A DNA stretch of 63,904 bases, filler included, from an uncultured Methanosarcinales archaeon (GTDB taxonomy: Archaea; Nanobdellota; Nanobdellia; Woesearchaeales; CAYNLP01), in assembly GCA_964398115.1 (NCBI GenBank). It is 3 parts of 3 records of this genome, joined end to end, with 100 filler letters (N's around TTAATTAATTAA, not from the genome) between each part and the next. Parts side by side here need not be neighbours in the genome. Positions count along the whole stretch, not along the records: positions 24,247 to 47,353 come from CAYNLP010000015.1; 2 more parts are not named here. The stretch is one strand, 5' to 3'. Of this stretch, positions 1-63,904 are shown piece by piece (the first letter of the stretch is position 1; each line of letters starts with the position of its first letter). The notes below the pieces were generated by a model that did no database searches, was not told the DNA's origin, and saw nothing but the letters and a program-made list of their open reading frames with translations. The position numbers and the translations under genes were made by a program.

Positions 1-1021
1 TGTTTCCGCCTTCTCCAGTTTGTTTTTCAGTCTGGATGAATTTTCCTTCGTCTAATTTGTTGATTTTTCTTTGAAATGTTTTGTAAGTGCTTTCTCCACC
101 TTTATCCTTATACTTTTGGTATAAGTCTCCGATTTTCTCTCCACTATTACTTTTGACAATATCTAGTATGAATTGCATTTCATCTCCTAACTCGTCCTGG
201 TCTTTCACTGTGAATTGGTCTAATTTCTTTATCGCTTTTGCAACGTCTTCCTTTGTTATATTTTTAGAACTTCTATTTTCCGCATTGATAGCCGATTCTT
301 TTAGTAAGAAAATTCCTGATCTTATGTCTTGTATTTGGTATGTTTTTTCTATCACTTTGTTTAAAGCGTCTTCTTCCCACACGTCGTCGTAGAAAGCATA
401 CTCTAATCTGCTTTTGATAACATCTTCAGTTTCGCTTCTATTGTATGGTTCGAATTCTACAACTTCTGGTGTTAGTCTTGATTTAATCCTGCTGTCCATT
501 TGGGCTAGGAAGTCTTCTTCGTTAGTGATTACTATTATGGATTTTTTGTAGATTTCTTCCAGTAGGAAGTAAAGGAAGTCATAGTCTTCTGCTTTGTCTA
601 TCTCGTCAAATACGAAAACGGCAGCGGTTTTGTTTATTATATTGGATACTACATTTTGCAAGTCGCTAGTTTTCTTATTGTGAGTGAGTCGGTAACCTAT
701 TTGTTCGCAGATTTCCATTAATATCTTGTAGGTGGTATTTTTCTGCCAACAGTTTATGTAGATAGAGTGTATTTCTTGAGTTTCTTGCTCTAAGTCTCTT
801 AGTACGTGTTTGGTAGCTGCTGTTTTTCCTATTCCTGGCTCGCCGAACATCAACACGTTACGACCGTTTCTATCTTTAAGCAGGGGTTTTATAGCGCTGG
901 CTATAGTTCTTTGTTCCCCTTCTCTGTGAGGTAAGATTTTAGGGACGAATTCATAATCTAATGCACTCTCATTCTTTATAAGAGTCTCTTCTTCCTTTAG
1001 AACGTCGTCAAAAACTCCCAT
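1..1021 (-). CDS. cdc6: Cdc6/Orc1 replication initiator homolog (3' end runs off window)
   Basis: Not in ORF track; manual translation from ATG 1021: MGVFDDVLKEEETLIKNESALDYEFVPKILPHRE..., Walker A GEPGIGKT, Walker B FVFDEID. Confidence 0.9.
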   Translation of the reverse strand, partial: MGVFDDVLKEEETLIKNESALDYEFVPKILPHREGEQRTIASAIKPLLKDRNGRNVLMFGEPGIGKTAATKHVLRDLEQETQEIHSIYINCWQKNTTYKILMEICEQIGYRLTHNKKTSDLQNVVSNIINKTAAVFVFDEIDKAEDYDFLYFLLEEIYKKSIIVITNEEDFLAQMDSRIKSRLTPEVVEFEPYNRSETEDVIKSRLEYAFYDDVWEEDALNKVIEKTYQIQDIRSGIFLLKESAINAENRSSKNITKEDVAKAIKKLDQFTVKDQDELGDEMQFILDIVKSNSGEKIGDLYQKYKDKGGESTYKTFQRKINKLDEGKFIQTEKQTGEGGN

Positions 1022-1044
1022 ACTCTCGAAAGGTGCGATTTTAG

Positions 1045-1121
1045 TTTAAATATTTTGTGTAGCGGTGTCCAGTGAATTTCCAAAACATCTTTTTTGACAA
1101 CGTACACCGCTATTTTTAAAA
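1045..1121. promoter_or_regulatory. Divergent cdc6/lig promoter region with 9-bp inverted repeat
   Basis: TATA-like TTTAAATA (1045) and TTTTAAAA (~1114) flank TAGCGGTGT (1060-1068) / ACACCGCTA (1104-1112). Confidence 0.5.
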
Positions 1122-1147
1122 GTAAACAACGCTTTTTTCTCTAATGT

Positions 1148-2899
1148 ATGAAATATTCAGAACTAGTTGATACGTATGAAAAACTTGATTCTACTCAGAA
1201 GCGTTTAGAAAAAACTCATTATTTGGCTGAGGCTTTGAAAAACGCGGATGACGAAGATTTGGAAAAGGTTGTTCTCTTGATTCAGGGGAATGTCTTTCCT
1301 GCTTGGCAGAAAGAGAAAAAATTGGGTTTTTCTAACAACTATATGGTTAAAGCTATTCAGAAAGTCACGGGTATGAATGAGATCGAAGTTGAAGACTTAT
1401 GGGCTGAAGTTGGTGATTTGGGGAACGTAGCTGAAGAATTAGTTGAAGATAAGAAGCAACAAACTTTGTTTACTGAAGAGCTTTCTGTTGAGAAAGTTTT
1501 TGATAACATACGTAAAATGCCTGAAATGGAGGGTAGTGGTAGTGTAGAAAGAAAGATACAGTTGGTGGCTGAGTTGTTGAGTTCTGCAAGGCCGGTGGAG
1601 GCTAAGTTTATTGTTAGGACGGTTTTAGAAATCTTGCGTTTGGGTGTGGCGGAAGGGACGTTGCGTGATGCTATCGCGTGGGCTTTCTTAGATGATCATT
1701 TCAAGATTGATTATGATGTTGAAGATAATGATTTTGAAGTTGAGGATAGAGAAAATTATGAACGAGTTATTACTTTAGTTGAAGAGGCTTATGAAAAGTT
1801 GAATGATTATGCTGAAGTTGCAAGGTTGGCTAAGGAAGGTGTTGAGAGGTTAAAAGATGTTGAGGTTAAAGTTGGTCGGCCTATCAAAGTAATGCTTGCT
1901 CAAACCGTAGATGATATAGAAAAAGGTTTTGAAAGGGTTGGGAAACCTGCTGATTTAGAATACAAATATGATGGTTTTAGGGTTCAAATTTCAAAGAAAG
2001 ATGGCGATGTTAAGGTTTTTACTAGGCGTTTAGAAGATGTGACTAAGCAATTTCCAGATATTGTGGGGTATGTGGAAGAATATGTTGAGGGTGAAGAGTT
2101 TGTCTTGGATGGTGAAGCTGTAGGTTACGATCCTGAGAGTAAAGAGTATCAACCTTTCCAAGATGTCAGTCAACGTATTAAGAGGAAGTACAACATTGAT
2201 GAAATGGCTGAAGAACTTCCTGTAGAGGTTAACATTTTTGACATCTTATACTATGAGGGAAATAGTTTTTTGAAAAAGCCTTTGAGGGAAAGGCGTGATT
2301 TGATTGAAGAAGTTGTTGATGATGTTGAATATAGTATAAGACCGGCTCGTAATTTGATAACAGGTGATTTGAAAGAAGCACACCAGTTTTATAGTGAAGC
2401 TAATGACAAGGGCATGGAGGGTGTTATGATGAAAAACTTGGATAGTGTTTACAAACCAGGTTCTAGGGTGGGTCATATGGTTAAGTTGAAGCAGAGTATG
2501 GAAACTCTTGATCTCGTGATTGTAGGTGCGGATTGGGGTGAGGGGAAAAGAAGTGGTTGGCTTACTAGTTATCATTTGGCTTGTGTGGATGAAAATGGTG
2601 AGTTGCAAACGATTGGCAAGGTAGCTACTGGTATTAAAGAATTGGAAGATAGTGAGGGTGTTACTTTTCCTGATATGACTGAACGTTTGAAGCCTTTGAT
2701 TGTTAGTGAGGATGGTAGGCATGTTGAGCTTAAACCTGAGGTGGTGGTTGAGGTTGAGTATAATGAGATTCAGAAAAGCCCTACTTATAGTAGTGGTTAT
2801 GCTTTGAGGTTTCCTAGGGTGGTTCAGATTAGGGAGGACCGGGCTGCTGATGATATTTCTTCGTTGAGTTACGTTAAGACTTTGTTTGATAGCCAGTAA
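1148..2899 (+). CDS. lig: ATP-dependent DNA ligase
   Basis: Motif I EYKYDG, EGVMMK, C-terminal ALRFPR; archaeal ligase architecture. Confidence 0.97.
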   Translation: MKYSELVDTYEKLDSTQKRLEKTHYLAEALKNADDEDLEKVVLLIQGNVFPAWQKEKKLGFSNNYMVKAIQKVTGMNEIEVEDLWAEVGDLGNVAEELVEDKKQQTLFTEELSVEKVFDNIRKMPEMEGSGSVERKIQLVAELLSSARPVEAKFIVRTVLEILRLGVAEGTLRDAIAWAFLDDHFKIDYDVEDNDFEVEDRENYERVITLVEEAYEKLNDYAEVARLAKEGVERLKDVEVKVGRPIKVMLAQTVDDIEKGFERVGKPADLEYKYDGFRVQISKKDGDVKVFTRRLEDVTKQFPDIVGYVEEYVEGEEFVLDGEAVGYDPESKEYQPFQDVSQRIKRKYNIDEMAEELPVEVNIFDILYYEGNSFLKKPLRERRDLIEEVVDDVEYSIRPARNLITGDLKEAHQFYSEANDKGMEGVMMKNLDSVYKPGSRVGHMVKLKQSMETLDLVIVGADWGEGKRSGWLTSYHLACVDENGELQTIGKVATGIKELEDSEGVTFPDMTERLKPLIVSEDGRHVELKPEVVVEVEYNEIQKSPTYSSGYALRFPRVVQIREDRAADDISSLSYVKTLFDSQ

Positions 2900-2947
2900 T
2901 TCTCGAATTTTTGGTTTTAGCCGTTGAAATACTTTTTCTCGTCTAAA

Positions 2948-3003
2948 TGTTTCAATTATGAAAACTTGTTTTATTTGTGAAACAGTGTTTCATTAACGAA
3001 ATT
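2948..3003 (+). promoter_or_regulatory. Three tandem imperfect palindromes (TGTTTCA-N4-TGAAACA consensus, 19-bp period) upstream of a TATA box
   Basis: tgtttcaattatgaaaac (2948), tgttttatttgtgaaaca (2967), tgtttcattaacgaaatt (2986), then TTTAAATA. Confidence 0.6.
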
Positions 3004-3037
3004 TTTAAATATGAAGGGTTAAGATAAAAAAGACTAG

Positions 3038-3568
3038 ATGCAGAAGGGATTACTAGAGAGACTTTTCGACGAAAAGAAAGTAAGGGTACTGCAATGCTTC
3101 TTCGACAACCCTGGGGAAGAGTTCTACTTACGTGAAGTCGCTAGAGAAGCTGATGTAAGTCCTGCAACCACGTATAGAATAATACAACAACTCTTAGATC
3201 TTAAAATTATAGATATAGAAAAGATGAAGAAAACCAAACTTTACAAACTAGCTCAGAACAGCAGAACAGAACGTCTGAAAGACTTCTTCGAAGTAAAAAG
3301 CAACCCATTAGAAGAACTAGTAAGCTATATAAGCGACGTGCCAGGTGTTGAAAAAATCGTGTTACATGGTGAGGCTACAGAAGATAAAGTAAATATATTA
3401 GTTATAGGGGAAAATATAGCATCAGGGAAGGTAACGGCCAAATCTGCAGACATAGAGGAGAAATATGACATTAACGTGGTGGAGGTTACATTGTCTGAAG
3501 ATCAGTTCAAGAGGATGAGTGAAATGGGCAGCTTCCCGAGGAAGAAAACTCTTCTTTGGAAAGAATAA
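3038..3568 (+). CDS. Winged-HTH regulator with degenerate nucleotidyltransferase-like C-terminal domain
   Basis: EFYLREVAREADVSPATTYRIIQQL HTH; C-terminal IVLHGEA..INILVIG resembles MNT fold without DxD. Confidence 0.7.
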   Translation: MQKGLLERLFDEKKVRVLQCFFDNPGEEFYLREVAREADVSPATTYRIIQQLLDLKIIDIEKMKKTKLYKLAQNSRTERLKDFFEVKSNPLEELVSYISDVPGVEKIVLHGEATEDKVNILVIGENIASGKVTAKSADIEEKYDINVVEVTLSEDQFKRMSEMGSFPRKKTLLWKE

Positions 3569-3639
3569 ATTTTTTTACACTATTGAAAAATATTCTAGAA
3601 TACCAAAACATTTAAATATGAGCGTAAAAGCATATTGGT

Positions 3640-3795
3640 ATAGAAAAAAGTTTTTGGCGCTTGATAATAACTTTTAATCAACTTTTGTGTTTGGCGACAC
3701 AAAGTTGAAACGATTTTTGGCGATTAAACATTTGACGTTTTTGGCGAAACAGTCAAACGATTTCTTCTAGTGGTAAGTATGAACTTGCTACTTAA
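3640..3795 (+). promoter_or_regulatory. Structured leader upstream of ftsZ with four TTGGCG motifs
   Basis: TATA TTTAAATA at 3611; TTGGCG at 3654, 3691, 3717, 3741; stems 3678-3708, 3731-3757, 3769-3792. Confidence 0.45.
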
Positions 3796-3921
3796 AAAAC
3801 TTACGGTTACGAAATAGCTATACTAAAAATTTACAAATTTAATATGAAAACTAGAAACAACATGAACAACACAGAAAACAAACAGAGAAAACACAAAACA
3901 AAGAAACAGGGGGCAATAAAC

Positions 3922-4998
3922 ATGGATTTCATTGTCGAAAAAGCAAAGGAAAATCAGAACGAAGCACAAGAAGTTGAAGATTTAGACGTAGGACAAGCCA
4001 ACATCAGAGTCATCGGAATAGGAGGAGCCGGAAACAACATGGTAAACTGGCTCTATAAAAAAGGTATCAAAGGTGCTGAAATACTGGCATGCAATACTGA
4101 TAAGCAGCACCTAGACAGGATCGAAGCCGACAACAAGTTCCTAATCGGTAAAGACGTAACCAAAGGACTTGGAGCTGGTGGACATCCAGAAAAAGGAGCA
4201 GAAGCAGCACAAGAAAGCATACAGCAAATCAAAGATTCACTCAGTGGTTCCGATATGGTATTCGTCTGCGCCGGAATGGGCGGAGGCACAGGAACCGGAG
4301 GTGCTCCACACGTAGCGAAAACCGCAAAGGACGCCGGAGCAATAGTGATTGGAACAGTAACAATGCCATTCGACGTAGAAAGAGCACGAGTCGACAAGGC
4401 AGAGTTCGGACTACAACAACTACGAGAGAACACAGATACAGTGATAGTTATTGACAACAACAGACTAGTGAAGATAGCCGGCAACCTGCCAGTACAGCAA
4501 GCCTTTGCAGTTGCCAACGAACTAATCTCAACAATGATTAAGGGAATCGTAGAGACCATAGCAGTTCCCAGCCTCGTCAACCTAGACTTCGCAGACGTCG
4601 AGGCAATTATGAGCAATGGTGGAGTGGCAGCCATCGGCATCGGAGCTAGCGATACCAATAACAGAGTAGACGAAGCAGTGAAAGGTGCTCTCAGCAATCC
4701 ATTGTTAGACATCAGTTATGAGGGTGCCGGTGGAGCCATCATCCACATAACAGGTGGCTCTGACATGACTCTAGAAGAGATCTCCAGAGCAGGAGAACTT
4801 ATTACAGAGTCTATGGACCAAGAGGCAAATGTCATATGGGGTGCTCGAGTTAAAGAGGACCTTAAGGGCAAAATGACAGTGATGACAATCATTACAGGAG
4901 TTAAGAGTCCATGGATACTTGGTTCACAGTCTGCTGAACAAAAGGCGGAAGCCCGAAGTCAGATGGAAGAAGAACTAGGTATCGAGATCGTGAAGTAA
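3922..4998 (+). CDS. ftsZ: Cell division protein FtsZ
   Basis: GGAGNN, GMGGGTGTG signature, NLDFAD T7 loop; ATG 3922 after GGGGG SD preferred over 3844. Confidence 0.97.
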   Translation: MDFIVEKAKENQNEAQEVEDLDVGQANIRVIGIGGAGNNMVNWLYKKGIKGAEILACNTDKQHLDRIEADNKFLIGKDVTKGLGAGGHPEKGAEAAQESIQQIKDSLSGSDMVFVCAGMGGGTGTGGAPHVAKTAKDAGAIVIGTVTMPFDVERARVDKAEFGLQQLRENTDTVIVIDNNRLVKIAGNLPVQQAFAVANELISTMIKGIVETIAVPSLVNLDFADVEAIMSNGGVAAIGIGASDTNNRVDEAVKGALSNPLLDISYEGAGGAIIHITGGSDMTLEEISRAGELITESMDQEANVIWGARVKEDLKGKMTVMTIITGVKSPWILGSQSAEQKAEARSQMEEELGIEIVK

Positions 4999-5165
4999 CC
5001 CTTCACGATCCCTATTAAGGCAAAAGGGGAGTATCAATACTCTTTTCTCCGCCTTCGCCCTTCAAAATTTCAACCCCCCAACCCCCAACAACCCCAACAA
5101 GGCGTGAAGGCGTACTTCCCCTTTTTTCTCCTCTTCACCGGGGAGAGTTTTTCTTTTTTCTTTTT
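4986..5165 (+). ncRNA. Candidate structured 3' element after ftsZ ending in hairpin plus T-tract (terminator-like)
   Basis: 10-bp stem 4986-4995/5001-5010 around the stop; nested stems 5022-5033/5113-5125 and ~5050-5059/5101-5112 enclosing CAACCCC repeats; T-tract after 5147. Confidence 0.4.
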
Positions 5166-5274
5166 TTATAATCTCTTGACAAGAAATAGAACCTACTATG
5201 TTCTAAAGATTTGATTATCGTATTATTTTTTAATTCCAAATCGAAAAGTAAGAGAAAAGGAAAGAATAAAAATT

Positions 5275-5706
5275 CTATTCCACATCTACCAGTTCGATCT
5301 CGAAGTTGAGATCTTCTCCGGCGAGTGGTGGATTCATATCAATCGTGACTTCTTCGTCTCCGACTTCAACAATCTTAGCAGGGATGTCTTGATCTACGTC
5401 AGGACTTCGGAATGCCATGACCATCCCTTCTTCGGGTTCCATATCACCGAATTGTTCTCTTGGAACTTGTTGTACAAGGTCAGGATTTCTATCGCCGTAA
5501 GCATTTTGTTTTTCAATCCTTACTTCTTTTTCTTCACCGACTTCCATCCCGTGTACGGCTTCTTCAAATCCTTTGATAACGCTTCCTGAACCTAATTCAA
5601 ATTCTAATGGTTCTTTACCTTCGCTACTATCAAAGACTTCTCCATTGTCTAATCTTCCTGTATAGTGAACTTTGACCGTGCTTCCTTCTTCAGCTTGTTC
5701 TGCCAT
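5275..5706 (-). CDS. FKBP-type peptidyl-prolyl isomerase (SlyD-like)
   Basis: VHYTGRLDNGEVFDSS, IKGFEEA, DMNPPLAGEDLNF; ATG 5706 with GGTGA SD. Confidence 0.92.
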   Translation of the reverse strand: MAEQAEEGSTVKVHYTGRLDNGEVFDSSEGKEPLEFELGSGSVIKGFEEAVHGMEVGEEKEVRIEKQNAYGDRNPDLVQQVPREQFGDMEPEEGMVMAFRSPDVDQDIPAKIVEVGDEEVTIDMNPPLAGEDLNFEIELVDVE

Positions 5707-5711
5707 GATTA

Positions 5712-6701
5712 TCACCTAGAACGGCGAAAATCTTTGTTTATTAAAAAGGTTATCCTTTCGAATTCTTGTAAGAATTGTTCCGCTATTCCTTCATTGTGGA
5801 TTATCAAAATGTTTTCATCATTTCTAGTGTTGGCTGACTTGGTGGGATTGTAACTTCCAGTTATTACTGTCTTATCATCTATGATGAACACTTTATGATG
5901 TAATGTTTTGTCTGTCCTTTCTAATAGTATTGGCATGTGTTCTTTCAACTGATAGTATTTGGTGTACTCGTTCAGGCCGAGGTTGTCCATTAAACCTTTC
6001 ACGTTTATGGTTTCTGACTTTTCTAGTAGTAAGTCTGAAATTTTTTGAGAGGTGAATGTGAACAGCATGAATTTGATTGATTCGTTGGCTTTACGTAGTG
6101 TTTTCAATACTTTTTCTTCGCAATTGTCTTCTGGACAAAAGTAGTTTTCTACTAATATACCTGACAAGTTTATTTTGGTATGCTCTGTTTTTTCGTTATC
6201 TCTATTTATTATTTCTTGTAGTTCTTGCCAGTAATTGTTTTCTAACGTGGTGGAGTTGATAACAAGCCAATGGTTGTAGTTGATAAATCCTTTCTTTGTT
6301 GGATTGGTGGATCCTGTTAGTAATTGTTTTCCTACGCAGAACTTGTTATGCATTAATCCTTTTGAGTAAACTTTTTCTCCAATTCCTTCATAGTTCTTGT
6401 AGTATACAAATGTCGGTACTGTCCTTTCAAATTCTAAGTCATAGAATAGGCAGGGTGTTTGGTCGAATTTTTTGAAAACTTTATGGCAGTCATCTTTTGA
6501 ACAAAAGAATGTTTGTATACCTCCGGTTTCGTTGATTGTTTCTTGTTGACAACTGGCCAGTATTAAGAGGATAATTCCTCCTCCAATTTTTGAAATCCGC
6601 GATAAAGAGAAAATTTGGCATCGGGATATTTTTCTTCCATATTTTCTATCAACATGTTCACTTCTTCTGTTTCTTCCGCTTCTCTTCCTAATATCCTGCA
6701 T
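5712..6701 (-). CDS. Phospholipase D/nuclease superfamily, probable lipoprotein (start uncertain)
   Basis: HHKVFIIDD..TGSYN intact HKD, HNKFCVG degenerate HKD, hydrophobic stretch ending ILASC. Confidence 0.8.
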   Translation of the reverse strand: MQDIRKRSGRNRRSEHVDRKYGRKISRCQIFSLSRISKIGGGIILLILASCQQETINETGGIQTFFCSKDDCHKVFKKFDQTPCLFYDLEFERTVPTFVYYKNYEGIGEKVYSKGLMHNKFCVGKQLLTGSTNPTKKGFINYNHWLVINSTTLENNYWQELQEIINRDNEKTEHTKINLSGILVENYFCPEDNCEEKVLKTLRKANESIKFMLFTFTSQKISDLLLEKSETINVKGLMDNLGLNEYTKYYQLKEHMPILLERTDKTLHHKVFIIDDKTVITGSYNPTKSANTRNDENILIIHNEGIAEQFLQEFERITFLINKDFRRSR

Positions 6702-7096
6702 ATTTCTACCAGTTCTTCTTCTAACACGTTATCTAAAAGGATGATATGTTCGTAGGTTTTAATTTCGTTCTCTAAGAATTTCTGCAGTTTTTCCGAAACT
6801 GTCCTGTCCATATTCGTAGGTATTACGAGTTTACCATTTTCTGGTTCTTTCAATTCCTTTGTAGTCTTGACAGTTAAGTTATCTCCGAATACGTTGTTCA
6901 AGAAATACTTGGCTGCAAAGTGTTCTTTGCTATCATCGTCATAGAGGTAGATGGTATCGAGTGGTTGGATGTCTTTCTCTATTCTAATATTTTTACGGAC
7001 TCTCTTTTCAATATATTCTAAGAAGCAGTTGTCGCAATACTCTCTACCAGCGTATTTTACCTCTACCGTGCTTTCCTTTCCACAATCACAAGTCAT
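6563..7096 (-). CDS. Truncated TtuA/Ncs6-like protein lacking PP-loop
   Basis: N-terminal CxC..CxxCF..EKRVRK Zn motif of tRNA 2-thiolation proteins; SGGKDS position reads DDDSKE. Confidence 0.55.
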   Translation of the reverse strand: MTCDCGKESTVEVKYAGREYCDNCFLEYIEKRVRKNIRIEKDIQPLDTIYLYDDDSKEHFAAKYFLNNVFGDNLTVKTTKELKEPENGKLVIPTNMDRTVSEKLQKFLENEIKTYEHIILLDNVLEEELVEICRILGREAEETEEVNMLIENMEEKYPDAKFSLYRGFQKLEEELSS

Positions 7097-8394
7097 CTTT
7101 CACTTGCAGAAACAGCCGAGCTTTTTATAGGTGATTCTGATTCTATCAAGGGAACAACCGATAGACGATTGAGTTTTTCACCAAATATCGCCTGCATTAA
7201 TCTCATTCTTTCAATTCTTTCTTCAAATCCATAATCGGGGTTGGGACCCCATAAGATGTTGTCTCTTCCGCTGTAGTAAAGCGCTGCTCGTATTACAGGA
7301 TCGCCCAAGTGTCTTCTAAAGTCTCTGCTATCATATTTTATTAGTGCCTCCGCTGCTCCATTAAGAGTCATTCTTTCATCTATTCTTTTAATCTCTTCAA
7401 CTGTTTTTCCTGCAACACTATCAGCTAGTAAATTTTCATATTTAGTGTATAAACTGTCCTGTAATGATTTAAGACTGTCATGTTTTGATTTTGCCAAAAG
7501 ATAATTTGAAACTAATTGGAAAAGTCTTCCCCCATGCATTTCTGTTATTGACTTTATGGCTTCAGTACTGTCTTGGTCTGAACTTGCTTCTTTCAAAGCA
7601 TGCATTAGTGAATCTCTTTTTCCAGAAGCATTTTCTGGAATTTTTTCAAAGTCGAACCTGTTCAGGTAGTCATGTATGTCTTGTAATGCTTGCCTTTCGT
7701 TATTTCTTGCATTTCTTACCTCATCATTCATGTCCCAGGCTTTCTCCCATGAAGGATGATTTAGTACTTCCAATCCTAACTCTGACGCTATATGAGGCAT
7801 GACCTGAACTGGTCCTCCTGCTCCAACTTGAGAAATCCAGTATCGCTTAATTTTTTCTTTATCATGAGTCATTTGCAATCTTCCATTCACTTCTGTGTAT
7901 AAGTTTTGACCATCGCTTTCTTGCATCACTCTCCCTAGATAACTTATCAAGCTGAATACGTGGTGTCCTTGATCTTCTAGTTTACTTCCTTGTTCTATTA
8001 TTGATTCAGCTATAGGCTTTAACTGAGGGTATTCTTCGAAGAGCGAGTTGAATTCATCTAAGCTTTCAGGAAGTCCTTCTCTTTCAACTCTTGAAATTTT
8101 TACAGTTTCTAATTGTCCTTCAAGGTTTTCTGTTTTTTCTTCTAGACTTTCTATGCTGTCTTGGGCTAAAGAAAGTAAGCTGTCTTTTTCAGACGATTCT
8201 ATTTCGGCAGCTGTTTTTTCATTTTTTACTTTTTGTATTTCTTTATCTTTGTAGTTTGATGCTATGGCTGCGGCTATTATGGTTGTTCCGGCTAATATTG
8301 CAGGTGTGAAAGGGTGGTGGAGGATTTCTTTTCCATGTTTTTTGATAGTTTGGAATGCGGATTTTACTTTTTCTTCTAATTTCTCCTCTCCCAT
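7093..8394 (-). CDS. Membrane-anchored lytic transglycosylase (SLT)-like protein with large helical insert
   Basis: N-terminal TM, coiled coil, VMQES, SQVGAGGPVQVMP, ALYYSG. Confidence 0.65.
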   Translation of the reverse strand: MGEEKLEEKVKSAFQTIKKHGKEILHHPFTPAILAGTTIIAAAIASNYKDKEIQKVKNEKTAAEIESSEKDSLLSLAQDSIESLEEKTENLEGQLETVKISRVEREGLPESLDEFNSLFEEYPQLKPIAESIIEQGSKLEDQGHHVFSLISYLGRVMQESDGQNLYTEVNGRLQMTHDKEKIKRYWISQVGAGGPVQVMPHIASELGLEVLNHPSWEKAWDMNDEVRNARNNERQALQDIHDYLNRFDFEKIPENASGKRDSLMHALKEASSDQDSTEAIKSITEMHGGRLFQLVSNYLLAKSKHDSLKSLQDSLYTKYENLLADSVAGKTVEEIKRIDERMTLNGAAEALIKYDSRDFRRHLGDPVIRAALYYSGRDNILWGPNPDYGFEERIERMRLMQAIFGEKLNRLSVVPLIESESPIKSSAVSASER

Positions 8395-8548
8395 TTTTCT
8401 TTTTGTTTGTATTTGTTTCCTTTTTAGTTTTTCTTTTTTTGATTTGTTATCTAAGTTTGGTAATTAAAATAAGTTAGTTTTTGTTCATTCTTAAATAGTA
8501 ACAAAACGAAAGATATAAAAATAAGTTATTGTTAAAAACAGTATACAA

Positions 8549-8566
8549 CTCACCTCTTTTTCCCGG
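8549..8566. repeat. 18-bp intergenic repeat copy 1 (CTCACCTCTTTTTCCCGG)
   Basis: Exact match at 16161-16178. Confidence 0.7.
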
Positions 8567-8603
8567 GGGGGCTTTGCAAAAAATGCCTTCCTGGGTTTTT
8601 TCT

Positions 8604-10295
8604 TCATTCTTTATTCAGAACTTTAACTACTTTAGTGAATCTCCCAACAGCGAATCCGAGAATTAATCCTGATAAGAATAGTATAAGAAGGTTGGTATCT
8701 ATATCTGGCATTTGGAAACTCTCTTTTGACTGAGGTGGGAAATATAAGTCTAAGTTGCTCATTACCAAGCTGTATTCTGAAAATATCAGTGCAGAATTCG
8801 GATTTTGATCTTTTAATGCATCTGCGTATTCGTAATAGCTATAGCCGAGGATTGGGAATATCCCTTTTTCTTGTTGCTCCAAAATAACTCTTTTGGTTGC
8901 TTCGAGCTTTTCACTAATTATGTTAGGTACTTCTTGCATATTTACAGTGATTCCTAGTAGGAAGGCGTTGGCTTCTGCTTTAACTTTGCTGCTTTTGAAA
9001 ATGCATAGTGCGTAGTCTCCTCTTTGTTGATCTTGCTTTGCTCTTTGAAGTTCATCTCTGCTGTTGTCTAAAGCTTCAGGTACGATATTTTCAGCATAGT
9101 CTAATCTTTCTTCAGCTTCACTTATTTTTTTAGTACATGCTTGTTGGAGGTGATCTTTATTTACGTTGTAAATTTTACCTCCTAATCCGAAGAATTTGCT
9201 CCATGCGTAAGCACTGAAATACCTTTCTAGAGTGTATCCGAGTTCTTGGCTTGACACGTTAGCGAGGTCTATTTCTTTTATGGAGTTGCTGGCGTCGCTT
9301 AATCTTTCTTTTACTATCATGTAAGTTTCTAAATCGCTTAACGTGGCCAATTCTTGTTCTTCTAATTCTTGATTCAGTTTAGTTATTTTTCTTGTAAGGT
9401 TGCTGACTCTTTCAACTTTGTATTCGTTGCTCCAACTTTGTACTATTTGTTTTTTCAAATCAATGTTTTCGGTGAAGCAATAACTAGCTGCGGTGTAATG
9501 TTTTGATTGATTGAACGCTCTATTTTTTCTTTGTGTGAAGTTTTCTCCTACGCTTGAATTAGGGTTTACTTCTCTAGCTTGTCTTTGTAGTTTTTCTGTA
9601 CGGTCACATAGGATGTCGGCGACGGCTTCCATTCTGTCTAGGTATCTTTGACTTATGTTTATCTTACCTTCTCGTTGTTCGAATTTTTTACCGGTAAAGT
9701 GGTAGAGTGCTTCGTCGATATTTCCTACTTTTTCTACTTGTATTGTTAGTTCTTTTCCAGTTTGGTTTTTGAATTGGGTTTTGTTGAAACTGACCCATTT
9801 TGGTATTAGGACTTTGTCTAGTTCTTTCTCTTGTGCTGCTTCTACTTTTTCATAAGTCCCTGCTACTGGTCCTATTATACCTCCTGAATTTATCGTGCCT
9901 GTTATTGATACTTTATCGTTGAATTTTAGGTCTTTCATGACGGCTGTGGTTAATGCGGCGATGCCTGCTCCTGCACTTGGCCCTCCTACTATTGTGCTAC
10001 TGGCTTTTATTGTGTAGAAGAAATCGTATTTTTCACAATCTAAGTCGTAGTTTTTGCATACTATTTCGTTTGCGAATCTTGTGCTTAATTGCGTGTCTAA
10101 CTTGGTTAGTGGGAAGCTGTCTATAAAGATTCTTCCGTTTCCTTTTCTTACTTGTAGTTGTAGGTCGGCGGTTCCTCCTCTTCTTTCTTCTCCTTCTCCT
10201 GCTACTGTTAGTAAGGTCATTTCTCCGCTTTTTTGACCTAACACGGGTGTGGTTAAGATGGTTAGGAGGAGTATGGTTAGAATTGTTTTTTTCAT
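8604..10295 (-). CDS. Secreted, membrane-anchored S16 (Lon protease domain) serine protease, no ATPase
   Basis: Signal peptide, GGPSAG catalytic Ser, TGTI..G.IGPVAG..EK Lys, C-terminal TM. Confidence 0.85.
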   Translation of the reverse strand: MKKTILTILLLTILTTPVLGQKSGEMTLLTVAGEGEERRGGTADLQLQVRKGNGRIFIDSFPLTKLDTQLSTRFANEIVCKNYDLDCEKYDFFYTIKASSTIVGGPSAGAGIAALTTAVMKDLKFNDKVSITGTINSGGIIGPVAGTYEKVEAAQEKELDKVLIPKWVSFNKTQFKNQTGKELTIQVEKVGNIDEALYHFTGKKFEQREGKINISQRYLDRMEAVADILCDRTEKLQRQAREVNPNSSVGENFTQRKNRAFNQSKHYTAASYCFTENIDLKKQIVQSWSNEYKVERVSNLTRKITKLNQELEEQELATLSDLETYMIVKERLSDASNSIKEIDLANVSSQELGYTLERYFSAYAWSKFFGLGGKIYNVNKDHLQQACTKKISEAEERLDYAENIVPEALDNSRDELQRAKQDQQRGDYALCIFKSSKVKAEANAFLLGITVNMQEVPNIISEKLEATKRVILEQQEKGIFPILGYSYYEYADALKDQNPNSALIFSEYSLVMSNLDLYFPPQSKESFQMPDIDTNLLILFLSGLILGFAVGRFTKVVKVLNKE

Positions 10296-10885
10296 GATTT
10301 CCCTTTGTATCTGCCTCGTCCTTCTACTTCTTTGAGGCGTTCCATAACTTCTTCGTAGGTTTTTGATTTTTTATATCCTTTCTTAAAAGCTTCTAGTGCT
10401 TTTTTGTAGATGTCATGGTGTTTTGCTTCGAGTGCTTCTCTTAACAAGTGTATGTCTACTGCTTTGTCTTCAACCTTTTGTGAAAAAAAGCTTAGTCCGA
10501 AATCTATCAAGTAAATATTGTCTTTTAACATCATGTTGCTCGTTGTAAGGTCGCCGTGTATTATTTCACGGTCGTGCAAGTCTGCTATTATCTTTCCTGT
10601 TTCTTTCATCAACTTTTCTACGTTATCTTTATTGAGTGCGTCTCGTAACCTTTCACCTTCAATGTATTCCATGCGAATTGTTGCTTCTTCTTTCTCTAGC
10701 AGTTGCGGGCCGGGAATTCCTGCCACACTAATTTTTTCCAGAATTTTAGCTTCTCTTTCAGTTCTTTCAGTTCTTAATTTGTTATCAATCTCTTTTATCC
10801 GATAATTTTTCTTAGGTCTTTCTTTAACTATGGAATCATCGTCTAGATATATTACTGCTTCAGCCCCGCGACTAATTTCTTTCAT
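10292..10885 (-). CDS. bud32: KEOPS kinase/ATPase Bud32
   Basis: GAEA, HGDLTTSN, IDFGL, VEDKAVD, RGRY terminus. Confidence 0.95.
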   Translation of the reverse strand: MKEISRGAEAVIYLDDDSIVKERPKKNYRIKEIDNKLRTERTEREAKILEKISVAGIPGPQLLEKEEATIRMEYIEGERLRDALNKDNVEKLMKETGKIIADLHDREIIHGDLTTSNMMLKDNIYLIDFGLSFFSQKVEDKAVDIHLLREALEAKHHDIYKKALEAFKKGYKKSKTYEEVMERLKEVEGRGRYKGKS

Positions 10886-10930
10886 AGAATTGATGTAAAT
10901 TTTTGAGGACTTTAAATTGTTTCCCTTTTG

Positions 10931-11101
10931 TTAGTAACCTTCTGCCATGTCGGATGGAGTCATTTCTTCGTCTGTGAAGAGTCTGTCCATCTCGTCATCG
11001 CTTAGGTTTTTCTGGTTTAGTACTTCGCTGATGTCCTCTTCCTCTTCTTCGTCGTCTCTGATTTCGTTCAACAATTCTTGATCTCTTGGGTCTTGTTCCA
11101 T
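10931..11101 (-). CDS. Small acidic hypothetical protein (56 aa)
   Basis: Manual ORF MEQDPRDQELLNEIRDDEEEEDISEVL...DMAEGY. Confidence 0.55.
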   Translation of the reverse strand: MEQDPRDQELLNEIRDDEEEEEDISEVLNQKNLSDDEMDRLFTDEEMTPSDMAEGY

Positions 11102-11176
11102 TTTTTTGTAGTCACTCGGTATTGTTACGTGAGATGTCCTTTTTAAGTGTTAATGAAAAATAATCGGAAGAATGGG

Positions 11177-11632
11177 TTATTGGTTTTGATAGATTTCTTC
11201 AACAAGGTCTGAACATTTTTTGATTTCATCTGAACTATAGGCTTGAATTGCTTCTTCTCTACCTTCTAGGTTGTGAGCGGCTCTATCTAGAGAATCATAA
11301 GATATGCCTTCTTCAACTGGTATTGGAAGAGCAACTTTTTCACCTGTTGGTATTTGTCCGGGGTCGATGTCGTTTAATTTTTCAAAGTAGAAGGCAGATG
11401 GGTGATGAGTTCTACTTCTACTTTGATTTCCGCTTAGCATTGAGTATAGGTTTGTATCGTCAGCTTCACAAACACTTACTTCTAGCTCTTCACCAGATGT
11501 ACAAGCAGAAGCTGCAATTATTAATGAGGCTAATCCTGCGTTTTTTAAGGTGTTTTTAGCTTGACGTACTTGTTCATTTTCGGTTATTTTTTTGTATGTA
11601 TTTCCTAATTTTTTCAGTATTTCTTCATTCAT
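11177..11632 (-). CDS. Lipoprotein with LysM-like domain
   Basis: Lipobox-like IIAASAC; FEKLNDIDPGQIPTGEKVALP matches the LysM C-terminal half. Confidence 0.5.
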   Translation of the reverse strand: MNEEILKKLGNTYKKITENEQVRQAKNTLKNAGLASLIIAASACTSGEELEVSVCEADDTNLYSMLSGNQSRSRTHHPSAFYFEKLNDIDPGQIPTGEKVALPIPVEEGISYDSLDRAAHNLEGREEAIQAYSSDEIKKCSDLVEEIYQNQ

Positions 11633-11636
11633 TTTT

Positions 11637-11756
11637 TCATGCCTCTAGGTATTCTTCATATTGTTTTTTGGTTAGTTCTTCTTTTATTTCTGAGAGTTTT
11701 TCATCGTCTTCGTGTATCTTGTCTTTTGTTTCTTCTATTGTGTCGTCTAGGCTCAT
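11637..11756 (-). CDS. Small hypothetical protein (39 aa)
   Basis: Manual ORF MSLDDTIEETKDKIHEDDEKLSEIKEELTKKQYEEYLEA with GGGGA SD. Confidence 0.4.
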   Translation of the reverse strand: MSLDDTIEETKDKIHEDDEKLSEIKEELTKKQYEEYLEA

Positions 11757-11829
11757 GTGAATCCCCACTGTTCTTTTATAGTGGTTTAGAAGTATATAAA
11801 TCTTTTGGTTTTTTGTTACTAATAAGTAG

Positions 11830-12144
11830 TTAACTATCTTTTTTTAGTGGGAAACGCATATGGCGATTACACTCAAAACAAGTATATACAACCTTATCAT
11901 TTCGGGTTCGAACACGACAATTACTGCCTGGCCTCAAATAACTATAACAATGTTTACAAAACTTTTTTTGAAGATCAGAAGGGATATTAACTTTGTAATG
12001 CATAGACAGTTCCCTAGCCTTTTCTATATAGCGATCAGCTAAGCTAGGTTCCTCGCTATATATTTCATCGGCTTGTTCAAATAATTCCTTAATTCTTTCT
12101 TCAGCTGTTTTCTTCTCTTCACCTTTGTTACGATGTCTTCCCAT
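11830..12144 (-). CDS. rnp4: RNase P protein Rpp21
   Basis: A.ERI..LF, RY...A, FCKHC..L.PG.N.RVR, CFEC..MRFP. Confidence 0.93.
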   Translation of the reverse strand: MGRHRNKGEEKKTAEERIKELFEQADEIYSEEPSLADRYIEKARELSMHYKVNIPSDLQKKFCKHCYSYLRPGSNCRVRTRNDKVVYTCFECNRHMRFPLKKDS

Positions 12145-12339
12145 AAAGAGGTGGTTGGGAATTACAATTAATAAAATGATTTATTGTCTATATAGAAAAT
12201 AAAAAATATTGGAAAAAACTCCGATACAAAGGCGAATTATAAAGACTTAGCTAAATCCGTAACGACCTGGTATGAAAAGATAACAAAAACTTTATATAAT
12301 TACAAAGACCTGATAGACAAATAAGTTGGGGGTGTTTAC

Positions 12340-12576
12340 ATGATTGTAGCATCAGAAAAAGACTCTGCAAAGCAACAAATGGAAGAACTAGAAAAACACA
12401 TAAGCGACCTATCCAAACAAGAAATGAAAGAACTACTTCTCGTCAACACATACAAACTAAACTTGGTGAGAAGTCAAATGGAAGCAGTCTGCGACGTGTT
12501 AATCGACAATGACCTAACCAGTTACGAAGAAATCTGGGAAAAAACTGACAAAAACTTTAAAAACTCAAATTTGTAA
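12340..12576 (+). CDS. Hypothetical protein
   Basis: 78 aa ORF with GGGGGTG SD upstream of gap. Confidence 0.6.
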   Translation: MIVASEKDSAKQQMEELEKHISDLSKQEMKELLLVNTYKLNLVRSQMEAVCDVLIDNDLTSYEEIWEKTDKNFKNSNL

Positions 12577-12605
12577 AACAGAGTAGAAAAAAAGGGGTGA
12601 GATGA

Positions 12606-13616
12606 TTGATAAGAGTAGCGATAAATGGATTTGGCCGAATCGGCCGAAATGTTTTTCGGGCTGGATACGACCACGAAGACATAGAATTCATAGCGTTCAA
12701 CGACCTAACTGATACAAAAACACTTGCTCACCTTCTCAAATACGACACCGTCCACGGACAATTCCAAGCTGATGTCGACTACACAGAAAACTCACTAATA
12801 GTAGATGGAAGAGAAATAAAAGTCTTCAGCGAAAAAGATCCTGAAAATCTCCCCTGGGATCAATTCGACATAGACGTAGCCGTTGAAAGCACAGGGATAT
12901 TCACAACAACCGAAGGAACAAGGAAACACATCAAAGCCGGAGCGAAAAAAGCCGTACTAAGCGCACCTGTGAAAGAAGGAGATATGAAAACTATAGTGTT
13001 GGGGGTTAACGGAGACATCTACAACGCGGAAGAAGATGATGTCGTGAGCAACGCGTCATGCACCACCAACTGCTTGGCGCCTATGGTCAAGGTCTTGAAC
13101 GATTACTTCGGAATCGACAAAGGCCTCATGACCACCACTCACGCCTACACATCAAGCCAAAACCTGATAGACGGGCCTAACAGAAAAGACTTAAGAAGGG
13201 CAAGGCACGCTGCAGAAAACCTCGTACCAACTACTACTGGCGCGGCTATATCAGTAACAGAAGTAATACCAGAACTCGAAGGAAGACTAGACGGCATGGC
13301 CGTACGCGCACCAGTACCAGACGGGAGCATAACAGACTTCACCGTGAAACTAAACCAAGAAGTAACGAGAGAACAAGTAAACAATGCATTCAAAGAAGCA
13401 AGTGAAGGATACATGAACACTATCATAAGATATGAAGATGAAGAAATAGTCAGCAGTGACATAATAGGCGACCCCGCCAGTTGCATATTCGACAGTCAAA
13501 GCACAAAAGCCATTGGGAACCTAGTAAAAGTAATGGGTTGGTACGACAACGAATGGGGATATAGCAATAGAATGGTCGACATGGTAAAAAAACTAGGATA
13601 CAGCGTTAGAGAATAA
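12606..13616 (+). CDS. gap: Glyceraldehyde-3-phosphate dehydrogenase, type I (bacterial-like)
   Basis: INGFGRIGR, SNASCTTNCL, WYDNEWGYS. Confidence 0.97.
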   Translation: MIRVAINGFGRIGRNVFRAGYDHEDIEFIAFNDLTDTKTLAHLLKYDTVHGQFQADVDYTENSLIVDGREIKVFSEKDPENLPWDQFDIDVAVESTGIFTTTEGTRKHIKAGAKKAVLSAPVKEGDMKTIVLGVNGDIYNAEEDDVVSNASCTTNCLAPMVKVLNDYFGIDKGLMTTTHAYTSSQNLIDGPNRKDLRRARHAAENLVPTTTGAAISVTEVIPELEGRLDGMAVRAPVPDGSITDFTVKLNQEVTREQVNNAFKEASEGYMNTIIRYEDEEIVSSDIIGDPASCIFDSQSTKAIGNLVKVMGWYDNEWGYSNRMVDMVKKLGYSVRE

Positions 13617-13684
13617 AAAACTTCTTCTAAAAACAGAGTAGTTCATAATCTTTTTATACTGTAAACCTGTCCTTCATTAATGCA

Positions 13685-14815
13685 ATGGTCAAGACTGTGA
13701 GGGATTTCGACTTTAATGGAAAAAAAGTTTTGGTACGAACAGATCTCGACGTCCCTATGGAAGACGGGAAAATACGAGACGAATTCAGAATTAAGAAATC
13801 CCTACCAACATTAAACAACATTATGAAACAAAGCGAACAAGTAATAATAATGGGTCACCTCGGCCGGCCAGGTGGAGAAGTAAACCAAGATTTAAGCCTT
13901 AAACCTATAGCGGATAAATTTTCTGAAATACTAGATGAAAACGTAGCTTTCGTAGACGACTGTACTAAAAAAGACTTACCCGATGACAAAGTCGTGGTTT
14001 TAGAAAACGTTAGATTCTACAAAGGTGAAAGAGAAAACAACCCGAGATTCGCTAAAAAACTAGCAAGCCACGGTGAGATTTTCGTAAACGAAGCATTCGC
14101 CGTAAGCCATCGAGAACACGCAAGCACTGCAGGTGTGGCAAAACTACTACCGGGATGTATAGGACTGCAATTCGAGAAAGAACTCAAATACTTAAATTTG
14201 GAAGAACAAGACGACCCAAAAGTAGCTTTGATGGGAGGAGCGAAACTTTCAACCAAGATACCAGTTATTAAGAAATTACTGAAAAAAGTTGATCGCATCC
14301 TACTCGGAGGGGCTATGATGTTCACTTTCTACAAAGCTCAAGGATGGGAGATAGGAAACAGCTTGATAGAAGAAGAATACGTCATGGACGCTAGGACTTT
14401 AATGAACAACGAAAGAATAAAACTCCCTGGAGACGTAGTCGTGGCAGACGGTAGAGAAAGTGAGGAAGGAGAAGTGGTAAGTGCTGATAGCATTCCCGAA
14501 GACAAAATAGGATTAGACATTGGCCCTAAAAGTTTACAAACTTTCAAAGACTACTTGTCAAAAGCTAACACAGTAATCTGGAACGGGCCCATGGGTTACA
14601 ACGAAAACAAAGAATTTGCCAAAGCCACAAACGCAATCGCTGGATACATCGCCAACCTAGACGCAACCACTATAATAGGTGGTGGAGACACCGCCAGCGT
14701 GATTAACCAACTCGGTTTAGAAAATGAATACACTCACGTCTCTACCGGTGGCGGAGCTGCCTTAAACGTTTTAGAAGGTGACAAACTACCCGCGTTAGAA
14801 GCATTAAAAGAATAA
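13685..14815 (+). CDS. pgk: Phosphoglycerate kinase
   Basis: HLGRP, LENVRF, HREHAS, WNGPMG, GGGDT, STGGGA. Confidence 0.97.
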   Translation: MVKTVRDFDFNGKKVLVRTDLDVPMEDGKIRDEFRIKKSLPTLNNIMKQSEQVIIMGHLGRPGGEVNQDLSLKPIADKFSEILDENVAFVDDCTKKDLPDDKVVVLENVRFYKGERENNPRFAKKLASHGEIFVNEAFAVSHREHASTAGVAKLLPGCIGLQFEKELKYLNLEEQDDPKVALMGGAKLSTKIPVIKKLLKKVDRILLGGAMMFTFYKAQGWEIGNSLIEEEYVMDARTLMNNERIKLPGDVVVADGRESEEGEVVSADSIPEDKIGLDIGPKSLQTFKDYLSKANTVIWNGPMGYNENKEFAKATNAIAGYIANLDATTIIGGGDTASVINQLGLENEYTHVSTGGGAALNVLEGDKLPALEALKE

Positions 14816-14819
14816 AAAC

Positions 14820-16037
14820 TTATTCAAATTCTACATTACCCAGTTCTTCAACTTTTTTCCTAATATTCTGTTTCTCCAAACTTAAATTAAGCCTTTCTAA
14901 CTTGTTATCCAACTCTTCTAACTCCTCTTTCTGATCCTCAATTTTCATCTGAGTATTTTCCAAAAAGTCTTCCTGTTCGCTAATATTCATAGCCGTAACA
15001 TTATTCAAAATTTTCTTTTTAACACTATCAATTTCTTCTCTCAAATCTTCCATCCGCTTTCTTCTTTCGTCTAACTCTTCAGTTAATGAATCCAATAATT
15101 TTTCAGCACTTTCCTTTTTCCTATCATTCAAATCTAAACTTTCCAAATTCTCCTCAACTTCTTCCAAAATTTTCCTAATCTTCAGACTAGAATCTTCTTT
15201 CAACTTCTCAATCGGGCTTTCCAAATATTCACTCACAAAATCCTCATCTACAGTGTTATGAGCGTATTTCTTCAAAGCCCTCTCTAAACTTGAAAAATCC
15301 TTACGAATCTCTCTCTTTACACTCTTCAACTGATCTTTCAACTTTTCTTTTTCATTTTTCAAACTTTGATATCGGTCGAAGTCATTACTATTCCTTAAAT
15401 CCTCAATCTTATTCTTAATACGTTCTTTCTTCTCCTGCAACTCCTGAATGTAATCAACAGTATCTTTCTTCTCCTGCAACAATCTTTTTTTCTCCTCCTT
15501 CTTTTCCTTCAACTGCTTGAGCTTTATCCTGATATCATCAACCATGTCTAAATCTTCATCCTCTAACTCTTGCCGGAATTCATTCGCTTTCTCTTTCATT
15601 TCATTAACTTTACTAGCTATCTGCTTAACTTCATTTTCAAAGAATTGTTTCAAAACCATAAAGTTTTTACCGGTTTTTTCTCCTAACTCATCAACTCTTT
15701 CACTAAGTTTACTGCTGAAATAACCCACGTCATTATAGTCATCGGGGATTTCAACTTCATTAATGAAACGCTTCATAGCTTTAACATAATGTTTCCTGTT
15801 TCCTTTCATCAAGTTCTTCTCTTGATCTGGAATGTCTGGATTCATCAAATCTTTATCTTCTAACTCGTCAACACGTTCTTTTAACTCTTTCAAATCATCT
15901 GTTAATTCTTTCTTAAAACTCTTCATTCTTTTCTCTAGCTTTTTTTCACTCATGAATTCATCTAACCATTGTGGAATATCTTCAAAAGAAATTACGTCAG
16001 GTTCCTCCTCTTCCTTAAACCAATCCAAAAAGCCCAT
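14820..16037 (-). CDS. Long coiled-coil hypothetical protein
   Basis: 405 aa E/K heptad-rich ORF. Confidence 0.7.
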   Translation of the reverse strand: MGFLDWFKEEEEPDVISFEDIPQWLDEFMSEKKLEKRMKSFKKELTDDLKELKERVDELEDKDLMNPDIPDQEKNLMKGNRKHYVKAMKRFINEVEIPDDYNDVGYFSSKLSERVDELGEKTGKNFMVLKQFFENEVKQIASKVNEMKEKANEFRQELEDEDLDMVDDIRIKLKQLKEKKEEKKRLLQEKKDTVDYIQELQEKKERIKNKIEDLRNSNDFDRYQSLKNEKEKLKDQLKSVKREIRKDFSSLERALKKYAHNTVDEDFVSEYLESPIEKLKEDSSLKIRKILEEVEENLESLDLNDRKKESAEKLLDSLTEELDERRKRMEDLREEIDSVKKKILNNVTAMNISEQEDFLENTQMKIEDQKEELEELDNKLERLNLSLEKQNIRKKVEELGNVEFE

Positions 16038-16160
16038 AAGAAACGTTATACAAGTATGGTTTAAATGAGTTTCTTCTTATAACATGTGTGAAATGAACTC
16101 TAATTTTCGAAGATATTAAAATTTCTATAATTCATAATTAAAGATATAAAAAACCGGAAG

Positions 16161-16178
16161 CTCACCTCTTTTTCCCGG
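16161..16178. repeat. 18-bp intergenic repeat copy 2
   Basis: Exact match to 8549-8566. Confidence 0.7.
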
Positions 16179-16238
16179 TTGAGCAATAAAAAATCTAGAG
16201 CGATAACTTATAAATTTTTATTACTATGAATGAGTGAA

Positions 16239-16541
16239 TTAACTGTTGGATTTTTCTTTCAACCATTCAACACGATCTTCAATAATCTCAGCCGCTTTCT
16301 CCTTCGCTGCGTCGCTAATATCACGCGCTAACTTACCATCTCCAAAGACTTCTTCAATCCACTCACTGAAATGATTATACCCTTCACCAACGTGAAAGTT
16401 GTAAACATCTTCACGCATATCTTTCAAAGAATCAGCTAAACTCTCCAAACTGTCAATATACTTAAAATTCTGAGTTTCGAAGGCTTCCTCATAAACTTCT
16501 TTCAATGCTTCCTTAGCCTGTTCTGCACTTCTGATAGCCAT
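16239..16541 (-). CDS. DUF5752-like small protein
   Basis: SLESLADSL..M..DVYNFHV....NHFSEWIEEVFGD..LA pattern. Confidence 0.6.
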   Translation of the reverse strand: MAIRSAEQAKEALKEVYEEAFETQNFKYIDSLESLADSLKDMREDVYNFHVGEGYNHFSEWIEEVFGDGKLARDISDAAKEKAAEIIEDRVEWLKEKSNS

Positions 16542-16640
16542 TAGTCCACCTCTTTTTCTCTTTTCGTAGAAAAAACTCCTATATAAATCCTTTCTCTAAT
16601 CGTAACCTATTTAAACCTATTGGAATTCGAAATTTTCACG

Positions 16641-18929
16641 ATGGCTGAAGACGAAAAAGACGAACTCAGACTCAAGGTCGCAGAAGCAATACAAGACGAC
16701 GTAAACAAAGGCATCATAAGGATTGACAGTTCTTACATGAAACAACTGGATGTACATCCAGGAGATGTTATAGAAGTAGAAGGAGAAAGAAAAACCGTAG
16801 GCATCGCTGACCGTGCCCTACCCGGAGATATCGGTTTAAACATCGTACGAATGGATCCATTAATAAGAAGAAACGCTAAAACCACAATCGGAGAACTTGT
16901 AACAGTAAGTAAAGCAGATGTTAACGAAGCAGACAAAGTAACAATAGCACCAGCCAGAGAAGGCGTTATGATAAGAGCAAATCCAAACATATTCAAACAA
17001 GGACTTCTAGGAAGAGCAGTCAAGAAAGGCGACCTAGTCAGCCTAGGAGGTGCCCGCAGAAGAAGAACAACAATGAGTGACAATCCATTCTTCGATGACA
17101 TGTTCAGCATGCTAGACGACACCATGCTAGGATTTGGATTAGGAGATTTGAAATTCGTAGTTGTCAACACTGACCCAGGCGGACCAGTCATGATAACAGA
17201 ACAAACCAACGTAGAATTCAATCCAGAAGCGGTAGAAGTTGAAGAAGAAAAACCAATAGACGTGACATACGAAGACATCGGAGGCTTAGACGACGAACTG
17301 AAGAAAGTACGAGAAATGGTTGAACTCCCACTCAAACATCCAGAAGTGTTTGAACGTTTAGGAATTGAACCACCGAAAGGTGTCCTTCTCCATGGGCCTC
17401 CAGGTACTGGAAAGACTTTACTCGCAAAAGCAGTTGCTAACGAAAGCGACGCAAATTTCTTACTCATAAACGGTCCTGAAATAATGAGCAAGTACTACGG
17501 CCAGTCAGAAGAAAACCTGAGAAAGAAGTTCGAAGAAGCAGAAGAAAACAGCCCAAGCATAATATTCATAGATGAACTCGACGCTATCGCAAGCAAGAGA
17601 GAAGAAAGCAGAGGTGAAGTGGAAAGAAGAGTAGTTGCACAGCTACTTGCCTTAATGGATGGATTAGAAAGCAGAGAGAAAGTTATCGTCATTGCAGCGA
17701 CAAACATCCCACAAGAACTAGACCCAGCGCTTAGAAGGCCTGGAAGGTTTGATCGAGAACTTGAAATTGGCGTTCCAAGCAACGAAGGAAGACTTGACAT
17801 ACTCAAAATCCATACAAGAAACATGCCACTTGCAGATGACGTGGACTTAGAAAAAATTTCAGAAACCACCCACGGATTTGTAGGTGCAGACATAGCCTCG
17901 TTAGCAAAAGAAGCAGCTATGATAGTACTGCGTCGTGTACTACCAGATATAGACTTAGAAGAAGACGAAGACATACCAGAAGATGTGTTAAGCGACTTGC
18001 AAATAACCATGGAGGACTTCAGAGAAGCACTCAAAGTCGTAAGACCGTCCGCCATGAGAGAAGTAATGATAGAAATTCCAAACGTGAGCTGGGATGACGT
18101 TGGTGGAATGAAAGATGTCAAGCAAGAACTCATGGAAGCCGTGGAATGGCCGCTTACCAGTCGTGACAGCTTTGAAAGAATGGGTATAAACCCACCGAAA
18201 GGTGTTCTATTATACGGGCCTCCAGGTACTGGAAAGACTTTACTTGCAAAAGCAGTTGCTAACGAAAGCGACGCGAACTTCATCTTAGTGAAAGGGCCAG
18301 AACTACTCAGCAAATGGGTTGGAGAATCTGAAAAAGCAGTTAGGAAAGTATTCGAAAAAGCCAAGCAAACCAGTCCAACCATTGTATTCTTCGATGAGAT
18401 AGACTCCGTAGCTCCAAAAAGAGGAGGAAGCAACGACAGCAACGTAACAGAAAGAGTAGTGAACCAACTCTTGACAGAAATAGATGGCTTGCAAGATTTG
18501 AATGACGTTGTTGTAGTCGCAGCGACGAACAGGCCAGACATAATCGACACAGCACTCTTAAGACCGGGACGATTTGACCGGATAATAATGGCACCCGTGC
18601 CAGACGAAGACGCCAGAAGAGAAATCTTCAAGGTTCACACAAGAGACATGCCACTTTCAGATGATATAGACTTAGAGAAATTGGTGAGAAAAACAGAAAA
18701 CTACGTCGGATCAGACATTGAAGCAGTCTGTAAAGAAGCAGCAATCCTCGCATTAAGAGAAGACATGGAAGCTGAAGAAGTCGAATGGAAACACTTCGAA
18801 GAAGCTCTCAACAAAGTAAGTCCAAGCGTTACCGACGAAGTAGAAGAAGAATACAAAGAAATGTCCAAGCATTTCAGAAGTGCACAAGCAGAAGAAATGC
18901 AAAGAGAAAAACCCGTCTACTACGGCTAG
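16641..18929 (+). CDS. cdc48: Cdc48/VAT double AAA+ ATPase with C-terminal HbYX (YYG)
   Basis: Two [23 protein letters not shown] x2; ATG 16641 preferred. Confidence 0.97.
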
Positions 18930-18974
18930 AAAAAATTCTTTTCCCTCTTTTTCCTTTTATTACTACCCTATAAG

Positions 18975-19586
18975 TTAGAAAGTTCCTGATTTCAAAAAAT
19001 TCTCAGCTTTCTCTAAAACTTCTCTATTACACATCATATATGTATGGTATTCATCAACAGTAAAGAAATCTTCCATACCCTCAAACTTTGTTTCCTCTAC
19101 GTAGACTTTACCATCAGAGTTTTCTAAATTAAATAAAGGCTTCAATAAGTATGCTTCTGGACGTTTGAAAGAAAAATTTTTAGTTCCAGCTATAACTCCT
19201 GTTTGATCAGGATATTCAGAAACTTCAAGTTTTAAGAAATCCCTATTAACTCTTAAAACTTTATTCAAGAAAGGCCAGTCTCTTAAAGATTCTAACACTC
19301 TACTACCTTGGTTGGGAGGTGCTAGTTGAACTACACGTTTAACTTTTTCAGAGTAATATTTGTAAAATTTATTCATGATGACAGCACCATAACTATGAGT
19401 TAAGAAATTACATTCTTCAATTGAATTATCAACGAGAAACTGAGAGAGATCATCAACAACTTCACCCCTGTTTTTTGCATAATCAACGGGGAAAAACTTC
19501 ACGTCATAATCTAAGAAATGTTCAAAAACTGACAGATATCTTCTTTTATTATAATTAAAACCTGGGATTATAACTAATTTTCTCAT
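18975..19586 (-). CDS. Alpha/beta hydrolase
   Basis: IIPGF oxyanion loop, THSYG nucleophile elbow, APPNQGS, SDGKV, His. Confidence 0.8.
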   Translation of the reverse strand: MRKLVIIPGFNYNKRRYLSVFEHFLDYDVKFFPVDYAKNRGEVVDDLSQFLVDNSIEECNFLTHSYGAVIMNKFYKYYSEKVKRVVQLAPPNQGSRVLESLRDWPFLNKVLRVNRDFLKLEVSEYPDQTGVIAGTKNFSFKRPEAYLLKPLFNLENSDGKVYVEETKFEGMEDFFTVDEYHTYMMCNREVLEKAENFLKSGTF

Positions 19587-21169
19587 CTTCTTTCCAGAGC
19601 GGATTCCACCAATCCATAAAATAATGGAGCTGGCTCTTCCAACTTACTCTTTAATTCAGGATGAGCTTGAGTACCGATAAAATAAGTATGATCGGGTAAT
19701 TCCATAAACTCTGCTAACTTACCATTAGGACTCATGCCAGAAAAAAACATGCCATTTTCTTCTAACACCTCATGATACTTAGTATTAACCTCGTAACGAT
19801 GCCTATGTCTTTCATCCACTCTTTCACTACCATATAACTGATATGCTAAACTACCTTTTTCTAAAATAGCAGGATAACTACCTAACCTCATAGTTCCTCC
19901 CTTCTTCTTAACTTCTTTCTGCTCAGGCATTATATCAATAACAGGATCAGTAGTGTTTTCATCAACTTCCTTTGTATGTGCGTCTTCCAAACCACAAACA
20001 TTCCTTGCAAATTCAACAACTGCTAATTGCATCCCATAACATATTCCAAGAAAAGGAAGATCATGTTCACGACAATACCTTATAGCATCTATCTTTCCTT
20101 CAATACCACGCGTCCCAAAACCTCCTGGTACTATCACACCATCTGCATCTTCTAAAGTTTCACTAAAATCAGGGTTTCCAGTAGTTTCCACCATTTCTAC
20201 ATTAACTTCCGTTTGGAAATGCGCTTCACAATGAGTCAAAGCTTCCAAAATACTATGGTAACTATCTCCTAAGTCAGTATACTTTCCACAAATAGCGATG
20301 TTAACCCTCTCTTCTGGATTTTCTAAATTATCTAGTAACTCCCGCCATCTCGTCCCATCCTCAGGAACGTCCACATTAAGATATTTTTCAACAATACTCG
20401 GCACTCCCTCTTTTTCAAACACCAACGGTATTTTGTAAACATTATCTACATTTTTCCCAGTTATTACAGCCTCTTTCTCCACGTCACAAAACAAAGCAAT
20501 CTTTTCCTTTACCTTATCCGTTAACATTTCTTCACAACGCCCAATTATCATGTCAGGCTCAATACCTCGTTCCCTCAATAACTGCACGCTTTGCTGAGTT
20601 GGCTTAGTCTTTTGTTCACCTATAGTTTCAGGAATAGGAACATAAGTCAAGTGAACATACATGACGTTTTCACGACCAACTTCTTGCTGTAACTGCCTAG
20701 CCGCTTCAATGTAAAGCTCGTTTTCAATATCCCCAACGGTACCACCAATTTCAATCAGAGTAATGTCACTATCTTCCTCTTCAGCAATGTCCTTCCACCA
20801 GTTTGTAATGTAATCCGTTACGTGTGGAATTAACTGGATGGTTTTACCAAGGTAATCCCCCTTTCTCTCCTTTTCAATAACACGCTGATACACCTTACCC
20901 ATTGTAAGGTTCCAGTCAAACTTACAAGTAACGTCTAAGAATCTTTCATAATGACCAAAATCCATGTCAACTTCTCCACCATCATCAAGAACAAAAACTT
21001 CACCATGCTCTATAGGATTCATAGTTCCCGGATCAGTGTTTAAGTAACCATCACACTTTATAGGAACGATGTCATAATTAGAACTAAGAAGTTTACCGAT
21101 AGAAGCGGCCGCGACTCCTTTACCTAAGCCACTAAGAACACCCCCTGTTACTACCATGAATTTCTTCAT
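19583..21169 (-). CDS. pyrG: CTP synthase
   Basis: GGVLSGLGKG, KTKPTQ, GICYGMQ, ERHRHRYE, HPE. Confidence 0.98.
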   Translation of the reverse strand: MKKFMVVTGGVLSGLGKGVAAASIGKLLSSNYDIVPIKCDGYLNTDPGTMNPIEHGEVFVLDDGGEVDMDFGHYERFLDVTCKFDWNLTMGKVYQRVIEKERKGDYLGKTIQLIPHVTDYITNWWKDIAEEEDSDITLIEIGGTVGDIENELYIEAARQLQQEVGRENVMYVHLTYVPIPETIGEQKTKPTQQSVQLLRERGIEPDMIIGRCEEMLTDKVKEKIALFCDVEKEAVITGKNVDNVYKIPLVFEKEGVPSIVEKYLNVDVPEDGTRWRELLDNLENPEERVNIAICGKYTDLGDSYHSILEALTHCEAHFQTEVNVEMVETTGNPDFSETLEDADGVIVPGGFGTRGIEGKIDAIRYCREHDLPFLGICYGMQLAVVEFARNVCGLEDAHTKEVDENTTDPVIDIMPEQKEVKKKGGTMRLGSYPAILEKGSLAYQLYGSERVDERHRHRYEVNTKYHEVLEENGMFFSGMSPNGKLAEFMELPDHTYFIGTQAHPELKSKLEEPAPLFYGLVESALERR

Positions 21170-21223
21170 GGAATAAAGAGTAGAAAAAAGAGCTATTTAA
21201 AATTTGTTATATACACTATATTC

Positions 21224-21790
21224 TCAGAAGAAAATCTGGAATAAATTCTCGTAAAAACTGAAACCGTCAAAACCTGGAATAGGTAACATGTTTAATATTA
21301 ATAAGAACTTATTAATCTGCATTGTTAGAATCCAGAACCTTTTTCTTTTCTTCTTTATCATACGCGCTTTATCCAAGTAATACTTAGGCCCTAACCAAAA
21401 CAACAAGTGTATGAGAGGGCCTGCCACTGCAACCAAAGCAAATTGAAGATTAGTCCCAGCACCAGAGATAGCCACATAACCCGGGACGAAGAAAATAAAT
21501 CCAAAATTCATAACTTTCAAAAGAACTCCTATACCTAACCAAGTCAAAGCAGCGTGAAAGGTAGCTTCCAAGCCAAAACCCATCGCTACGAACTTATGAG
21601 CCATCTCATGTAAGATAATACTAGGAGCTACTACCGCACAAGCATACCAGAAATCATCCCAGTTAAAACTCCTATTTGTTGCAAACTCTAGAGGGTTCTG
21701 ACCTCTCTTGAAAGTATCTTTAAAGATGAAGCCAAGAGCGGCTGTCATAATAACCAAATCAATAAATTCAGCCAATGTGAAAAACGCCAT
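21224..21790 (-). CDS. M50 site-2 intramembrane metalloprotease
   Basis: HEMAH, AGP, NMLPIPGFDG, several TM segments. Confidence 0.88.
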   Translation of the reverse strand: MAFFTLAEFIDLVIMTAALGFIFKDTFKRGQNPLEFATNRSFNWDDFWYACAVVAPSIILHEMAHKFVAMGFGLEATFHAALTWLGIGVLLKVMNFGFIFFVPGYVAISGAGTNLQFALVAVAGPLIHLLFWLGPKYYLDKARMIKKKRKRFWILTMQINKFLLILNMLPIPGFDGFSFYENLFQIFF

Positions 21791-21823
21791 ATTCCAGAAA
21801 AACAATTTACTTGTTTAAAACAT

Positions 21824-22375
21824 TTACGTGTCGCAAAAGTTTTTGATAACTTTCTTACCGGATTCACCACTAACTTCGGGATGGAACTGCACGCCGTAAA
21901 TATCCTTTTCTACATGCTTCATAGCTTCCACCTCTGCATCCTCACTAGTCCCCAAATGCTGGAAATTATCTGGAAGGGTAACTCTTTCTTCGTGGTCTTG
22001 AGCCATAGTCGTAGTTTGTTCTAAACCATGGAAGAGCCTACTATCACTTAAAAACCTGATATCAATAGTATCTTGGATTTCCTCACCATTTTTCACTTCC
22101 CCACCAAATAAAGCACTCAATATTTGATGTCCGAAACAAATACCAAGAACTGGCTTGTCCCAGTTTTTCAAGAATTGAAACGGTTCTAAGTACTCTTCTA
22201 AATCTTCCTCACTTAGCAACTTTGGTGATCCTGAAATTATAACTTTAGAATACTTATCTATATCTTCAGAAAGTAGATTTTTAGGTTTTTTAACTTCGTG
22301 CTTCATCCCTAATTGCTCAAGTATCTCCTCAATTTTAGGTGTATGAACGCTGCCACAATCAACTAGTAAAAGCAT
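21824..22375 (-). CDS. Class I glutamine amidotransferase (GMP synthase subunit A-like)
   Basis: GICFGHQ, GVQFHPE. Confidence 0.85.
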   Translation of the reverse strand: MLLLVDCGSVHTPKIEEILEQLGMKHEVKKPKNLLSEDIDKYSKVIISGSPKLLSEEDLEEYLEPFQFLKNWDKPVLGICFGHQILSALFGGEVKNGEEIQDTIDIRFLSDSRLFHGLEQTTTMAQDHEERVTLPDNFQHLGTSEDAEVEAMKHVEKDIYGVQFHPEVSGESGKKVIKNFCDT

Positions 22376-22448
22376 TAATAATATTACTCAAGTAATCACT
22401 TATAAGATTATCGATAATTTTATATATTAAAAGCTGGTTATTAATGTA

Positions 22449-22700
22449 TTGATGGAGGGAGAAACCTTAGGAATTTTAGCTCGGCAAACTGCCAGAGAAC
22501 ATTCTACCGTTTCTCAAGAGTCTGGTTATATGAGAGAACTGCGTGAAGCGATTAGAGATGTCAAGGAAAATCCTAGTGTAGTTTTAGATTATATGAGAGA
22601 TAGTGTAAGAGTTGCTCTGAATTCAGATGGAGAAAAAGAAGTACCTAATGACAGATTAGGTATTGGAATGGGTGTTGCTGGTAGCTTTGACGAGTATTAA
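22449..22700 (+). CDS. Hypothetical protein
   Basis: 83 aa ORF filling intergenic gap. Confidence 0.5.
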   Translation: MMEGETLGILARQTAREHSTVSQESGYMRELREAIRDVKENPSVVLDYMRDSVRVALNSDGEKEVPNDRLGIGMGVAGSFDEY

Positions 22701-22845
22701 AGAAAACTTTAAATAAAACAGTTTTATTCTATTTTCTTAGGATGATTAATGCAACACGTGATGTGGACAGCAACGAGCTGTTTTCTATTATTCAATAATA
22801 CGGCCAGTGACTTCTGGCTTTGCAAAAAACAAAGGTTAGAATAAA

Positions 22846-24146
22846 ATGTATGACGTTGAAAAAGTCGAAAAGGAAGCACAAGAATTTTGGGAAGATATAA
22901 ACTTACTTGAAAAAATACAGGAGAAAAACGAAGATGGAGAACCTTATTTCTTGCTTGATGGCCCGCCATATGCGAATTACGTCCCACACGCAGGTCACAT
23001 GAAAACCACTTTGATCAAAGACTTATACATAAGACTTGCTATGATGAAGGGTCATGACGTCTGGTTCCAACCAGGATTTGACACTCACGGCCTACCGATT
23101 GAAAACATGGTAGAAAAGGAATTAGAACTGGAAAGCAAGAAAGATATTGAAGAACTAGGAATTCAAACATTCATAAAGAAATGCAGAGAAAGCGCGGTTA
23201 AGAACAAAAACTTATGGCTTGATTACTATGATCGATTTGGGGTGTGGTATAGTTGGAAAGAACCATATCTGACACTCAACAATTCATACCTTGAAAGTGC
23301 TTGGTGGGCTTTCAAAGAAATGTGGGATAAAGGAATGGTATATGAAGGAAAGAAACCAGTACACTGGTGTCCTCACTGCCAAACAGCACTTGCAGGTTAC
23401 GAAGTGACAGACAGTTATAAACAAGTCACTGACCCAGGTGTTTATATAAAGTTTAAGTTGAAAGAAAAAGATGCTTATATAGTTGCGTTTACAACGACTC
23501 CTTGGACGCTACCCAGCAACACCGTTATATGCGTGGCACAAGATGAAGATTATGTAGAAGTTGAAAGCGAAGAAGGTAACTTAATCATCGCTAAGAATAG
23601 ATTAGAATTACTTGACGATTTCGAAATTGATTACGAAGTCAAACGAGAATTCAAAGGAAGTGAACTAGTCGGAGAAGAATATGAACCATTACTAGATGTC
23701 CCGGTACAAGAAGAATTGAAGAAAAATCCGAAAGCTTTGAAGATTTACGAATCTATTCCAATACTGAAAGAAAGAGGAGCAAGTAAAGTTAGTGACAAAG
23801 AAGACGTTCATGAAGATTTTGTGAGTGTTGAAGAAGGAACTGGTTTTGTACATACTGCTCCAGGACATGGAAAGAGTGACAACGAAGTTGGGAAATATTA
23901 TGAACTGCCCAGTCCAAGCCCATTAGATGATGCTTGTAAATTCACTGAAGATGCAGGTATGTGGGCAGGGGAATTTGTCAAAGATGCTGATCATGACATT
24001 GCTGACCACCTGCATAAACAAGGTAAATTGTTGAAATATGAAAAAGTAACGCACCAATACCCATTGTGTTGGAGATGCAAAAATCCCCTTATATTCAGAT
24101 TAAGTAATCAATGGTTCTTGAAAGTCGACGCTGTAAAAGACTTAAT
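22846..24146 (+). CDS. ileS: Isoleucyl-tRNA synthetase, truncated by gap
   Basis: DGPPYAN..HAGH, GFDTHGLPIE, TTTPWTLP, GTGFVHTAPGHG, YPLCWRC. Confidence 0.95.
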
Positions 24147-24246
24147 NNNNNNNNNNNNNNNNNNNNNNNNNNNNNNNNNNNNNNNNNNNNTTAATTAATT
24201 AANNNNNNNNNNNNNNNNNNNNNNNNNNNNNNNNNNNNNNNNNNNN
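24147..24246. other. Assembly gap / contig-joining linker
   Basis: N-run + TTAATTAATTAA + N-run. Confidence 0.98.
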
Positions 24247-26250
24247 CGGGATGAAGATGATGTTGAGGGGACGGTTGATAAGTTAGTTGATCATATCAAG
24301 GATATTTCTGGCAAGGTCAACACTGATACTATTGTATTATATCCGTACGTTCATTTGACGAGCGATCCTGGCAGTCCGGAAACCGCGGTTGATGTTTTGA
24401 ACATGGCAGAAGAAAAGTTGTCAGATTTTACTGTTAAGAGGAGTCCTTTCGGTTGGTATAAAGCGTTTGAAATTGATGTTAAAGGACACCCATTGGCAGA
24501 GCTTAGTAGAGAGTTTGGTCCTGAAAAGAAGAAGGAAAAGGGTGTTTCTGAGGAAGAGTTTGAGTTTAAAGATGAAAGTTTGAGTGATGAGGAAAGGGTT
24601 AAGCTTAGTACTTCCGTGGTTGTGGCGAAAGCGGTTAAGGAGTTGTTCCCGGAAGCGGAAGTGGGGAGTTTTGACTTTTATCATGATCAAAGTTTTGTAG
24701 ATGTTTCTGGCATTACTTTGAACGAGGATCATATCAATCAGATTGAGAAGAGAGTTCAGGAAATTATTGATAAGGATTTAAGTTTTGAAAGAGTGGATGA
24801 CGTTGAGGGTAAGTGGCAGGAGGAAATAGCTAGTGATATTGATGAGATTTATCCTTATGAGCTTGATGGTCTTACCGTTGTTCCTTTATACTCGGATGCT
24901 TTTGTTGATAGCACTGGCGATGTTGGTGCTTTCAAAATTTTGCATTTGGCGAGTGCTTATTGGAGGGGTAGTAGTAAAAACCCTCAGCTTAACAGGGTTT
25001 ACAGTGTTGGTTTCGAAACAGAGGAAGAGTTGGAAAGTTATGTTGAGAGGAGGGAGGAAGCGGAGCGTAGAAGTCATGTAAACTTGGGTAAAGAGTTGGA
25101 TTTGTTCTTCAATCATGACTCTAGTCCGGGTAGTCCGTTTTTCATGCCGAAAGGCACTGTTGTTTTGAACGAGTTAGAAGATTTCTTCCGAGAAATTTAT
25201 TTTGAAGAGGGTTATAAAGAGGTTAGGACTCCTACAATTTACAGTAATGATTTGTGGAAGAAGAGTGGTCATTGGGATCATTACAAGGATGACATGTTTT
25301 TCATAGAAGGTGAGGATTTGGCTATGAAGCCGATGAATTGTCCTAGTCATTGTATAATATATAAGAGAGGTATGAAGAGTTATCGTGACTTGCCTTTGCG
25401 GTATGCTGATTTTGGCATTTTGCACCGTAACGAGTTAAGTGGTACTTTGCACGGGCTTACAAGGGTTAGGAAGTTCCAGCAGGATGACGCTCACGTTTTC
25501 TGCACTAAGGATCAGATGAGAGATGAGATTATGAAGTTGATTGACTTGGTTGATAGGGTTTATAGCGTTTTTGGATTGGATGACTTCCATATTGAGTTGA
25601 GTACGAGGCCGGATGACTTTATGGGTAGTGAGAGTTTGTGGGATGAAGCGGAAGGTGCTTTGAAGCAAGCTTTGCGTGATGGCGGTAATGATTTTAGTGT
25701 TAACGAGGGTGATGGCGCGTTTTATGGTCCGAAGATTGATTTTCACATAACTGATAGTTTGGATAGGAGTTGGCAGTTGGGCACTATCCAGTTGGATTTC
25801 CAAATGCCTGAAAATTTTGACTTAACTTATGAAGGTAGTGACGGCCAGCCTCACAAGCCGGTTATGATTCATAGGGCTATCCTTGGCAGTTTGGAAAGGT
25901 TCTTTGGTATTTTGATTGAACATACTGAGGGGAACTTGCCTTTGTGGTTGAGTCCGGAACAGGTTAGGATTTTGACTATTGCGGATAGGCATAAAGAATT
26001 TGCTAGGGATGTAGCGGCTCGTTTGAAGAGTCATGATGTCAGGGTTAGCGTGGATGATCGGATGGAGAGTGTTGGTAAAAAGGTTCACGATGCTCAAGAG
26101 GATAAGGTTAATTACGTGTTGACAGTGGGGGATGACGAGGTTGAAAGTCAAACTTTGGCGGTTCGTGATCGTAGTGGTGACGTGGAGCATGGTGTTGAAA
26201 TTGATAGTTTTATAGAAAAGGTTTTGAGAGAAATAGAAAATAGGGAATAA
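24247..26250 (+). CDS. thrS: Threonyl-tRNA synthetase (5' truncated): archaeal editing domain fused to bacterial-type core
   Basis: YPYVHL..PFGWYKAF..KGHPLAELSR, then KPMNCP, RVRKFQQDDAH, GAFYGPKID, IHRAILGS. Confidence 0.95.
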   Translation, partial: RDEDDVEGTVDKLVDHIKDISGKVNTDTIVLYPYVHLTSDPGSPETAVDVLNMAEEKLSDFTVKRSPFGWYKAFEIDVKGHPLAELSREFGPEKKKEKGVSEEEFEFKDESLSDEERVKLSTSVVVAKAVKELFPEAEVGSFDFYHDQSFVDVSGITLNEDHINQIEKRVQEIIDKDLSFERVDDVEGKWQEEIASDIDEIYPYELDGLTVVPLYSDAFVDSTGDVGAFKILHLASAYWRGSSKNPQLNRVYSVGFETEEELESYVERREEAERRSHVNLGKELDLFFNHDSSPGSPFFMPKGTVVLNELEDFFREIYFEEGYKEVRTPTIYSNDLWKKSGHWDHYKDDMFFIEGEDLAMKPMNCPSHCIIYKRGMKSYRDLPLRYADFGILHRNELSGTLHGLTRVRKFQQDDAHVFCTKDQMRDEIMKLIDLVDRVYSVFGLDDFHIELSTRPDDFMGSESLWDEAEGALKQALRDGGNDFSVNEGDGAFYGPKIDFHITDSLDRSWQLGTIQLDFQMPENFDLTYEGSDGQPHKPVMIHRAILGSLERFFGILIEHTEGNLPLWLSPEQVRILTIADRHKEFARDVAARLKSHDVRVSVDDRMESVGKKVHDAQEDKVNYVLTVGDDEVESQTLAVRDRSGDVEHGVEIDSFIEKVLREIENRE

Positions 26251-26252
26251 TT

Positions 26253-26453
26253 TTATTCTTCTTCGTCGTCTTCGAAGGCTTCTAGGTATTCTTCGTCGTC
26301 TACTTGTTCTTTCTTTTCGTCTTCTTCGTCGGTAGTTTCTTCGTCGTAGCCTTGCATGAATGCTTCTTCTTCTGGGTCCATCTCATCGTCTTCTACGAGT
26401 TTTTCTCTGCCTTCGTCTTCGTAAACGTCTGCTTCTTCATCTTCAAATGCCAT
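26253..26453 (-). CDS. Very acidic small protein
   Basis: MAFEDEEADVYEDEGREKLVEDDEMDPEEEAFMQGY... Confidence 0.7.
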   Translation of the reverse strand: MAFEDEEADVYEDEGREKLVEDDEMDPEEEAFMQGYDEETTDEEDEKKEQVDDEEYLEAFEDDEEE

Positions 26454-26534
26454 ATTCAAAAGAATATCCAAATATGCTTTTAAAGGTTTCGTTACAAATA
26501 TTTTTATAATTTCAAAACTAAGATTTTTGCTTAT

Positions 26535-27266
26535 ATGGAGAAGGAGAAGGTTTTGCAAGAGTTAGGGTTGAGTAAGAATGAGACAAAAGTTTATCTCGCC
26601 TTGTTAGAAATGGGAGAAAGCACTGCAGGGGAGGTTAGTAAAGAAGCTGGAGTTCACCGTGCAAATGTTTATGACAGTTTGAAAAGACTTAAAGAAAAAG
26701 GTTTTGTGGGGAGTATAAAGAAGCAAGGCACTAAGTATTTCTCAGCAAGTGATCCAGAAAGCTTACGGCGTTTTGTGAAGCAGAAAGAGAAAAAGTTGGA
26801 TCAGATAATGCCCGAGCTTAACCTTTCAAAAAGTATGAGTTCGGAGAGGGAAGCTTCTGTCCATACAGGGATAAGGTCAGCCAGGAAATTGCTTTTGAAC
26901 TTACTCAAATATGAGGAACCTATCTTGGTTTATGGAGTTCCGGAGCAAGCGCCGGATATGTTGAAGAATTGGACTGATAAGTTTCATAAGGAAAGGATTA
27001 GTAAAGAGATTAGGATGGATCACATTTATAATTTTGAAGCTAAGGACAGGATGAAGTATTTGAATAGTATGGATTATACTCAGGCCAAGCATTTATCTCA
27101 AGAATATAGTAGTCCTGTCGCGACGAATATTTGCGGTCCAGAAGTTGTTTTGATATTGTATAAGGAACCTGTTTTTTCTGTGCGGATTGTTTCGAAAGAA
27201 ATAGCAGAAGCTTATCGTAAATATTTCAAATTGTTGTGGGATATGGGTGAAGACATTGAAGACTAG
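26535..27266 (+). CDS. TrmB-family transcriptional regulator
   Basis: LGLSKNETKVYLALL..HRANVYDSL wHTH plus C-terminal effector domain. Confidence 0.88.
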   Translation: MEKEKVLQELGLSKNETKVYLALLEMGESTAGEVSKEAGVHRANVYDSLKRLKEKGFVGSIKKQGTKYFSASDPESLRRFVKQKEKKLDQIMPELNLSKSMSSEREASVHTGIRSARKLLLNLLKYEEPILVYGVPEQAPDMLKNWTDKFHKERISKEIRMDHIYNFEAKDRMKYLNSMDYTQAKHLSQEYSSPVATNICGPEVVLILYKEPVFSVRIVSKEIAEAYRKYFKLLWDMGEDIED

Positions 27267-29044
27267 TTGCTTGTGTAATCATCTACTTCAGAATATATTT
27301 CGTTTAAGGTTTGTTGCATGTCAGGAGTGAGTACGTGGGCTAAGGCGCCAGAGTTTTCGAGTTTTTCAACTCCTCTACCCAGCCCACCTACAAACTCCCT
27401 CTCCCGTGGACTTTGGGGTGAATCTAATGTTCTAAGTTCATGTAAAAATCGATTCAACCTTCCTTCATAGGTTTCATCGTGTTCTCCCATCAAAGCGTTT
27501 TTCAAACTAACATGTTCAGTGGTTGGAGAACTTGGCAAGTTTTGAACATAATCTGTCAGTAAGAAGGAATCATCGACTTCTGCATTGTTTCGTTTCTTAC
27601 TTGCTTTTTCTTCAAAGCTTGCTGCCAAATCAGTAAGGTAAGGGTTTTCTAGTTCTTCTCTAAATCGTTCCGGATTGATCTCTCTAGGTGTTTTGCCTTC
27701 CAATCCTAGATGTGCTGATTTTATCTCTTGGTATTTTCCAATAACGTTTCTGTATTTATCCCTGTTTTCACGAGCTCTTTTTAAAAGATTTTCTGAGCTT
27801 TCCGCAACGTCCTCTTCACCTAATAACGTTAAAGCCTGAGTTATATCTTCTAAATTGCGTTCTACATCATCTAGTCTAGTTACGTAATCGGTAACTTCTT
27901 GAATGTCATCAGGGCTGGAATCAAGTAAATTTTTAATCTCGTTTAAGTCACGCCTTGCACAGGTAGTTACTTTATCTTTTCTCTTTTCATATTTACTTTC
28001 TAATATTTGTCGTAGTTTTCTAACTTCATCCCTCTTGTTTTGGAATTTTTCTCCTTCTACATCGTCTTGTGTTAATCTCTCTAATTCGGAAACCTTTGAT
28101 GTGGTTGTTATTTCTGAAATGTTTTTTGAGAAGTATCGGTCGAAGTTTTTAACTGCATGTTCTAATCTTTGTTTTTCTTCTATCACCTTTTCTCTTTGTT
28201 CCTGCAGTTCCTGGTAGTTGTTTAAGTCGTGGTGTAATTCATGGAGGAGTCCTTTTGCTTTCTCCTTTGTTTCAGGATGTGTGAATGCTTTGTGATCGAG
28301 GAAGAATCCTCTATGCATTTTTTCCACTAGCGAGGGTTGGTATTTTTGTTCTAACTGTTCGAGTTCTTTTTTGGACTCCTCCGCTCTTTGTAAGAAGTTT
28401 CGTATGTCTTGTTTGTCTTGAATGTCTTCGTGATAGTATCTATCAGTTAGGGATTCTAATGATTCCTGGATTTCTTCTGCTTGTGAATTGAATTCAAGAT
28501 AGTCATTTATGTGATGCCAGTTTTTGTCTCTTGGAGTTTCTTTCTTTGATTCCCCTAGTCTTTTGCATAAGCCGGCAACTCTTGTTAGTTGATCTCTCCT
28601 GGCTTTGCCTTCATCATATAATTTGTATTTTTCTTGGAACTCTTGATATCCTTTATGTACTAATAGTTTTCTCGCTCCTTCGTCATACCGGTCAGAAATA
28701 TCTTTTAATCTTTCAGCCCATTTTTCTTCAATACTTTTCCCGCTTTTTTGAGATATTCTTTTTAATTCAGAGAATAAGTCTTCGTCGAATCTCCCTTCAT
28801 CCAAGTTATAGATGGATTGTGATAGTTTGCTTTTTTCAACTAAGTTTTGTATTTTGTTTCCATATTGAACTACTTGTTCTATTCTTTCATTAGTAAAAGG
28901 AGTTTGTGGTATTCTTTGTGTTTTTGAAACATGTCTTCTGTATTTTTCTTCCGCTTTAGGACTTCCTATGAATTGTTTAATTTCTTTCCATCTCTGGGTT
29001 TGCTTTTCTGCGTATCGGCTTATTTCTTCATCTGTTAAAGTCAT
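27263..29044 (-). CDS. Large helical/coiled-coil hypothetical protein
   Basis: 593 aa ORF, last gene of operon, GGTGA SD. Confidence 0.75.
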   Translation of the reverse strand: MTLTDEEISRYAEKQTQRWKEIKQFIGSPKAEEKYRRHVSKTQRIPQTPFTNERIEQVVQYGNKIQNLVEKSKLSQSIYNLDEGRFDEDLFSELKRISQKSGKSIEEKWAERLKDISDRYDEGARKLLVHKGYQEFQEKYKLYDEGKARRDQLTRVAGLCKRLGESKKETPRDKNWHHINDYLEFNSQAEEIQESLESLTDRYYHEDIQDKQDIRNFLQRAEESKKELEQLEQKYQPSLVEKMHRGFFLDHKAFTHPETKEKAKGLLHELHHDLNNYQELQEQREKVIEEKQRLEHAVKNFDRYFSKNISEITTTSKVSELERLTQDDVEGEKFQNKRDEVRKLRQILESKYEKRKDKVTTCARRDLNEIKNLLDSSPDDIQEVTDYVTRLDDVERNLEDITQALTLLGEEDVAESSENLLKRARENRDKYRNVIGKYQEIKSAHLGLEGKTPREINPERFREELENPYLTDLAASFEEKASKKRNNAEVDDSFLLTDYVQNLPSSPTTEHVSLKNALMGEHDETYEGRLNRFLHELRTLDSPQSPREREFVGGLGRGVEKLENSGALAHVLTPDMQQTLNEIYSEVDDYTSN

Positions 29045-30629
29045 AATCTATCACCTTTTCTTCTCCAGATATAGGATTTCTCAAGGGAATCGTTCCTTGT
29101 TCTGTTTGGGTTTGTATCCACGCTTCGTATTGATCTGGGAATTTTTCCTGCATTGCTCGTGCAGCATTTTGGAAACAATCCTGCCAATCTATTTCATCTC
29201 CGAAGTTTAAACTTCTGCTTCCAAGTTCGTAGTTTTTCCCATTTTTATCTAGGAATCCGACATTCTCTAATTCTCCTAAACTAGTTTCTACTAAGCCTTT
29301 TGTAATCCCAGAATTGGTCTTCCGCAACTGATGATATATATCTTTGGTAGTTGATGCTTTGTCTTCTTGCACCATGTCGATTATTCTATCTCCTAAAGCT
29401 GGTATGTCAAGTACGCTTAGAGTTAGTTGTTGACCATATAATGTGTGTACTAGGTTGGCGTCTTGTACGTTTACGAATAAATTACCATTTTGTTCATGAC
29501 GTTCGCTGTTATGGAATTTCGCGCTGGCTTCCATCAAGTCAAAGTAGTAATCGTTGAAGCTCAACGCCTTCGTTTCTTTCGGTATGAATTCATTGAGGTA
29601 AGCTGCGAATGGATTGATGTAATTATCGTATTCTTTTTGTAGACACTCATTCAAGTGTTGTTTTAATCCTTGAATTTCTTCATCGGTTATTTTTCGTTTT
29701 TCCTCTCTCGTCATCATACGTCTCTTTGCATCTTCGTTCAAAACGTCTTCCAAGTGTTCTTTAGAATTGTCTGTGTAGAGTTGTAAGAATCTTCTAGAAA
29801 GTTCTTGATCTTTGTTGTAGTTATTCTCAAAGGCGAGGGTGTAGATTATTTCTTTATCATGGCTTATTGTTTGTACTATGTTTTCTTTCTTACTTTGATC
29901 TCTTACTCTCCTGTTTGCGTCTCTCCCTTCCGTAATGTTCTTAACTACTTCAACTACGATGTTGTTTCCTCTGTTCATTGCTTTTTGAAGCTCTGGAATG
30001 TAAATTATTTCGTGATTGTTTATCTCTTCAGCGTTGTACATTTCTGCGGTTTCGCTAGAAAGTTCCATAGTGTAAACTTCATCTTCAAACAATTCTACCA
30101 ATGGATTTACTAAATGGCTTTTTCCACTCCCGCTTGGGCCTTCTATTCCGAAAGAAGTTTTGGATATTGTTGCTAATGTTTGTAGTATGCAATTGTCTTT
30201 TTCTCCTATCACTTCTTTGTCAGCGTAGTAATCTAAGAGTGTTTCAAGACTGGGACTTGTAGATTGGTATGTTGATTTAGAATCTATTTCTGATTTTGCT
30301 TGGTTTTCTGCCACGTACGCATCATTACTTCCAACCTGTATTTCAGAAGTTGAAATCTCGTTTGATTTTTTCTTATCAATCTTTTTTTGATCAGTGGCGG
30401 GTTTAATCACAGGTTTTTCTTCTACTTTTAACGTTTCCCTCTCTTTTTCTTTCTCTTCATCATTAGTTTGCTCTAATTCCCGTCGGAGTTCTATCAGGTC
30501 ACTAGCTAAACTATCTTTACCTATTCTTCGTAAATCTCTGTGTAATTCTTCCTTGTAGGAGTCTGTCATGAAAGTGGGGTCTAAAACGCTTTCTTTGAAG
30601 CTCTTTCCCAAATCTTTTATCGTACTCAT
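29028..30629 (-). CDS. MCM-like P-loop ATPase with C-terminal winged helix
   Basis: VIGE, Walker A GPSGSGKS, IIYIPE, ELSRRF Arg finger, C-terminal wHTH-like LGELENVGFL. Confidence 0.6.
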   Translation of the reverse strand: MSTIKDLGKSFKESVLDPTFMTDSYKEELHRDLRRIGKDSLASDLIELRRELEQTNDEEKEKERETLKVEEKPVIKPATDQKKIDKKKSNEISTSEIQVGSNDAYVAENQAKSEIDSKSTYQSTSPSLETLLDYYADKEVIGEKDNCILQTLATISKTSFGIEGPSGSGKSHLVNPLVELFEDEVYTMELSSETAEMYNAEEINNHEIIYIPELQKAMNRGNNIVVEVVKNITEGRDANRRVRDQSKKENIVQTISHDKEIIYTLAFENNYNKDQELSRRFLQLYTDNSKEHLEDVLNEDAKRRMMTREEKRKITDEEIQGLKQHLNECLQKEYDNYINPFAAYLNEFIPKETKALSFNDYYFDLMEASAKFHNSERHEQNGNLFVNVQDANLVHTLYGQQLTLSVLDIPALGDRIIDMVQEDKASTTKDIYHQLRKTNSGITKGLVETSLGELENVGFLDKNGKNYELGSRSLNFGDEIDWQDCFQNAARAMQEKFPDQYEAWIQTQTEQGTIPLRNPISGEEKVIDYDFNR

Positions 30630-32197
30630 GTTTCCACCCCAATTTGTTCTTCAACTCTTCTTCTAATTTCAAGTTCTTCTGCTCGTCTTTCTACCTCTTT
30701 TTCGATTTGGTATTCTTCTGCTCTTCGTAATTCTTCTTGATGTTGTTTGATTAGGTCAACGAGTTTTTCGTCATCAACCGTCTTGAAAGAGTTTTTCAAG
30801 TCTTGAAATGTTTCTCTATCGCACTTTATGTAATCGTCAAAGCCGTCGATATCCCATCCGGATAGTACCTTGTCGGTGGCTGTTCTAGCAACGTTTTTCA
30901 CATCCCTACCTGTAAAGTCTAACTCGTTGCAAAGGGCTCCTATGTCATTCCAGTTTTCAACTTGTACGTGTCCTTTTTCGATTGGTTGTTCAAGTTTTTT
31001 CTGCATCAATGTCGCGTATTGACTAGGAGTTTCTGGACCGTTGACTTTAACGAATTTTTCTCTTAGCCTGCTTGGTAGGGCATCATCTGAATTTATAGGA
31101 TAATTGGTTGTGGCGATTAAGAACCAGTTTCCTTTTCTTTGGCTGAACGCTCCTTCTAATTCGTTCATAAATGTTTGTAGATTGCTTTTGTCTTCACTAC
31201 TGTCGCTGTCATCTCTTCCGTGGAATATTGATTCTATGTCTTCAGCGACTAAGATGTTGAGTTTGTCGCCTTTGTTTACTTCTTGAAATATTTCTCTTAG
31301 TTTGTTAGCGCTTTCTGCGTAGTATTTGGTTTTGAAATTGTCTAATCTTTTCACATCTAATGGTTTGTCGTTGTATTCGGCTAGTTCTTGAGCGTGGTTG
31401 AGAATGGCCTCGATTGTGAAGCTTTTTCCTTGGCCTGGTTCGCTGTAAAAGTAGAATGTTTTCGGAAGTTCTCCAACGTCTTCATCCATTATGTTTACTT
31501 GTTCTTCAATGTCATAGAACATAATGTTGTATACTGCTCTGGTAAGGCTTTCTTTCATCTCTGTATTTCCTACAACATCATCTAGCGTGACTCCTGTCTT
31601 GGCTCGTGGACTATCGTAGGATCGTGTTTCGAAACCGTTGAACGTATGGTCTAATGCTTCTACATGTACTTGATTTGCTTTTCTCCTGTAAGTTTCGAAA
31701 CCGTTAGTTTTGGCTTTTTCAGAACTTTCTTCCTTAATCCATTTGAAGTAATCTGCTGTGAGATCCTTCGTTTCTTCTACACCGTTTTGATTTTCTACGG
31801 CGGAGATGTAATCTTCTAATAGTGTTCTGGTAACTCTTACCGGTCCTTGTTCAAAGTTTATTTCTCCTCCAAAAATTTGTGGAGGTTGTCTGTCGTATTC
31901 TAAAGTTTCTAATCCTTCTGTAGCTCCAGCGTAAAGGCTGTACATGAGTAGGAAAGTGTTTCTTTCATGTGAAGGTTTACCTAGGTGTTCACTTTCAGAA
32001 AGGGTTTCTCTGAAAGCTTCTCCTACTGTCATGAAGTCTTTGTAAGAGTCTACGACCTTGTTTATTTCTCCGTTGTTTCTGTAGCTAACATTGTGTAGTT
32101 TATTTTCTAGGTCGTAGATTCTTTTGTTGACTTTTCTGTCTACTTCTGCTCTTTTTCTTTCTACCAGTTCGTCATCTAACTGTAATATTTCAGGCAT
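30626..32197 (-). CDS. Classic-clade AAA ATPase with variant motifs
   Basis: TLDDVVG, SEPGQGKS, KYYAESA pore loop, ILVAEDIES, ATTNYP, SRLRE, FTGRDVKN. Confidence 0.8.
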   Translation of the reverse strand: MPEILQLDDELVERKRAEVDRKVNKRIYDLENKLHNVSYRNNGEINKVVDSYKDFMTVGEAFRETLSESEHLGKPSHERNTFLLMYSLYAGATEGLETLEYDRQPPQIFGGEINFEQGPVRVTRTLLEDYISAVENQNGVEETKDLTADYFKWIKEESSEKAKTNGFETYRRKANQVHVEALDHTFNGFETRSYDSPRAKTGVTLDDVVGNTEMKESLTRAVYNIMFYDIEEQVNIMDEDVGELPKTFYFYSEPGQGKSFTIEAILNHAQELAEYNDKPLDVKRLDNFKTKYYAESANKLREIFQEVNKGDKLNILVAEDIESIFHGRDDSDSSEDKSNLQTFMNELEGAFSQRKGNWFLIATTNYPINSDDALPSRLREKFVKVNGPETPSQYATLMQKKLEQPIEKGHVQVENWNDIGALCNELDFTGRDVKNVARTATDKVLSGWDIDGFDDYIKCDRETFQDLKNSFKTVDDEKLVDLIKQHQEELRRAEEYQIEKEVERRAEELEIRRRVEEQIGVET

Positions 32198-32231
32198 TTT
32201 TGTTCACCCCAAAGTCCGGAAGGAGTGTTTT

Positions 32232-33257
32232 TTAGACTTCGTAGCCTGGACCTCCTTCCATTCTGCGTCTTTCTCTGATTTCGTCAACTCTCTGGTCAAG
32301 GTATTCTTCGTGTTTCCTTCCTTGTTCTGCTAGTTCGTCCATCACGGTATTCCCTTCTTGACCGTTTTGGTAGAGTGGTTGACCTCCGTTTAGTGTGGGC
32401 AATTTGCCACTTTCTAATTCGCCTTCTAGAACTTCCTCTACATGCTCTTCTAAGTTTTGCCAGTCTACACGTGTTCCTTTGACTGCTTGCATTATGTCCA
32501 TGCTGCTTACTCCGTTATTCAACGCGATTTCCGCTACTCTAATTCTTTCTTGATTCTTGTGGTAGCAGTCTCGCAGGATGTTCCTACGATTTCTTTCAAC
32601 GGCTATTTTTTGAGCAAGCATTTGGCTGGCTTTATCCTCTCTAACGTAGATTGACTTGACCTCATCTAGTTTTTGCTTAACTTCTCTTTTTTTCTGTTTC
32701 ACATCTTTGAGTTCTTCTCTGGTTTCTCTGTAGGAGAGATCTCCTCTTTCTTCAAACGCTCTTTTTTTATCTTCTCTGTATTGACTACGGAGTTGTTCTT
32801 CTCTTTGACTAAGATGTTTGAGAGTTGTTTCATAGTCATCCATGAGAGAGTCGGCTGAGGTTACTTTGTCTTCGCTTTCTTGAATTTCATCTATCAGATT
32901 TTCAAGCCTGTGATCTACTTGTCGGGCTTTGTCTTCTAATTCTTGGCTTCCTTCTCTCATTTGATCTAGTTGTCGGTATAGGAAGTTTTCTGCGTCGTAA
33001 AGTCCAACCTTGTCTAAGAATTCAAACACGGGTTGGAATTCTTGAGATGTGTATTCAGAGAGTATGTTCTCTCTAATTTCTGTTTGTTTTCTGTCTAGTC
33101 TTTCAATTGCGTCGTTTATTTCGCTGATGTTTCTGCCATCTAAGTCTCCTCCGTGAAACACTATTTTTTCTAGTTCACTAGTGCTGGGAGCCTTTCCACC
33201 CCCGTTTGTTCTTGGTCTTTCATTTTCTTGTTGAGTAGTTGTTCGTTGCATTTTCAT
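32232..33257 (-). CDS. Coiled-coil protein, possibly PspA/ESCRT-III-like
   Basis: Long helical hairpin; GGAGGTG SD; loose PspA resemblance by eye. Confidence 0.6.
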   Translation of the reverse strand: MKMQRTTTQQENERPRTNGGGKAPSTSELEKIVFHGGDLDGRNISEINDAIERLDRKQTEIRENILSEYTSQEFQPVFEFLDKVGLYDAENFLYRQLDQMREGSQELEDKARQVDHRLENLIDEIQESEDKVTSADSLMDDYETTLKHLSQREEQLRSQYREDKKRAFEERGDLSYRETREELKDVKQKKREVKQKLDEVKSIYVREDKASQMLAQKIAVERNRRNILRDCYHKNQERIRVAEIALNNGVSSMDIMQAVKGTRVDWQNLEEHVEEVLEGELESGKLPTLNGGQPLYQNGQEGNTVMDELAEQGRKHEEYLDQRVDEIRERRRMEGGPGYEV

Positions 33258-33370
33258 GCACCTCCTAAAATTCTTTTTACCTCTGAATTGTCTAGAGGCT
33301 GGTTAGGGTTGCTGCATTTCTCATTACTATCTTAATAGGTTCGACTTTCTGTTTTGTCGAAATGTTTGAT

Positions 33371-33613
33371 CTACTCGTACGTCATGATTTCTGACTCGTA
33401 AGATACTTCTTCAATGCCGGTTTCTTCCAGAATCATAGAGTGTTGTAATCCATATTTTGAATTAGTTTCCAGAGATTCTTCTCGGTCTAGTACTTCAGAC
33501 TGAAGTCTTTGATCTAATGTTTCTGCTTCTGTGTCGTCGCATCCTGCGCAGGTTCCCAGTAGGAATCCTAGGCTTGCCCATCCGATGTTTTTGGCAGTTC
33601 TTGTGAGTTTCAT
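33371..33613 (-). CDS. Small putative lipoprotein
   Basis: Basic N-terminus, hydrophobic segment, CAGC lipobox-like end. Confidence 0.6.
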   Translation of the reverse strand: MKLTRTAKNIGWASLGFLLGTCAGCDDTEAETLDQRLQSEVLDREESLETNSKYGLQHSMILEETGIEEVSYESEIMTYE

Positions 33614-34120
33614 TTAGAATACCTCCTGGATTTTGTTTTCAAGTGAGTTGTACATTCCTTGCATTTTGTCCCAAAGGTCTTGTCCGCTGTCTTTCACTAC
33701 TTCTTTAGCGCTATTACCAGCTAGTTTCCTTTGGTATTTTCTGCTCAGATTATCCGTTCTTTCTTCCATTAAAGCGTAGGCGGTGCTGTCTGGCATACTG
33801 TTTACCAGATTTCCTGTTACCCGGTTTCTTGCAGAATCACTCAACGCGTTTGCGGCTATGTATACTGTTTGTGAGATGTCGTCGCTGTATTTAGATAGGT
33901 CTTCTTCCTCTCTGAGTTGTTCTATGAATTCGTTAGCCTCTTCTTCAACATCAGTTGTAAATGGTTCTGATACTGTTTCTTTGGCTCCTTCGTAGGCGTT
34001 TCCTATTGTTTCTCCTACGTTTAGTTGATCCCCTGCATATAGCAAAGCACCAACTGTTGTAACCCCTGCTACAACTTTTTTCCAGTTTGTACCTGATTGC
34101 GTACGTTCATCTAGCGGCAT
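33614..34120 (-). CDS. Single-pass membrane-anchored helical protein
   Basis: KKVVAGVTTVGALLYAG anchor; GGGAGG SD; TATA at ~34203-34217. Confidence 0.7.
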   Translation of the reverse strand: MPLDERTQSGTNWKKVVAGVTTVGALLYAGDQLNVGETIGNAYEGAKETVSEPFTTDVEEEANEFIEQLREEEDLSKYSDDISQTVYIAANALSDSARNRVTGNLVNSMPDSTAYALMEERTDNLSRKYQRKLAGNSAKEVVKDSGQDLWDKMQGMYNSLENKIQEVF

Positions 34121-34282
34121 CGTTATTCAACCTCCCACGGTATCGAAATGTTAAAATACCGCGTTTTTGTATTGTTTTTTACGTTTCAGAAACTAGATAC
34201 ACCTTTATATTTATAAACATAAGCTGTAGTGTTTACCACTACACATTTTCATTGTTTTGTAGAATTAGTTTTTTGGATATGT

Positions 34283-35791
34283 TCAAAGTGCTTCTTCAGC
34301 TAGAGAAGGGAATTCTGATTTCCAAGTTTGATATGTCCTATGTCCTTTCTCCAATCTTGACAACAAATCTTCAATATTTTCATTCATTTCTTTCACTCTC
34401 TCAATATCTAACAACTCCTCTTCATCAATATCCATCTCGTTCGCTTCATCCACCAAATTAAGAAGTTTCTCAATTTCGCTTTCAACTCTGTCTTGTAAGA
34501 CTTGTTGGAATGGATTTCCATAGTCGTCATGCACCTTTGGGATTTCCTCTTCTCTTATTTCTTCTAATAACTCGCTTCGGTAATCCTCTCTTATACCAGA
34601 TAATTGTTCAATAGCTTCAGGTGAAGTGAAACCAGAATTAGGAATTTCTTCTTCCAATCTTTCTCTATACTTTTTCATCAACGGATCTAAGTCTATTCTT
34701 ATACTGTCTTCAACTTCACTCATTAACTTAGGATCAAGAACTCCAAAGTTTTTTAATTCACTGACTTTCTTTTCTAATTCAGATCTTTCTTCACTTTTTA
34801 GCTTATCCTTAGAAGTAAGTGTTTTAACATCTGTCAATACAGAAATTTGGAAATTATTATCTCGAGCGTATTGGAAATGATTTAATAGTTCTTCAGCAGT
34901 TTGGAAACGCCTGTTGGGATCACGCCTCATCGCTCTTATCACGATTGGTGAGAAATCCTCTATACCCTCATAATCTAAACTTTCAGGGTTCAATTCTTGC
35001 TTCCTATCTTGGATGTTTCTCATTTTATATTCAGTAGGATTAACATTTTCACCAGGGAGGTTTTCTTCAGTAAGGTTAAACGGATTTCTAGCTGTTAAGA
35101 GTTCATAAAGTAGTAATCCTGCTGCATAGATGTCCGCTCTCTGATCTGCTTTTCCTTTAGCTTCTTCTGGTGCTCTATAACTAAGAGTTCCTTTTGCAGA
35201 AGTTGATTTCTTAATATACGTTGCCAGTCCAAAATCTCCTAATTTTGCAACCCTTTCTTCTCCATCAAAAATTAGAACATTACTGGGTTTTACGTCTCTA
35301 TGGTAATTAGTGTGGATTTCTCCTTCGCCACCACTAATTTCTAACTGGTGGAAATTACTTAATCCTTTAACAAAGTCTTCATAGAGTTTAATTTTTTCCT
35401 CATCGGTTATAGGACCGTGAGTTACTCCTTCACTATCTGTATAATGATCTGATCCCACTACTTCATCTAACCCGGCGTTTGCTAATTCCATTAATAGCGC
35501 TGGATATTCTCTATTGCTTCCTTGAGGACTTAATGATAGATAGTCTAAAACGTCTACAACATGAGGTGTTGATTTTCCCATAATCCTCGCTTCTTTTTGG
35601 TACAAAGAATGCACTCTAGGGTTATCATCTTTAGTTACTTTCACTGCTACATTCCTGCCTAAGCTCTGATCATATGCTCTAATAACATCTCCTTGGGATC
35701 CTGATCCTAACGGTTTAAATTGTGTGAATCTGCTTCTGCCCTGATGTTGTTCTGAACTTAAAATATTTATTAATTCTCCAAATCTGCTCAT
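34283..35791 (-). CDS. Hanks-type Ser/Thr protein kinase with helical C-terminal domain
   Basis: GSGSQG, VAVK, HRDVKPSN, DFG, APE, DIYAAG. Confidence 0.93.
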   Translation of the reverse strand: MSRFGELINILSSEQHQGRSRFTQFKPLGSGSQGDVIRAYDQSLGRNVAVKVTKDDNPRVHSLYQKEARIMGKSTPHVVDVLDYLSLSPQGSNREYPALLMELANAGLDEVVGSDHYTDSEGVTHGPITDEEKIKLYEDFVKGLSNFHQLEISGGEGEIHTNYHRDVKPSNVLIFDGEERVAKLGDFGLATYIKKSTSAKGTLSYRAPEEAKGKADQRADIYAAGLLLYELLTARNPFNLTEENLPGENVNPTEYKMRNIQDRKQELNPESLDYEGIEDFSPIVIRAMRRDPNRRFQTAEELLNHFQYARDNNFQISVLTDVKTLTSKDKLKSEERSELEKKVSELKNFGVLDPKLMSEVEDSIRIDLDPLMKKYRERLEEEIPNSGFTSPEAIEQLSGIREDYRSELLEEIREEEIPKVHDDYGNPFQQVLQDRVESEIEKLLNLVDEANEMDIDEEELLDIERVKEMNENIEDLLSRLEKGHRTYQTWKSEFPSLAEEAL

Positions 35792-36627
35792 CTTCTTACA
35801 CCTCTAATCGTAATTGCTGAGGCGTTGTCTGAACCTGCCAAGCCTTGATATACTTCATCCTTTGACATGTCTTTTTCTTTTGCTATCATTTTCACAACGT
35901 CTTCTGGATTGTTTGTTTTCTCCACTATTTTTTGAGAAGGTTTTTCCTCTTCTAATAATTTTGTTAGTTCTTCATGGCTGACTGTGTTGTAAACTCCGTC
36001 GGTAATCATCAACATTGTGGTTCCTACCTCTATGTTACCGGAATATGTTTCTACTTCTATTTTTTCATTCTTGCCTAAAGATTGTGGTGATGATTTTTGA
36101 TCTTGATTGATGATTGTCTGTGGGTATTGTAAATTTTCAACTAAGTAAGTGGCTTGGTCTTCAGTTATTTGCTCTAGTTCGTTTCTCGCTCTGTAAATTC
36201 TTGAATCTCCAACATGCCCCGCTACGTATTGACCTGTTTCCGATAATACCAGAACATCTAGCGTGGTTCCAGTACCGTCATTATATCTTTCATTTAATTT
36301 CTTGTTTAGGAAAGTGAAGCTTTGGGTTAAGTGTTGTGCGAGTTCTTCTGAAAAATCATTTCTTAACAGGTAATCATCTAATTCCTGGATAACATTTTTT
36401 GTTGCTTCCTCTCCCGCTTCAGATCCGTAGTTGCCGTGACCGTCTGCAATAGCAGCTATTACGTAACCCCTAGTGGCAACTCCGTTTAAAGCGTCTTCTA
36501 AAAATTCTGTAAATCTTCTATTTGTTACTGGACCTCTGGTTTTTACTCTCGTCGAATCTTGATTTTCTTGAAAACTACTGTCTTTTTGTTTTCCTATATC
36601 CTGGGCTTGACTTATTTCGAATTTCAT
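35788..36627 (-). CDS. PP2C/PPM-family protein phosphatase
   Basis: ENQD, IADGHG, GTT, HVGDSR, TDGV, DNAS. Confidence 0.92.
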   Translation of the reverse strand: MKFEISQAQDIGKQKDSSFQENQDSTRVKTRGPVTNRRFTEFLEDALNGVATRGYVIAAIADGHGNYGSEAGEEATKNVIQELDDYLLRNDFSEELAQHLTQSFTFLNKKLNERYNDGTGTTLDVLVLSETGQYVAGHVGDSRIYRARNELEQITEDQATYLVENLQYPQTIINQDQKSSPQSLGKNEKIEVETYSGNIEVGTTMLMITDGVYNTVSHEELTKLLEEEKPSQKIVEKTNNPEDVVKMIAKEKDMSKDEVYQGLAGSDNASAITIRGVRR

Positions 36628-38921
36628 TTTTCGACGTAATGCGGGTGTATGTTTAAACCTGGTATTTCTATTCTAGTTCTTGTTGCAAAACTTTTTTCTG
36701 AAACGTATACAAAGTTATCTCTAGCTAGCAACGTTCCTCGTTCAAATCCATGTATATCAGTTGGGGTCATTTTTAATTGAGTATCTTTTTTATCTTCGGA
36801 GTTTAAATCCGTTCTTCTTAGTTTATTTTCTGTCACTGTTATTAGTTCAAGGTTTTCTCTTCCTTGGTAGAGGTCAAAAATACCTTTTCTTGTTTTATGT
36901 TCTCTTCGACTTTCAGGATTGTCAGTCATCCAGTGGTGTAGCTTTGTTGGGTCCATAGCGCTTGATGCAAGTACAACGTTTTCACCGGCATGGATGTTTG
37001 TAACCCAGTTTACAAGTCCATTGTAATTTCTAACGAGTTCTCCATCTTCATCTAACATGTGTACTGTTCCTTCCCCTCCAATAAAGTATACTGGTTGGTC
37101 TCCTATCCTAGCTTTATCCAAAGCGTTTGCTCGTTGACTGCCACTTTCTCTCAATTTATCAGTTATATCTATATCTCTCACTTCACCAATTTGATTTCCT
37201 GACTGTCTATCAACATCAAATGTTTTAATTCCTATCCTACCACTTCTGGTATACAGCACATTTATTTGGTTCAAACCTCCAACCAAGTCTTCTATTTCAT
37301 ATCCTTGTAACTTTTTACTTCCGACATCACCATTTATCACATCAGCAGCGAAAACTTCTTCATATGTTCTTTGATTTCTGTCACTCCACCTCATAGTTCC
37401 AAGAGCAAGTCGTCCTCTTAGTTCTAAATCGTTAATTGTAGTGGTAGATTTTGACATGCCTCTTTCTTCCAGTTCAAACCCTCCAAGTCGTGAGAAGTCT
37501 TCAAGTTTGAATACTTCATAAGTGTATTGTCCATCAGTTTGTAGTAGTATCTTTCCTGAAAGTCCTAAGTTTTCATATTCAGGATTTTTAGTTCCTGGTT
37601 TAACTCTGACCTTTTGTGGAGGGGGTGTTTCTCTCCTTTCAATATCGTTTTCTGGAACTGTAACATAAGAACTGGGTAGTGAACCATCCATTTTTCTCAT
37701 AAATCTTTCTGACAATTCTTCGGCTTTTTCTTCAAGCTCACTTTGACTCATCCCTTTGTTGTCATCTTCCATCCGGTTTAGTATTTCATCTCTAATGTCT
37801 TTTCGGTCAACATTTCCAGAAATAAGGTCTAACATCTTTACTTGATCTGAGATAGCTTGATCTATTTTTTCTTGATGTCCTGCTTTGAGTCCTTTAATCC
37901 AGTTTCCGTCGTCTTTGGGTACTGCGTAGAAGTTGTGGAAACTTACAGGTTGTGTTACGAAAGCACCGCCGTTTTCACTTTCGTATAGGCTTGAAGCTGT
38001 TATTTCTTCTTCAGACATTATTGATGTGACTGTATCGTATATTGCTCTGGCTGTTTCTTCTACTGTACCGACTTCCAATCCTATTAATGATTTAGCGTGT
38101 TGTTGAATGTCACTTGCAAGTTCTGCAGGTGTTAAGTCCAAATTCGGTGGTGGTACTTTGTCATTAATTTGAAGGTTTTCTAAAACGGGCCATGGGTCGC
38201 TGTGACTTCCTACTACGTATGCGTTTTCTACTACAGCTCTTAAGTTAGTGGATTCCATTCCCTTCAAGTTCTTCCTCTCATTTTGTAGTTCACGATATTT
38301 CTTTCTTATCAGTGAAACTAGCCGATTTTGGTCTGTTTGGCTTAACCCTACTACTCTTCTTGGATCCACATTGCTGGTTTGAGAGAATACGGAAGACATA
38401 GCGCCAACTTCATTCGTAACTACAAGGACGGATCCATCATAATCTTCAGGAAATCTCTCAGCAATATCCTTAATTTTTGGAGCATTAAGAACAGTCATGA
38501 TGTTTCGGTTGAATCCAATCTCGTTTTTGTCTGTCCAACTTCGGTAATTTCGATATTCTTCAGAAGCCGCGGTTATTACAGAAATGTCAACATCTTCCAT
38601 GAATTCTTCCATGTGACTATATTTTTTTGGTCTAAGATTGGCTTGGTGCACATCTTGTCCTCTAGCGGTGTCTACACTACGACCCCATTGTGTTGGAAGA
38701 TTTTCTTGCTCGCTGGCCATGTAAATATTTTCAATCCAGAAACTGTGTTTAGGTGGGAATATATCGTTTAAAGCAAATACTGTATTTCTTCCCACGCTCC
38801 CCATACCTAGAACTGCTATGTTGTACTCTACTTGTTTGTTCGCCTGTCTTCCTTTTTCACGCAGGTCTTCCTTGAGGACGTCCTCTATAGTGTCTTGCAG
38901 GTTGAAATCTATCATGATCAT
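36624..38921 (-). CDS. LDH/MDH-fold dehydrogenase fused to beta-rich (propeller-like) domain
   Basis: GMGSVG, VVTN, TDQNR, VVGSH; C-terminal ~310 aa beta-strand repeats. Confidence 0.7.
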   Translation of the reverse strand: MIMIDFNLQDTIEDVLKEDLREKGRQANKQVEYNIAVLGMGSVGRNTVFALNDIFPPKHSFWIENIYMASEQENLPTQWGRSVDTARGQDVHQANLRPKKYSHMEEFMEDVDISVITAASEEYRNYRSWTDKNEIGFNRNIMTVLNAPKIKDIAERFPEDYDGSVLVVTNEVGAMSSVFSQTSNVDPRRVVGLSQTDQNRLVSLIRKKYRELQNERKNLKGMESTNLRAVVENAYVVGSHSDPWPVLENLQINDKVPPPNLDLTPAELASDIQQHAKSLIGLEVGTVEETARAIYDTVTSIMSEEEITASSLYESENGGAFVTQPVSFHNFYAVPKDDGNWIKGLKAGHQEKIDQAISDQVKMLDLISGNVDRKDIRDEILNRMEDDNKGMSQSELEEKAEELSERFMRKMDGSLPSSYVTVPENDIERRETPPPQKVRVKPGTKNPEYENLGLSGKILLQTDGQYTYEVFKLEDFSRLGGFELEERGMSKSTTTINDLELRGRLALGTMRWSDRNQRTYEEVFAADVINGDVGSKKLQGYEIEDLVGGLNQINVLYTRSGRIGIKTFDVDRQSGNQIGEVRDIDITDKLRESGSQRANALDKARIGDQPVYFIGGEGTVHMLDEDGELVRNYNGLVNWVTNIHAGENVVLASSAMDPTKLHHWMTDNPESRREHKTRKGIFDLYQGRENLELITVTENKLRRTDLNSEDKKDTQLKMTPTDIHGFERGTLLARDNFVYVSEKSFATRTRIEIPGLNIHPHYVEK

Positions 38922-38969
38922 CCTTCCTTATTTAGTACTTTCAAGTCGATACGAGTTTAAAGATTTTTA

Positions 38970-40166
38970 TTATTCTTTACTTCTAATTGGTTTTATAGTC
39001 GCTCTTATAGCTTGATAGTCTTGATTTGAGGAATCATCTTCAAATGATGCTGTTTTAATTTTTAAATCGTTTGAAGACACGGAATATATGCCCAAAGTTA
39101 AATAACTACTTTGTACTTCAAATTCTGGCATTGGGGGAAAATCCCTTCCTATTCTATTCTTTGATTTTTCGGCTGTAGGAAACATATCCTGAGCGTATTG
39201 ACCGTGAGAATGAGTGTTCCTTACAACCCAATTAAATATCCTCGCAACAAGCCTACTGGTATCAAGCATATCTTGATCAACAATAGAGGTTTCTACTATT
39301 TCTTGAACCATATCTTTCTCTATAGAATCAAAAGATGTACACCCCCTAATATACTCGTACAAAACCCTTTCAGGCATTAACCCTCCAATTAAAGATAATA
39401 TATCTTGACCATCTATAGGTTCACTTCCTAACCTAAGCCGATCACTTTTTTTACCATGATAACAACAATACAGGTCGAGCGTATCAGTTTCCAAACGAGT
39501 ACTCGTCACTAAAATATTTCCTTTTAATCTGTTATGTAGAACGTCTCTAACTTCTCTTACTTTTTTTTGTTCTCTATGCAGATACAATTTTTCAAAAGTA
39601 GAGTAAAGCATTGGTAAATCGGGAACTACTGTCTTCGAAGGTTCTTTTGTAGGTATATCTTGTTCGCCTTGAACATTTTTCAAATCAAGATCATATTCTA
39701 TTTCATACATTGAATTGCCATCCTTTATGAAACCTCCTCTTAGAAAAACCGGTTTTATCTTAAAACCTGTTTGCGTTCGCTTTAATTCTATTGCCTCTCG
39801 CCAAGGGAGCTTAACTTCATCAACTGCTCTATTTATTTTGTTTTTTCTAGTTTCAATCTTGCTCTCAACTTTTTCAACTTCATCTTTAAACTCTTCTTGC
39901 GTTCGATTCAACACTTTGAAACCAGCAAGTGACTTGTACAATTGATTTTGCTCCATCCAACTCTCAGATGATCTAGAAATCATATCTGTAACCCCATTGT
40001 CTAAATCATAAGCTATTTGTATTAAGTTTTCAACATTCATGTCAGGTAATTCATCAACTGTTCTTATCAATCTCATAGCGATTTCTCTAACATTACCAAC
40101 ATTTTGCATTTCTCTCAATTCTTTTAGAGTTTCTTCAACCCTGTTTTCCAAATTGTCTTCCGACAT
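38970..40166 (-). CDS. Hypothetical protein sharing an N-terminal helical module with its neighbour
   Basis: 398 aa ORF; first ~60 aa align with 40172-41461. Confidence 0.7.
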   Translation of the reverse strand: MSEDNLENRVEETLKELREMQNVGNVREIAMRLIRTVDELPDMNVENLIQIAYDLDNGVTDMISRSSESWMEQNQLYKSLAGFKVLNRTQEEFKDEVEKVESKIETRKNKINRAVDEVKLPWREAIELKRTQTGFKIKPVFLRGGFIKDGNSMYEIEYDLDLKNVQGEQDIPTKEPSKTVVPDLPMLYSTFEKLYLHREQKKVREVRDVLHNRLKGNILVTSTRLETDTLDLYCCYHGKKSDRLRLGSEPIDGQDILSLIGGLMPERVLYEYIRGCTSFDSIEKDMVQEIVETSIVDQDMLDTSRLVARIFNWVVRNTHSHGQYAQDMFPTAEKSKNRIGRDFPPMPEFEVQSSYLTLGIYSVSSNDLKIKTASFEDDSSNQDYQAIRATIKPIRSKE

Positions 40167-40171
40167 CTTTT

Positions 40172-41461
40172 TTACCTCGTTGTTTCGATTATTCTCGCAT
40201 CTCGAGTGAGTTCATTCCATAGATCGAGGGGAACTTGTTCAACTGCGCTTATCCGGTAGTTTCCATCCAGCAGTTTCTCTTCTTTTATTGTGTCGTATAA
40301 ACCATATTGACCTCCGTCTAACAATATATTTTTACCAGAAACTATATTGTAAACACAACTTTCTCTTTTTCTTTTTTCTGGTACGGTAGAATTCTCTTTA
40401 GAACCTAAGGGTAGGAATTCAATTTGTGATTCTTTACTTCTGTTAGGCCTAGGATTATTCAAAAATCCATAAATCGAATATGCTAGAAAATCGTCATAAA
40501 CACCAATAGAAGAAGGACTTGCACTTCTACCATCCTTTTTCACAACATCTCCTGAGAGAGTTCTTATCCACACATCCTCGTTACCAGATGATTTGTCTTC
40601 CTGTGCTAGGTATAAGACTCCGTCGTGACTTATCATGTCAGTAACATGTATTTCTTCATGTAAAGTTGCTACTAATCCCTGGGAATTAACAATCTTTGTT
40701 TTCTCCCACTCTCCACCTAGGCACACATAGATCTCTTCATTATGAGCTTCCATAATTACAGGTTCCAAAACACCTGTGTTTATTATCATCTCGTCACTCT
40801 TAGAGTGATAAACTCCTGTTTTATCTTTAGTTCGTTTATAATTGTCCACCCACGCCCTTTCCAAGAACTTATCAATCCTTGTCCTACTTCCGATGCTTTG
40901 ATCATAGAGTTCGCCATTTTGAGATAGAATAGAAAATATTTTATATCTAGAACTCACTTCTTCATCTTCTAACGTGTTTAAAATTTTATCATCGACAGCT
41001 TCATATAATTCCCCTTGATGTATGCACACATCATTAATGGGATCTTGCCGATTTCTTAGGAGATAAATTTTCTGTTGACCTATGCCTAGCAATCGTTCGT
41101 TGCACGCTACTGCTAGTAGTCTACTATTAGCGCTTCCTATATCATCTAGTTTTTGTAGTGATTTTTGAGCTTCTTTATCTTCTGGATTTTGTTGTAAAAC
41201 TGCTTGATATCCTGATTTAGCTAGTTCGTATTTTCCGTCTTCCCTCCATTTATCAGCCAGTTCTAATACTTTATCTCTTATTCCTTTGTCTATTTCTAGT
41301 GCTTGTTGTAATAGTTCTGAAGAGGCTTCGTTGCTAGCTTTTCTGGCCTTGTTTATTAGTTGTAGGCTGGCTTGTCGTAGAGAACTGAATCTCTGTAATT
41401 CTCGGAGTTCTTTACTTATTGATTTTACTCTTTCTTCTAAAGACTTTTCGTCTTCCCCCAT
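40172..41461 (-). CDS. TPR-like helix pair plus beta-propeller-like protein
   Basis: LADKWREDGKYELAKSGYQAVLQQNPED TPR-like; repeated HQGELY/QNGELY/HDGVLY blades. Confidence 0.6.
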   Translation of the reverse strand: MGEDEKSLEERVKSISKELRELQRFSSLRQASLQLINKARKASNEASSELLQQALEIDKGIRDKVLELADKWREDGKYELAKSGYQAVLQQNPEDKEAQKSLQKLDDIGSANSRLLAVACNERLLGIGQQKIYLLRNRQDPINDVCIHQGELYEAVDDKILNTLEDEEVSSRYKIFSILSQNGELYDQSIGSRTRIDKFLERAWVDNYKRTKDKTGVYHSKSDEMIINTGVLEPVIMEAHNEEIYVCLGGEWEKTKIVNSQGLVATLHEEIHVTDMISHDGVLYLAQEDKSSGNEDVWIRTLSGDVVKKDGRSASPSSIGVYDDFLAYSIYGFLNNPRPNRSKESQIEFLPLGSKENSTVPEKRKRESCVYNIVSGKNILLDGGQYGLYDTIKEEKLLDGNYRISAVEQVPLDLWNELTRDARIIETTR

Positions 41462-41494
41462 TTGTTACTACTGAGTAGAATTAATTTAAGTAAT

Positions 41495-41698
41495 TTACTG
41501 TTTTTTCTCTTCAACTTTTTTCTTTAGTTTGGCGTCGACTTTTCGTTCGCTGTTTTTCATTGCTGTTTCGAACAAGATTTTGTTCTCTTCCTTTAAATTC
41601 TCTATTTGTTCGTCTTTTCTTTTTATTTCTTCTTTGAGTGCTTCTATCTTTTTCTCGTAGTCGATTTCTTGATTTTGGTCTAGGTTTATGTCGCTCAT
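41495..41698 (-). CDS. Small coiled-coil protein
   Basis: 67 aa heptad-rich ORF. Confidence 0.6.
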   Translation of the reverse strand: MSDINLDQNQEIDYEKKIEALKEEIKRKDEQIENLKEENKILFETAMKNSERKVDAKLKKKVEEKKQ

Positions 41699-41818
41699 TG
41701 TTTAGTTCAATATTTTGGAGTGTATTAAAATGTTTCGTAACCTTCACGTTTTTTTCGTAAAAGCTTCAACTTGTAGGGGCGAATTGATATATAACATTTA
41801 ATTTTTTATTTTGATGTT

Positions 41819-42238
41819 ATGAATGAGCGTGTTTGGAAAGTATTGCAGGAAGTGAGGAAGGATGCGAGAAAAGGTTTTACGGCGATAAGTGAGGATACTG
41901 GTATTCCTATCACTACGGTGCATGATTATTTTTACAAGTTGAAAGAAAAGGGTTTGCTAAAAGGTTTGGTTTCTTTGCTTGATTTTTCCAAGTTGGGTTT
42001 TCACTTTCATTTTTTGTATGTGGCGGATTATTGTCATGATTTGGAAAGTTATTTGTGGCATGAGTATATGGTGAATAATTTGTTTGAGTCTGATGATAAA
42101 TTAATTTTTGACATTTATTTCAAAGCTTTGGATGAAAAGGAGAAGTTTGACAAAGTTTTAAATGGTTTTGACGTTGAAGTTGTAGATTTTAGGATTGTGG
42201 ATGAGTTGCGGCGTGAAAGTTTTGTTCCTAGGCGTTAG
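41819..42238 (+). CDS. Lrp/AsnC-family regulator
   Basis: DARKGFTAISEDTGIPITTVHD HTH, LDFSKLGF. Confidence 0.8.
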   Translation: MNERVWKVLQEVRKDARKGFTAISEDTGIPITTVHDYFYKLKEKGLLKGLVSLLDFSKLGFHFHFLYVADYCHDLESYLWHEYMVNNLFESDDKLIFDIYFKALDEKEKFDKVLNGFDVEVVDFRIVDELRRESFVPRR

Positions 42239-42291
42239 AGGGCGATAATTTTATAAAGTGAGATACTTACGTCGTGAATGGGTGATACTCG

Positions 42292-42687
42292 ATGGTTTGG
42301 GAAAAAATTAAGGATGCACTTCTAGGAAGAGAAAAAAAGAGTAGTAAGAAAGACTTTGCTAAAGGCGTTGCTGGCGGAGCTGCAATTGCTGGCTTGGTTG
42401 CAACGGCTAAGCGAATGCATGAGAAAGGTTATGATGAAAAGGCTATCAAGATGTTGAAGGATAGCAGTGAAAAGTTGAAGGAAGAAGCTGAGAATTTGAA
42501 GGCGAGGATTAAGCAGAAGAAAAAGCCGAGCGAGGAAAAGATGGATGAGTTGAAGAGTAAAGTTCCTCGTAAGACGAAGGATGAGATTAAAGAGTTCGCA
42601 AAGGAAGAATACGGAGTTGAGCTTTCAACGAATGATCTCAAAGATGAGATGATCGAGCAATTCTTTGACGAATTAGAAAGCAGATGA
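42292..42687 (+). CDS. Hypothetical protein with hydrophobic segment
   Basis: GVAGGAAIAGLVA; GGTGA SD; ATGA overlap with gatD. Confidence 0.65.
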   Translation: MVWEKIKDALLGREKKSSKKDFAKGVAGGAAIAGLVATAKRMHEKGYDEKAIKMLKDSSEKLKEEAENLKARIKQKKKPSEEKMDELKSKVPRKTKDEIKEFAKEEYGVELSTNDLKDEMIEQFFDELESR

Positions 42688-43976
42688 ATGTTGAGCCGGG
42701 AAGCGTTGTTAAAGTAGTTACTGATGAGGAAGAGCTAGAAGGAGTTCTGATACCCAGTGATGACAAAGATTACTTGGTTTTGAAGCTTGACAGTGGTTAC
42801 AACATCGGCGTTTCAATTGAAAGGGTTGAAGACGTAGAAGTTTTGGAAGAACCTGAAGGCGAAGTAGAGCCAAGTTTTGAAGTAGAGGAAGTTGATGAAG
42901 ACCTGCCTAGAATTTCTATCTTGCATACCGGCGGTACGATTGCGAGCAAGGTTGATTACAGGACGGGCGCGGTGGATAGTAAGTTTAGTCCGGAAGAAAT
43001 CTTGCGTTTGTTTCCAGAATTGCAAGACATCGCTCAAATCGATTCTAGGTTGATTAGTAACACGGCTAGTGAACTGATTCGTTTCGATCATCATAATTTG
43101 ATGGCAAGAGCCGTTGCTGAAGAGAGGGAGAAGGGCGTGGACGGTGTTATCATCACGCATGGCACGGATACTATGCATTATAGTAGTGCGGCTTTGAGTT
43201 TTGCACTTGAAAATTTGGACATACCTGTTGTTTTTGTGGGTAGTCAGCGTAGTAGTGATCGTCCGAGTACGGATGCTTATGTTAATCTTATCTCGGCGGC
43301 TAGGTTTATTGCAGAAACCAGTTTTAAGGGTGTAGGTGTTTGCATGCATGAAGGTATGAGTGACGATACTTGTTTGGTCTTGCCCGGTTTGAAGTGTAGG
43401 AAGATGCACACGAGTCGTCGTGATGCGTTTAAGCCGGTTAATAGCGATCCGATCGCTCGTGTTGATGCAGAACGGGGAGAAGTTGAGTTGTTGGGTGGTT
43501 ATGAAGAAAAAAATGTTGAAGAGGATTTAGAGGTTCACGAGTTTGATCCCGACGTGCAAGTTGGATGGTTGAAGTGTCATCCTAACATGTTTGGTGTGGA
43601 GTTTGAAAATTATGAAGGTTTTGACGGCTTATTGCTTGAATTGACTGGTTTGGGTCACGCCCCTAATATGGTTGAGGATGAGTACATGCAAGAGCATAAT
43701 ATTATTGAGGAGAGGATTGAGGAGTTGTGTGAGGAGATGCCGGTGGTGGCATCTAGTCAGTGTTTGTATGGCAGGGTTAACATGAATGTTTATAGTCCTG
43801 GTAGGGAGTTGAAGTTTGATGGCGTGGTTGGTGATCATTTGGATATAACGCCGGAAACGGCTTTTGTTAAGTTGGCTTGGCTTTTGAGTAATTTTGAAGA
43901 TAGGGTTAGAGAATTGTTTTGTGAAAATTTGAGAGGCGAAGTTAGTAGTCGTAGTGAAGAAGATGACTACTTGTGA
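42684..43976 (+). CDS. gatD: Glu-tRNA(Gln) amidotransferase subunit D
   Basis: LKLDSGYNIG, TGGTIAS, HGTDTM, SQRSSDRPS. Confidence 0.96.
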   Translation: MNVEPGSVVKVVTDEEELEGVLIPSDDKDYLVLKLDSGYNIGVSIERVEDVEVLEEPEGEVEPSFEVEEVDEDLPRISILHTGGTIASKVDYRTGAVDSKFSPEEILRLFPELQDIAQIDSRLISNTASELIRFDHHNLMARAVAEEREKGVDGVIITHGTDTMHYSSAALSFALENLDIPVVFVGSQRSSDRPSTDAYVNLISAARFIAETSFKGVGVCMHEGMSDDTCLVLPGLKCRKMHTSRRDAFKPVNSDPIARVDAERGEVELLGGYEEKNVEEDLEVHEFDPDVQVGWLKCHPNMFGVEFENYEGFDGLLLELTGLGHAPNMVEDEYMQEHNIIEERIEELCEEMPVVASSQCLYGRVNMNVYSPGRELKFDGVVGDHLDITPETAFVKLAWLLSNFEDRVRELFCENLRGEVSSRSEEDDYL

Positions 43977-44048
43977 TTATCCTATGTAGAAGGGTTTGTC
44001 CTTTTCTTCGTCGTCGCTGTCTTCCGTTTCTTCTTTTGGTCCACTCAT
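43977..44048 (-). CDS. Putative 23-aa acidic micropeptide ending FYIG
   Basis: MSGPKEETEDSDDEEKDKPFYIG; TTTATAA upstream; stop abuts gatD stop. Confidence 0.35.
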   Translation of the reverse strand: MSGPKEETEDSDDEEKDKPFYIG

Positions 44049-44154
44049 TATTATATTTGTTATTATTGGAGTGGTTAGTTATAAACGTGACGGTTATTTC
44101 TTTTCTATATGGACAAGAAATAGTTTTATACCACCACCTTTTCTCCTTAAACAA

Positions 44155-44610
44155 ATGATGGATGTTGATTTAGTTGTAGATGGTTATTTATTCCATGAAG
44201 ACAAGGTTTTACTAATCCATCATCGTAGCAGCGACATGTGGCTTCCAGTCGGCGGACACATAGACGACAACGAAACTCCCGATCAAGCCTTACGAAGAGA
44301 ATTCAAAGAAGAAGTAAAAGTTGAAGTGGAAATTTTAGGTAAAAAGGACCTTCCTCTCGAATATCCAAATAAAGAAAATCTTGCTACACCTTTTCATTCA
44401 GACTTACACAATGTAGGCGACCATGATCACTCCTGTCTTTACTACGCTTGTAAGCCAAAAGAAAAACCAGAAATCAAAGTTGATGAAGACGAGATAAAAG
44501 ACTACGAGTGGTTTTCGAAAGAAGAAATAAAAGAAACAAGTAAACTGTCAGAAACTGGAAGGGCGATCGCGTTGGAAGCTTTCAAAACTGTAAAAGATTT
44601 AAACCAATAA
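44155..44610 (+). CDS. Nudix hydrolase
   Basis: GGHIDDNETPDQALRREFKEEV Nudix box. Confidence 0.88.
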   Translation: MMDVDLVVDGYLFHEDKVLLIHHRSSDMWLPVGGHIDDNETPDQALRREFKEEVKVEVEILGKKDLPLEYPNKENLATPFHSDLHNVGDHDHSCLYYACKPKEKPEIKVDEDEIKDYEWFSKEEIKETSKLSETGRAIALEAFKTVKDLNQ

Positions 44611-44627
44611 AACTTATTCTCTAAAAT

Positions 44628-44963
44628 ATGAGGGTTTGGGACGTTCCTTGTGAAATGTTAGAAAATCAAAACTTATTGGGTGAGCATAGAGAACTCCACG
44701 CCATTTGGAACATACTAACCCAAGATAAAAGAGGTTATAGAGATCATCCTGAAACAAAGCGTTGGGAAGGAAAATTAAAAGCGTTATACAAAAGGCATGA
44801 AGAACAAGTAACGGAAATGAAAAGTAGAGATATGAATCATGACAGCCCATTAGACGAGGAAGAAGCAACAGGAGAGGATGAACAAGACGAAGTCGTTGAC
44901 ACTTTAGAAAGACAATATGAGTTGTTAAAAGAAAAAGACGCGTTGAAAACACGGAATTCTTGA
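44628..44963 (+). CDS. Pyrimidine dimer DNA glycosylase / T4 endonuclease V-like protein
   Basis: MRVWD..L..QNLLGEHRELH, HPETKRW, EMKSR..NHDSPL. Confidence 0.75.
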   Translation: MRVWDVPCEMLENQNLLGEHRELHAIWNILTQDKRGYRDHPETKRWEGKLKALYKRHEEQVTEMKSRDMNHDSPLDEEEATGEDEQDEVVDTLERQYELLKEKDALKTRNS

Positions 44964-45018
44964 ACTTTAAAAAGCCGTAACTTATATATAGTCTCTTTCT
45001 ACATAAAATTGTTTTTGT

Positions 45019-45441
45019 ATGAAACAGGTTTTGACAGCAGCAGGGTTTTTGATACGTGAAGATAGGGTGTTATTGAAATATCATGAAAAAGTAGACTTAT
45101 GGCTTCCTTTCAAAACTCACGTACGAGAAGGTGAGACTCCGAACGAAGCTATTAAGAGAAAGTTTAAAGATGAAACCGGTCTTGAAATAGAAATTTTGAA
45201 CAAGGAAGAAATCACGACGAGCGGGAAGATTGATAGAGAACTCGCAGTTCCTTTCTACGCTAACGTTCACGAAGCAGGCGATCACAACCACATATGCTTT
45301 TACTACGTATGCAAAGTCGAAGATGCAAAAGAATTCAAAGGACGGAGCAAGTGGTTCAGCAAAGAAGACTTAGAACAGGAACACGTCCCAGACGATGTGA
45401 AAAATATTGCGTTGAAAGCATTCAAACAACAAGAACAATGA
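45019..45441 (+). CDS. Nudix paralog with degenerate Nudix box
   Basis: FKTHVREGETPNEAIKRKFKDETGL; shares GDH.H motif with 44155 gene. Confidence 0.75.
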   Translation: MKQVLTAAGFLIREDRVLLKYHEKVDLWLPFKTHVREGETPNEAIKRKFKDETGLEIEILNKEEITTSGKIDRELAVPFYANVHEAGDHNHICFYYVCKVEDAKEFKGRSKWFSKEDLEQEHVPDDVKNIALKAFKQQEQ

Positions 45442-45558
45442 CAAGCGATTTCTCCCACTTAAAACCCTTGTATACTAGAAATTCTTAACATTAAGGCAAA
45501 GTTTTAAAAATAACAAAGAGTTTACGAAACAGTACTAAAAAAATTATTCAAAAAGCCA

Positions 45559-47353
45559 ATGGGGGTTGGTAACATGGAAGAAAACAAATCAAATTCTACA
45601 ATTCTAACTAGCACAATCTACGCAACAATATTCACAATGAGCCTATTAATACTAATGACCCCCGCTATGGCCCAAACTATATCCAACCCAGACCCGACCT
45701 TCTTATTACAAGACACTAACGGAGATGGAACCAATAGTATTCAAATAGGATGGTCAGATTCAGATAATTATACAGGTTCACAAAGCGTTCACGTACAAAC
45801 ACTAAGTTCTACAACAGATTATTCGAAAGTTATAGTTCCAGTTAGTCAAACATTAGAAAGTAGTGATAACTTAACTTATTGGGCGAAGAAAGCTGGAGGC
45901 GATAGTTCAGCCACAGCATATGACGAAATTTGGCTATACTTAGACACTAGCAACGACGGTAATGTAGATACATTCTTGTTCAATAACCTAAATAAAGATT
46001 CTGGAACAGAAACCGGTGACGGCTGGGCGAGAGTAACAGCACAATTCGCAGACAGCGAAGGATGGGCTAAAGTTAATCCAGACCAAACTACCAGTAGCGT
46101 AGACATTTCTGATTATTACGGAGATCAAATAATGTATGCATCACTAGGCCAAGGAGCACCATTCGCAGGACCAGTAAGCAAAGAAGTCTATCTAGATAAC
46201 CTACAATTCAACGGTATCACACTGTTGGATGAAGATACAGGAACAGCTAGAGTGAGACAAATTGAAGGCGTTACAACAAGCATTCAAGAAAACGTAGATG
46301 CCGTACTTTCCGGAGATACGGTAGAAGTTAGTCCCGGAACTTACACTGAAAGCTTAGATATTAGCACTTCAAACTTAGCATTAACTAGCACAGGTGACAA
46401 GGATAATACCATAATTGAAGCTCCTTCCGGTACTACAAACTTAATCGAAGTTGATCCTTCAGCAGATGGAGTTACAATAGACGGATTTACATTGACAGGT
46501 GCTAAAAGAAGAGCTATATTCCTTGGTACTTACGGCGACGCACCCGCAAACGTGGCTATAGAAAACAACCACATAAAGGACATTGGACACCACACTGATT
46601 CTAGTACCAGTAGTGAGTACGAGGTTCATGGAATTCTTGTAGAGGAAGGATCAGATAACACAATTGTGCGTAATAACTTGATCGAAAACCTTCAAGATGG
46701 TGGAGCAGGTAGAAGCGTAGGAATATCAGTTGTTAGCCAAGGAACAACAGGAGTTACCTCTGCTGTTATTGATAACAACACCCTAAGGAACATAATGGCC
46801 GACTCTGGATCAGAAGACAAGGTAAAAGGAATTGAACTTTCCGGAAAAATAGTAGACATAACAATTGAAGACAACACCATAAACAACATCGGTGACGCAT
46901 CCGAAACAGAAAAACCACGAGGACTAGCAATGATTGAACACGATATTGATGGCAAGACCGTTGGACCCACGAACTTCAACATCGTAAGAAACAAGTTTGA
47001 CAATATCAACAGTAACTATGGAGGCACAATTGTTGAAGGACCAGCTACAGTATTCATCGGAGGATATGATGACATGGGAAGTTCACACGCTATGAACTAC
47101 AACCAATTCCTAGATGGAATAGTAAGAAAATGCTGTGGAAGTAGTCCACAAAACCTAAGCGCTGAGAAGAACTACTGGAACGCAGCTTCCGGGCCATCAA
47201 ACGAAGGACTTGGAACAGGAACAATCGTCAGTAAAGATGTAGATTTCACTCCATGGTACGCAACCTCCAGCACAACGCCAGCAACAGAAAACGTTGAGGT
47301 TATCAGAAACCCGACAGTAGCGCTCTCCGATACAATCCAAGGAGGAATAGATG
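45559..47353 (+). CDS. Secreted/surface protein with right-handed beta-helix repeats, truncated by gap
   Basis: Signal peptide (PAMAQ), VSPGTYTE, TIDGFTLTG, repeated I.NN.I, NYW..SGP. Confidence 0.75.
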
Positions 47354-47453
47354 NNNNNNNNNNNNNNNNNNNNNNNNNNNNNNNNNNNNNNNNNNNNTTA
47401 ATTAATTAANNNNNNNNNNNNNNNNNNNNNNNNNNNNNNNNNNNNNNNNNNNN
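47354..47453. other. Assembly gap / contig-joining linker
   Basis: N-run + TTAATTAATTAA + N-run. Confidence 0.98.
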
Positions 47454-48278
47454 CTACCAACAGACGAAGTATACAACACATTCGTCAACGCATTAGACGA
47501 AAAAGAACAAATGGTTATAATAATATTAGACGAAATAGATCAACTAACCGAAAAAACAGGCGACGACGTCATCTACAACTTAACACGAGTAAACAGCGAA
47601 TTAGAAAACGCACAAGTCGGCATCATCGGAATTAGCAACGACCTCGTATTTGCAAACAACTTAGATCCAAGAGTAAAGTCGAGTTTGAGCGAAGAAGAAA
47701 TAGTTTTCCCACCATATAACGCGATACAAATACAAGACATACTAAGAAAAAGAGCAGACAATGCATTCAAAGAAGGAGTTTTAGAAGATGGAGTGGTTCA
47801 AAAATGCGCTGCGTATGCAGCTAGAGAACACGGCGACGCCAGACGAGCACTAGAACTACTAAGAGTAGCGGGAGAACTCGCAGAAAGAAAAGAAGAAAAC
47901 AAAGTCACACTAGAAGAAATAGATAAAGCAGAAGAAAAAATCGAAAGAGACAGGGTACTAGACATAGTACAAACACAACCAAAACAATTCCAAACCACAA
48001 TGTACGCAATACTAGAAAAAGCTGAAGACAAAACCGATAACATTTTAACCGGTGAAGTATATGAACAATACAAAGACGTTTGCGACAGGGCGGGAATGAG
48101 ACCACTCACACAGCGACGTATCAGCGACATACTCGCCGAACTCGACATGCTAGGAATAATAAACGCAGAAGTTGTCAGCAAAGGAAGATTCGGCAGAACC
48201 CGAGAAATAAGCACATCGATACCAAACAACCTCGAACCTCAAGTCGTGAACATGATAGAAGAGGATCTCGGAATATGA
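47454..48278 (+). CDS. cdc6: Cdc6/Orc1 (5' truncated), canonical type
   Basis: ILDEID, LDPRVKSSL, HGDARRAL, SKGRFGRT wing. Confidence 0.95.
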   Translation, partial: LPTDEVYNTFVNALDEKEQMVIIILDEIDQLTEKTGDDVIYNLTRVNSELENAQVGIIGISNDLVFANNLDPRVKSSLSEEEIVFPPYNAIQIQDILRKRADNAFKEGVLEDGVVQKCAAYAAREHGDARRALELLRVAGELAERKEENKVTLEEIDKAEEKIERDRVLDIVQTQPKQFQTTMYAILEKAEDKTDNILTGEVYEQYKDVCDRAGMRPLTQRRISDILAELDMLGIINAEVVSKGRFGRTREISTSIPNNLEPQVVNMIEEDLGI

Positions 48279-49732
48279 ACAGTTCTGAAAAAGTAGAAAT
48301 GCTGATGAAAAAAGGAATTCTAGTAAGCCCCGACCTAGTTGATGAAGTAGACCCTAGCATAGCAGAACAACTAGAAAAAGAAGACGACACAGTAGTTCTA
48401 GACAGAGAAAAAATACAAGCCTTGAAACAAAAAAAGAAAGAACAACAACAAAAACGTCGACGTGTCAGAGTTCTCCAAAGCTACGAGAAAGAACCAGATG
48501 AAAGAACATACCAAGACTTTGTAAAACATTTCAACCGACGATTCGAAACCATGGAAAGAATGCTGAAAAACCGGCAAGAACTAGACCGTCTAACCAGTAT
48601 TGAAAGAGTTCAAAAGAAAGATGACAGAGACACAGTATCAATAATAGGGTTGGTAGATGAAAAATACGAAACACGAAGCGGGAACATAATGCTAACATTA
48701 GAAGACAAAACAGGGAAGATGAGAGTTTTAATAACACAAGACAGGAGAGAACTATACGAAAAAGGAAGAGACTTAGTACTGGATGAAGTCATCGGAGTAA
48801 CAGGACAAACAGGCTACAACATAATATTCGCAGACAGTATAACCTTCCCAGACGTGCCACTCGATCGAGAAAAGAAAAAAAGTCCGAAAGAAGAATACGC
48901 TGTTTTCATAAGCGACGTAGAAGTAGGAAGCGAAAACTTCTTAGAACAAAGCTGGAACAAATTTCTAGCATGGATGAACGGGAAAGTCGGAGATGAAAAA
49001 CAAAAAAGAATCTCTGACAAAATCAAATACTTATTCATAGTAGGCGACCTCGTAGCCGGCGTCGGCGTATACCCAGGACAAGAAGAAGAACTAACCATAC
49101 CAGATATTAAAAAACAATATCAAAAATTCGCCGAATACATTAAGAAAATACCTGACGACGTGGAAATAATACTTTGCGCAGGAAACCACGATGCAGGCAG
49201 GATTACAGAACCACAACCACCACTCTACAAAGACTTCGCAGAAGAAGTATACAACTTAGACAACGTCACCCTCGTTAGCAACCCAGCCTTAGTAAACTTT
49301 GGAGCGACAGAAAGCTTTCAAGGATTCGACACTTTACTATACCACGGGTACTCACTACCTTACTACGCAGACAACATACCCAGTATTAGAGACGGCGGCG
49401 GGCAGAAAAGAGCAGACCTAGTCATGAAATTCTACTTGCAAAGAAGACACCTAGCACCAACCCACGACAGTAACATGTACATACCAGACCCGGAAGAAGA
49501 TCCTCTAGTTATTGATAGAATACCAGACTTCCTCGCAACCGGACACATACACAGGACAGAAGTGAGTGGGTACAGAGGAGTAACCACTATGAACTGTTCA
49601 GCATGGACAGGCATTACAGAATATCAAGAAAAAAGAGGTCTCGAACCACAACCAGGAAGAGCCATAATAGTCAATCTAAAAGATAGAAATGTGAAGATAA
49701 TGAAATTCCTCACAAAGGAGGAAGAGCAATGA
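48275..49732 (+). CDS. polB: DNA polymerase D small subunit DP1
   Basis: OB fold plus metallophosphoesterase (SDVEVGS, GDLVAG, GNHD, YHG, GHIH); ATG 48275 overlaps cdc6 stop. Confidence 0.93.
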   Translation: MNSSEKVEMLMKKGILVSPDLVDEVDPSIAEQLEKEDDTVVLDREKIQALKQKKKEQQQKRRRVRVLQSYEKEPDERTYQDFVKHFNRRFETMERMLKNRQELDRLTSIERVQKKDDRDTVSIIGLVDEKYETRSGNIMLTLEDKTGKMRVLITQDRRELYEKGRDLVLDEVIGVTGQTGYNIIFADSITFPDVPLDREKKKSPKEEYAVFISDVEVGSENFLEQSWNKFLAWMNGKVGDEKQKRISDKIKYLFIVGDLVAGVGVYPGQEEELTIPDIKKQYQKFAEYIKKIPDDVEIILCAGNHDAGRITEPQPPLYKDFAEEVYNLDNVTLVSNPALVNFGATESFQGFDTLLYHGYSLPYYADNIPSIRDGGGQKRADLVMKFYLQRRHLAPTHDSNMYIPDPEEDPLVIDRIPDFLATGHIHRTEVSGYRGVTTMNCSAWTGITEYQEKRGLEPQPGRAIIVNLKDRNVKIMKFLTKEEEQ

Positions 49733-52700
49733 ACTGCAGTGAAGGAATGCAAGAATACTTCGACCAGTTAGAAAAAGATACGAAAGAAGCGTACAAATTT
49801 GCAGACCGAGCTAGAAAAAAAGGCGGTGTAGATCCAGAAAACCAAGTCCAAGTACAACTTGCACGAACACTTGCAGACAGAGTAATCGGATTAATCAGCG
49901 TGGTGGCACCACAACTGGAAGACAGCAAAGCGCCTGAACGCATCGATGAACTAGAAGAAAAATACGGAGTTTTAGACTGGAGAGTCGCTTTCAAAATAGC
50001 AGAAGATGTAGCCCGAGAAAAATTTTGCGAATTCGAAAGTGAAAAAGAAGCAATCGAAACAGGAATAAGGGTAGGGTTCGCCTATATAACACTTGGGGTT
50101 GTCAGCTCACCAATCGAAGGACTTACAGAACTAGAAATTAAAGATAGGAGAGATGGAGAAGGACAATACTTCTGTCTAAACTACAGCGGCCCTGTTAGGA
50201 ATGCAGGAGGAACAGCCGCGTCTGTATCAGTACTAATCGGCGACTATCTAAGAAAACAATTCGGTTATGAAAAATATGACCCGACAGAGAAGGAAATCAA
50301 AAGATGCCACGAAGAGCTCAGAGATTATCACGAAAAAGTTACTAACCTACAATACTATCCAAGCAAAGAAGAAAGCGATTTCATGATGGAAAACTTACCT
50401 GTAGAGATAGGAGGAGAACCAAGTGAAAGATACGAAGTGTCAAACTTCAACGTGAAAGACCTAGACAGGATACCAACCGATGTTATCCGAAGCGGTTACT
50501 GCCTAATCCATAGCAGTTGCCTACCACTCAAAGCACCCAAGATTTGGAAAAGATTCCAAAAGTGGGGGCATGAATTCGATATGGAACAGTGGGACTGGAT
50601 TGAAAAATTTCTCAAGATACAGAAAGAGCAAAAAGCAGGAGGTGATAACAGCGAAGAAAAAACTGAAAAGAAAATCAGTCCAGACTATACCTATATTAAA
50701 GACTTAGTTAGTGGAAGACCAGTTTTGGGACACCCATTACGAGACGGCGGTTTCCGGATAAGATACGGAAGAGGTAGAAACACCGGCTTGTCAGCAACCG
50801 GCATGCACCCAGCAACCATGGTTTTAACAGACGACTTCATAGGAGTAGGAACACAACTCAAAACAGAAAGGCCAGGGAAAGCAGCGAGTGTCAACGCGTG
50901 CGACACCATCATGGGGCCAATAGTTAAACTAAAAGATGGTAGCGTAGAACAAGTCGATGATCCAAAAAGAGCGAAAGAAATCAGACAAGACGTTGCGGAA
51001 ATACTATACATGGGAGACATGCTCATCAACTATGGAGACTTTTTCGACAGAGCCCACTCACTCGTGCCAGTGGGTTACTGTGAAGAATGGTGGAGTCAAG
51101 AAGTAGAAAAAGCCGCAGAGGAAATGTTTGGTGAAAAAAGTTTAGAAAAGATAAGTAACTTGACAGAAGTGAACGAAAAAAAGGTAGAACAATTATTGAA
51201 AAATCCTACTGAAACAAATGCTAGCTTTGAAGAAGCGAAAAAAATTTCTGAAAACATGGACGTCCCACTCCATCCACAACACACTTATTTCTGGCAAAGT
51301 ATCCAATCCGAGCAATTGCAAGAAATGATTAAATGGATCAGCGATGGAAAACTCTTAGAAGATGGTAAGTTAAGGCTGGAATTAGATGATGCAAAAAGAA
51401 TTTTAGAACTACTAGGCGTAGAACACTTAGTTGTGAACCAAGAATACGTCGTGGTTGAACAACCAGCTGCGTTGCTTTACCAACTAGACATGTCTAGCTT
51501 AGAAATGCCAGCGTTAACCCAAACCAAAGACACGCTTGACCTAATCAACAACTTATGCGACCTTACAATCAGAGATAAAGGAGGGACTTTCATGGGTGCC
51601 AGGATGGGACGACCAGAAAAAGCGAAGATGAGAAAATTGAAAGGAAGCCCACACGGACTGTTCCCAGTAGGAGAAGAAGGAGGCAGGCTCAGATCAGTAA
51701 ACGCAGCGATGGATGAGGGATATATCAAAGCTCAATACAGAATACACAAATGTCCTAGTTGTGAACAAGTACAACCATACAGTATATGCATTGACTGTCA
51801 AACCGAAACTGACAAAATGCAAGAATGCGAAAAGTGTGGATTAGTAGAAAATTGCAGCCACGAAGACGTTAGAACTTACAAAACATTTGAGATAGATATA
51901 GAGAAATACTTCAACACTTGTTTAGATTTGCTTGATACCAAAATATATCCAGACGTTATTAAAGGAGTGAGAGGGACGAGCAGTAAACATCATGATAGCG
52001 AACACCTAGCTAAGGGTATTTTAAGAGCGCATCACGGGATACATGTCAACAAAGACGGGACGACAAGATATGACTGTAGCGAGCTTCCACTCACCCATTT
52101 CAAACCCAAAGAAATTAACGTCTCGGTAGAAGAGTTGAAAAACCTTGGTTATGAAAAAGATATCCATGGTGAACCTTTACAAAGCAAGGAGCAAGTGGTT
52201 GAGTTAAAACCACAAGACGTAGTGTTGCCGTGTAGCCCCGATAATCCGGAAGAGCCGTGTGATGAAATACTGTATAGAAGTTCTAAATTCATCGATGATG
52301 CTTTACAAAAACTCTACGATGAAAATCCTTATTACGAATTAGATAGTAAAGAAGACTTAGTAGGACACTACGTTATTGGATTGGCACCCCACACTTCCGC
52401 AGGAATGGTCGGCCGTATTATTGGATTCAGCCAAACACAAGGCTTACTAGCACATCCTTTGTTCCACTCGGCGATGAGAAGGGATTGTGATGGAGACGAA
52501 GCATGCTTGCTGTTATTGATGGATGCTTTCCTGAACTTCTCACCTAACTACCTACCTGACAGTAGAGGAGGGACGATGGACGCACCACTCGTGTTGACGT
52601 ATCATTTGATACCTGAAGAAGTAGACGACATGGTGTTCAACATGGACATCACTAGTAAGTATCCGTTAGAGTTGTATGAAGCAGCGCAGGAGTATAAAGA

Positions 52701-53235
52701 CCCGTGGGATGTAGATGTTGAAGTATTAGAGAAGGTTTTGGGAGAATCTGAACAATTTGAGGGTATGAAATTCACGCACGATACTTCCAGCATTAATTCA
52801 GGTGTTTTGTGTAGCAGTTACAAGACTTTGCCTAGTATGGAAGAAAAGTTGAAAGGACAAATGGGGTTGAGTGCTAAGATACGCGCGGTGGATAAGAAGG
52901 ATGTGGCTAAACTCGTTATTGAAAGACATTTTATTAGGGATACGAAAGGGAATTTGAAGAAGTTCAGCCAGCAAGAATTCCGGTGCGTACAGTGCAACAC
53001 CAAATATAGGAGGCCTCCGTTGAAAGGTAATTGTGAAGAATGCAATGGTCGTATCATATTCACTATAAGTGAGGGTAGTATAACTAAGTATATGGAGCCG
53101 AGTATTAGCTTGGCGGAAGAGTTTGAAGTACCCACTTATCTAGCGCAATCTTTGGATTTGTTAAAACGTCGTGTTGAAGAAGTTTTTGGCAAAGAAGATG
53201 AGCGTCAGGAAGAATTGAAGCAATGGTTCAAATAA
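49729..53235 (+). CDS. polC: DNA polymerase D large subunit DP2
   Basis: RNAGGT, RMGRPEKAK, catalytic RRDCDGDE, C-terminal Zn finger. Confidence 0.97.
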   Translation: MNCSEGMQEYFDQLEKDTKEAYKFADRARKKGGVDPENQVQVQLARTLADRVIGLISVVAPQLEDSKAPERIDELEEKYGVLDWRVAFKIAEDVAREKFCEFESEKEAIETGIRVGFAYITLGVVSSPIEGLTELEIKDRRDGEGQYFCLNYSGPVRNAGGTAASVSVLIGDYLRKQFGYEKYDPTEKEIKRCHEELRDYHEKVTNLQYYPSKEESDFMMENLPVEIGGEPSERYEVSNFNVKDLDRIPTDVIRSGYCLIHSSCLPLKAPKIWKRFQKWGHEFDMEQWDWIEKFLKIQKEQKAGGDNSEEKTEKKISPDYTYIKDLVSGRPVLGHPLRDGGFRIRYGRGRNTGLSATGMHPATMVLTDDFIGVGTQLKTERPGKAASVNACDTIMGPIVKLKDGSVEQVDDPKRAKEIRQDVAEILYMGDMLINYGDFFDRAHSLVPVGYCEEWWSQEVEKAAEEMFGEKSLEKISNLTEVNEKKVEQLLKNPTETNASFEEAKKISENMDVPLHPQHTYFWQSIQSEQLQEMIKWISDGKLLEDGKLRLELDDAKRILELLGVEHLVVNQEYVVVEQPAALLYQLDMSSLEMPALTQTKDTLDLINNLCDLTIRDKGGTFMGARMGRPEKAKMRKLKGSPHGLFPVGEEGGRLRSVNAAMDEGYIKAQYRIHKCPSCEQVQPYSICIDCQTETDKMQECEKCGLVENCSHEDVRTYKTFEIDIEKYFNTCLDLLDTKIYPDVIKGVRGTSSKHHDSEHLAKGILRAHHGIHVNKDGTTRYDCSELPLTHFKPKEINVSVEELKNLGYEKDIHGEPLQSKEQVVELKPQDVVLPCSPDNPEEPCDEILYRSSKFIDDALQKLYDENPYYELDSKEDLVGHYVIGLAPHTSAGMVGRIIGFSQTQGLLAHPLFHSAMRRDCDGDEACLLLLMDAFLNFSPNYLPDSRGGTMDAPLVLTYHLIPEEVDDMVFNMDITSKYPLELYEAAQEYKDPWDVDVEVLEKVLGESEQFEGMKFTHDTSSINSGVLCSSYKTLPSMEEKLKGQMGLSAKIRAVDKKDVAKLVIERHFIRDTKGNLKKFSQQEFRCVQCNTKYRRPPLKGNCEECNGRIIFTISEGSITKYMEPSISLAEEFEVPTYLAQSLDLLKRRVEEVFGKEDERQEELKQWFK

Positions 53236-53236
53236 A

Positions 53237-53250
53237 TTTCAATATTGAAA
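53237..53250. promoter_or_regulatory. Perfect palindrome TTTCAATATTGAAA upstream of DoxX TATA box
   Basis: Same TTTCA-N4-TGAAA spacing as the 2948-3003 sites. Confidence 0.4.
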
Positions 53251-53300
53251 AGAATTAATCGATAATGTTATAAAAACAAGCAACTTCATTATAGAATAGA

Positions 53301-53705
53301 ATGTTAGAATTCCTAACAGGGTTTCAAGACATTGCACTTCTCTTCGCTAGAATTATGCTTGGAGCGATTTTCATCATTCACGGGAAAGGTAAAATGCTCG
53401 GGCCAGAACCCGGTGTTAAAGGATTCGCCAATTACTTGAAAAGTCTAGGATTTCCCCTTCCGATAGTGTTTGCTTTCATAGCCGCTATCGTAGAATTCTG
53501 GGGGGCCATAGCTCTCATAATGGGTGTGTTCACCAAACTCGTGGCAGGTTTGATGGCAGGCTTGATATTAGTCGCTACTTACGTTGGTGTTGAACAAGGA
53601 AAAGAATTCAAAGGCGGTTTAGAAGTAGACCTTCTAATCCTAACCACGAGTTTGATCTTAATGACGTTTGGGAGTGGAGCTTATACAGTAACTGCCTTGT
53701 TTTAA
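53301..53705 (+). CDS. DoxX-family membrane protein
   Basis: ARIMLGAIFIIHG..K, E..G, G.E, G.G.Y. Confidence 0.85.
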   Translation: MLEFLTGFQDIALLFARIMLGAIFIIHGKGKMLGPEPGVKGFANYLKSLGFPLPIVFAFIAAIVEFWGAIALIMGVFTKLVAGLMAGLILVATYVGVEQGKEFKGGLEVDLLILTTSLILMTFGSGAYTVTALF

Positions 53706-53977
53706 TACTCTACGTTGAAATCGTCGAATTCTCCAGTTGGTTCTTCTTCACTAACCTCAACATTGTTTACTTTAGCCATTAAAGGACCTTTATGGCAGAA
53801 ATCAATCAAGCTTTCTAGCTTGTTTTCATCGCCTTCCGCTACGACTTCAACACGACCGTCATCCAGGTTCTTAACCCAACCAGATACTCCAAGGTTTCTA
53901 GCCTTTTTTCTAGTATTGTATCGGAAACCAACGCCTTGCACTCTTCCGCTAATGAAAAGATGAACTCTCTTCATCAT
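53702..53977 (-). CDS. acyP: Acylphosphatase
   Basis: GRVQGVGFR, GWVKNL.DGRVE. Confidence 0.95.
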   Translation of the reverse strand: MMKRVHLFISGRVQGVGFRYNTRKKARNLGVSGWVKNLDDGRVEVVAEGDENKLESLIDFCHKGPLMAKVNNVEVSEEEPTGEFDDFNVEY

Positions 53978-54378
53978 TCATACGTGGAGTGTCTAGCACC
54001 GCAAGCCTGACACTTTACAATTTCAACATTGTTTTCTTTCTTTAACTTTGTATCTGGCTTGCCACATTCTTTACAGAAAACAAATTTGTCAGCATAATCA
54101 GTGATGGCTTTGTTAAGTCGAGAACTACTAACTTTGGTGCCTATGATTACACGATTTTTCACAACTTCTCCGGGAGCACCTACTTCTCCAAGAACATATT
54201 TTAACAAGTGTTCTGGATCCCTTTCTAAAGTGTCAGCGATTTTGACAAAATTACTGATTATAGTCTTGTTACCTTCAACGTGACCTTTCACTTTAGGAAT
54301 GTTAAACCGGCTCTGTTCAACGATTTCCTCTGGCAACTCGTCCTTTGCCTTATCCAAAAGTTCTTCATAACCTGACAT
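53974..54378 (-). CDS. eif2b: Translation initiation factor aIF-2 beta
   Basis: GNKTIISNF, CKECGKPDT..CQACGA. Confidence 0.95.
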   Translation of the reverse strand: MSGYEELLDKAKDELPEEIVEQSRFNIPKVKGHVEGNKTIISNFVKIADTLERDPEHLLKYVLGEVGAPGEVVKNRVIIGTKVSSSRLNKAITDYADKFVFCKECGKPDTKLKKENNVEIVKCQACGARHSTYE

Positions 54379-54465
54379 GTTTTAAACGAAACCTAGCACA
54401 GCTTTTAAAGCTTACCGTTACACCCCCCGCAATATTTAAATACTCTCTCTAGGCATAATTCAATT

Positions 54466-55320
54466 ATGGTTCTGGAAAGCCTGACCACGCCGATTAAAGC
54501 GGAAAACCATCCGGCCAGAATGTTTCTATATGGTTTTGCATACATGAGTGTGGCGTTGTTCCTTGCTCAATGGATTTTCAGCAGTCAAGCTAGTATAGTG
54601 ATGGTGTTCTTAGCAACGATGGCATGTATACCTTTGATTTATAATACTATAATAAGGGAGGAAAATAAGGATTTAGAGGGTTATGATGAGAAGTGGTTGT
54701 TGAAGGAACACAGTAAAGCTTTAAGTTATTTCATGTACTTGTTTATCGGCGTGACCTTAGCCACGGCTCTTTGGTACGTGGTATTACCGGCTGACACGGT
54801 TTCACAACTTTTCATTACACAATCAAATACTATTAACGCGATTAATGCGAAGGCGTCGGAAGATTTAGCAGTGCAAGCAAATCACTTTTCTAAGATCTTT
54901 TTCAACAACGTTAAGGTTTTGATATTTTGTGTTTTGTTCTCTTTCATCTACGGAAGCGGGGCTATATTTATACTTAATTGGAACGCGACCGTGGTTGGCA
55001 CCGCTATCGGGAATTTCATCAGAGGTGGCTTGACTGATTTTGCTCAACTTGCAGGTTTAGAAAAAATAACTCAGTATTTGGAGATTACTCTACTTGGATT
55101 GGTGAGATATGCCATTCATGGCATTCCTGAAATTTTGAGCTATTTCACTGCTGGCCTGGCTGGTGGTATAATCTCGGTAGCTGTGATTCAGCATGATTTT
55201 GAGACGAGAAAGTTTGAACACGTATTGCTTGATAGTGCTGATTTGTTGCTTATTAGTATAGCTTTGGTATTTGTTGGTGCGGTGTTAGAAGTTTTTGTCA
55301 CGCCAGTTGTTTTCGGATGA
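54466..55320 (+). CDS. SpoIIM/DUF95-like membrane protein
   Basis: IFFNN, WNA, HGIPE, A.LE; multiple TM segments. Confidence 0.8.
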   Translation: MVLESLTTPIKAENHPARMFLYGFAYMSVALFLAQWIFSSQASIVMVFLATMACIPLIYNTIIREENKDLEGYDEKWLLKEHSKALSYFMYLFIGVTLATALWYVVLPADTVSQLFITQSNTINAINAKASEDLAVQANHFSKIFFNNVKVLIFCVLFSFIYGSGAIFILNWNATVVGTAIGNFIRGGLTDFAQLAGLEKITQYLEITLLGLVRYAIHGIPEILSYFTAGLAGGIISVAVIQHDFETRKFEHVLLDSADLLLISIALVFVGAVLEVFVTPVVFG

Positions 55321-55324
55321 TTAA

Positions 55325-55957
55325 TTATTCTAGTACTTTGACTTTGCCTGGTTTGATTTCGAACACTTCGCCTTCTTCCATTAAGTTGTTCATGATGCGT
55401 TCGCCGTTGTCCACTCCTTCGATTACGTCGTCGACTTCGGCGCCGTTGCCTTCGTCTAATTCTTTTATTTTTTGAATGATTTCTTGTCCTCCTTCGACGC
55501 GTTCTTCTGCTTGTTCTTGTTTTTCACTAACGTCTTCTTCAACTACTTCTGCTTGTTCTTGTTTTTCTTCTACTTCCACCTTGGGCAAGAGGTCAATTTC
55601 TAACTTTCTGTAATCCAGCCATTTGTCGTTTTTGATTTCTTTAACGGCTTCGGCAGCGAGGTATAGTTCTTCATTGTACGTTCTTGGCCTGCCTATTATC
55701 AAGACTTTGTCTCCTACCTCGAAGTTTTCTAATGGGACTTCTCCAAAACTTCGTAGGCTTATCTTTCCACTCCCGTCATCAATGATTAAATTGTCTCCGT
55801 CACGACCGACTACGACTGCCATTATGTTAACTCGACTAACTTTACCTACTTCTGTTTCTACATAGCTAGGATCCCAACCTTCCTGCTGGACATAATTTCC
55901 ATCTAGGAGATGCCCGATTCTACACTTTTTTGCAGTCTGTCTTTGATACTCCGCCAT
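55325..55957 (-). CDS. RPA32-like OB-fold plus winged-helix ssDNA-binding subunit
   Basis: RVNIMAVV, DDGSG, VLIIGRPR, GEVFEIKPG. Confidence 0.8.
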   Translation of the reverse strand: MAEYQRQTAKKCRIGHLLDGNYVQQEGWDPSYVETEVGKVSRVNIMAVVVGRDGDNLIIDDGSGKISLRSFGEVPLENFEVGDKVLIIGRPRTYNEELYLAAEAVKEIKNDKWLDYRKLEIDLLPKVEVEEKQEQAEVVEEDVSEKQEQAEERVEGGQEIIQKIKELDEGNGAEVDDVIEGVDNGERIMNNLMEEGEVFEIKPGKVKVLE

Positions 55958-55960
55958 TTT

Positions 55961-58900
55961 TTACATCCTCTGTATCTTACCAGGTTGTGGTTCGAACACA
56001 TCACCTTGGCGTTTCAAACCTTCAAGAATTTCTTCTGCTTTATATTCTTCAATACCTTCTTCCGTAGCCTTTTGGATAATGTCTTCTTCCGGAATCGTCT
56101 CGCTGCCGAGAGTATTTTCTAAGTCTTGAATGATATCTTTCATAATATGTATTTGACTTCTTTGACTGGCGCTAATACCTGTGCTGATACGGTCAATGTC
56201 GATCTCTCCAGTTTCCGGATCCAAACCAATCTGACTTAAGCAATAATGCAAGAGGTCGATTGCTCGCTCAGCATCTTTCTTCTTAACTTTGTCACTCAAT
56301 CTCGTCTTTGCACTTGCCTCAGCTAACCTAACTAAAGCTTCTAATTGTCTAGCCGAGATAGGGATGGCGCGGATGCCTTCGCTTTCATCCGTGCTCGTGC
56401 TTCTCATCTGTACGAAATAATTCTTGATTTCATTCATAGCCCCTTCAAGTAGGACAGGTCTGATTCTCTGCCTAGCATAGGCGATGTAATCTCTCAACAG
56501 CTCAGGGTCAATTTCTTCAAAACTGACTTCTTCACCTTCTTTCTCTTCACCCTCTTTATGCATGCCTAATATGAAACTAGCCATTTTCTCATCCTTTTCC
56601 TCATCAGGCAAATCACGAATAGGAAAGATTAAGTCAAATCGGTTAATCAAAGTACTCGGTAAATCAATCTGCTTAGCAATCATTTCATACGGGTCGAACC
56701 TGCCAAACTTAGGATTAGCCGCGGCCAACAACGTGGTTTCAGAACGCAACGTAGCTTGAATGTTCGCCTTGCTGACCGTGACGGTGTTGTGTAAAACAGC
56801 GGCTTGAGAGATGAAAGTGTGATGTGGTTCAACCGTGACGTCATAAGTCCATTCGTGCTCTGGCTCTACTCTCCTTACTTGTTTGACTCTTTCAAAACCT
56901 ATCTTGCCATAGGCCATGTTTTCAAAGAATTCAACTTGTTCTCGGTCTTCTTCTCTAATATCTTTTTTCTTTAGTTCATCCACTAGTTTCTGCAAGTGTT
57001 TCTTGCTAATTCCTTTACCTTTTTTGAGATAGTCGTGTTTCATAGTTGCTTTGTTATTATTGCCGACTTTGTCGATGTCATATTTCTCCATCAAATCAAT
57101 TATTTCTTCTCCACAACTTCTAACAACGTCTTTGTAAGTTCTAATCGGTGTTTTCTCTTCTAAGTAAGTTTGTACTTTTTCTTCTCTTTCTGTCCTGATA
57201 AATCCGATTTGTTCGTTGAATTTCTGAATGTTATCGTAACCTGTAACGTTTACCTTGTACGATCCCTTGTGTTCCGTTACCGAACTTCTAATTCCAAACC
57301 TTAACAAGAGATCTTGAACTTGTTCCACCAGCCTTTTACTATCGCTTCCATAACCAATTCTCAAAGTTCTTGGCTTCACACTAACATGACCGTCACCTTC
57401 AAACAACGCTTTCAACAAGTGTGCCACATCTTCTTTCCTACCTTTCAACAACTTGTCTGGAATGTGTTTTTCATCCCTACTTTTCAAAACGCCTTCGAGT
57501 TCTTCTTCAAAGAAACTTGTCAGCTCTCTTGAAATATATCTTAAGTGTTTCCAACTCCTACCTTCTACATTTCTTTCCTGTTCATAACAACCTATATCGA
57601 AAACTTCTTGCATGCAGTTGTCGAAGTCAACAAGTAACTCTTCGTCTTTATTGGTGAAATTAACACCGATGTTCTTACCTCGATTAACCTCTTTACATCC
57701 CTCACTTAACAAGTAACCCACTATGCGATAGATTTCTTCATCATTGTGAACAGGGACTTTAATGTGTTGACTTGCTCTAGAATTGAACAAATCTTCCTCT
57801 CTTGTTTCAAAACTTTGCGTTTCTCCACTAATAGGAGTTTCCGTAGGTACTGGTACGCATTCACCACCTTCTAAATTATCTGCGCGTACAGTTTTCATCT
57901 TTCCATCTTCTATGCAAAACACTGGGTGTTCCGGAGTTACCTTAATACTTCTGCCGTTGGTGAAAGTGACTTCATACATTTGATCAGGTGCTTTATGCTT
58001 GCTCACCCTATCAATCGTTACAGGATAGATGTCGTTCCAATCAGTCGTTAAGATTTCTTCATCCAGAACTTCCGGTTCGAGAATGAGACAATCGTTACCT
58101 TTGATAACTTTGTTAGGATATTCTTTGAGTTTTTCTTCAACGAATTCTCCGATTTTTCTTTCTCTTCCATCTGCCAAGGTTATCTTGGTGTCGTAGTTGA
58201 AACATTGTTGTTCGAGGCATTCGTGCATTGAAGCTCTGTCGTCGCTGTCCATCTTGTCTAATTCATCAATACAAGCGATTCCTTTGTTGGCTAGTACCAT
58301 CGCGCCGGCTTCGAGTGCGTATCCTTTGATGAATTCGTCTTTGACTACGCTTGCTGTGAGTCCTGCTCCTGTGCTGCTTGCTCCTGATACGTATCTTCCT
58401 TTTGGTGCTAGTTCGCTTATTCTTTTCAGCATTGCTGATTTTCCGGCGCCGGGGTCTCCAATGAGGAGTACGTGGATGTCTCCTCTTGTCCTGCCTCCGT
58501 TTTCTTTTTCTTTTTTGACGCCTCCCATCATTTGTAGTAGGAGTGCTTCTTTGACTTTGTCGTGTCCGTATATGCTGGGTGCGATGTTTTGGACGAGTTT
58601 GTCGTAGATTTTTGGTTCTTCGCTTAGGGCTTTGATTTTTTGTACTCTGTCGTCGTCGAGTTCGATTTCGGTGTAGTCTTCTTGTACTGGTTCTACGTAG
58701 TTGCCTTCCATTATGAGGTCGAACCTGGTGCTTTTTGCTCCGGTGCTTGTTGTGATTGGTACTTCTTTTACTATGCCTACTATTTCGATTCTGCTGCCAG
58801 GATTTGTTTTTTTCTCTGTCATTGGGCTTACGAGGTCGTTTCGGAAGTAGATGTTTAGACGTTTTGGTTGTTCTCCTCCTCGTAGGTCTTCTGGTGCTTC

Positions 58901-59422
58901 TTCTAACACTACTTTTTGTGCATCAACTAGTTCTTTGGTGAGTAGTCTGAACTTGCCTTTTCTGCCGCAGCTGCACCTGTTTGGGCTTTTGAATTTGTTG
59001 TCGTCTTGTACTACGTTGATGACGTTTCCGCAGCTGGGGCATTCGAATTTGGCGCTGGTGACTTGAGGACGGACGTCGCTTTTCTGCCTTACTATGCCTT
59101 CGATTCTGATGAGTTTTTCTATGTGTTTGCTTCGAATGTTTCTCATCATGACGTGTTGACTTTCTGGCAGGTCTTTGAACCTGACTTTGAAGTTTTTCAC
59201 GTCTCCTTCTATGTCGAATCTTTCTACAGCGACTTCTGCTGCTTTGATCGCGTCTTCTGGTGCTTCGAGTAAGCTTTCGGCTAGGTCAGGGTTGAATTTA
59301 GCTAGGTCTTGGAATTCTATGACTATGAATTTCTTTCCCGTCCTCACGCGCTCCAGGAGCTCGTCGTAGCAAGTTGTTTCGAAAAATTCCTGGAACGCAC
59401 CAACTTTGTCGCTTGCTTCCAT
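55961..59422 (-). CDS. mcm: MCM replicative helicase containing an intein
   Basis: CPSC..C.C Zn finger, GDPGAGKS, IDELDKM, AAANP..GR, NRFD, C-terminal wHTH. Confidence 0.97.
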   Translation of the reverse strand: MEASDKVGAFQEFFETTCYDELLERVRTGKKFIVIEFQDLAKFNPDLAESLLEAPEDAIKAAEVAVERFDIEGDVKNFKVRFKDLPESQHVMMRNIRSKHIEKLIRIEGIVRQKSDVRPQVTSAKFECPSCGNVINVVQDDNKFKSPNRCSCGRKGKFRLLTKELVDAQKVVLEEAPEDLRGGEQPKRLNIYFRNDLVSPMTEKKTNPGSRIEIVGIVKEVPITTSTGAKSTRFDLIMEGNYVEPVQEDYTEIELDDDRVQKIKALSEEPKIYDKLVQNIAPSIYGHDKVKEALLLQMMGGVKKEKENGGRTRGDIHVLLIGDPGAGKSAMLKRISELAPKGRYVSGASSTGAGLTASVVKDEFIKGYALEAGAMVLANKGIACIDELDKMDSDDRASMHECLEQQCFNYDTKITLADGRERKIGEFVEEKLKEYPNKVIKGNDCLILEPEVLDEEILTTDWNDIYPVTIDRVSKHKAPDQMYEVTFTNGRSIKVTPEHPVFCIEDGKMKTVRADNLEGGECVPVPTETPISGETQSFETREEDLFNSRASQHIKVPVHNDEEIYRIVGYLLSEGCKEVNRGKNIGVNFTNKDEELLVDFDNCMQEVFDIGCYEQERNVEGRSWKHLRYISRELTSFFEEELEGVLKSRDEKHIPDKLLKGRKEDVAHLLKALFEGDGHVSVKPRTLRIGYGSDSKRLVEQVQDLLLRFGIRSSVTEHKGSYKVNVTGYDNIQKFNEQIGFIRTEREEKVQTYLEEKTPIRTYKDVVRSCGEEIIDLMEKYDIDKVGNNNKATMKHDYLKKGKGISKKHLQKLVDELKKKDIREEDREQVEFFENMAYGKIGFERVKQVRRVEPEHEWTYDVTVEPHHTFISQAAVLHNTVTVSKANIQATLRSETTLLAAANPKFGRFDPYEMIAKQIDLPSTLINRFDLIFPIRDLPDEEKDEKMASFILGMHKEGEEKEGEEVSFEEIDPELLRDYIAYARQRIRPVLLEGAMNEIKNYFVQMRSTSTDESEGIRAIPISARQLEALVRLAEASAKTRLSDKVKKKDAERAIDLLHYCLSQIGLDPETGEIDIDRISTGISASQRSQIHIMKDIIQDLENTLGSETIPEEDIIQKATEEGIEEYKAEEILEGLKRQGDVFEPQPGKIQRM
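56786..58204 (-). mobile_element. Intein (473 aa) with LAGLIDADG homing endonuclease
   Basis: LEQQ|CFNYD...TPEHP...GYLLSEG...ALFEGDG...YDVTV..VLHN|TVTVSKA. Confidence 0.95.
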
Positions 59423-59974
59423 TTAGACTACTCTTTTCAGGTTTTCGACAAGTTTTTTGGTTGCGCTGTGCACTTCATCTTCTGACTTTGTTCCGGTGCA
59501 CACGATTTTTCCGTTGCTGAACAGTAAGAATGTTGCTTTTGCGTCTATGAGCTTGTAGACAAGCCCTGGGAATTGTTCAGGTTCGTACTCTGTGTTTTCT
59601 AGTTTTAATGCTAATGTGTTGAGATTTAAATCCATTCCGATGCTTCCACTTGCTACTATGTTTTGTACGTGGATTTTTGGTTTGATTTTAACGTCTACAC
59701 CGATTTTTTTCAGGCTTTCTTGGATTTGTTCTACGCTTTCTTCTACTTTGTCCATGCTTTTTGCTCCGGTGCACACGATTTTTCCGCTTGAGAAAATGAG
59801 TGCTGATGTTTTTGGTTCTTTTATTCTGATGACTAGTCCTGGGAATTGTTCAGGATTGTATTCTGTGTTGCTTAGTGTTGCAGCCATTTTTTCTAATGGA
59901 ATGTCTTGTTCTAGGTTAGAACTAACTACTATGTTGACGACTTCTACATGTGTTTCAGAATCTTCTTTTGCCAT
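59423..59974 (-). CDS. tbp: TATA-binding protein
   Basis: Two repeats NIV.S..YxPEQFPGL..LIF.SGKIVCTG. Confidence 0.98.
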   Translation of the reverse strand: MAKEDSETHVEVVNIVVSSNLEQDIPLEKMAATLSNTEYNPEQFPGLVIRIKEPKTSALIFSSGKIVCTGAKSMDKVEESVEQIQESLKKIGVDVKIKPKIHVQNIVASGSIGMDLNLNTLALKLENTEYEPEQFPGLVYKLIDAKATFLLFSNGKIVCTGTKSEDEVHSATKKLVENLKRVV

Positions 59975-60192
59975 ATATGATCCCCCCATTTAGGACGTTT
60001 TTTAAACGTCTGTTTATAAAGTAGTATATAAAGCTAGTTTATAAATGCTTTTATAACGTAATGTAAATTTTACAGAATGGGTAACCCCTTCGTTTCATGT
60101 GGAGATTTGGGGGTTAGAGGGTTTGAAACAAGGTTTTTGCTTTTATTCTTTTTGATTTAGAAATGTTTTTGACTTAAATAAGGAAGAAATAA

Positions 60193-60831
60193 TTAGTAGT
60201 TGTTGAAGCCGTGGCTGGCTATGTAGACTGAGCGATACTCGTGACCTAGCTTATCTACGGTGGGGACTACTCCGGTAGCGGCTTGTCTAATCCTTCCTGT
60301 TAGTGAGGAATACTTTTCTTTTCTCCTTTGTCGGTGACTTGGGAGTATTGCAAATCTTGGTGATTCGTCTTCTATTGTTTTGTAAGTTTTTTCTTGATCT
60401 GCTACGATTTCTCTAACTCTTTCTATTTCTTCTCTGCTTTCTAGTCCTTTGAAACCTTCGTATCTTAGCATTTCATCTAGGCTTTCTGTAAGTCTAGGAT
60501 TTTCGGTGATTTGTCCTGTGTTTTCTGCGATGTTTATTGCTTTGCTTAAAGTTCCGAATATCAAGTTTTGAGCTTTTGGTTTTTTTGCAAAGGTGTAGTC
60601 TAAGAATTGTTCTCGGACTCCGCCTTGATACATTGGAGTGTCTAATTCGTCAGTGAGTTCTTCTACTAGGCCTGTCTTGGCTAGGTATATTTGTAAGCTT
60701 TCTCCGTCTACGCTTGCTTCTCGTGGATTTCTTGATTCCATCAATGCGTCTTTTACTGTCCATGCAATCTGCCTATCTGTGTTTCCTAAACGTAGGTTTG
60801 TCTTTGTCATCGTGGAGGTGATAGGCGACAT
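60193..60831 (-). CDS. Hypothetical protein
   Basis: 212 aa ORF, no recognised motif. Confidence 0.6.
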   Translation of the reverse strand: MSPITSTMTKTNLRLGNTDRQIAWTVKDALMESRNPREASVDGESLQIYLAKTGLVEELTDELDTPMYQGGVREQFLDYTFAKKPKAQNLIFGTLSKAINIAENTGQITENPRLTESLDEMLRYEGFKGLESREEIERVREIVADQEKTYKTIEDESPRFAILPSHRQRRKEKYSSLTGRIRQAATGVVPTVDKLGHEYRSVYIASHGFNNY

Positions 60832-60946
60832 TTAGGACTTATTTAAACGTTTCGGTTAAAACCATTTTTTATAAGAGTATTTTCTGTTTTGATTCCTTAA
60901 ATTTTTTAGAAGTGTAAAACTTCAACAATCGTAGGGGTGGTTGTTT

Positions 60947-61507
60947 ATGCAAGCTGAAAAAACTGCGGTTATAGTTGTGGATATGCAGAAAGGATTTTGC
61001 AAACCTAGTGGTTCATTATATAGTGAAAGGAGTGAGAGCGTGATAGAACCAATTCAAGATTTTGTGTCTAAGGCTAGGCGAGCGGGTTGTACTATAGTTT
61101 ACACTAGAGATGTTCATGAGGAGGAGTTCAGGACGAGGTATTATGATGAATTTGAACGTTGGGGTGAGCACTGCGTTCGAGGCACGGATGATACTGAAAT
61201 AGTGGCAGAGCTTGAACCTCGTGAAGAGGAGAAGGTGGTTGAGAAAGGAACTTATTCAGGTTTTTACAGTACTAACATGGAGCAATACCTTCAATTCAGT
61301 GGTGTGGAGAATGTCATAGTTGTTGGGGTTTTGACAAATGTTTGCGTTTTGCACACTGCTGCGGAAGCTGCGTTGCGGGATTACCGTACTATTGTTTTAG
61401 AGGATTGTACTGAAGCTTTGGAAGATAGTCATAAAAGGTATGCTTTAAATCATGTAGATTGGTTGTTTGGTGAAGTTAAGAGTTCTGAAGAGATAGAATT
61501 TGAATGA
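60947..61507 (+). CDS. Isochorismatase/nicotinamidase-family cysteine hydrolase
   Basis: VVDMQKGF, D.H, WGEHC, K..YSGF, TNVCV. Confidence 0.92.
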   Translation: MQAEKTAVIVVDMQKGFCKPSGSLYSERSESVIEPIQDFVSKARRAGCTIVYTRDVHEEEFRTRYYDEFERWGEHCVRGTDDTEIVAELEPREEEKVVEKGTYSGFYSTNMEQYLQFSGVENVIVVGVLTNVCVLHTAAEAALRDYRTIVLEDCTEALEDSHKRYALNHVDWLFGEVKSSEEIEFE

Positions 61508-61517
61508 GAAGGTGGGG

Positions 61518-62468
61518 TTAGTCTACAACTCTTTGGGTTGTGATGTTGTGACGACTCCATTCGGGGAATTTTTGTGACCAGAGAGGGAAGATTGAAGCAG
61601 CTATTGATTCTGACAGTTTTTCTGCGTTTTCATTTTTCCAGTAGTGTATCATCGGTCCGTAGTTATCGCTTGGTCTACCATCAACGTGTGAAGATAAGAA
61701 TATCGTGTTTTCCGGATTTCCGAGTGAGCGTACTGTAGTCGCGTAGTGATCGAGTCGTGCGTCTTGCCAATCCCAATTGTCGGTGTAGAATTCATCGTAC
61801 ACGTCACGGTTGAAGTTTAGTTTTGACACGGTAAACCCTCTTTCTTCTAGTTCATCCGCTAGATAACTTTGGAATTTTCTAGTGATGCTTGTTTCGGTAA
61901 TCTTTTTGCCGTTCAGATAATCTATCGTTCCTGGGTCTAAAGTGCCGTGGCCGTCATCTATGAAGATGTAGTCTAGTTTTGGTTGTTCGTTGGCTCTGTA
62001 GAAGTCTATACCTTTGGCGATTCTCTCGGCGAGTTGTTGTAAGTTGCTTTCATTTGAGAACGTTGCTAAGTGTGAGCGATTATGCATTTTGAAAAGTTCG
62101 AGGTAAGCATGTGGGATGTGACTTGTTCTTCTTATAATTTCGAAAGGTTCTTGTCTAACGTGGTTTGCTAAGCGGTAGTTGTCCATGCGGTTCATCCAGA
62201 GATGAGTTTCGGAATAGTCCTTGCATATTTCATGAGTTGGGTTTTTAGTAGGTTCTTCTACTGGTGTTTCAAAAATTTGTAGTTTGTCTTCTAACGTGTC
62301 ACTTTCTAAATTTAAAGCGGTATCGGGAGAAGTACTGCAATCTACGTGTCGTACATCACCGTAAGTGTTTTGTAAAGGAGTTCTCTCCCACGTGCTTTCA
62401 GGTGTTCTTTCTGGTGCACACGCTGCTAATAGTGCAAGTCCTCCAATCGTTAATTCTCGGAGGTTCAT
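61518..62468 (-). CDS. Lipoprotein N-acetylmuramoyl-L-alanine amidase (Amidase_3), apparently circularly permuted
   Basis: LLAAC lipobox; IDDGHG..DPG, ITE, LSSHVD Zn motifs; IPHAYLEL..LAERIAKGI segment located upstream. Confidence 0.75.
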   Translation of the reverse strand: MNLRELTIGGLALLAACAPERTPESTWERTPLQNTYGDVRHVDCSTSPDTALNLESDTLEDKLQIFETPVEEPTKNPTHEICKDYSETHLWMNRMDNYRLANHVRQEPFEIIRRTSHIPHAYLELFKMHNRSHLATFSNESNLQQLAERIAKGIDFYRANEQPKLDYIFIDDGHGTLDPGTIDYLNGKKITETSITRKFQSYLADELEERGFTVSKLNFNRDVYDEFYTDNWDWQDARLDHYATTVRSLGNPENTIFLSSHVDGRPSDNYGPMIHYWKNENAEKLSESIAASIFPLWSQKFPEWSRHNITTQRVVD

Positions 62469-62511
62469 ACCTTTCCAGAGATTGTTTGTACTTATATATT
62501 TTTTACCCCTT

Positions 62512-62772
62512 TCAGTTCTTGTACTTTCTCAGGTGCTTGCCTACTTGTTTTTTCATTTTTTCCAAGTTGTGTCGGTAATGGCTTGCCATGTTCACTCCGC
62601 TAGCTTCTAAAAGTTTCACGTATCCTTCTGCGAGTTGTACTTCTCTACCTGCGAGGCGTGCGTATAGAATTCCTGTGTCATCACTTGGGGCCTCTAGGTG
62701 TTGTGCGTGCAAGCTCAAGTCACTGATTGCATTGTTCAAATGCGCTTCTAGGTTAGCTGTTGCTGAGTTCAT
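62512..62772 (-). CDS. Hypothetical protein (86 aa)
   Basis: ATG 62772 overlaps upstream stop (ATGA). Confidence 0.55.
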   Translation of the reverse strand: MNSATANLEAHLNNAISDLSLHAQHLEAPSDDTGILYARLAGREVQLAEGYVKLLEASGVNMASHYRHNLEKMKKQVGKHLRKYKN

Positions 62773-63104
62773 ACTAGTTCTAGTAACTCCTTCGCGTATC
62801 CGTGGTAGTGGAGGTCGAAGTTGAAGTACATCATGAACTCTGGAATGAGCTGTGGGTGTTTCTTTAACCATTCGAGCATGTGCTTTGTGAAGCAATATGC
62901 GCAGACGTCCATGTCTGACTTGCATTTCAAGCACTGTGCTCCTCCTCTGGGTATCCAGAGCTCGTCTGCCTTTGCCTTCATTTCATCTACAAGTTCTGGT
63001 CTTCTTTCTCTCAGCCATACTTCCATCTCCTGTTCTAGGCAGGATATGCAAATAGGCTGGGTTATAGCTTCTTCGCATATGCTGCATTCGGCTTGGGCTA
63101 TCAT
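62769..63104 (-). CDS. Small Zn-binding protein (four CxxC)
   Basis: CSIC, CISC, CLKC, CAYC; GGAGG SD. Confidence 0.75.
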   Translation of the reverse strand: MIAQAECSICEEAITQPICISCLEQEMEVWLRERRPELVDEMKAKADELWIPRGGAQCLKCKSDMDVCAYCFTKHMLEWLKKHPQLIPEFMMYFNFDLHYHGYAKELLELV

Positions 63105-63124
63105 CTTCTTTTCGTACCTCCAAA

Positions 63125-63335
63125 TTTTTTTAGCCCAGAGAATTTGCGGCCGGACGCTGAAAGATAAACCTTTTTTAGAAATATTGTTCCCACCAAGGCT
63201 TCTTTCGGCATCCGGCTTTTGTCCTCCGGACGCGTCTTAAGCCTTAATGGACTTAATGCCGCACATGTAAATAAATGAGACTAGTTTGGTTGAGTGCATT
63301 TTCCAATTGCTAGTCTCGTTCTGCATTGTGCGACA
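63125..63335 (-). ncRNA. Candidate multi-stem structured RNA / 5' leader
   Basis: Nested stems 63145-63150/63258-63263, 63195-63201/63239-63245, 63208-63215/63226-63233, plus 63277-63284/63310-63317. Confidence 0.45.
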
Positions 63336-63386
63336 CTTTAGATTCTGTAGATATATTATTTAAATGTTTCCTTTTTAGGTTAAAGT

Positions 63387-63904
63387 ATGGATTATATACT
63401 TCGTTTTGGGGAGGTTGCTTTGAAAGGTGCTAACCGTGGATATTTCGAGCATGAGTTGAAAGAGAACATTCTAGATTTGTTTCCCAAGGTTAGTTTGAAG
63501 AAGCGTGGCGGTCGTTATTACGTAAGAGGGGAGGAAGGTTTGAATTTCAAGCGTGTTTTTGGTATTGTTAGTTATAGTCCGGCTGAGAAGGTGGGTTTGG
63601 ATTATGGTGAGATTGAAGAAAAGGTTTTGGAAAAAGTAGAGTTGGAGGGTAGTTTTGCCATCGCGTCTAATCGTATTAACAAGCAGTATGGTTTGAACAG
63701 TTTGGAGTTGAATGAAAGGTTGGGTCAGGCTGTTGTTGACGAGTATGGTTTGGAAGTTGATCTTGATAATCCTGATCAAGAGATTGGTGTGGAGATTGCT
63801 TTTGACGACGTGTATGTTTTTACGGAAAAAGTGGGGTGTTTTGGTGGTTTGCCAGTAGGTTGTGAAGGAACAGTTGGTGCGTGGGTGGAAGATGAGAAGA
63901 GTTT
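63387..63904 (+). CDS. thiI: ThiI-like THUMP protein (runs off window), PP-loop degenerate
   Basis: Manual: RFGEVALKGANR, VFGIVSYS, VDLDNPD..I.VEI, GGLPVG; SGGIDS position reads VEDEKS. Confidence 0.8.
   Translation, partial: MDYILRFGEVALKGANRGYFEHELKENILDLFPKVSLKKRGGRYYVRGEEGLNFKRVFGIVSYSPAEKVGLDYGEIEEKVLEKVELEGSFAIASNRINKQYGLNSLELNERLGQAVVDEYGLEVDLDNPDQEIGVEIAFDDVYVFTEKVGCFGGLPVGCEGTVGAWVEDEKS

Follow-up and report, generated by a model that had tools for sequence, protein, structure and literature searches.

A gene module of DPANN archaea with two AAA-type ATPases that matches no described system

Closest described systems

The MoxR-vWA-transglutaminase-like peptidase triad is, in Zhang & Aravind 2012 (PMC3495828), a predicted membrane-proximal degradation system. 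MCM-type AAA+ domains also occur in defense, where a second paper (PMC12839542) places them in BrxL of BREX, and DUF5906 is named in work on the D5 helicase of vaccinia (PMC9611036). Further points of comparison are the AAA proteins Cdc48/p97, AFG2, katanin, and Vps4, the ESCRT-III/Vps4 and PspA/Vipp1 pairs, and the SF3/D5-type primase-helicases of viruses and plasmids.

Here we describe six genes, A to F, from an archaeal assembly (GCA_964398115.1), studied within a 63,904-nt stretch of joined records (the window). They form a module whose gene order is shared among DPANN archaea, which are tiny symbionts; it matches no described system, and no counterpart appears in the papers found. PADLOC identified no system in the window, nor in L012, the fullest relative, and returned only generic kinase, AAA, and coiled-coil matches; PHROGs matches were confined to generic ATPase families whose function is unknown; and tblastn with E found no match among phage (50,697) or plasmid (72,556) records, a search that DPANN archaeal viruses largely fall outside. 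These results agree with an earlier note on this DNA, which recognized no known system and saw no integrase or capsid; both are absent from the Pfam-annotated window.

Gene content and organization

The module comprises six co-oriented minus-strand ORFs (27263-34120), listed here with the neighboring features.

26535-27266, plus strand: TrmB-family regulator (Pfam TrmB, E 1.7e-21), convergent with F, the 3' ends sharing 4 nt
27263-29044, minus strand: F, a 593-aa charged helical protein with a conserved C-terminal module of ~100 aa (~495-593)
29028-30629, minus strand: E, a 533-aa AAA+ ATPase of replicative-helicase type (model pLDDT 83.7, pTM 0.76)
30626-32197, minus strand: D, a 523-aa classical-clade AAA ATPase (Pfam AAA, E 2.5e-16)
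32232-33257, minus strand: C, a 341-aa highly charged protein of coiled-coil-type composition, directly upstream of D
33371-33613, minus strand: B, an 80-aa acidic protein that starts directly past the A stop
33614-34120, minus strand: A, a 168-aa acidic protein, member of a conserved family
34138-34161: inverted repeat CGGTAT/ATACCG, arms 12 nt apart, flanked by the A/T box and the A Shine-Dalgarno site
34204-34217, minus strand: A/T-only 14-mer TTTATAAATATAAA (coding strand), 84-97 nt 5' of the A start codon
34225-34231/34237-34243: perfect 7-bp inverted repeat TGTAGTG/CACTACA, arms 5 nt apart, flanked by the kinase stop (34283) and the A/T box
34283-35791, minus strand: Ser/Thr protein kinase (Pfam Pkinase, E 1.1e-31), 163 nt before A
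35788-36627, minus strand: PP2C-type phosphatase (Pfam PP2C_2, E 2.6e-11), sharing 4 nt with the kinase gene
36624-38921, minus strand: 765-aa fusion of an LDH/MDH-like region (~30-340) and ~420 aa of unknown fold
38970-41461, minus strand: two co-oriented ORFs (398 and 429 aa) at the head of the upstream string, without a Pfam match and uncertain as module members
41819-42238, plus strand: 139-aa winged-HTH regulator (Pfam HTH_24, E 1.1e-6), divergent from the entire minus-strand string

A and B abut, gaps of 113 nt and 34 nt separate B from C and C from D, and D/E and E/F share 4 and 17 nt, respectively. Shine-Dalgarno-like motifs lie 5-10 nt 5' of all six starts (GGGAGGT, AGGAGGT, AGGAGGTG, GGGGTGA, GGGGTGG, and AAGGTGAT). 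By the archaeal consensus, the A/T-only 14-mer is a candidate TATA box. The 7-bp repeat could be an operator or the terminator hairpin of the kinase gene that ends just before it; by a rough estimate, chance should yield a perfect 7-bp repeat in a 40-nt span about every 240 AT-rich bases, so this repeat alone is not significant. The ORFs, Shine-Dalgarno motifs, A/T box, and 7-bp repeat were each found as the earlier note described them. Its six-gene operon holds as a tight string but not in its six-gene limit, since the TrmB, LDH-like, PP2C, and kinase genes are linked to it and relatives carry extra genes.

The flanking genes are housekeeping (ThrRS, LeuRS, CTP synthase, GatD, and Cdc48), the GC content of the region (0.36-0.41) matches the remainder of the window, and the window contains no tRNA gene.

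Conservation in relatives

Relatives were fetched with the E profile, drawing on 185,579 species genomes and a near-invariant 8-residue pattern, and the 27 loci considered here are those of genomes with an E homolog, labeled Woesearchaeota, Nanoarchaeota, or Aenigmatarchaeota. Other genomes encode sequence homologs of A, D, E, and the F C-terminal module; B and C have counterparts by position only. D lies upstream of E in 21/27 loci, D follows a charged protein of ~350 aa resembling C in 20, and in 16 the gene after E encodes a helical F-like protein. The neighborhood check proposed in the earlier note thus finds that homologs do keep their order elsewhere, and the order is maintained across two deep E clades. 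Five loci (L013, L023, L024, L025, and L027) encode E without D, despite enough upstream sequence. D and E are conserved, whereas the other four proteins diverge fast.

Other genes vary by locus. A small Mrr_cat/NERD-type nuclease-fold protein is found in 11/27 loci (seven of nine scanned exceed the Pfam cut-off) and points to DNA as a putative substrate. MoxR occurs in four loci, vWA in five, and a transglutaminase-like core in three F proteins; in L012 and L016, D and E are separated by MoxR and vWA genes. HMMs of the relatives find no nuclease, MoxR, or vWA gene in the window, and the six genes are best read as a reduced local version of a chromosomal module conserved in DPANN-type archaea.

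The neighboring regulatory genes are likewise linked. A TrmB homolog is convergent just downstream of the module in 13/27 loci and present anywhere in the locus in 15, and winged-HTH homologs stand immediately ahead of A or the module in four (L003, L012, L016, and L021). Kinase homologs lie near the module in eight loci, PP2C homologs in seven, and the LDH-like fusion stands beside TrmB, PP2C, or kinase genes in nine. The LDH-like/PP2C/kinase string is upstream of A in the window and beyond TrmB in relatives, a linkage that outlasts rearrangement. The profile of the fusion family matches L-lactate/malate dehydrogenases in the PDB (E 9.4e-21), R200 and H240 are invariant, and the relatives' HMM recovers the window protein (E 9.9e-19). 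The 398-aa and 429-aa ORFs have no homolog in the 27 loci.

Small N-anchored proteins and the charged protein C

A opens with a basic stretch and a segment (~16-32) that is weakly hydrophobic and resembles a signal anchor; the rest of the protein is helical. A matches nothing in Pfam, NCBIfam, or PADLOC; its homologs occur in 5/27 loci, and a family HMM made without A recovers it (E 9.8e-28). The N-terminal hydrophobic segment of B ends in LLGTCAGC, by the consensus a plausible lipobox of a possible signal peptide. It is absent from the positional counterparts of B, and an HMM of small N-anchored proteins from the same position in eight loci gives no match to B. The designation of A as a membrane anchor and B as a lipoprotein is weak: hydropathy maxima in a 17-residue Kyte-Doolittle scan are low (1.11 and 1.16), although the A family keeps the basic stretch followed by ~18 small or hydrophobic residues, and the lipobox of B is plausible but not conserved. 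By the positive-inside rule, the bulk of A and B would lie outside the cell, with ~15 residues in the cytoplasm. The same scan finds no hydrophobic segment in C to F. With this topology, a tether that physically links A and B to the ATPases lacks support, and the membrane-tethered partners put forward in the earlier note are overstated.

All matches of C are sub-threshold and of coiled-coil type: CCDC138_cc (0.0039), an SMC coiled-coil region (8e-6, far under the cut-off), and JetC (7e-4). Its likeness to the C-position proteins of relatives is one of size and charge, and sequence homology is unsupported (hhalign E 0.003, HMM E 0.014). A charged helical protein encoded right before a single-module AAA protein, whose first ~100 residues form three long helices, resembles the ESCRT-III/Vps4 and PspA/Vipp1 pairs; however, D lacks MIT and Vps4_C, and none of the 17 C-position proteins matches PspA_IM30 or Snf7 at E<=1, which leaves the PspA-like identity once given to C unsupported. 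Separately, in our reading of their alignment, the C-position proteins have a short C-terminal motif in common, comparable to the same pairs.

The ATPases D and E and the helical protein F

D was correctly called an AAA ATPase from the outset. Its model (pLDDT 82.1) shows an all-helical N-domain (~1-200) in front of the AAA module (~205-470), and the chain closes with a long helix (476-519). Its PDB sequence matches are AFG2 (phmmer 4e-14) and p97 D2, and the Foldseek matches of its model are p97/Cdc48 (2e-10), NVL, katanin, and Vps4, with a target-normalized TM of 0.73 to Metallosphaera Vps4. The AAA module is common to D and these proteins, but D carries a single one behind a novel ~200-aa helical N-domain of no known family (Atlas gave no match), and Pfam finds no CDC48_N, MIT, Vps4_C, or AAA_lid_3. 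Walker A is intact. Unlike in classical-clade unfoldases, Walker B reads E319-D320, versus D-E in 19/21 family members, and D of the window may hydrolyze ATP poorly as a result of this swap.

E begins with N-terminal helices (1-66) and a disordered Ser/Thr/Lys/Glu-rich linker (66-121), followed by an AAA+ core and lid, and ends in a winged-helix region (~413-527) with FUR/ArgR-type wHTH signals. A basic beta-hairpin (238-255; R240, R241, R243, K247, and K248) precedes the sensor-1 strand, and GSGK170, E213, N269, R279/R280, and R377 are invariant in 36 sequences of a family with 263 representatives at E<=1e-30. The description "MCM-like" is apt for the fold and fails for the sequence. Foldseek ranks MCM subunits first in the PDB, with BchI and RuvB also matched; at the top stand MCM2-7 and the MCM subunits of archaea (E 4e-9 to 1e-6 over ~420-450 aligned columns), with which E shares the core, the pre-sensor-1 hairpin, an arginine pair past sensor 1, the lid, and the C-terminal winged helix. 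In contrast to MCM, the model has helices and disorder in place of an OB/zinc N-terminal domain (residues 1-121) and no visible helix 2 hairpin insert, and TM-scores are 0.34-0.39. Pfam MCM does not match window E and is outside the 25 most-matched families of the 36 members. The commonest Pfam signal is instead DUF5906, of D5/SF3 type (22/36, best 6.1e-5), ahead of FUR-type wHTH (9/36), with every match under the cut-off; 9/36 members also match Mg_chelatase weakly. E also differs from BrxL in lacking a Lon-like domain, and PADLOC BrxL and BrxC do not match.

Viral models match E as well: two unnamed entries (8.9e-17 and 2e-12), fusellovirus SSV-K1 ORF A460 (2.5e-10), and many primases, primase-helicases, and DUF3987 or DUF927 proteins. 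E nonetheless differs from the SF3/D5-type enzymes in having no primase domain and no phage or plasmid tblastn match, and in being encoded within a conserved cellular neighborhood.

F, noted earlier as a helical protein at the end of the string, belongs to no family that we could find: it has no match in Pfam, NCBIfam, PADLOC, PHROGs, or Atlas, and the full protein has no database homolog. An HMM of the C-terminal module, made without window F, recovers it at E 9.7e-9 as the sole significant match among 314 window ORFs.

Proposed function and alternatives

We lean tentatively toward a phospho-regulated machine that remodels DNA or nucleoprotein in the cell's own chromosome biology, a proposal that could well prove wrong. 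The module's core is a pair of unrelated ring-type ATPases, D and E, encoded side by side. Each has a charged helical partner that evolves fast (C ahead of D, F overlapping E), and the small N-anchored A and B precede them. E would form a ring on nucleic acid via its winged helix and basic hairpin and then translocate, while D would unfold or disassemble either E or the scaffolds made of C/F. The dehydrogenase-like sensor may feed the kinase/phosphatase pair, which would serve as an on/off switch, for example via the Ser/Thr-rich linker of E. The outcome would be a regulated device for DNA maintenance, segregation, repair, or uptake. The helicase-type fold, invariant catalytic residues, hairpin, and wHTH signals of E argue for this proposal, together with the AAA fold of D, the conserved synteny, housekeeping flanks, even GC, lack of tRNA genes, PADLOC systems, and phage or plasmid matches, and nuclease-fold protein of relatives. 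Against it stand the swapped Walker B of D, the absence here of nuclease, MoxR, and vWA genes, the lack of sequence homologs for B and C, and the five loci without D. AAA+ proteins with a pre-sensor-1 hairpin act on proteins too, which, with BchI and RuvB among the matches of E, counts against DNA. Variable gene content and fast-evolving partners are also typical of conflict systems. Finally, recovery in 27 loci looks patchy rather than universal and fits an accessory or defense role too.

A close rival, possible if on balance unlikely, is a novel kinase/phosphatase-regulated anti-virus or anti-plasmid system. E, helicase-like, would sense foreign DNA or translocate on it. The effector would be the Mrr-type protein, which the window copy has lost, or F through its transglutaminase-like domain, and D and MoxR-vWA would be remodeling or activating ATPases. 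The Mrr_cat/NERD-type protein, optional genes, fast divergence of A, B, C, and F, apparently patchy recovery, and BrxL precedent are consistent with such a system. The kinase does match the PADLOC defense models PD-T4-6 (1e-38) and mad6 (1.6e-38), but scores 85 bits against the NCBIfam MAD6 cut-off of 460, and these matches are generic Pkinase similarity. PADLOC's other matches in the window and L012 are equally generic, the window copy has no recognizable effector, the flanks are housekeeping genes, the composition shows no anomaly, and an LDH/MDH-like enzyme with conserved catalytic-type residues would be an odd component.

ATP-dependent unfolding, processing, or degradation of proteins near the membrane, by an elaborated relative of the MoxR-vWA-transglutaminase-like triad, appears improbable. 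D and E would thread polypeptides and F bind or cleave them, with or without a peptidase domain. Some relatives insert MoxR (four loci) and vWA (five) between D and E, and F of L012 and L016 carries Transglut_core (E 5.6e-12 and 5e-11); D belongs to an unfoldase clade, and BchI, of the MoxR/chelatase group, and Mg_chelatase appear among the signals of E. Yet the window has none of the triad, the domain is found in only 3/17 scanned F-position proteins, the L015 copy lacks a cysteine at the aligned position, and the C-terminal part of window F has no cysteine at all. F proteins are soluble, unlike the 8-TM YebA-type peptidases, and here the triad supplements a core of D and E that is missing from the triad as described. 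The winged helix of E and the nuclease-fold protein indicate DNA.

Less probable still is that A-B, C-D, and E-F are two or three unrelated small operons, chance neighbors in compact genomes. The B-C gap, the rarity of the A family, the loci with E and no D, and the predicted outward-facing topology of A and B versus cytoplasmic C to F would suit this, but D-E, C-D, and E-F adjacency recurs in 21, 20, and 16 loci, start and stop codons overlap in the window, and the order is retained between the two deep clades.

Finally, a remnant of an integrated plasmid or virus, with replication helicase E and accessory genes fixed, is very unlikely: viral-model matches of E are stronger than its PDB ones and DUF5906 is a D5-type helicase domain, but the window has no integrase, capsid, primase, or tRNA gene, the phage, plasmid, and PHROGs searches gave nothing beyond generic ATPases, GC is even, and the gene order persists at 30-45% identity, accompanied by regulators and signaling genes of cellular type.

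Gene layout and upstream sequence

Six co-oriented genes, designated A to F in order of transcription, were recovered where the earlier note had placed them (27263-34120):

33614-34120, minus strand: A, small, putatively N-anchored protein (168 aa)
33371-33613, minus strand: B, small, putatively N-anchored protein (80 aa)
32232-33257, minus strand: C, charged helical protein (341 aa)
30626-32197, minus strand: D, classical AAA ATPase (523 aa)
29028-30629, minus strand: E, predicted replicative-helicase-like AAA+ ATPase (533 aa)
27263-29044, minus strand: F, charged helical protein (593 aa)

The proposed tight packing is seen in the abutting A and B genes and in overlaps of 4 nt (D/E) and 17 nt (E/F); gaps of 113 nt and 34 nt separate B from C and C from D, respectively. 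GGAGG/GGTG-type motifs precede all six starts, in agreement with the strong Shine-Dalgarno sites claimed. Upstream of A, the reported TGTAGTG/CACTACA inverted repeat is present with 7-bp arms (34225-34243), accompanied by a 14-mer of A/T only (34204-34217) and by a second repeat absent from the earlier note, CGGTAT/ATACCG (34138-34161). By our estimate, inverted repeats of such size are about what chance would yield in 240 AT-rich bases. Because TGTAGTG/CACTACA lies shortly after the stop of the adjacent kinase gene, a role as terminator hairpin is equally possible. Base composition is uniform, with GC at 0.36-0.41 across the region and 0.35-0.43 for the window.

Conservation of the module

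An E profile, used in one pattern scan of a species-representative genome set, retrieved 27 loci (L001 to L027) that were compared by gene calling, BLAST, iterated HMM searches and all-against-all clustering. The neighborhood search proposed earlier places the homologues in synteny elsewhere: D is upstream of E in 21 of the 27 loci, a charged protein of 265-437 aa directly precedes D in 20, and a charged protein of 319-708 aa directly follows E in 16, 13 of which form one phmmer family. A TrmB gene is convergent and right behind the module in 13 loci, as in the window (26535-27266, plus strand), and occurs somewhere at the locus in 15. Six loci have no D homologue; one of these spans only 1.7 kb (L007), and the others (L013, L023, L024, L025 and L027) have room for D yet lack it. 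Additional gene families recur at lower frequency.

Recurrent genes at the 27 loci holding an E homologue (number of loci)
A family: 5
Small N-anchored proteins at the position of B: 8
Small Mrr_cat/NERD nuclease-fold protein: 11 (L001, L003, L008, L010, L012, L015, L016, L017, L019, L021, L026)
wHTH regulator like that at 41819-42238 of the window: 4
MoxR: 4
vWA protein: 5
LDH-like fusion: 9
PP2C: 7
Ser/Thr kinase: 8

The Mrr_cat/NERD protein is a stand-alone protein of ~170-190 aa with a PD-(D/E)xK fold, usually encoded upstream of C and, in L001, after F. Pfam places MoxR-type AAA+ or vWA genes between the D and E homologues of L005, L010, L011, L012 and L016. HMMs built from the relatives' proteins identified no nuclease-fold, MoxR or vWA gene in the window; the sole match of the MoxR/vWA HMMs there is Cdc48 (16620-18929, E 1.9e-4), outside the module.

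By record title, the loci comprise 12 Woesearchaeota, 2 Nanoarchaeota, 1 Aenigmatarchaeota, 1 unclassified archaeon, 10 'Methanosarcinales' from third-party assemblies and 1 CPR bacterium. The 'Methanosarcinales' rows interleave with Woesearchaeota in the E tree, clustering no more than shuffled labels, and these titles are therefore no evidence for the module in methanogens. For example, L016 adjoins L012 with branch lengths of 0.07 and 0.11. The locus titled CPR (L020, Yonathbacteria) has match statistics almost identical to those of L021. Overall, titles or bins look unreliable for L003, L005, L007, L008, L016-L019, L020, L021, L026 and L027.

Two unrelated ATPases

The pairing of two different ATPases is borne out, with D a classical AAA and E an AAA+ protein of an unrelated ring-ATPase type. 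D matches Pfam AAA (PF00004) at residues 249-382 (E 2.5e-16; 60.7 bits, cut-off 21.2), AFG2 and p97 D2 lead its sequence matches in the PDB, and in Foldseek comparisons its AAA module resembles p97/Cdc48, NVL, katanin and Vps4. In the predicted structure (pLDDT 82.1), this module follows an all-helical N-domain, with three ~25-residue helices at 9-99 and more helices to 174, and is succeeded by a long C-terminal helix; residues 1-205 gave no usable match in the ESM Atlas. Walker A and the sensor-1 Asn (G255, G257, K258, N365) are invariant among 21 sequences. Walker B is Asp-Glu in 19 of the 21 homologues, Asp-Asp in the nearest relative (L003) and E319-D320 in the window, a sequence change that may indicate altered or weak ATP hydrolysis.

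The "MCM-like" description of E stands for its fold and fails for its family. By sequence, E has weak P-loop matches only and finds nothing in the PDB; its family profile reaches only P-loop-level stretches of ABC ATPases. The predicted structure (pLDDT 83.7, pTM 0.76) opens with three helices (residues 1-66) and a disordered linker rich in Ser/Thr/Lys/Glu (66-121, pLDDT<50). The AAA+ core carries a beta-hairpin with five basic residues (238-255; strands 238-244 and 249-255) ahead of the sensor-1 strand (260-266; sensor-1 N269), and is followed by a lid and a winged-helix-like region (413-527). Across the family alignment (36 sequences), GSGK170, E213 within YIPELQK, N269, R279/R280 and R377 are invariant. 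MCM subunits are the first PDB structures matched by Foldseek (E 4e-9, TM 0.34-0.39), followed by BchI and RuvB. Viral models match more strongly, with unnamed entries to 8.9e-17 and fusellovirus SSV-K1 ORF A460 at 2.5e-10; many of these viral matches are primase-helicases.

E thus shares with MCM proteins an AAA+ core with a pre-sensor-1 beta-hairpin, an arginine finger (R279/R280 being invariant) and a C-terminal winged helix. We reject membership in the MCM family: Pfam MCM does not match the window E at E<=0.01, it falls outside the 25 families most often matched when the 36 members were scanned at E<=1, and the model has no beta-rich OB-fold/zinc N-domain. Weak family-level signals come from DUF5906 (D5/SF3-type; 22 of 36 members, none of which reaches the 27.6-bit cut-off, with a best E of 6.1e-5 and no match for the window E), FUR-type wHTH (9/36) and Mg_chelatase (9/36). 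Based on the model elements, the Foldseek matches and these family Pfam signals, we classify E as a predicted replicative-helicase-like AAA+ protein with a winged helix, MCM-like in fold and outside the MCM family. A precomputed PF19557 (DUF6079) tag is listed for the window E in the protein database; DUF6079 is the BrxC family according to PMC12839542. This assignment was rejected, as the tag was not reproduced by hmmscan at E<=1 and PADLOC returned mad8 only (5e-4).

In a library clustered at 50% identity, 263 representatives of the E family are recovered at E<=1e-30, and relaxing the threshold to E<=1e-10 raises the number to 1130. The best 150 span 226-662 aa, and so there are no long fusions among them. 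The closest relative is a metagenome protein on a JGI contig (P0002, 44% identity); within the tree, the window E falls in one of two deep clades, with a best identity of 39% (L001). E, whose family counts no fewer than 263 representatives at 50% identity, indicates that a motor of the MCM/SF3 type can stand alone as an ATPase plus winged-helix protein.

Partner proteins

C and F are charged helical proteins, and C had been called PspA-like. PspA_IM30 and Snf7 each match 0 of 17 proteins directly before D, the window's own included (E<=1), which leaves that label unsupported; the sole PspA_IM30 trace is in the protein following E in L022 (E 0.028). All coiled-coil matches of C are sub-threshold (CCDC138_cc, and SMC and JetC coiled-coil regions). 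An HMM of its positional counterparts did not recognize the window C (E 0.014, high bias, tied with an unrelated ORF). A Vps4/ESCRT-III pair formed by D and C is likewise disfavored by sequence comparison, since D has neither MIT nor Vps4_C and the Snf7 search was negative.

F found only itself in a set of 5.8 billion proteins, whether searched whole or as residues 470-593, and had no usable match in the ESM Atlas. A full-length HMM from the relatives does not recognize it; the C-terminal module alone does. This ~100-residue model, built from proteins at the F position elsewhere with the window left out, matches F at E 9.7e-9, its only significant match among 314 window ORFs. Some F-position proteins (L012, L015 and L016) contain a transglutaminase-like core, with a non-cysteine at the aligned catalytic-cysteine position in L015; Pfam Transglut_core is absent from the window F.

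Searches of Pfam, NCBIfam, PADLOC and PHROGs were all negative for A, B and F. In A, a basic stretch leads into a segment of weak hydrophobicity (Kyte-Doolittle maximum 1.11), a pattern kept at the N-terminus of its family, and by the positive-inside rule the bulk of A would face outward. A similar segment in B ends with LLGTCAGC, a plausible lipobox by consensus; an HMM of B's positional counterparts found nothing in the window B below E 0.85. The notion of membrane-tethered partners is accordingly weak, as most of A and B would lie outside the cytoplasm and nothing ties them physically to C-F. Overall, four of the six proteins are family-less, and both ATPases have novel N-terminal regions.

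Linked signaling genes

Three further genes form a recurrent string (34283-38921 in the window):

36624-38921, minus strand: LDH-like fusion
35788-36627, minus strand: PP2C
34283-35791, minus strand: Ser/Thr kinase

The string lies directly upstream of A in the window, whereas it is downstream of TrmB in L008, L012, L015, L016, L017 and L019; the association thus outlasts rearrangement. The LDH-like fusion (~760-800 aa) joins a complete LDH/MDH-like N-terminal domain to ~420 aa of unknown fold. Its family profile matches lactate/malate dehydrogenases over ~300 residues (E 9.4e-21), with R200 and H240 invariant in an alignment whose L010 row was picked by position only. It is uncommon for a dehydrogenase-like domain to be wired to a kinase/phosphatase pair, and the arrangement may serve as a metabolic sensor.

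At the head of this minus-strand string in the window are ORFs of 398 and 429 aa (38970-41461, minus strand), for which neither Pfam nor the 27 loci supplied a match; they may be a lineage-specific addition to the module. Paralogous right-handed beta-helix proteins of ~415 aa follow the kinase or the module in L017 (17555-20058) and L022 (14354-15601 and 16915-18147).

Possible functions and relation to known systems

Taken together, the loci define a conserved module with two ring ATPases of unrelated type at its core. Each has a helical partner that evolves fast, and the module is tied to regulators and to a kinase/phosphatase/dehydrogenase-like set in an ordinary chromosomal context. The winged helix, the basic hairpin, the helicase-type fold and the nuclease-fold neighbor in relatives suggest that E would engage nucleic acid. 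D may remodel protein partners, and the machine would be gated by phosphorylation. We tentatively favor a cellular role in DNA or nucleoprotein remodeling.

Almost as likely, in our assessment, is a new defense system, a reading favored by the modular gene content, the fast evolution of the partners, the nuclease-fold gene of the relatives and the modest number of genomes recovered. In line with the earlier statement that the genes match no recognized system, PADLOC-DB 2.0 (2023) yielded no defense system with at least two of its components recognized by specific models. Matches in the window are IetA (2e-6, generic AAA), mad8 (5e-4), JetC (7e-4, coiled coil) and generic kinase models, and the fullest relative (L012, 16 proteins) gave only the same generic kinase, AAA and coiled-coil kinds. 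NCBIfam MADS6 and PglW kinase models scored far below their cut-offs. On these generic matches and low scores, membership in MADS, BREX or IetAS was rejected.

The nearest described pieces are the MoxR-vWA-transglutaminase-like triad (PMC3495828), for which a role as degradation system close to the membrane has been predicted, and the MCM-family AAA+ domain that occurs in BREX BrxL (PMC12839542). A protein-processing system related to the triad is improbable; the triad is complete in two relatives (L012 and L016), whereas the window has no MoxR, vWA or Transglut_core. Mere adjacency of genes is a very improbable account of loci whose order is kept across deeply diverged lineages. Least probable is a fixed mobile-element remnant: the absence of integrase and capsid noted before extends to Pfam domains for integrase, capsid and replication initiators across 16.6-44.6 kb, a tRNA scan and an Rfam scan of the window were empty, tblastn with E was negative against 50,697 phage and 72,556 plasmid records, and PHROGs returned ATPase families of unknown function only. 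With no hallmark gene, tRNA target or phage or plasmid match in the collections searched, the region does not qualify as a provirus or plasmid.

No description of the module was found in the open full-text literature searched, two DPANN protein-family papers (PMC9258230, PMC8204110) included. Beyond the DNA or nucleoprotein-remodeling role, we offer as a tentative possibility an undescribed, lineage-wide two-motor DPANN machine that couples a classical AAA unfoldase to a stripped-down replicative-helicase-like AAA+ protein with a winged helix and is wired to an LDH-like metabolic sensor via the kinase and phosphatase. It might serve a new archaeal immunity or a symbiont-specific DNA transaction (e.g., host-DNA handling or uptake by cells unable to make nucleotides). 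DPANN archaeal genomes are roughly a megabase, so that 7 kb for the module, or ~15 kb with the linked signaling genes, kept in order across deeply diverged lineages, amounts to a considerable outlay. Should the module act on DNA, it would represent a new defense architecture or belong to the little-understood chromosome or host-interaction biology of these symbionts. Experimental handles include families amenable to HMMs (A, D, E and the F C-terminal module), catalytic residues that do not vary and a kinase link open to testing.

Other genes in the window

Flanking genes encode ThrRS, LeuRS, CTP synthase, GatD and Cdc48. A 450-aa ORF (22846-24198, plus strand) aligns with the class-I (Leu-type) tRNA synthetase core profile over just the first half of that profile, and the ThrRS ORF (24355-26250, plus strand) has a TTG start and an archaeal editing-domain match that enters the profile at position 83 of 137; splitting, truncation or mis-set starts may account for these. 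Finally, 14 of 16 proteins computed at 26.5-44 kb are acidic (pI 4.3-5.5, D+E ~0.2), the exceptions being TrmB and a 131-aa ORF (42292-42687), a trend that may reflect a salt-adapted lineage.
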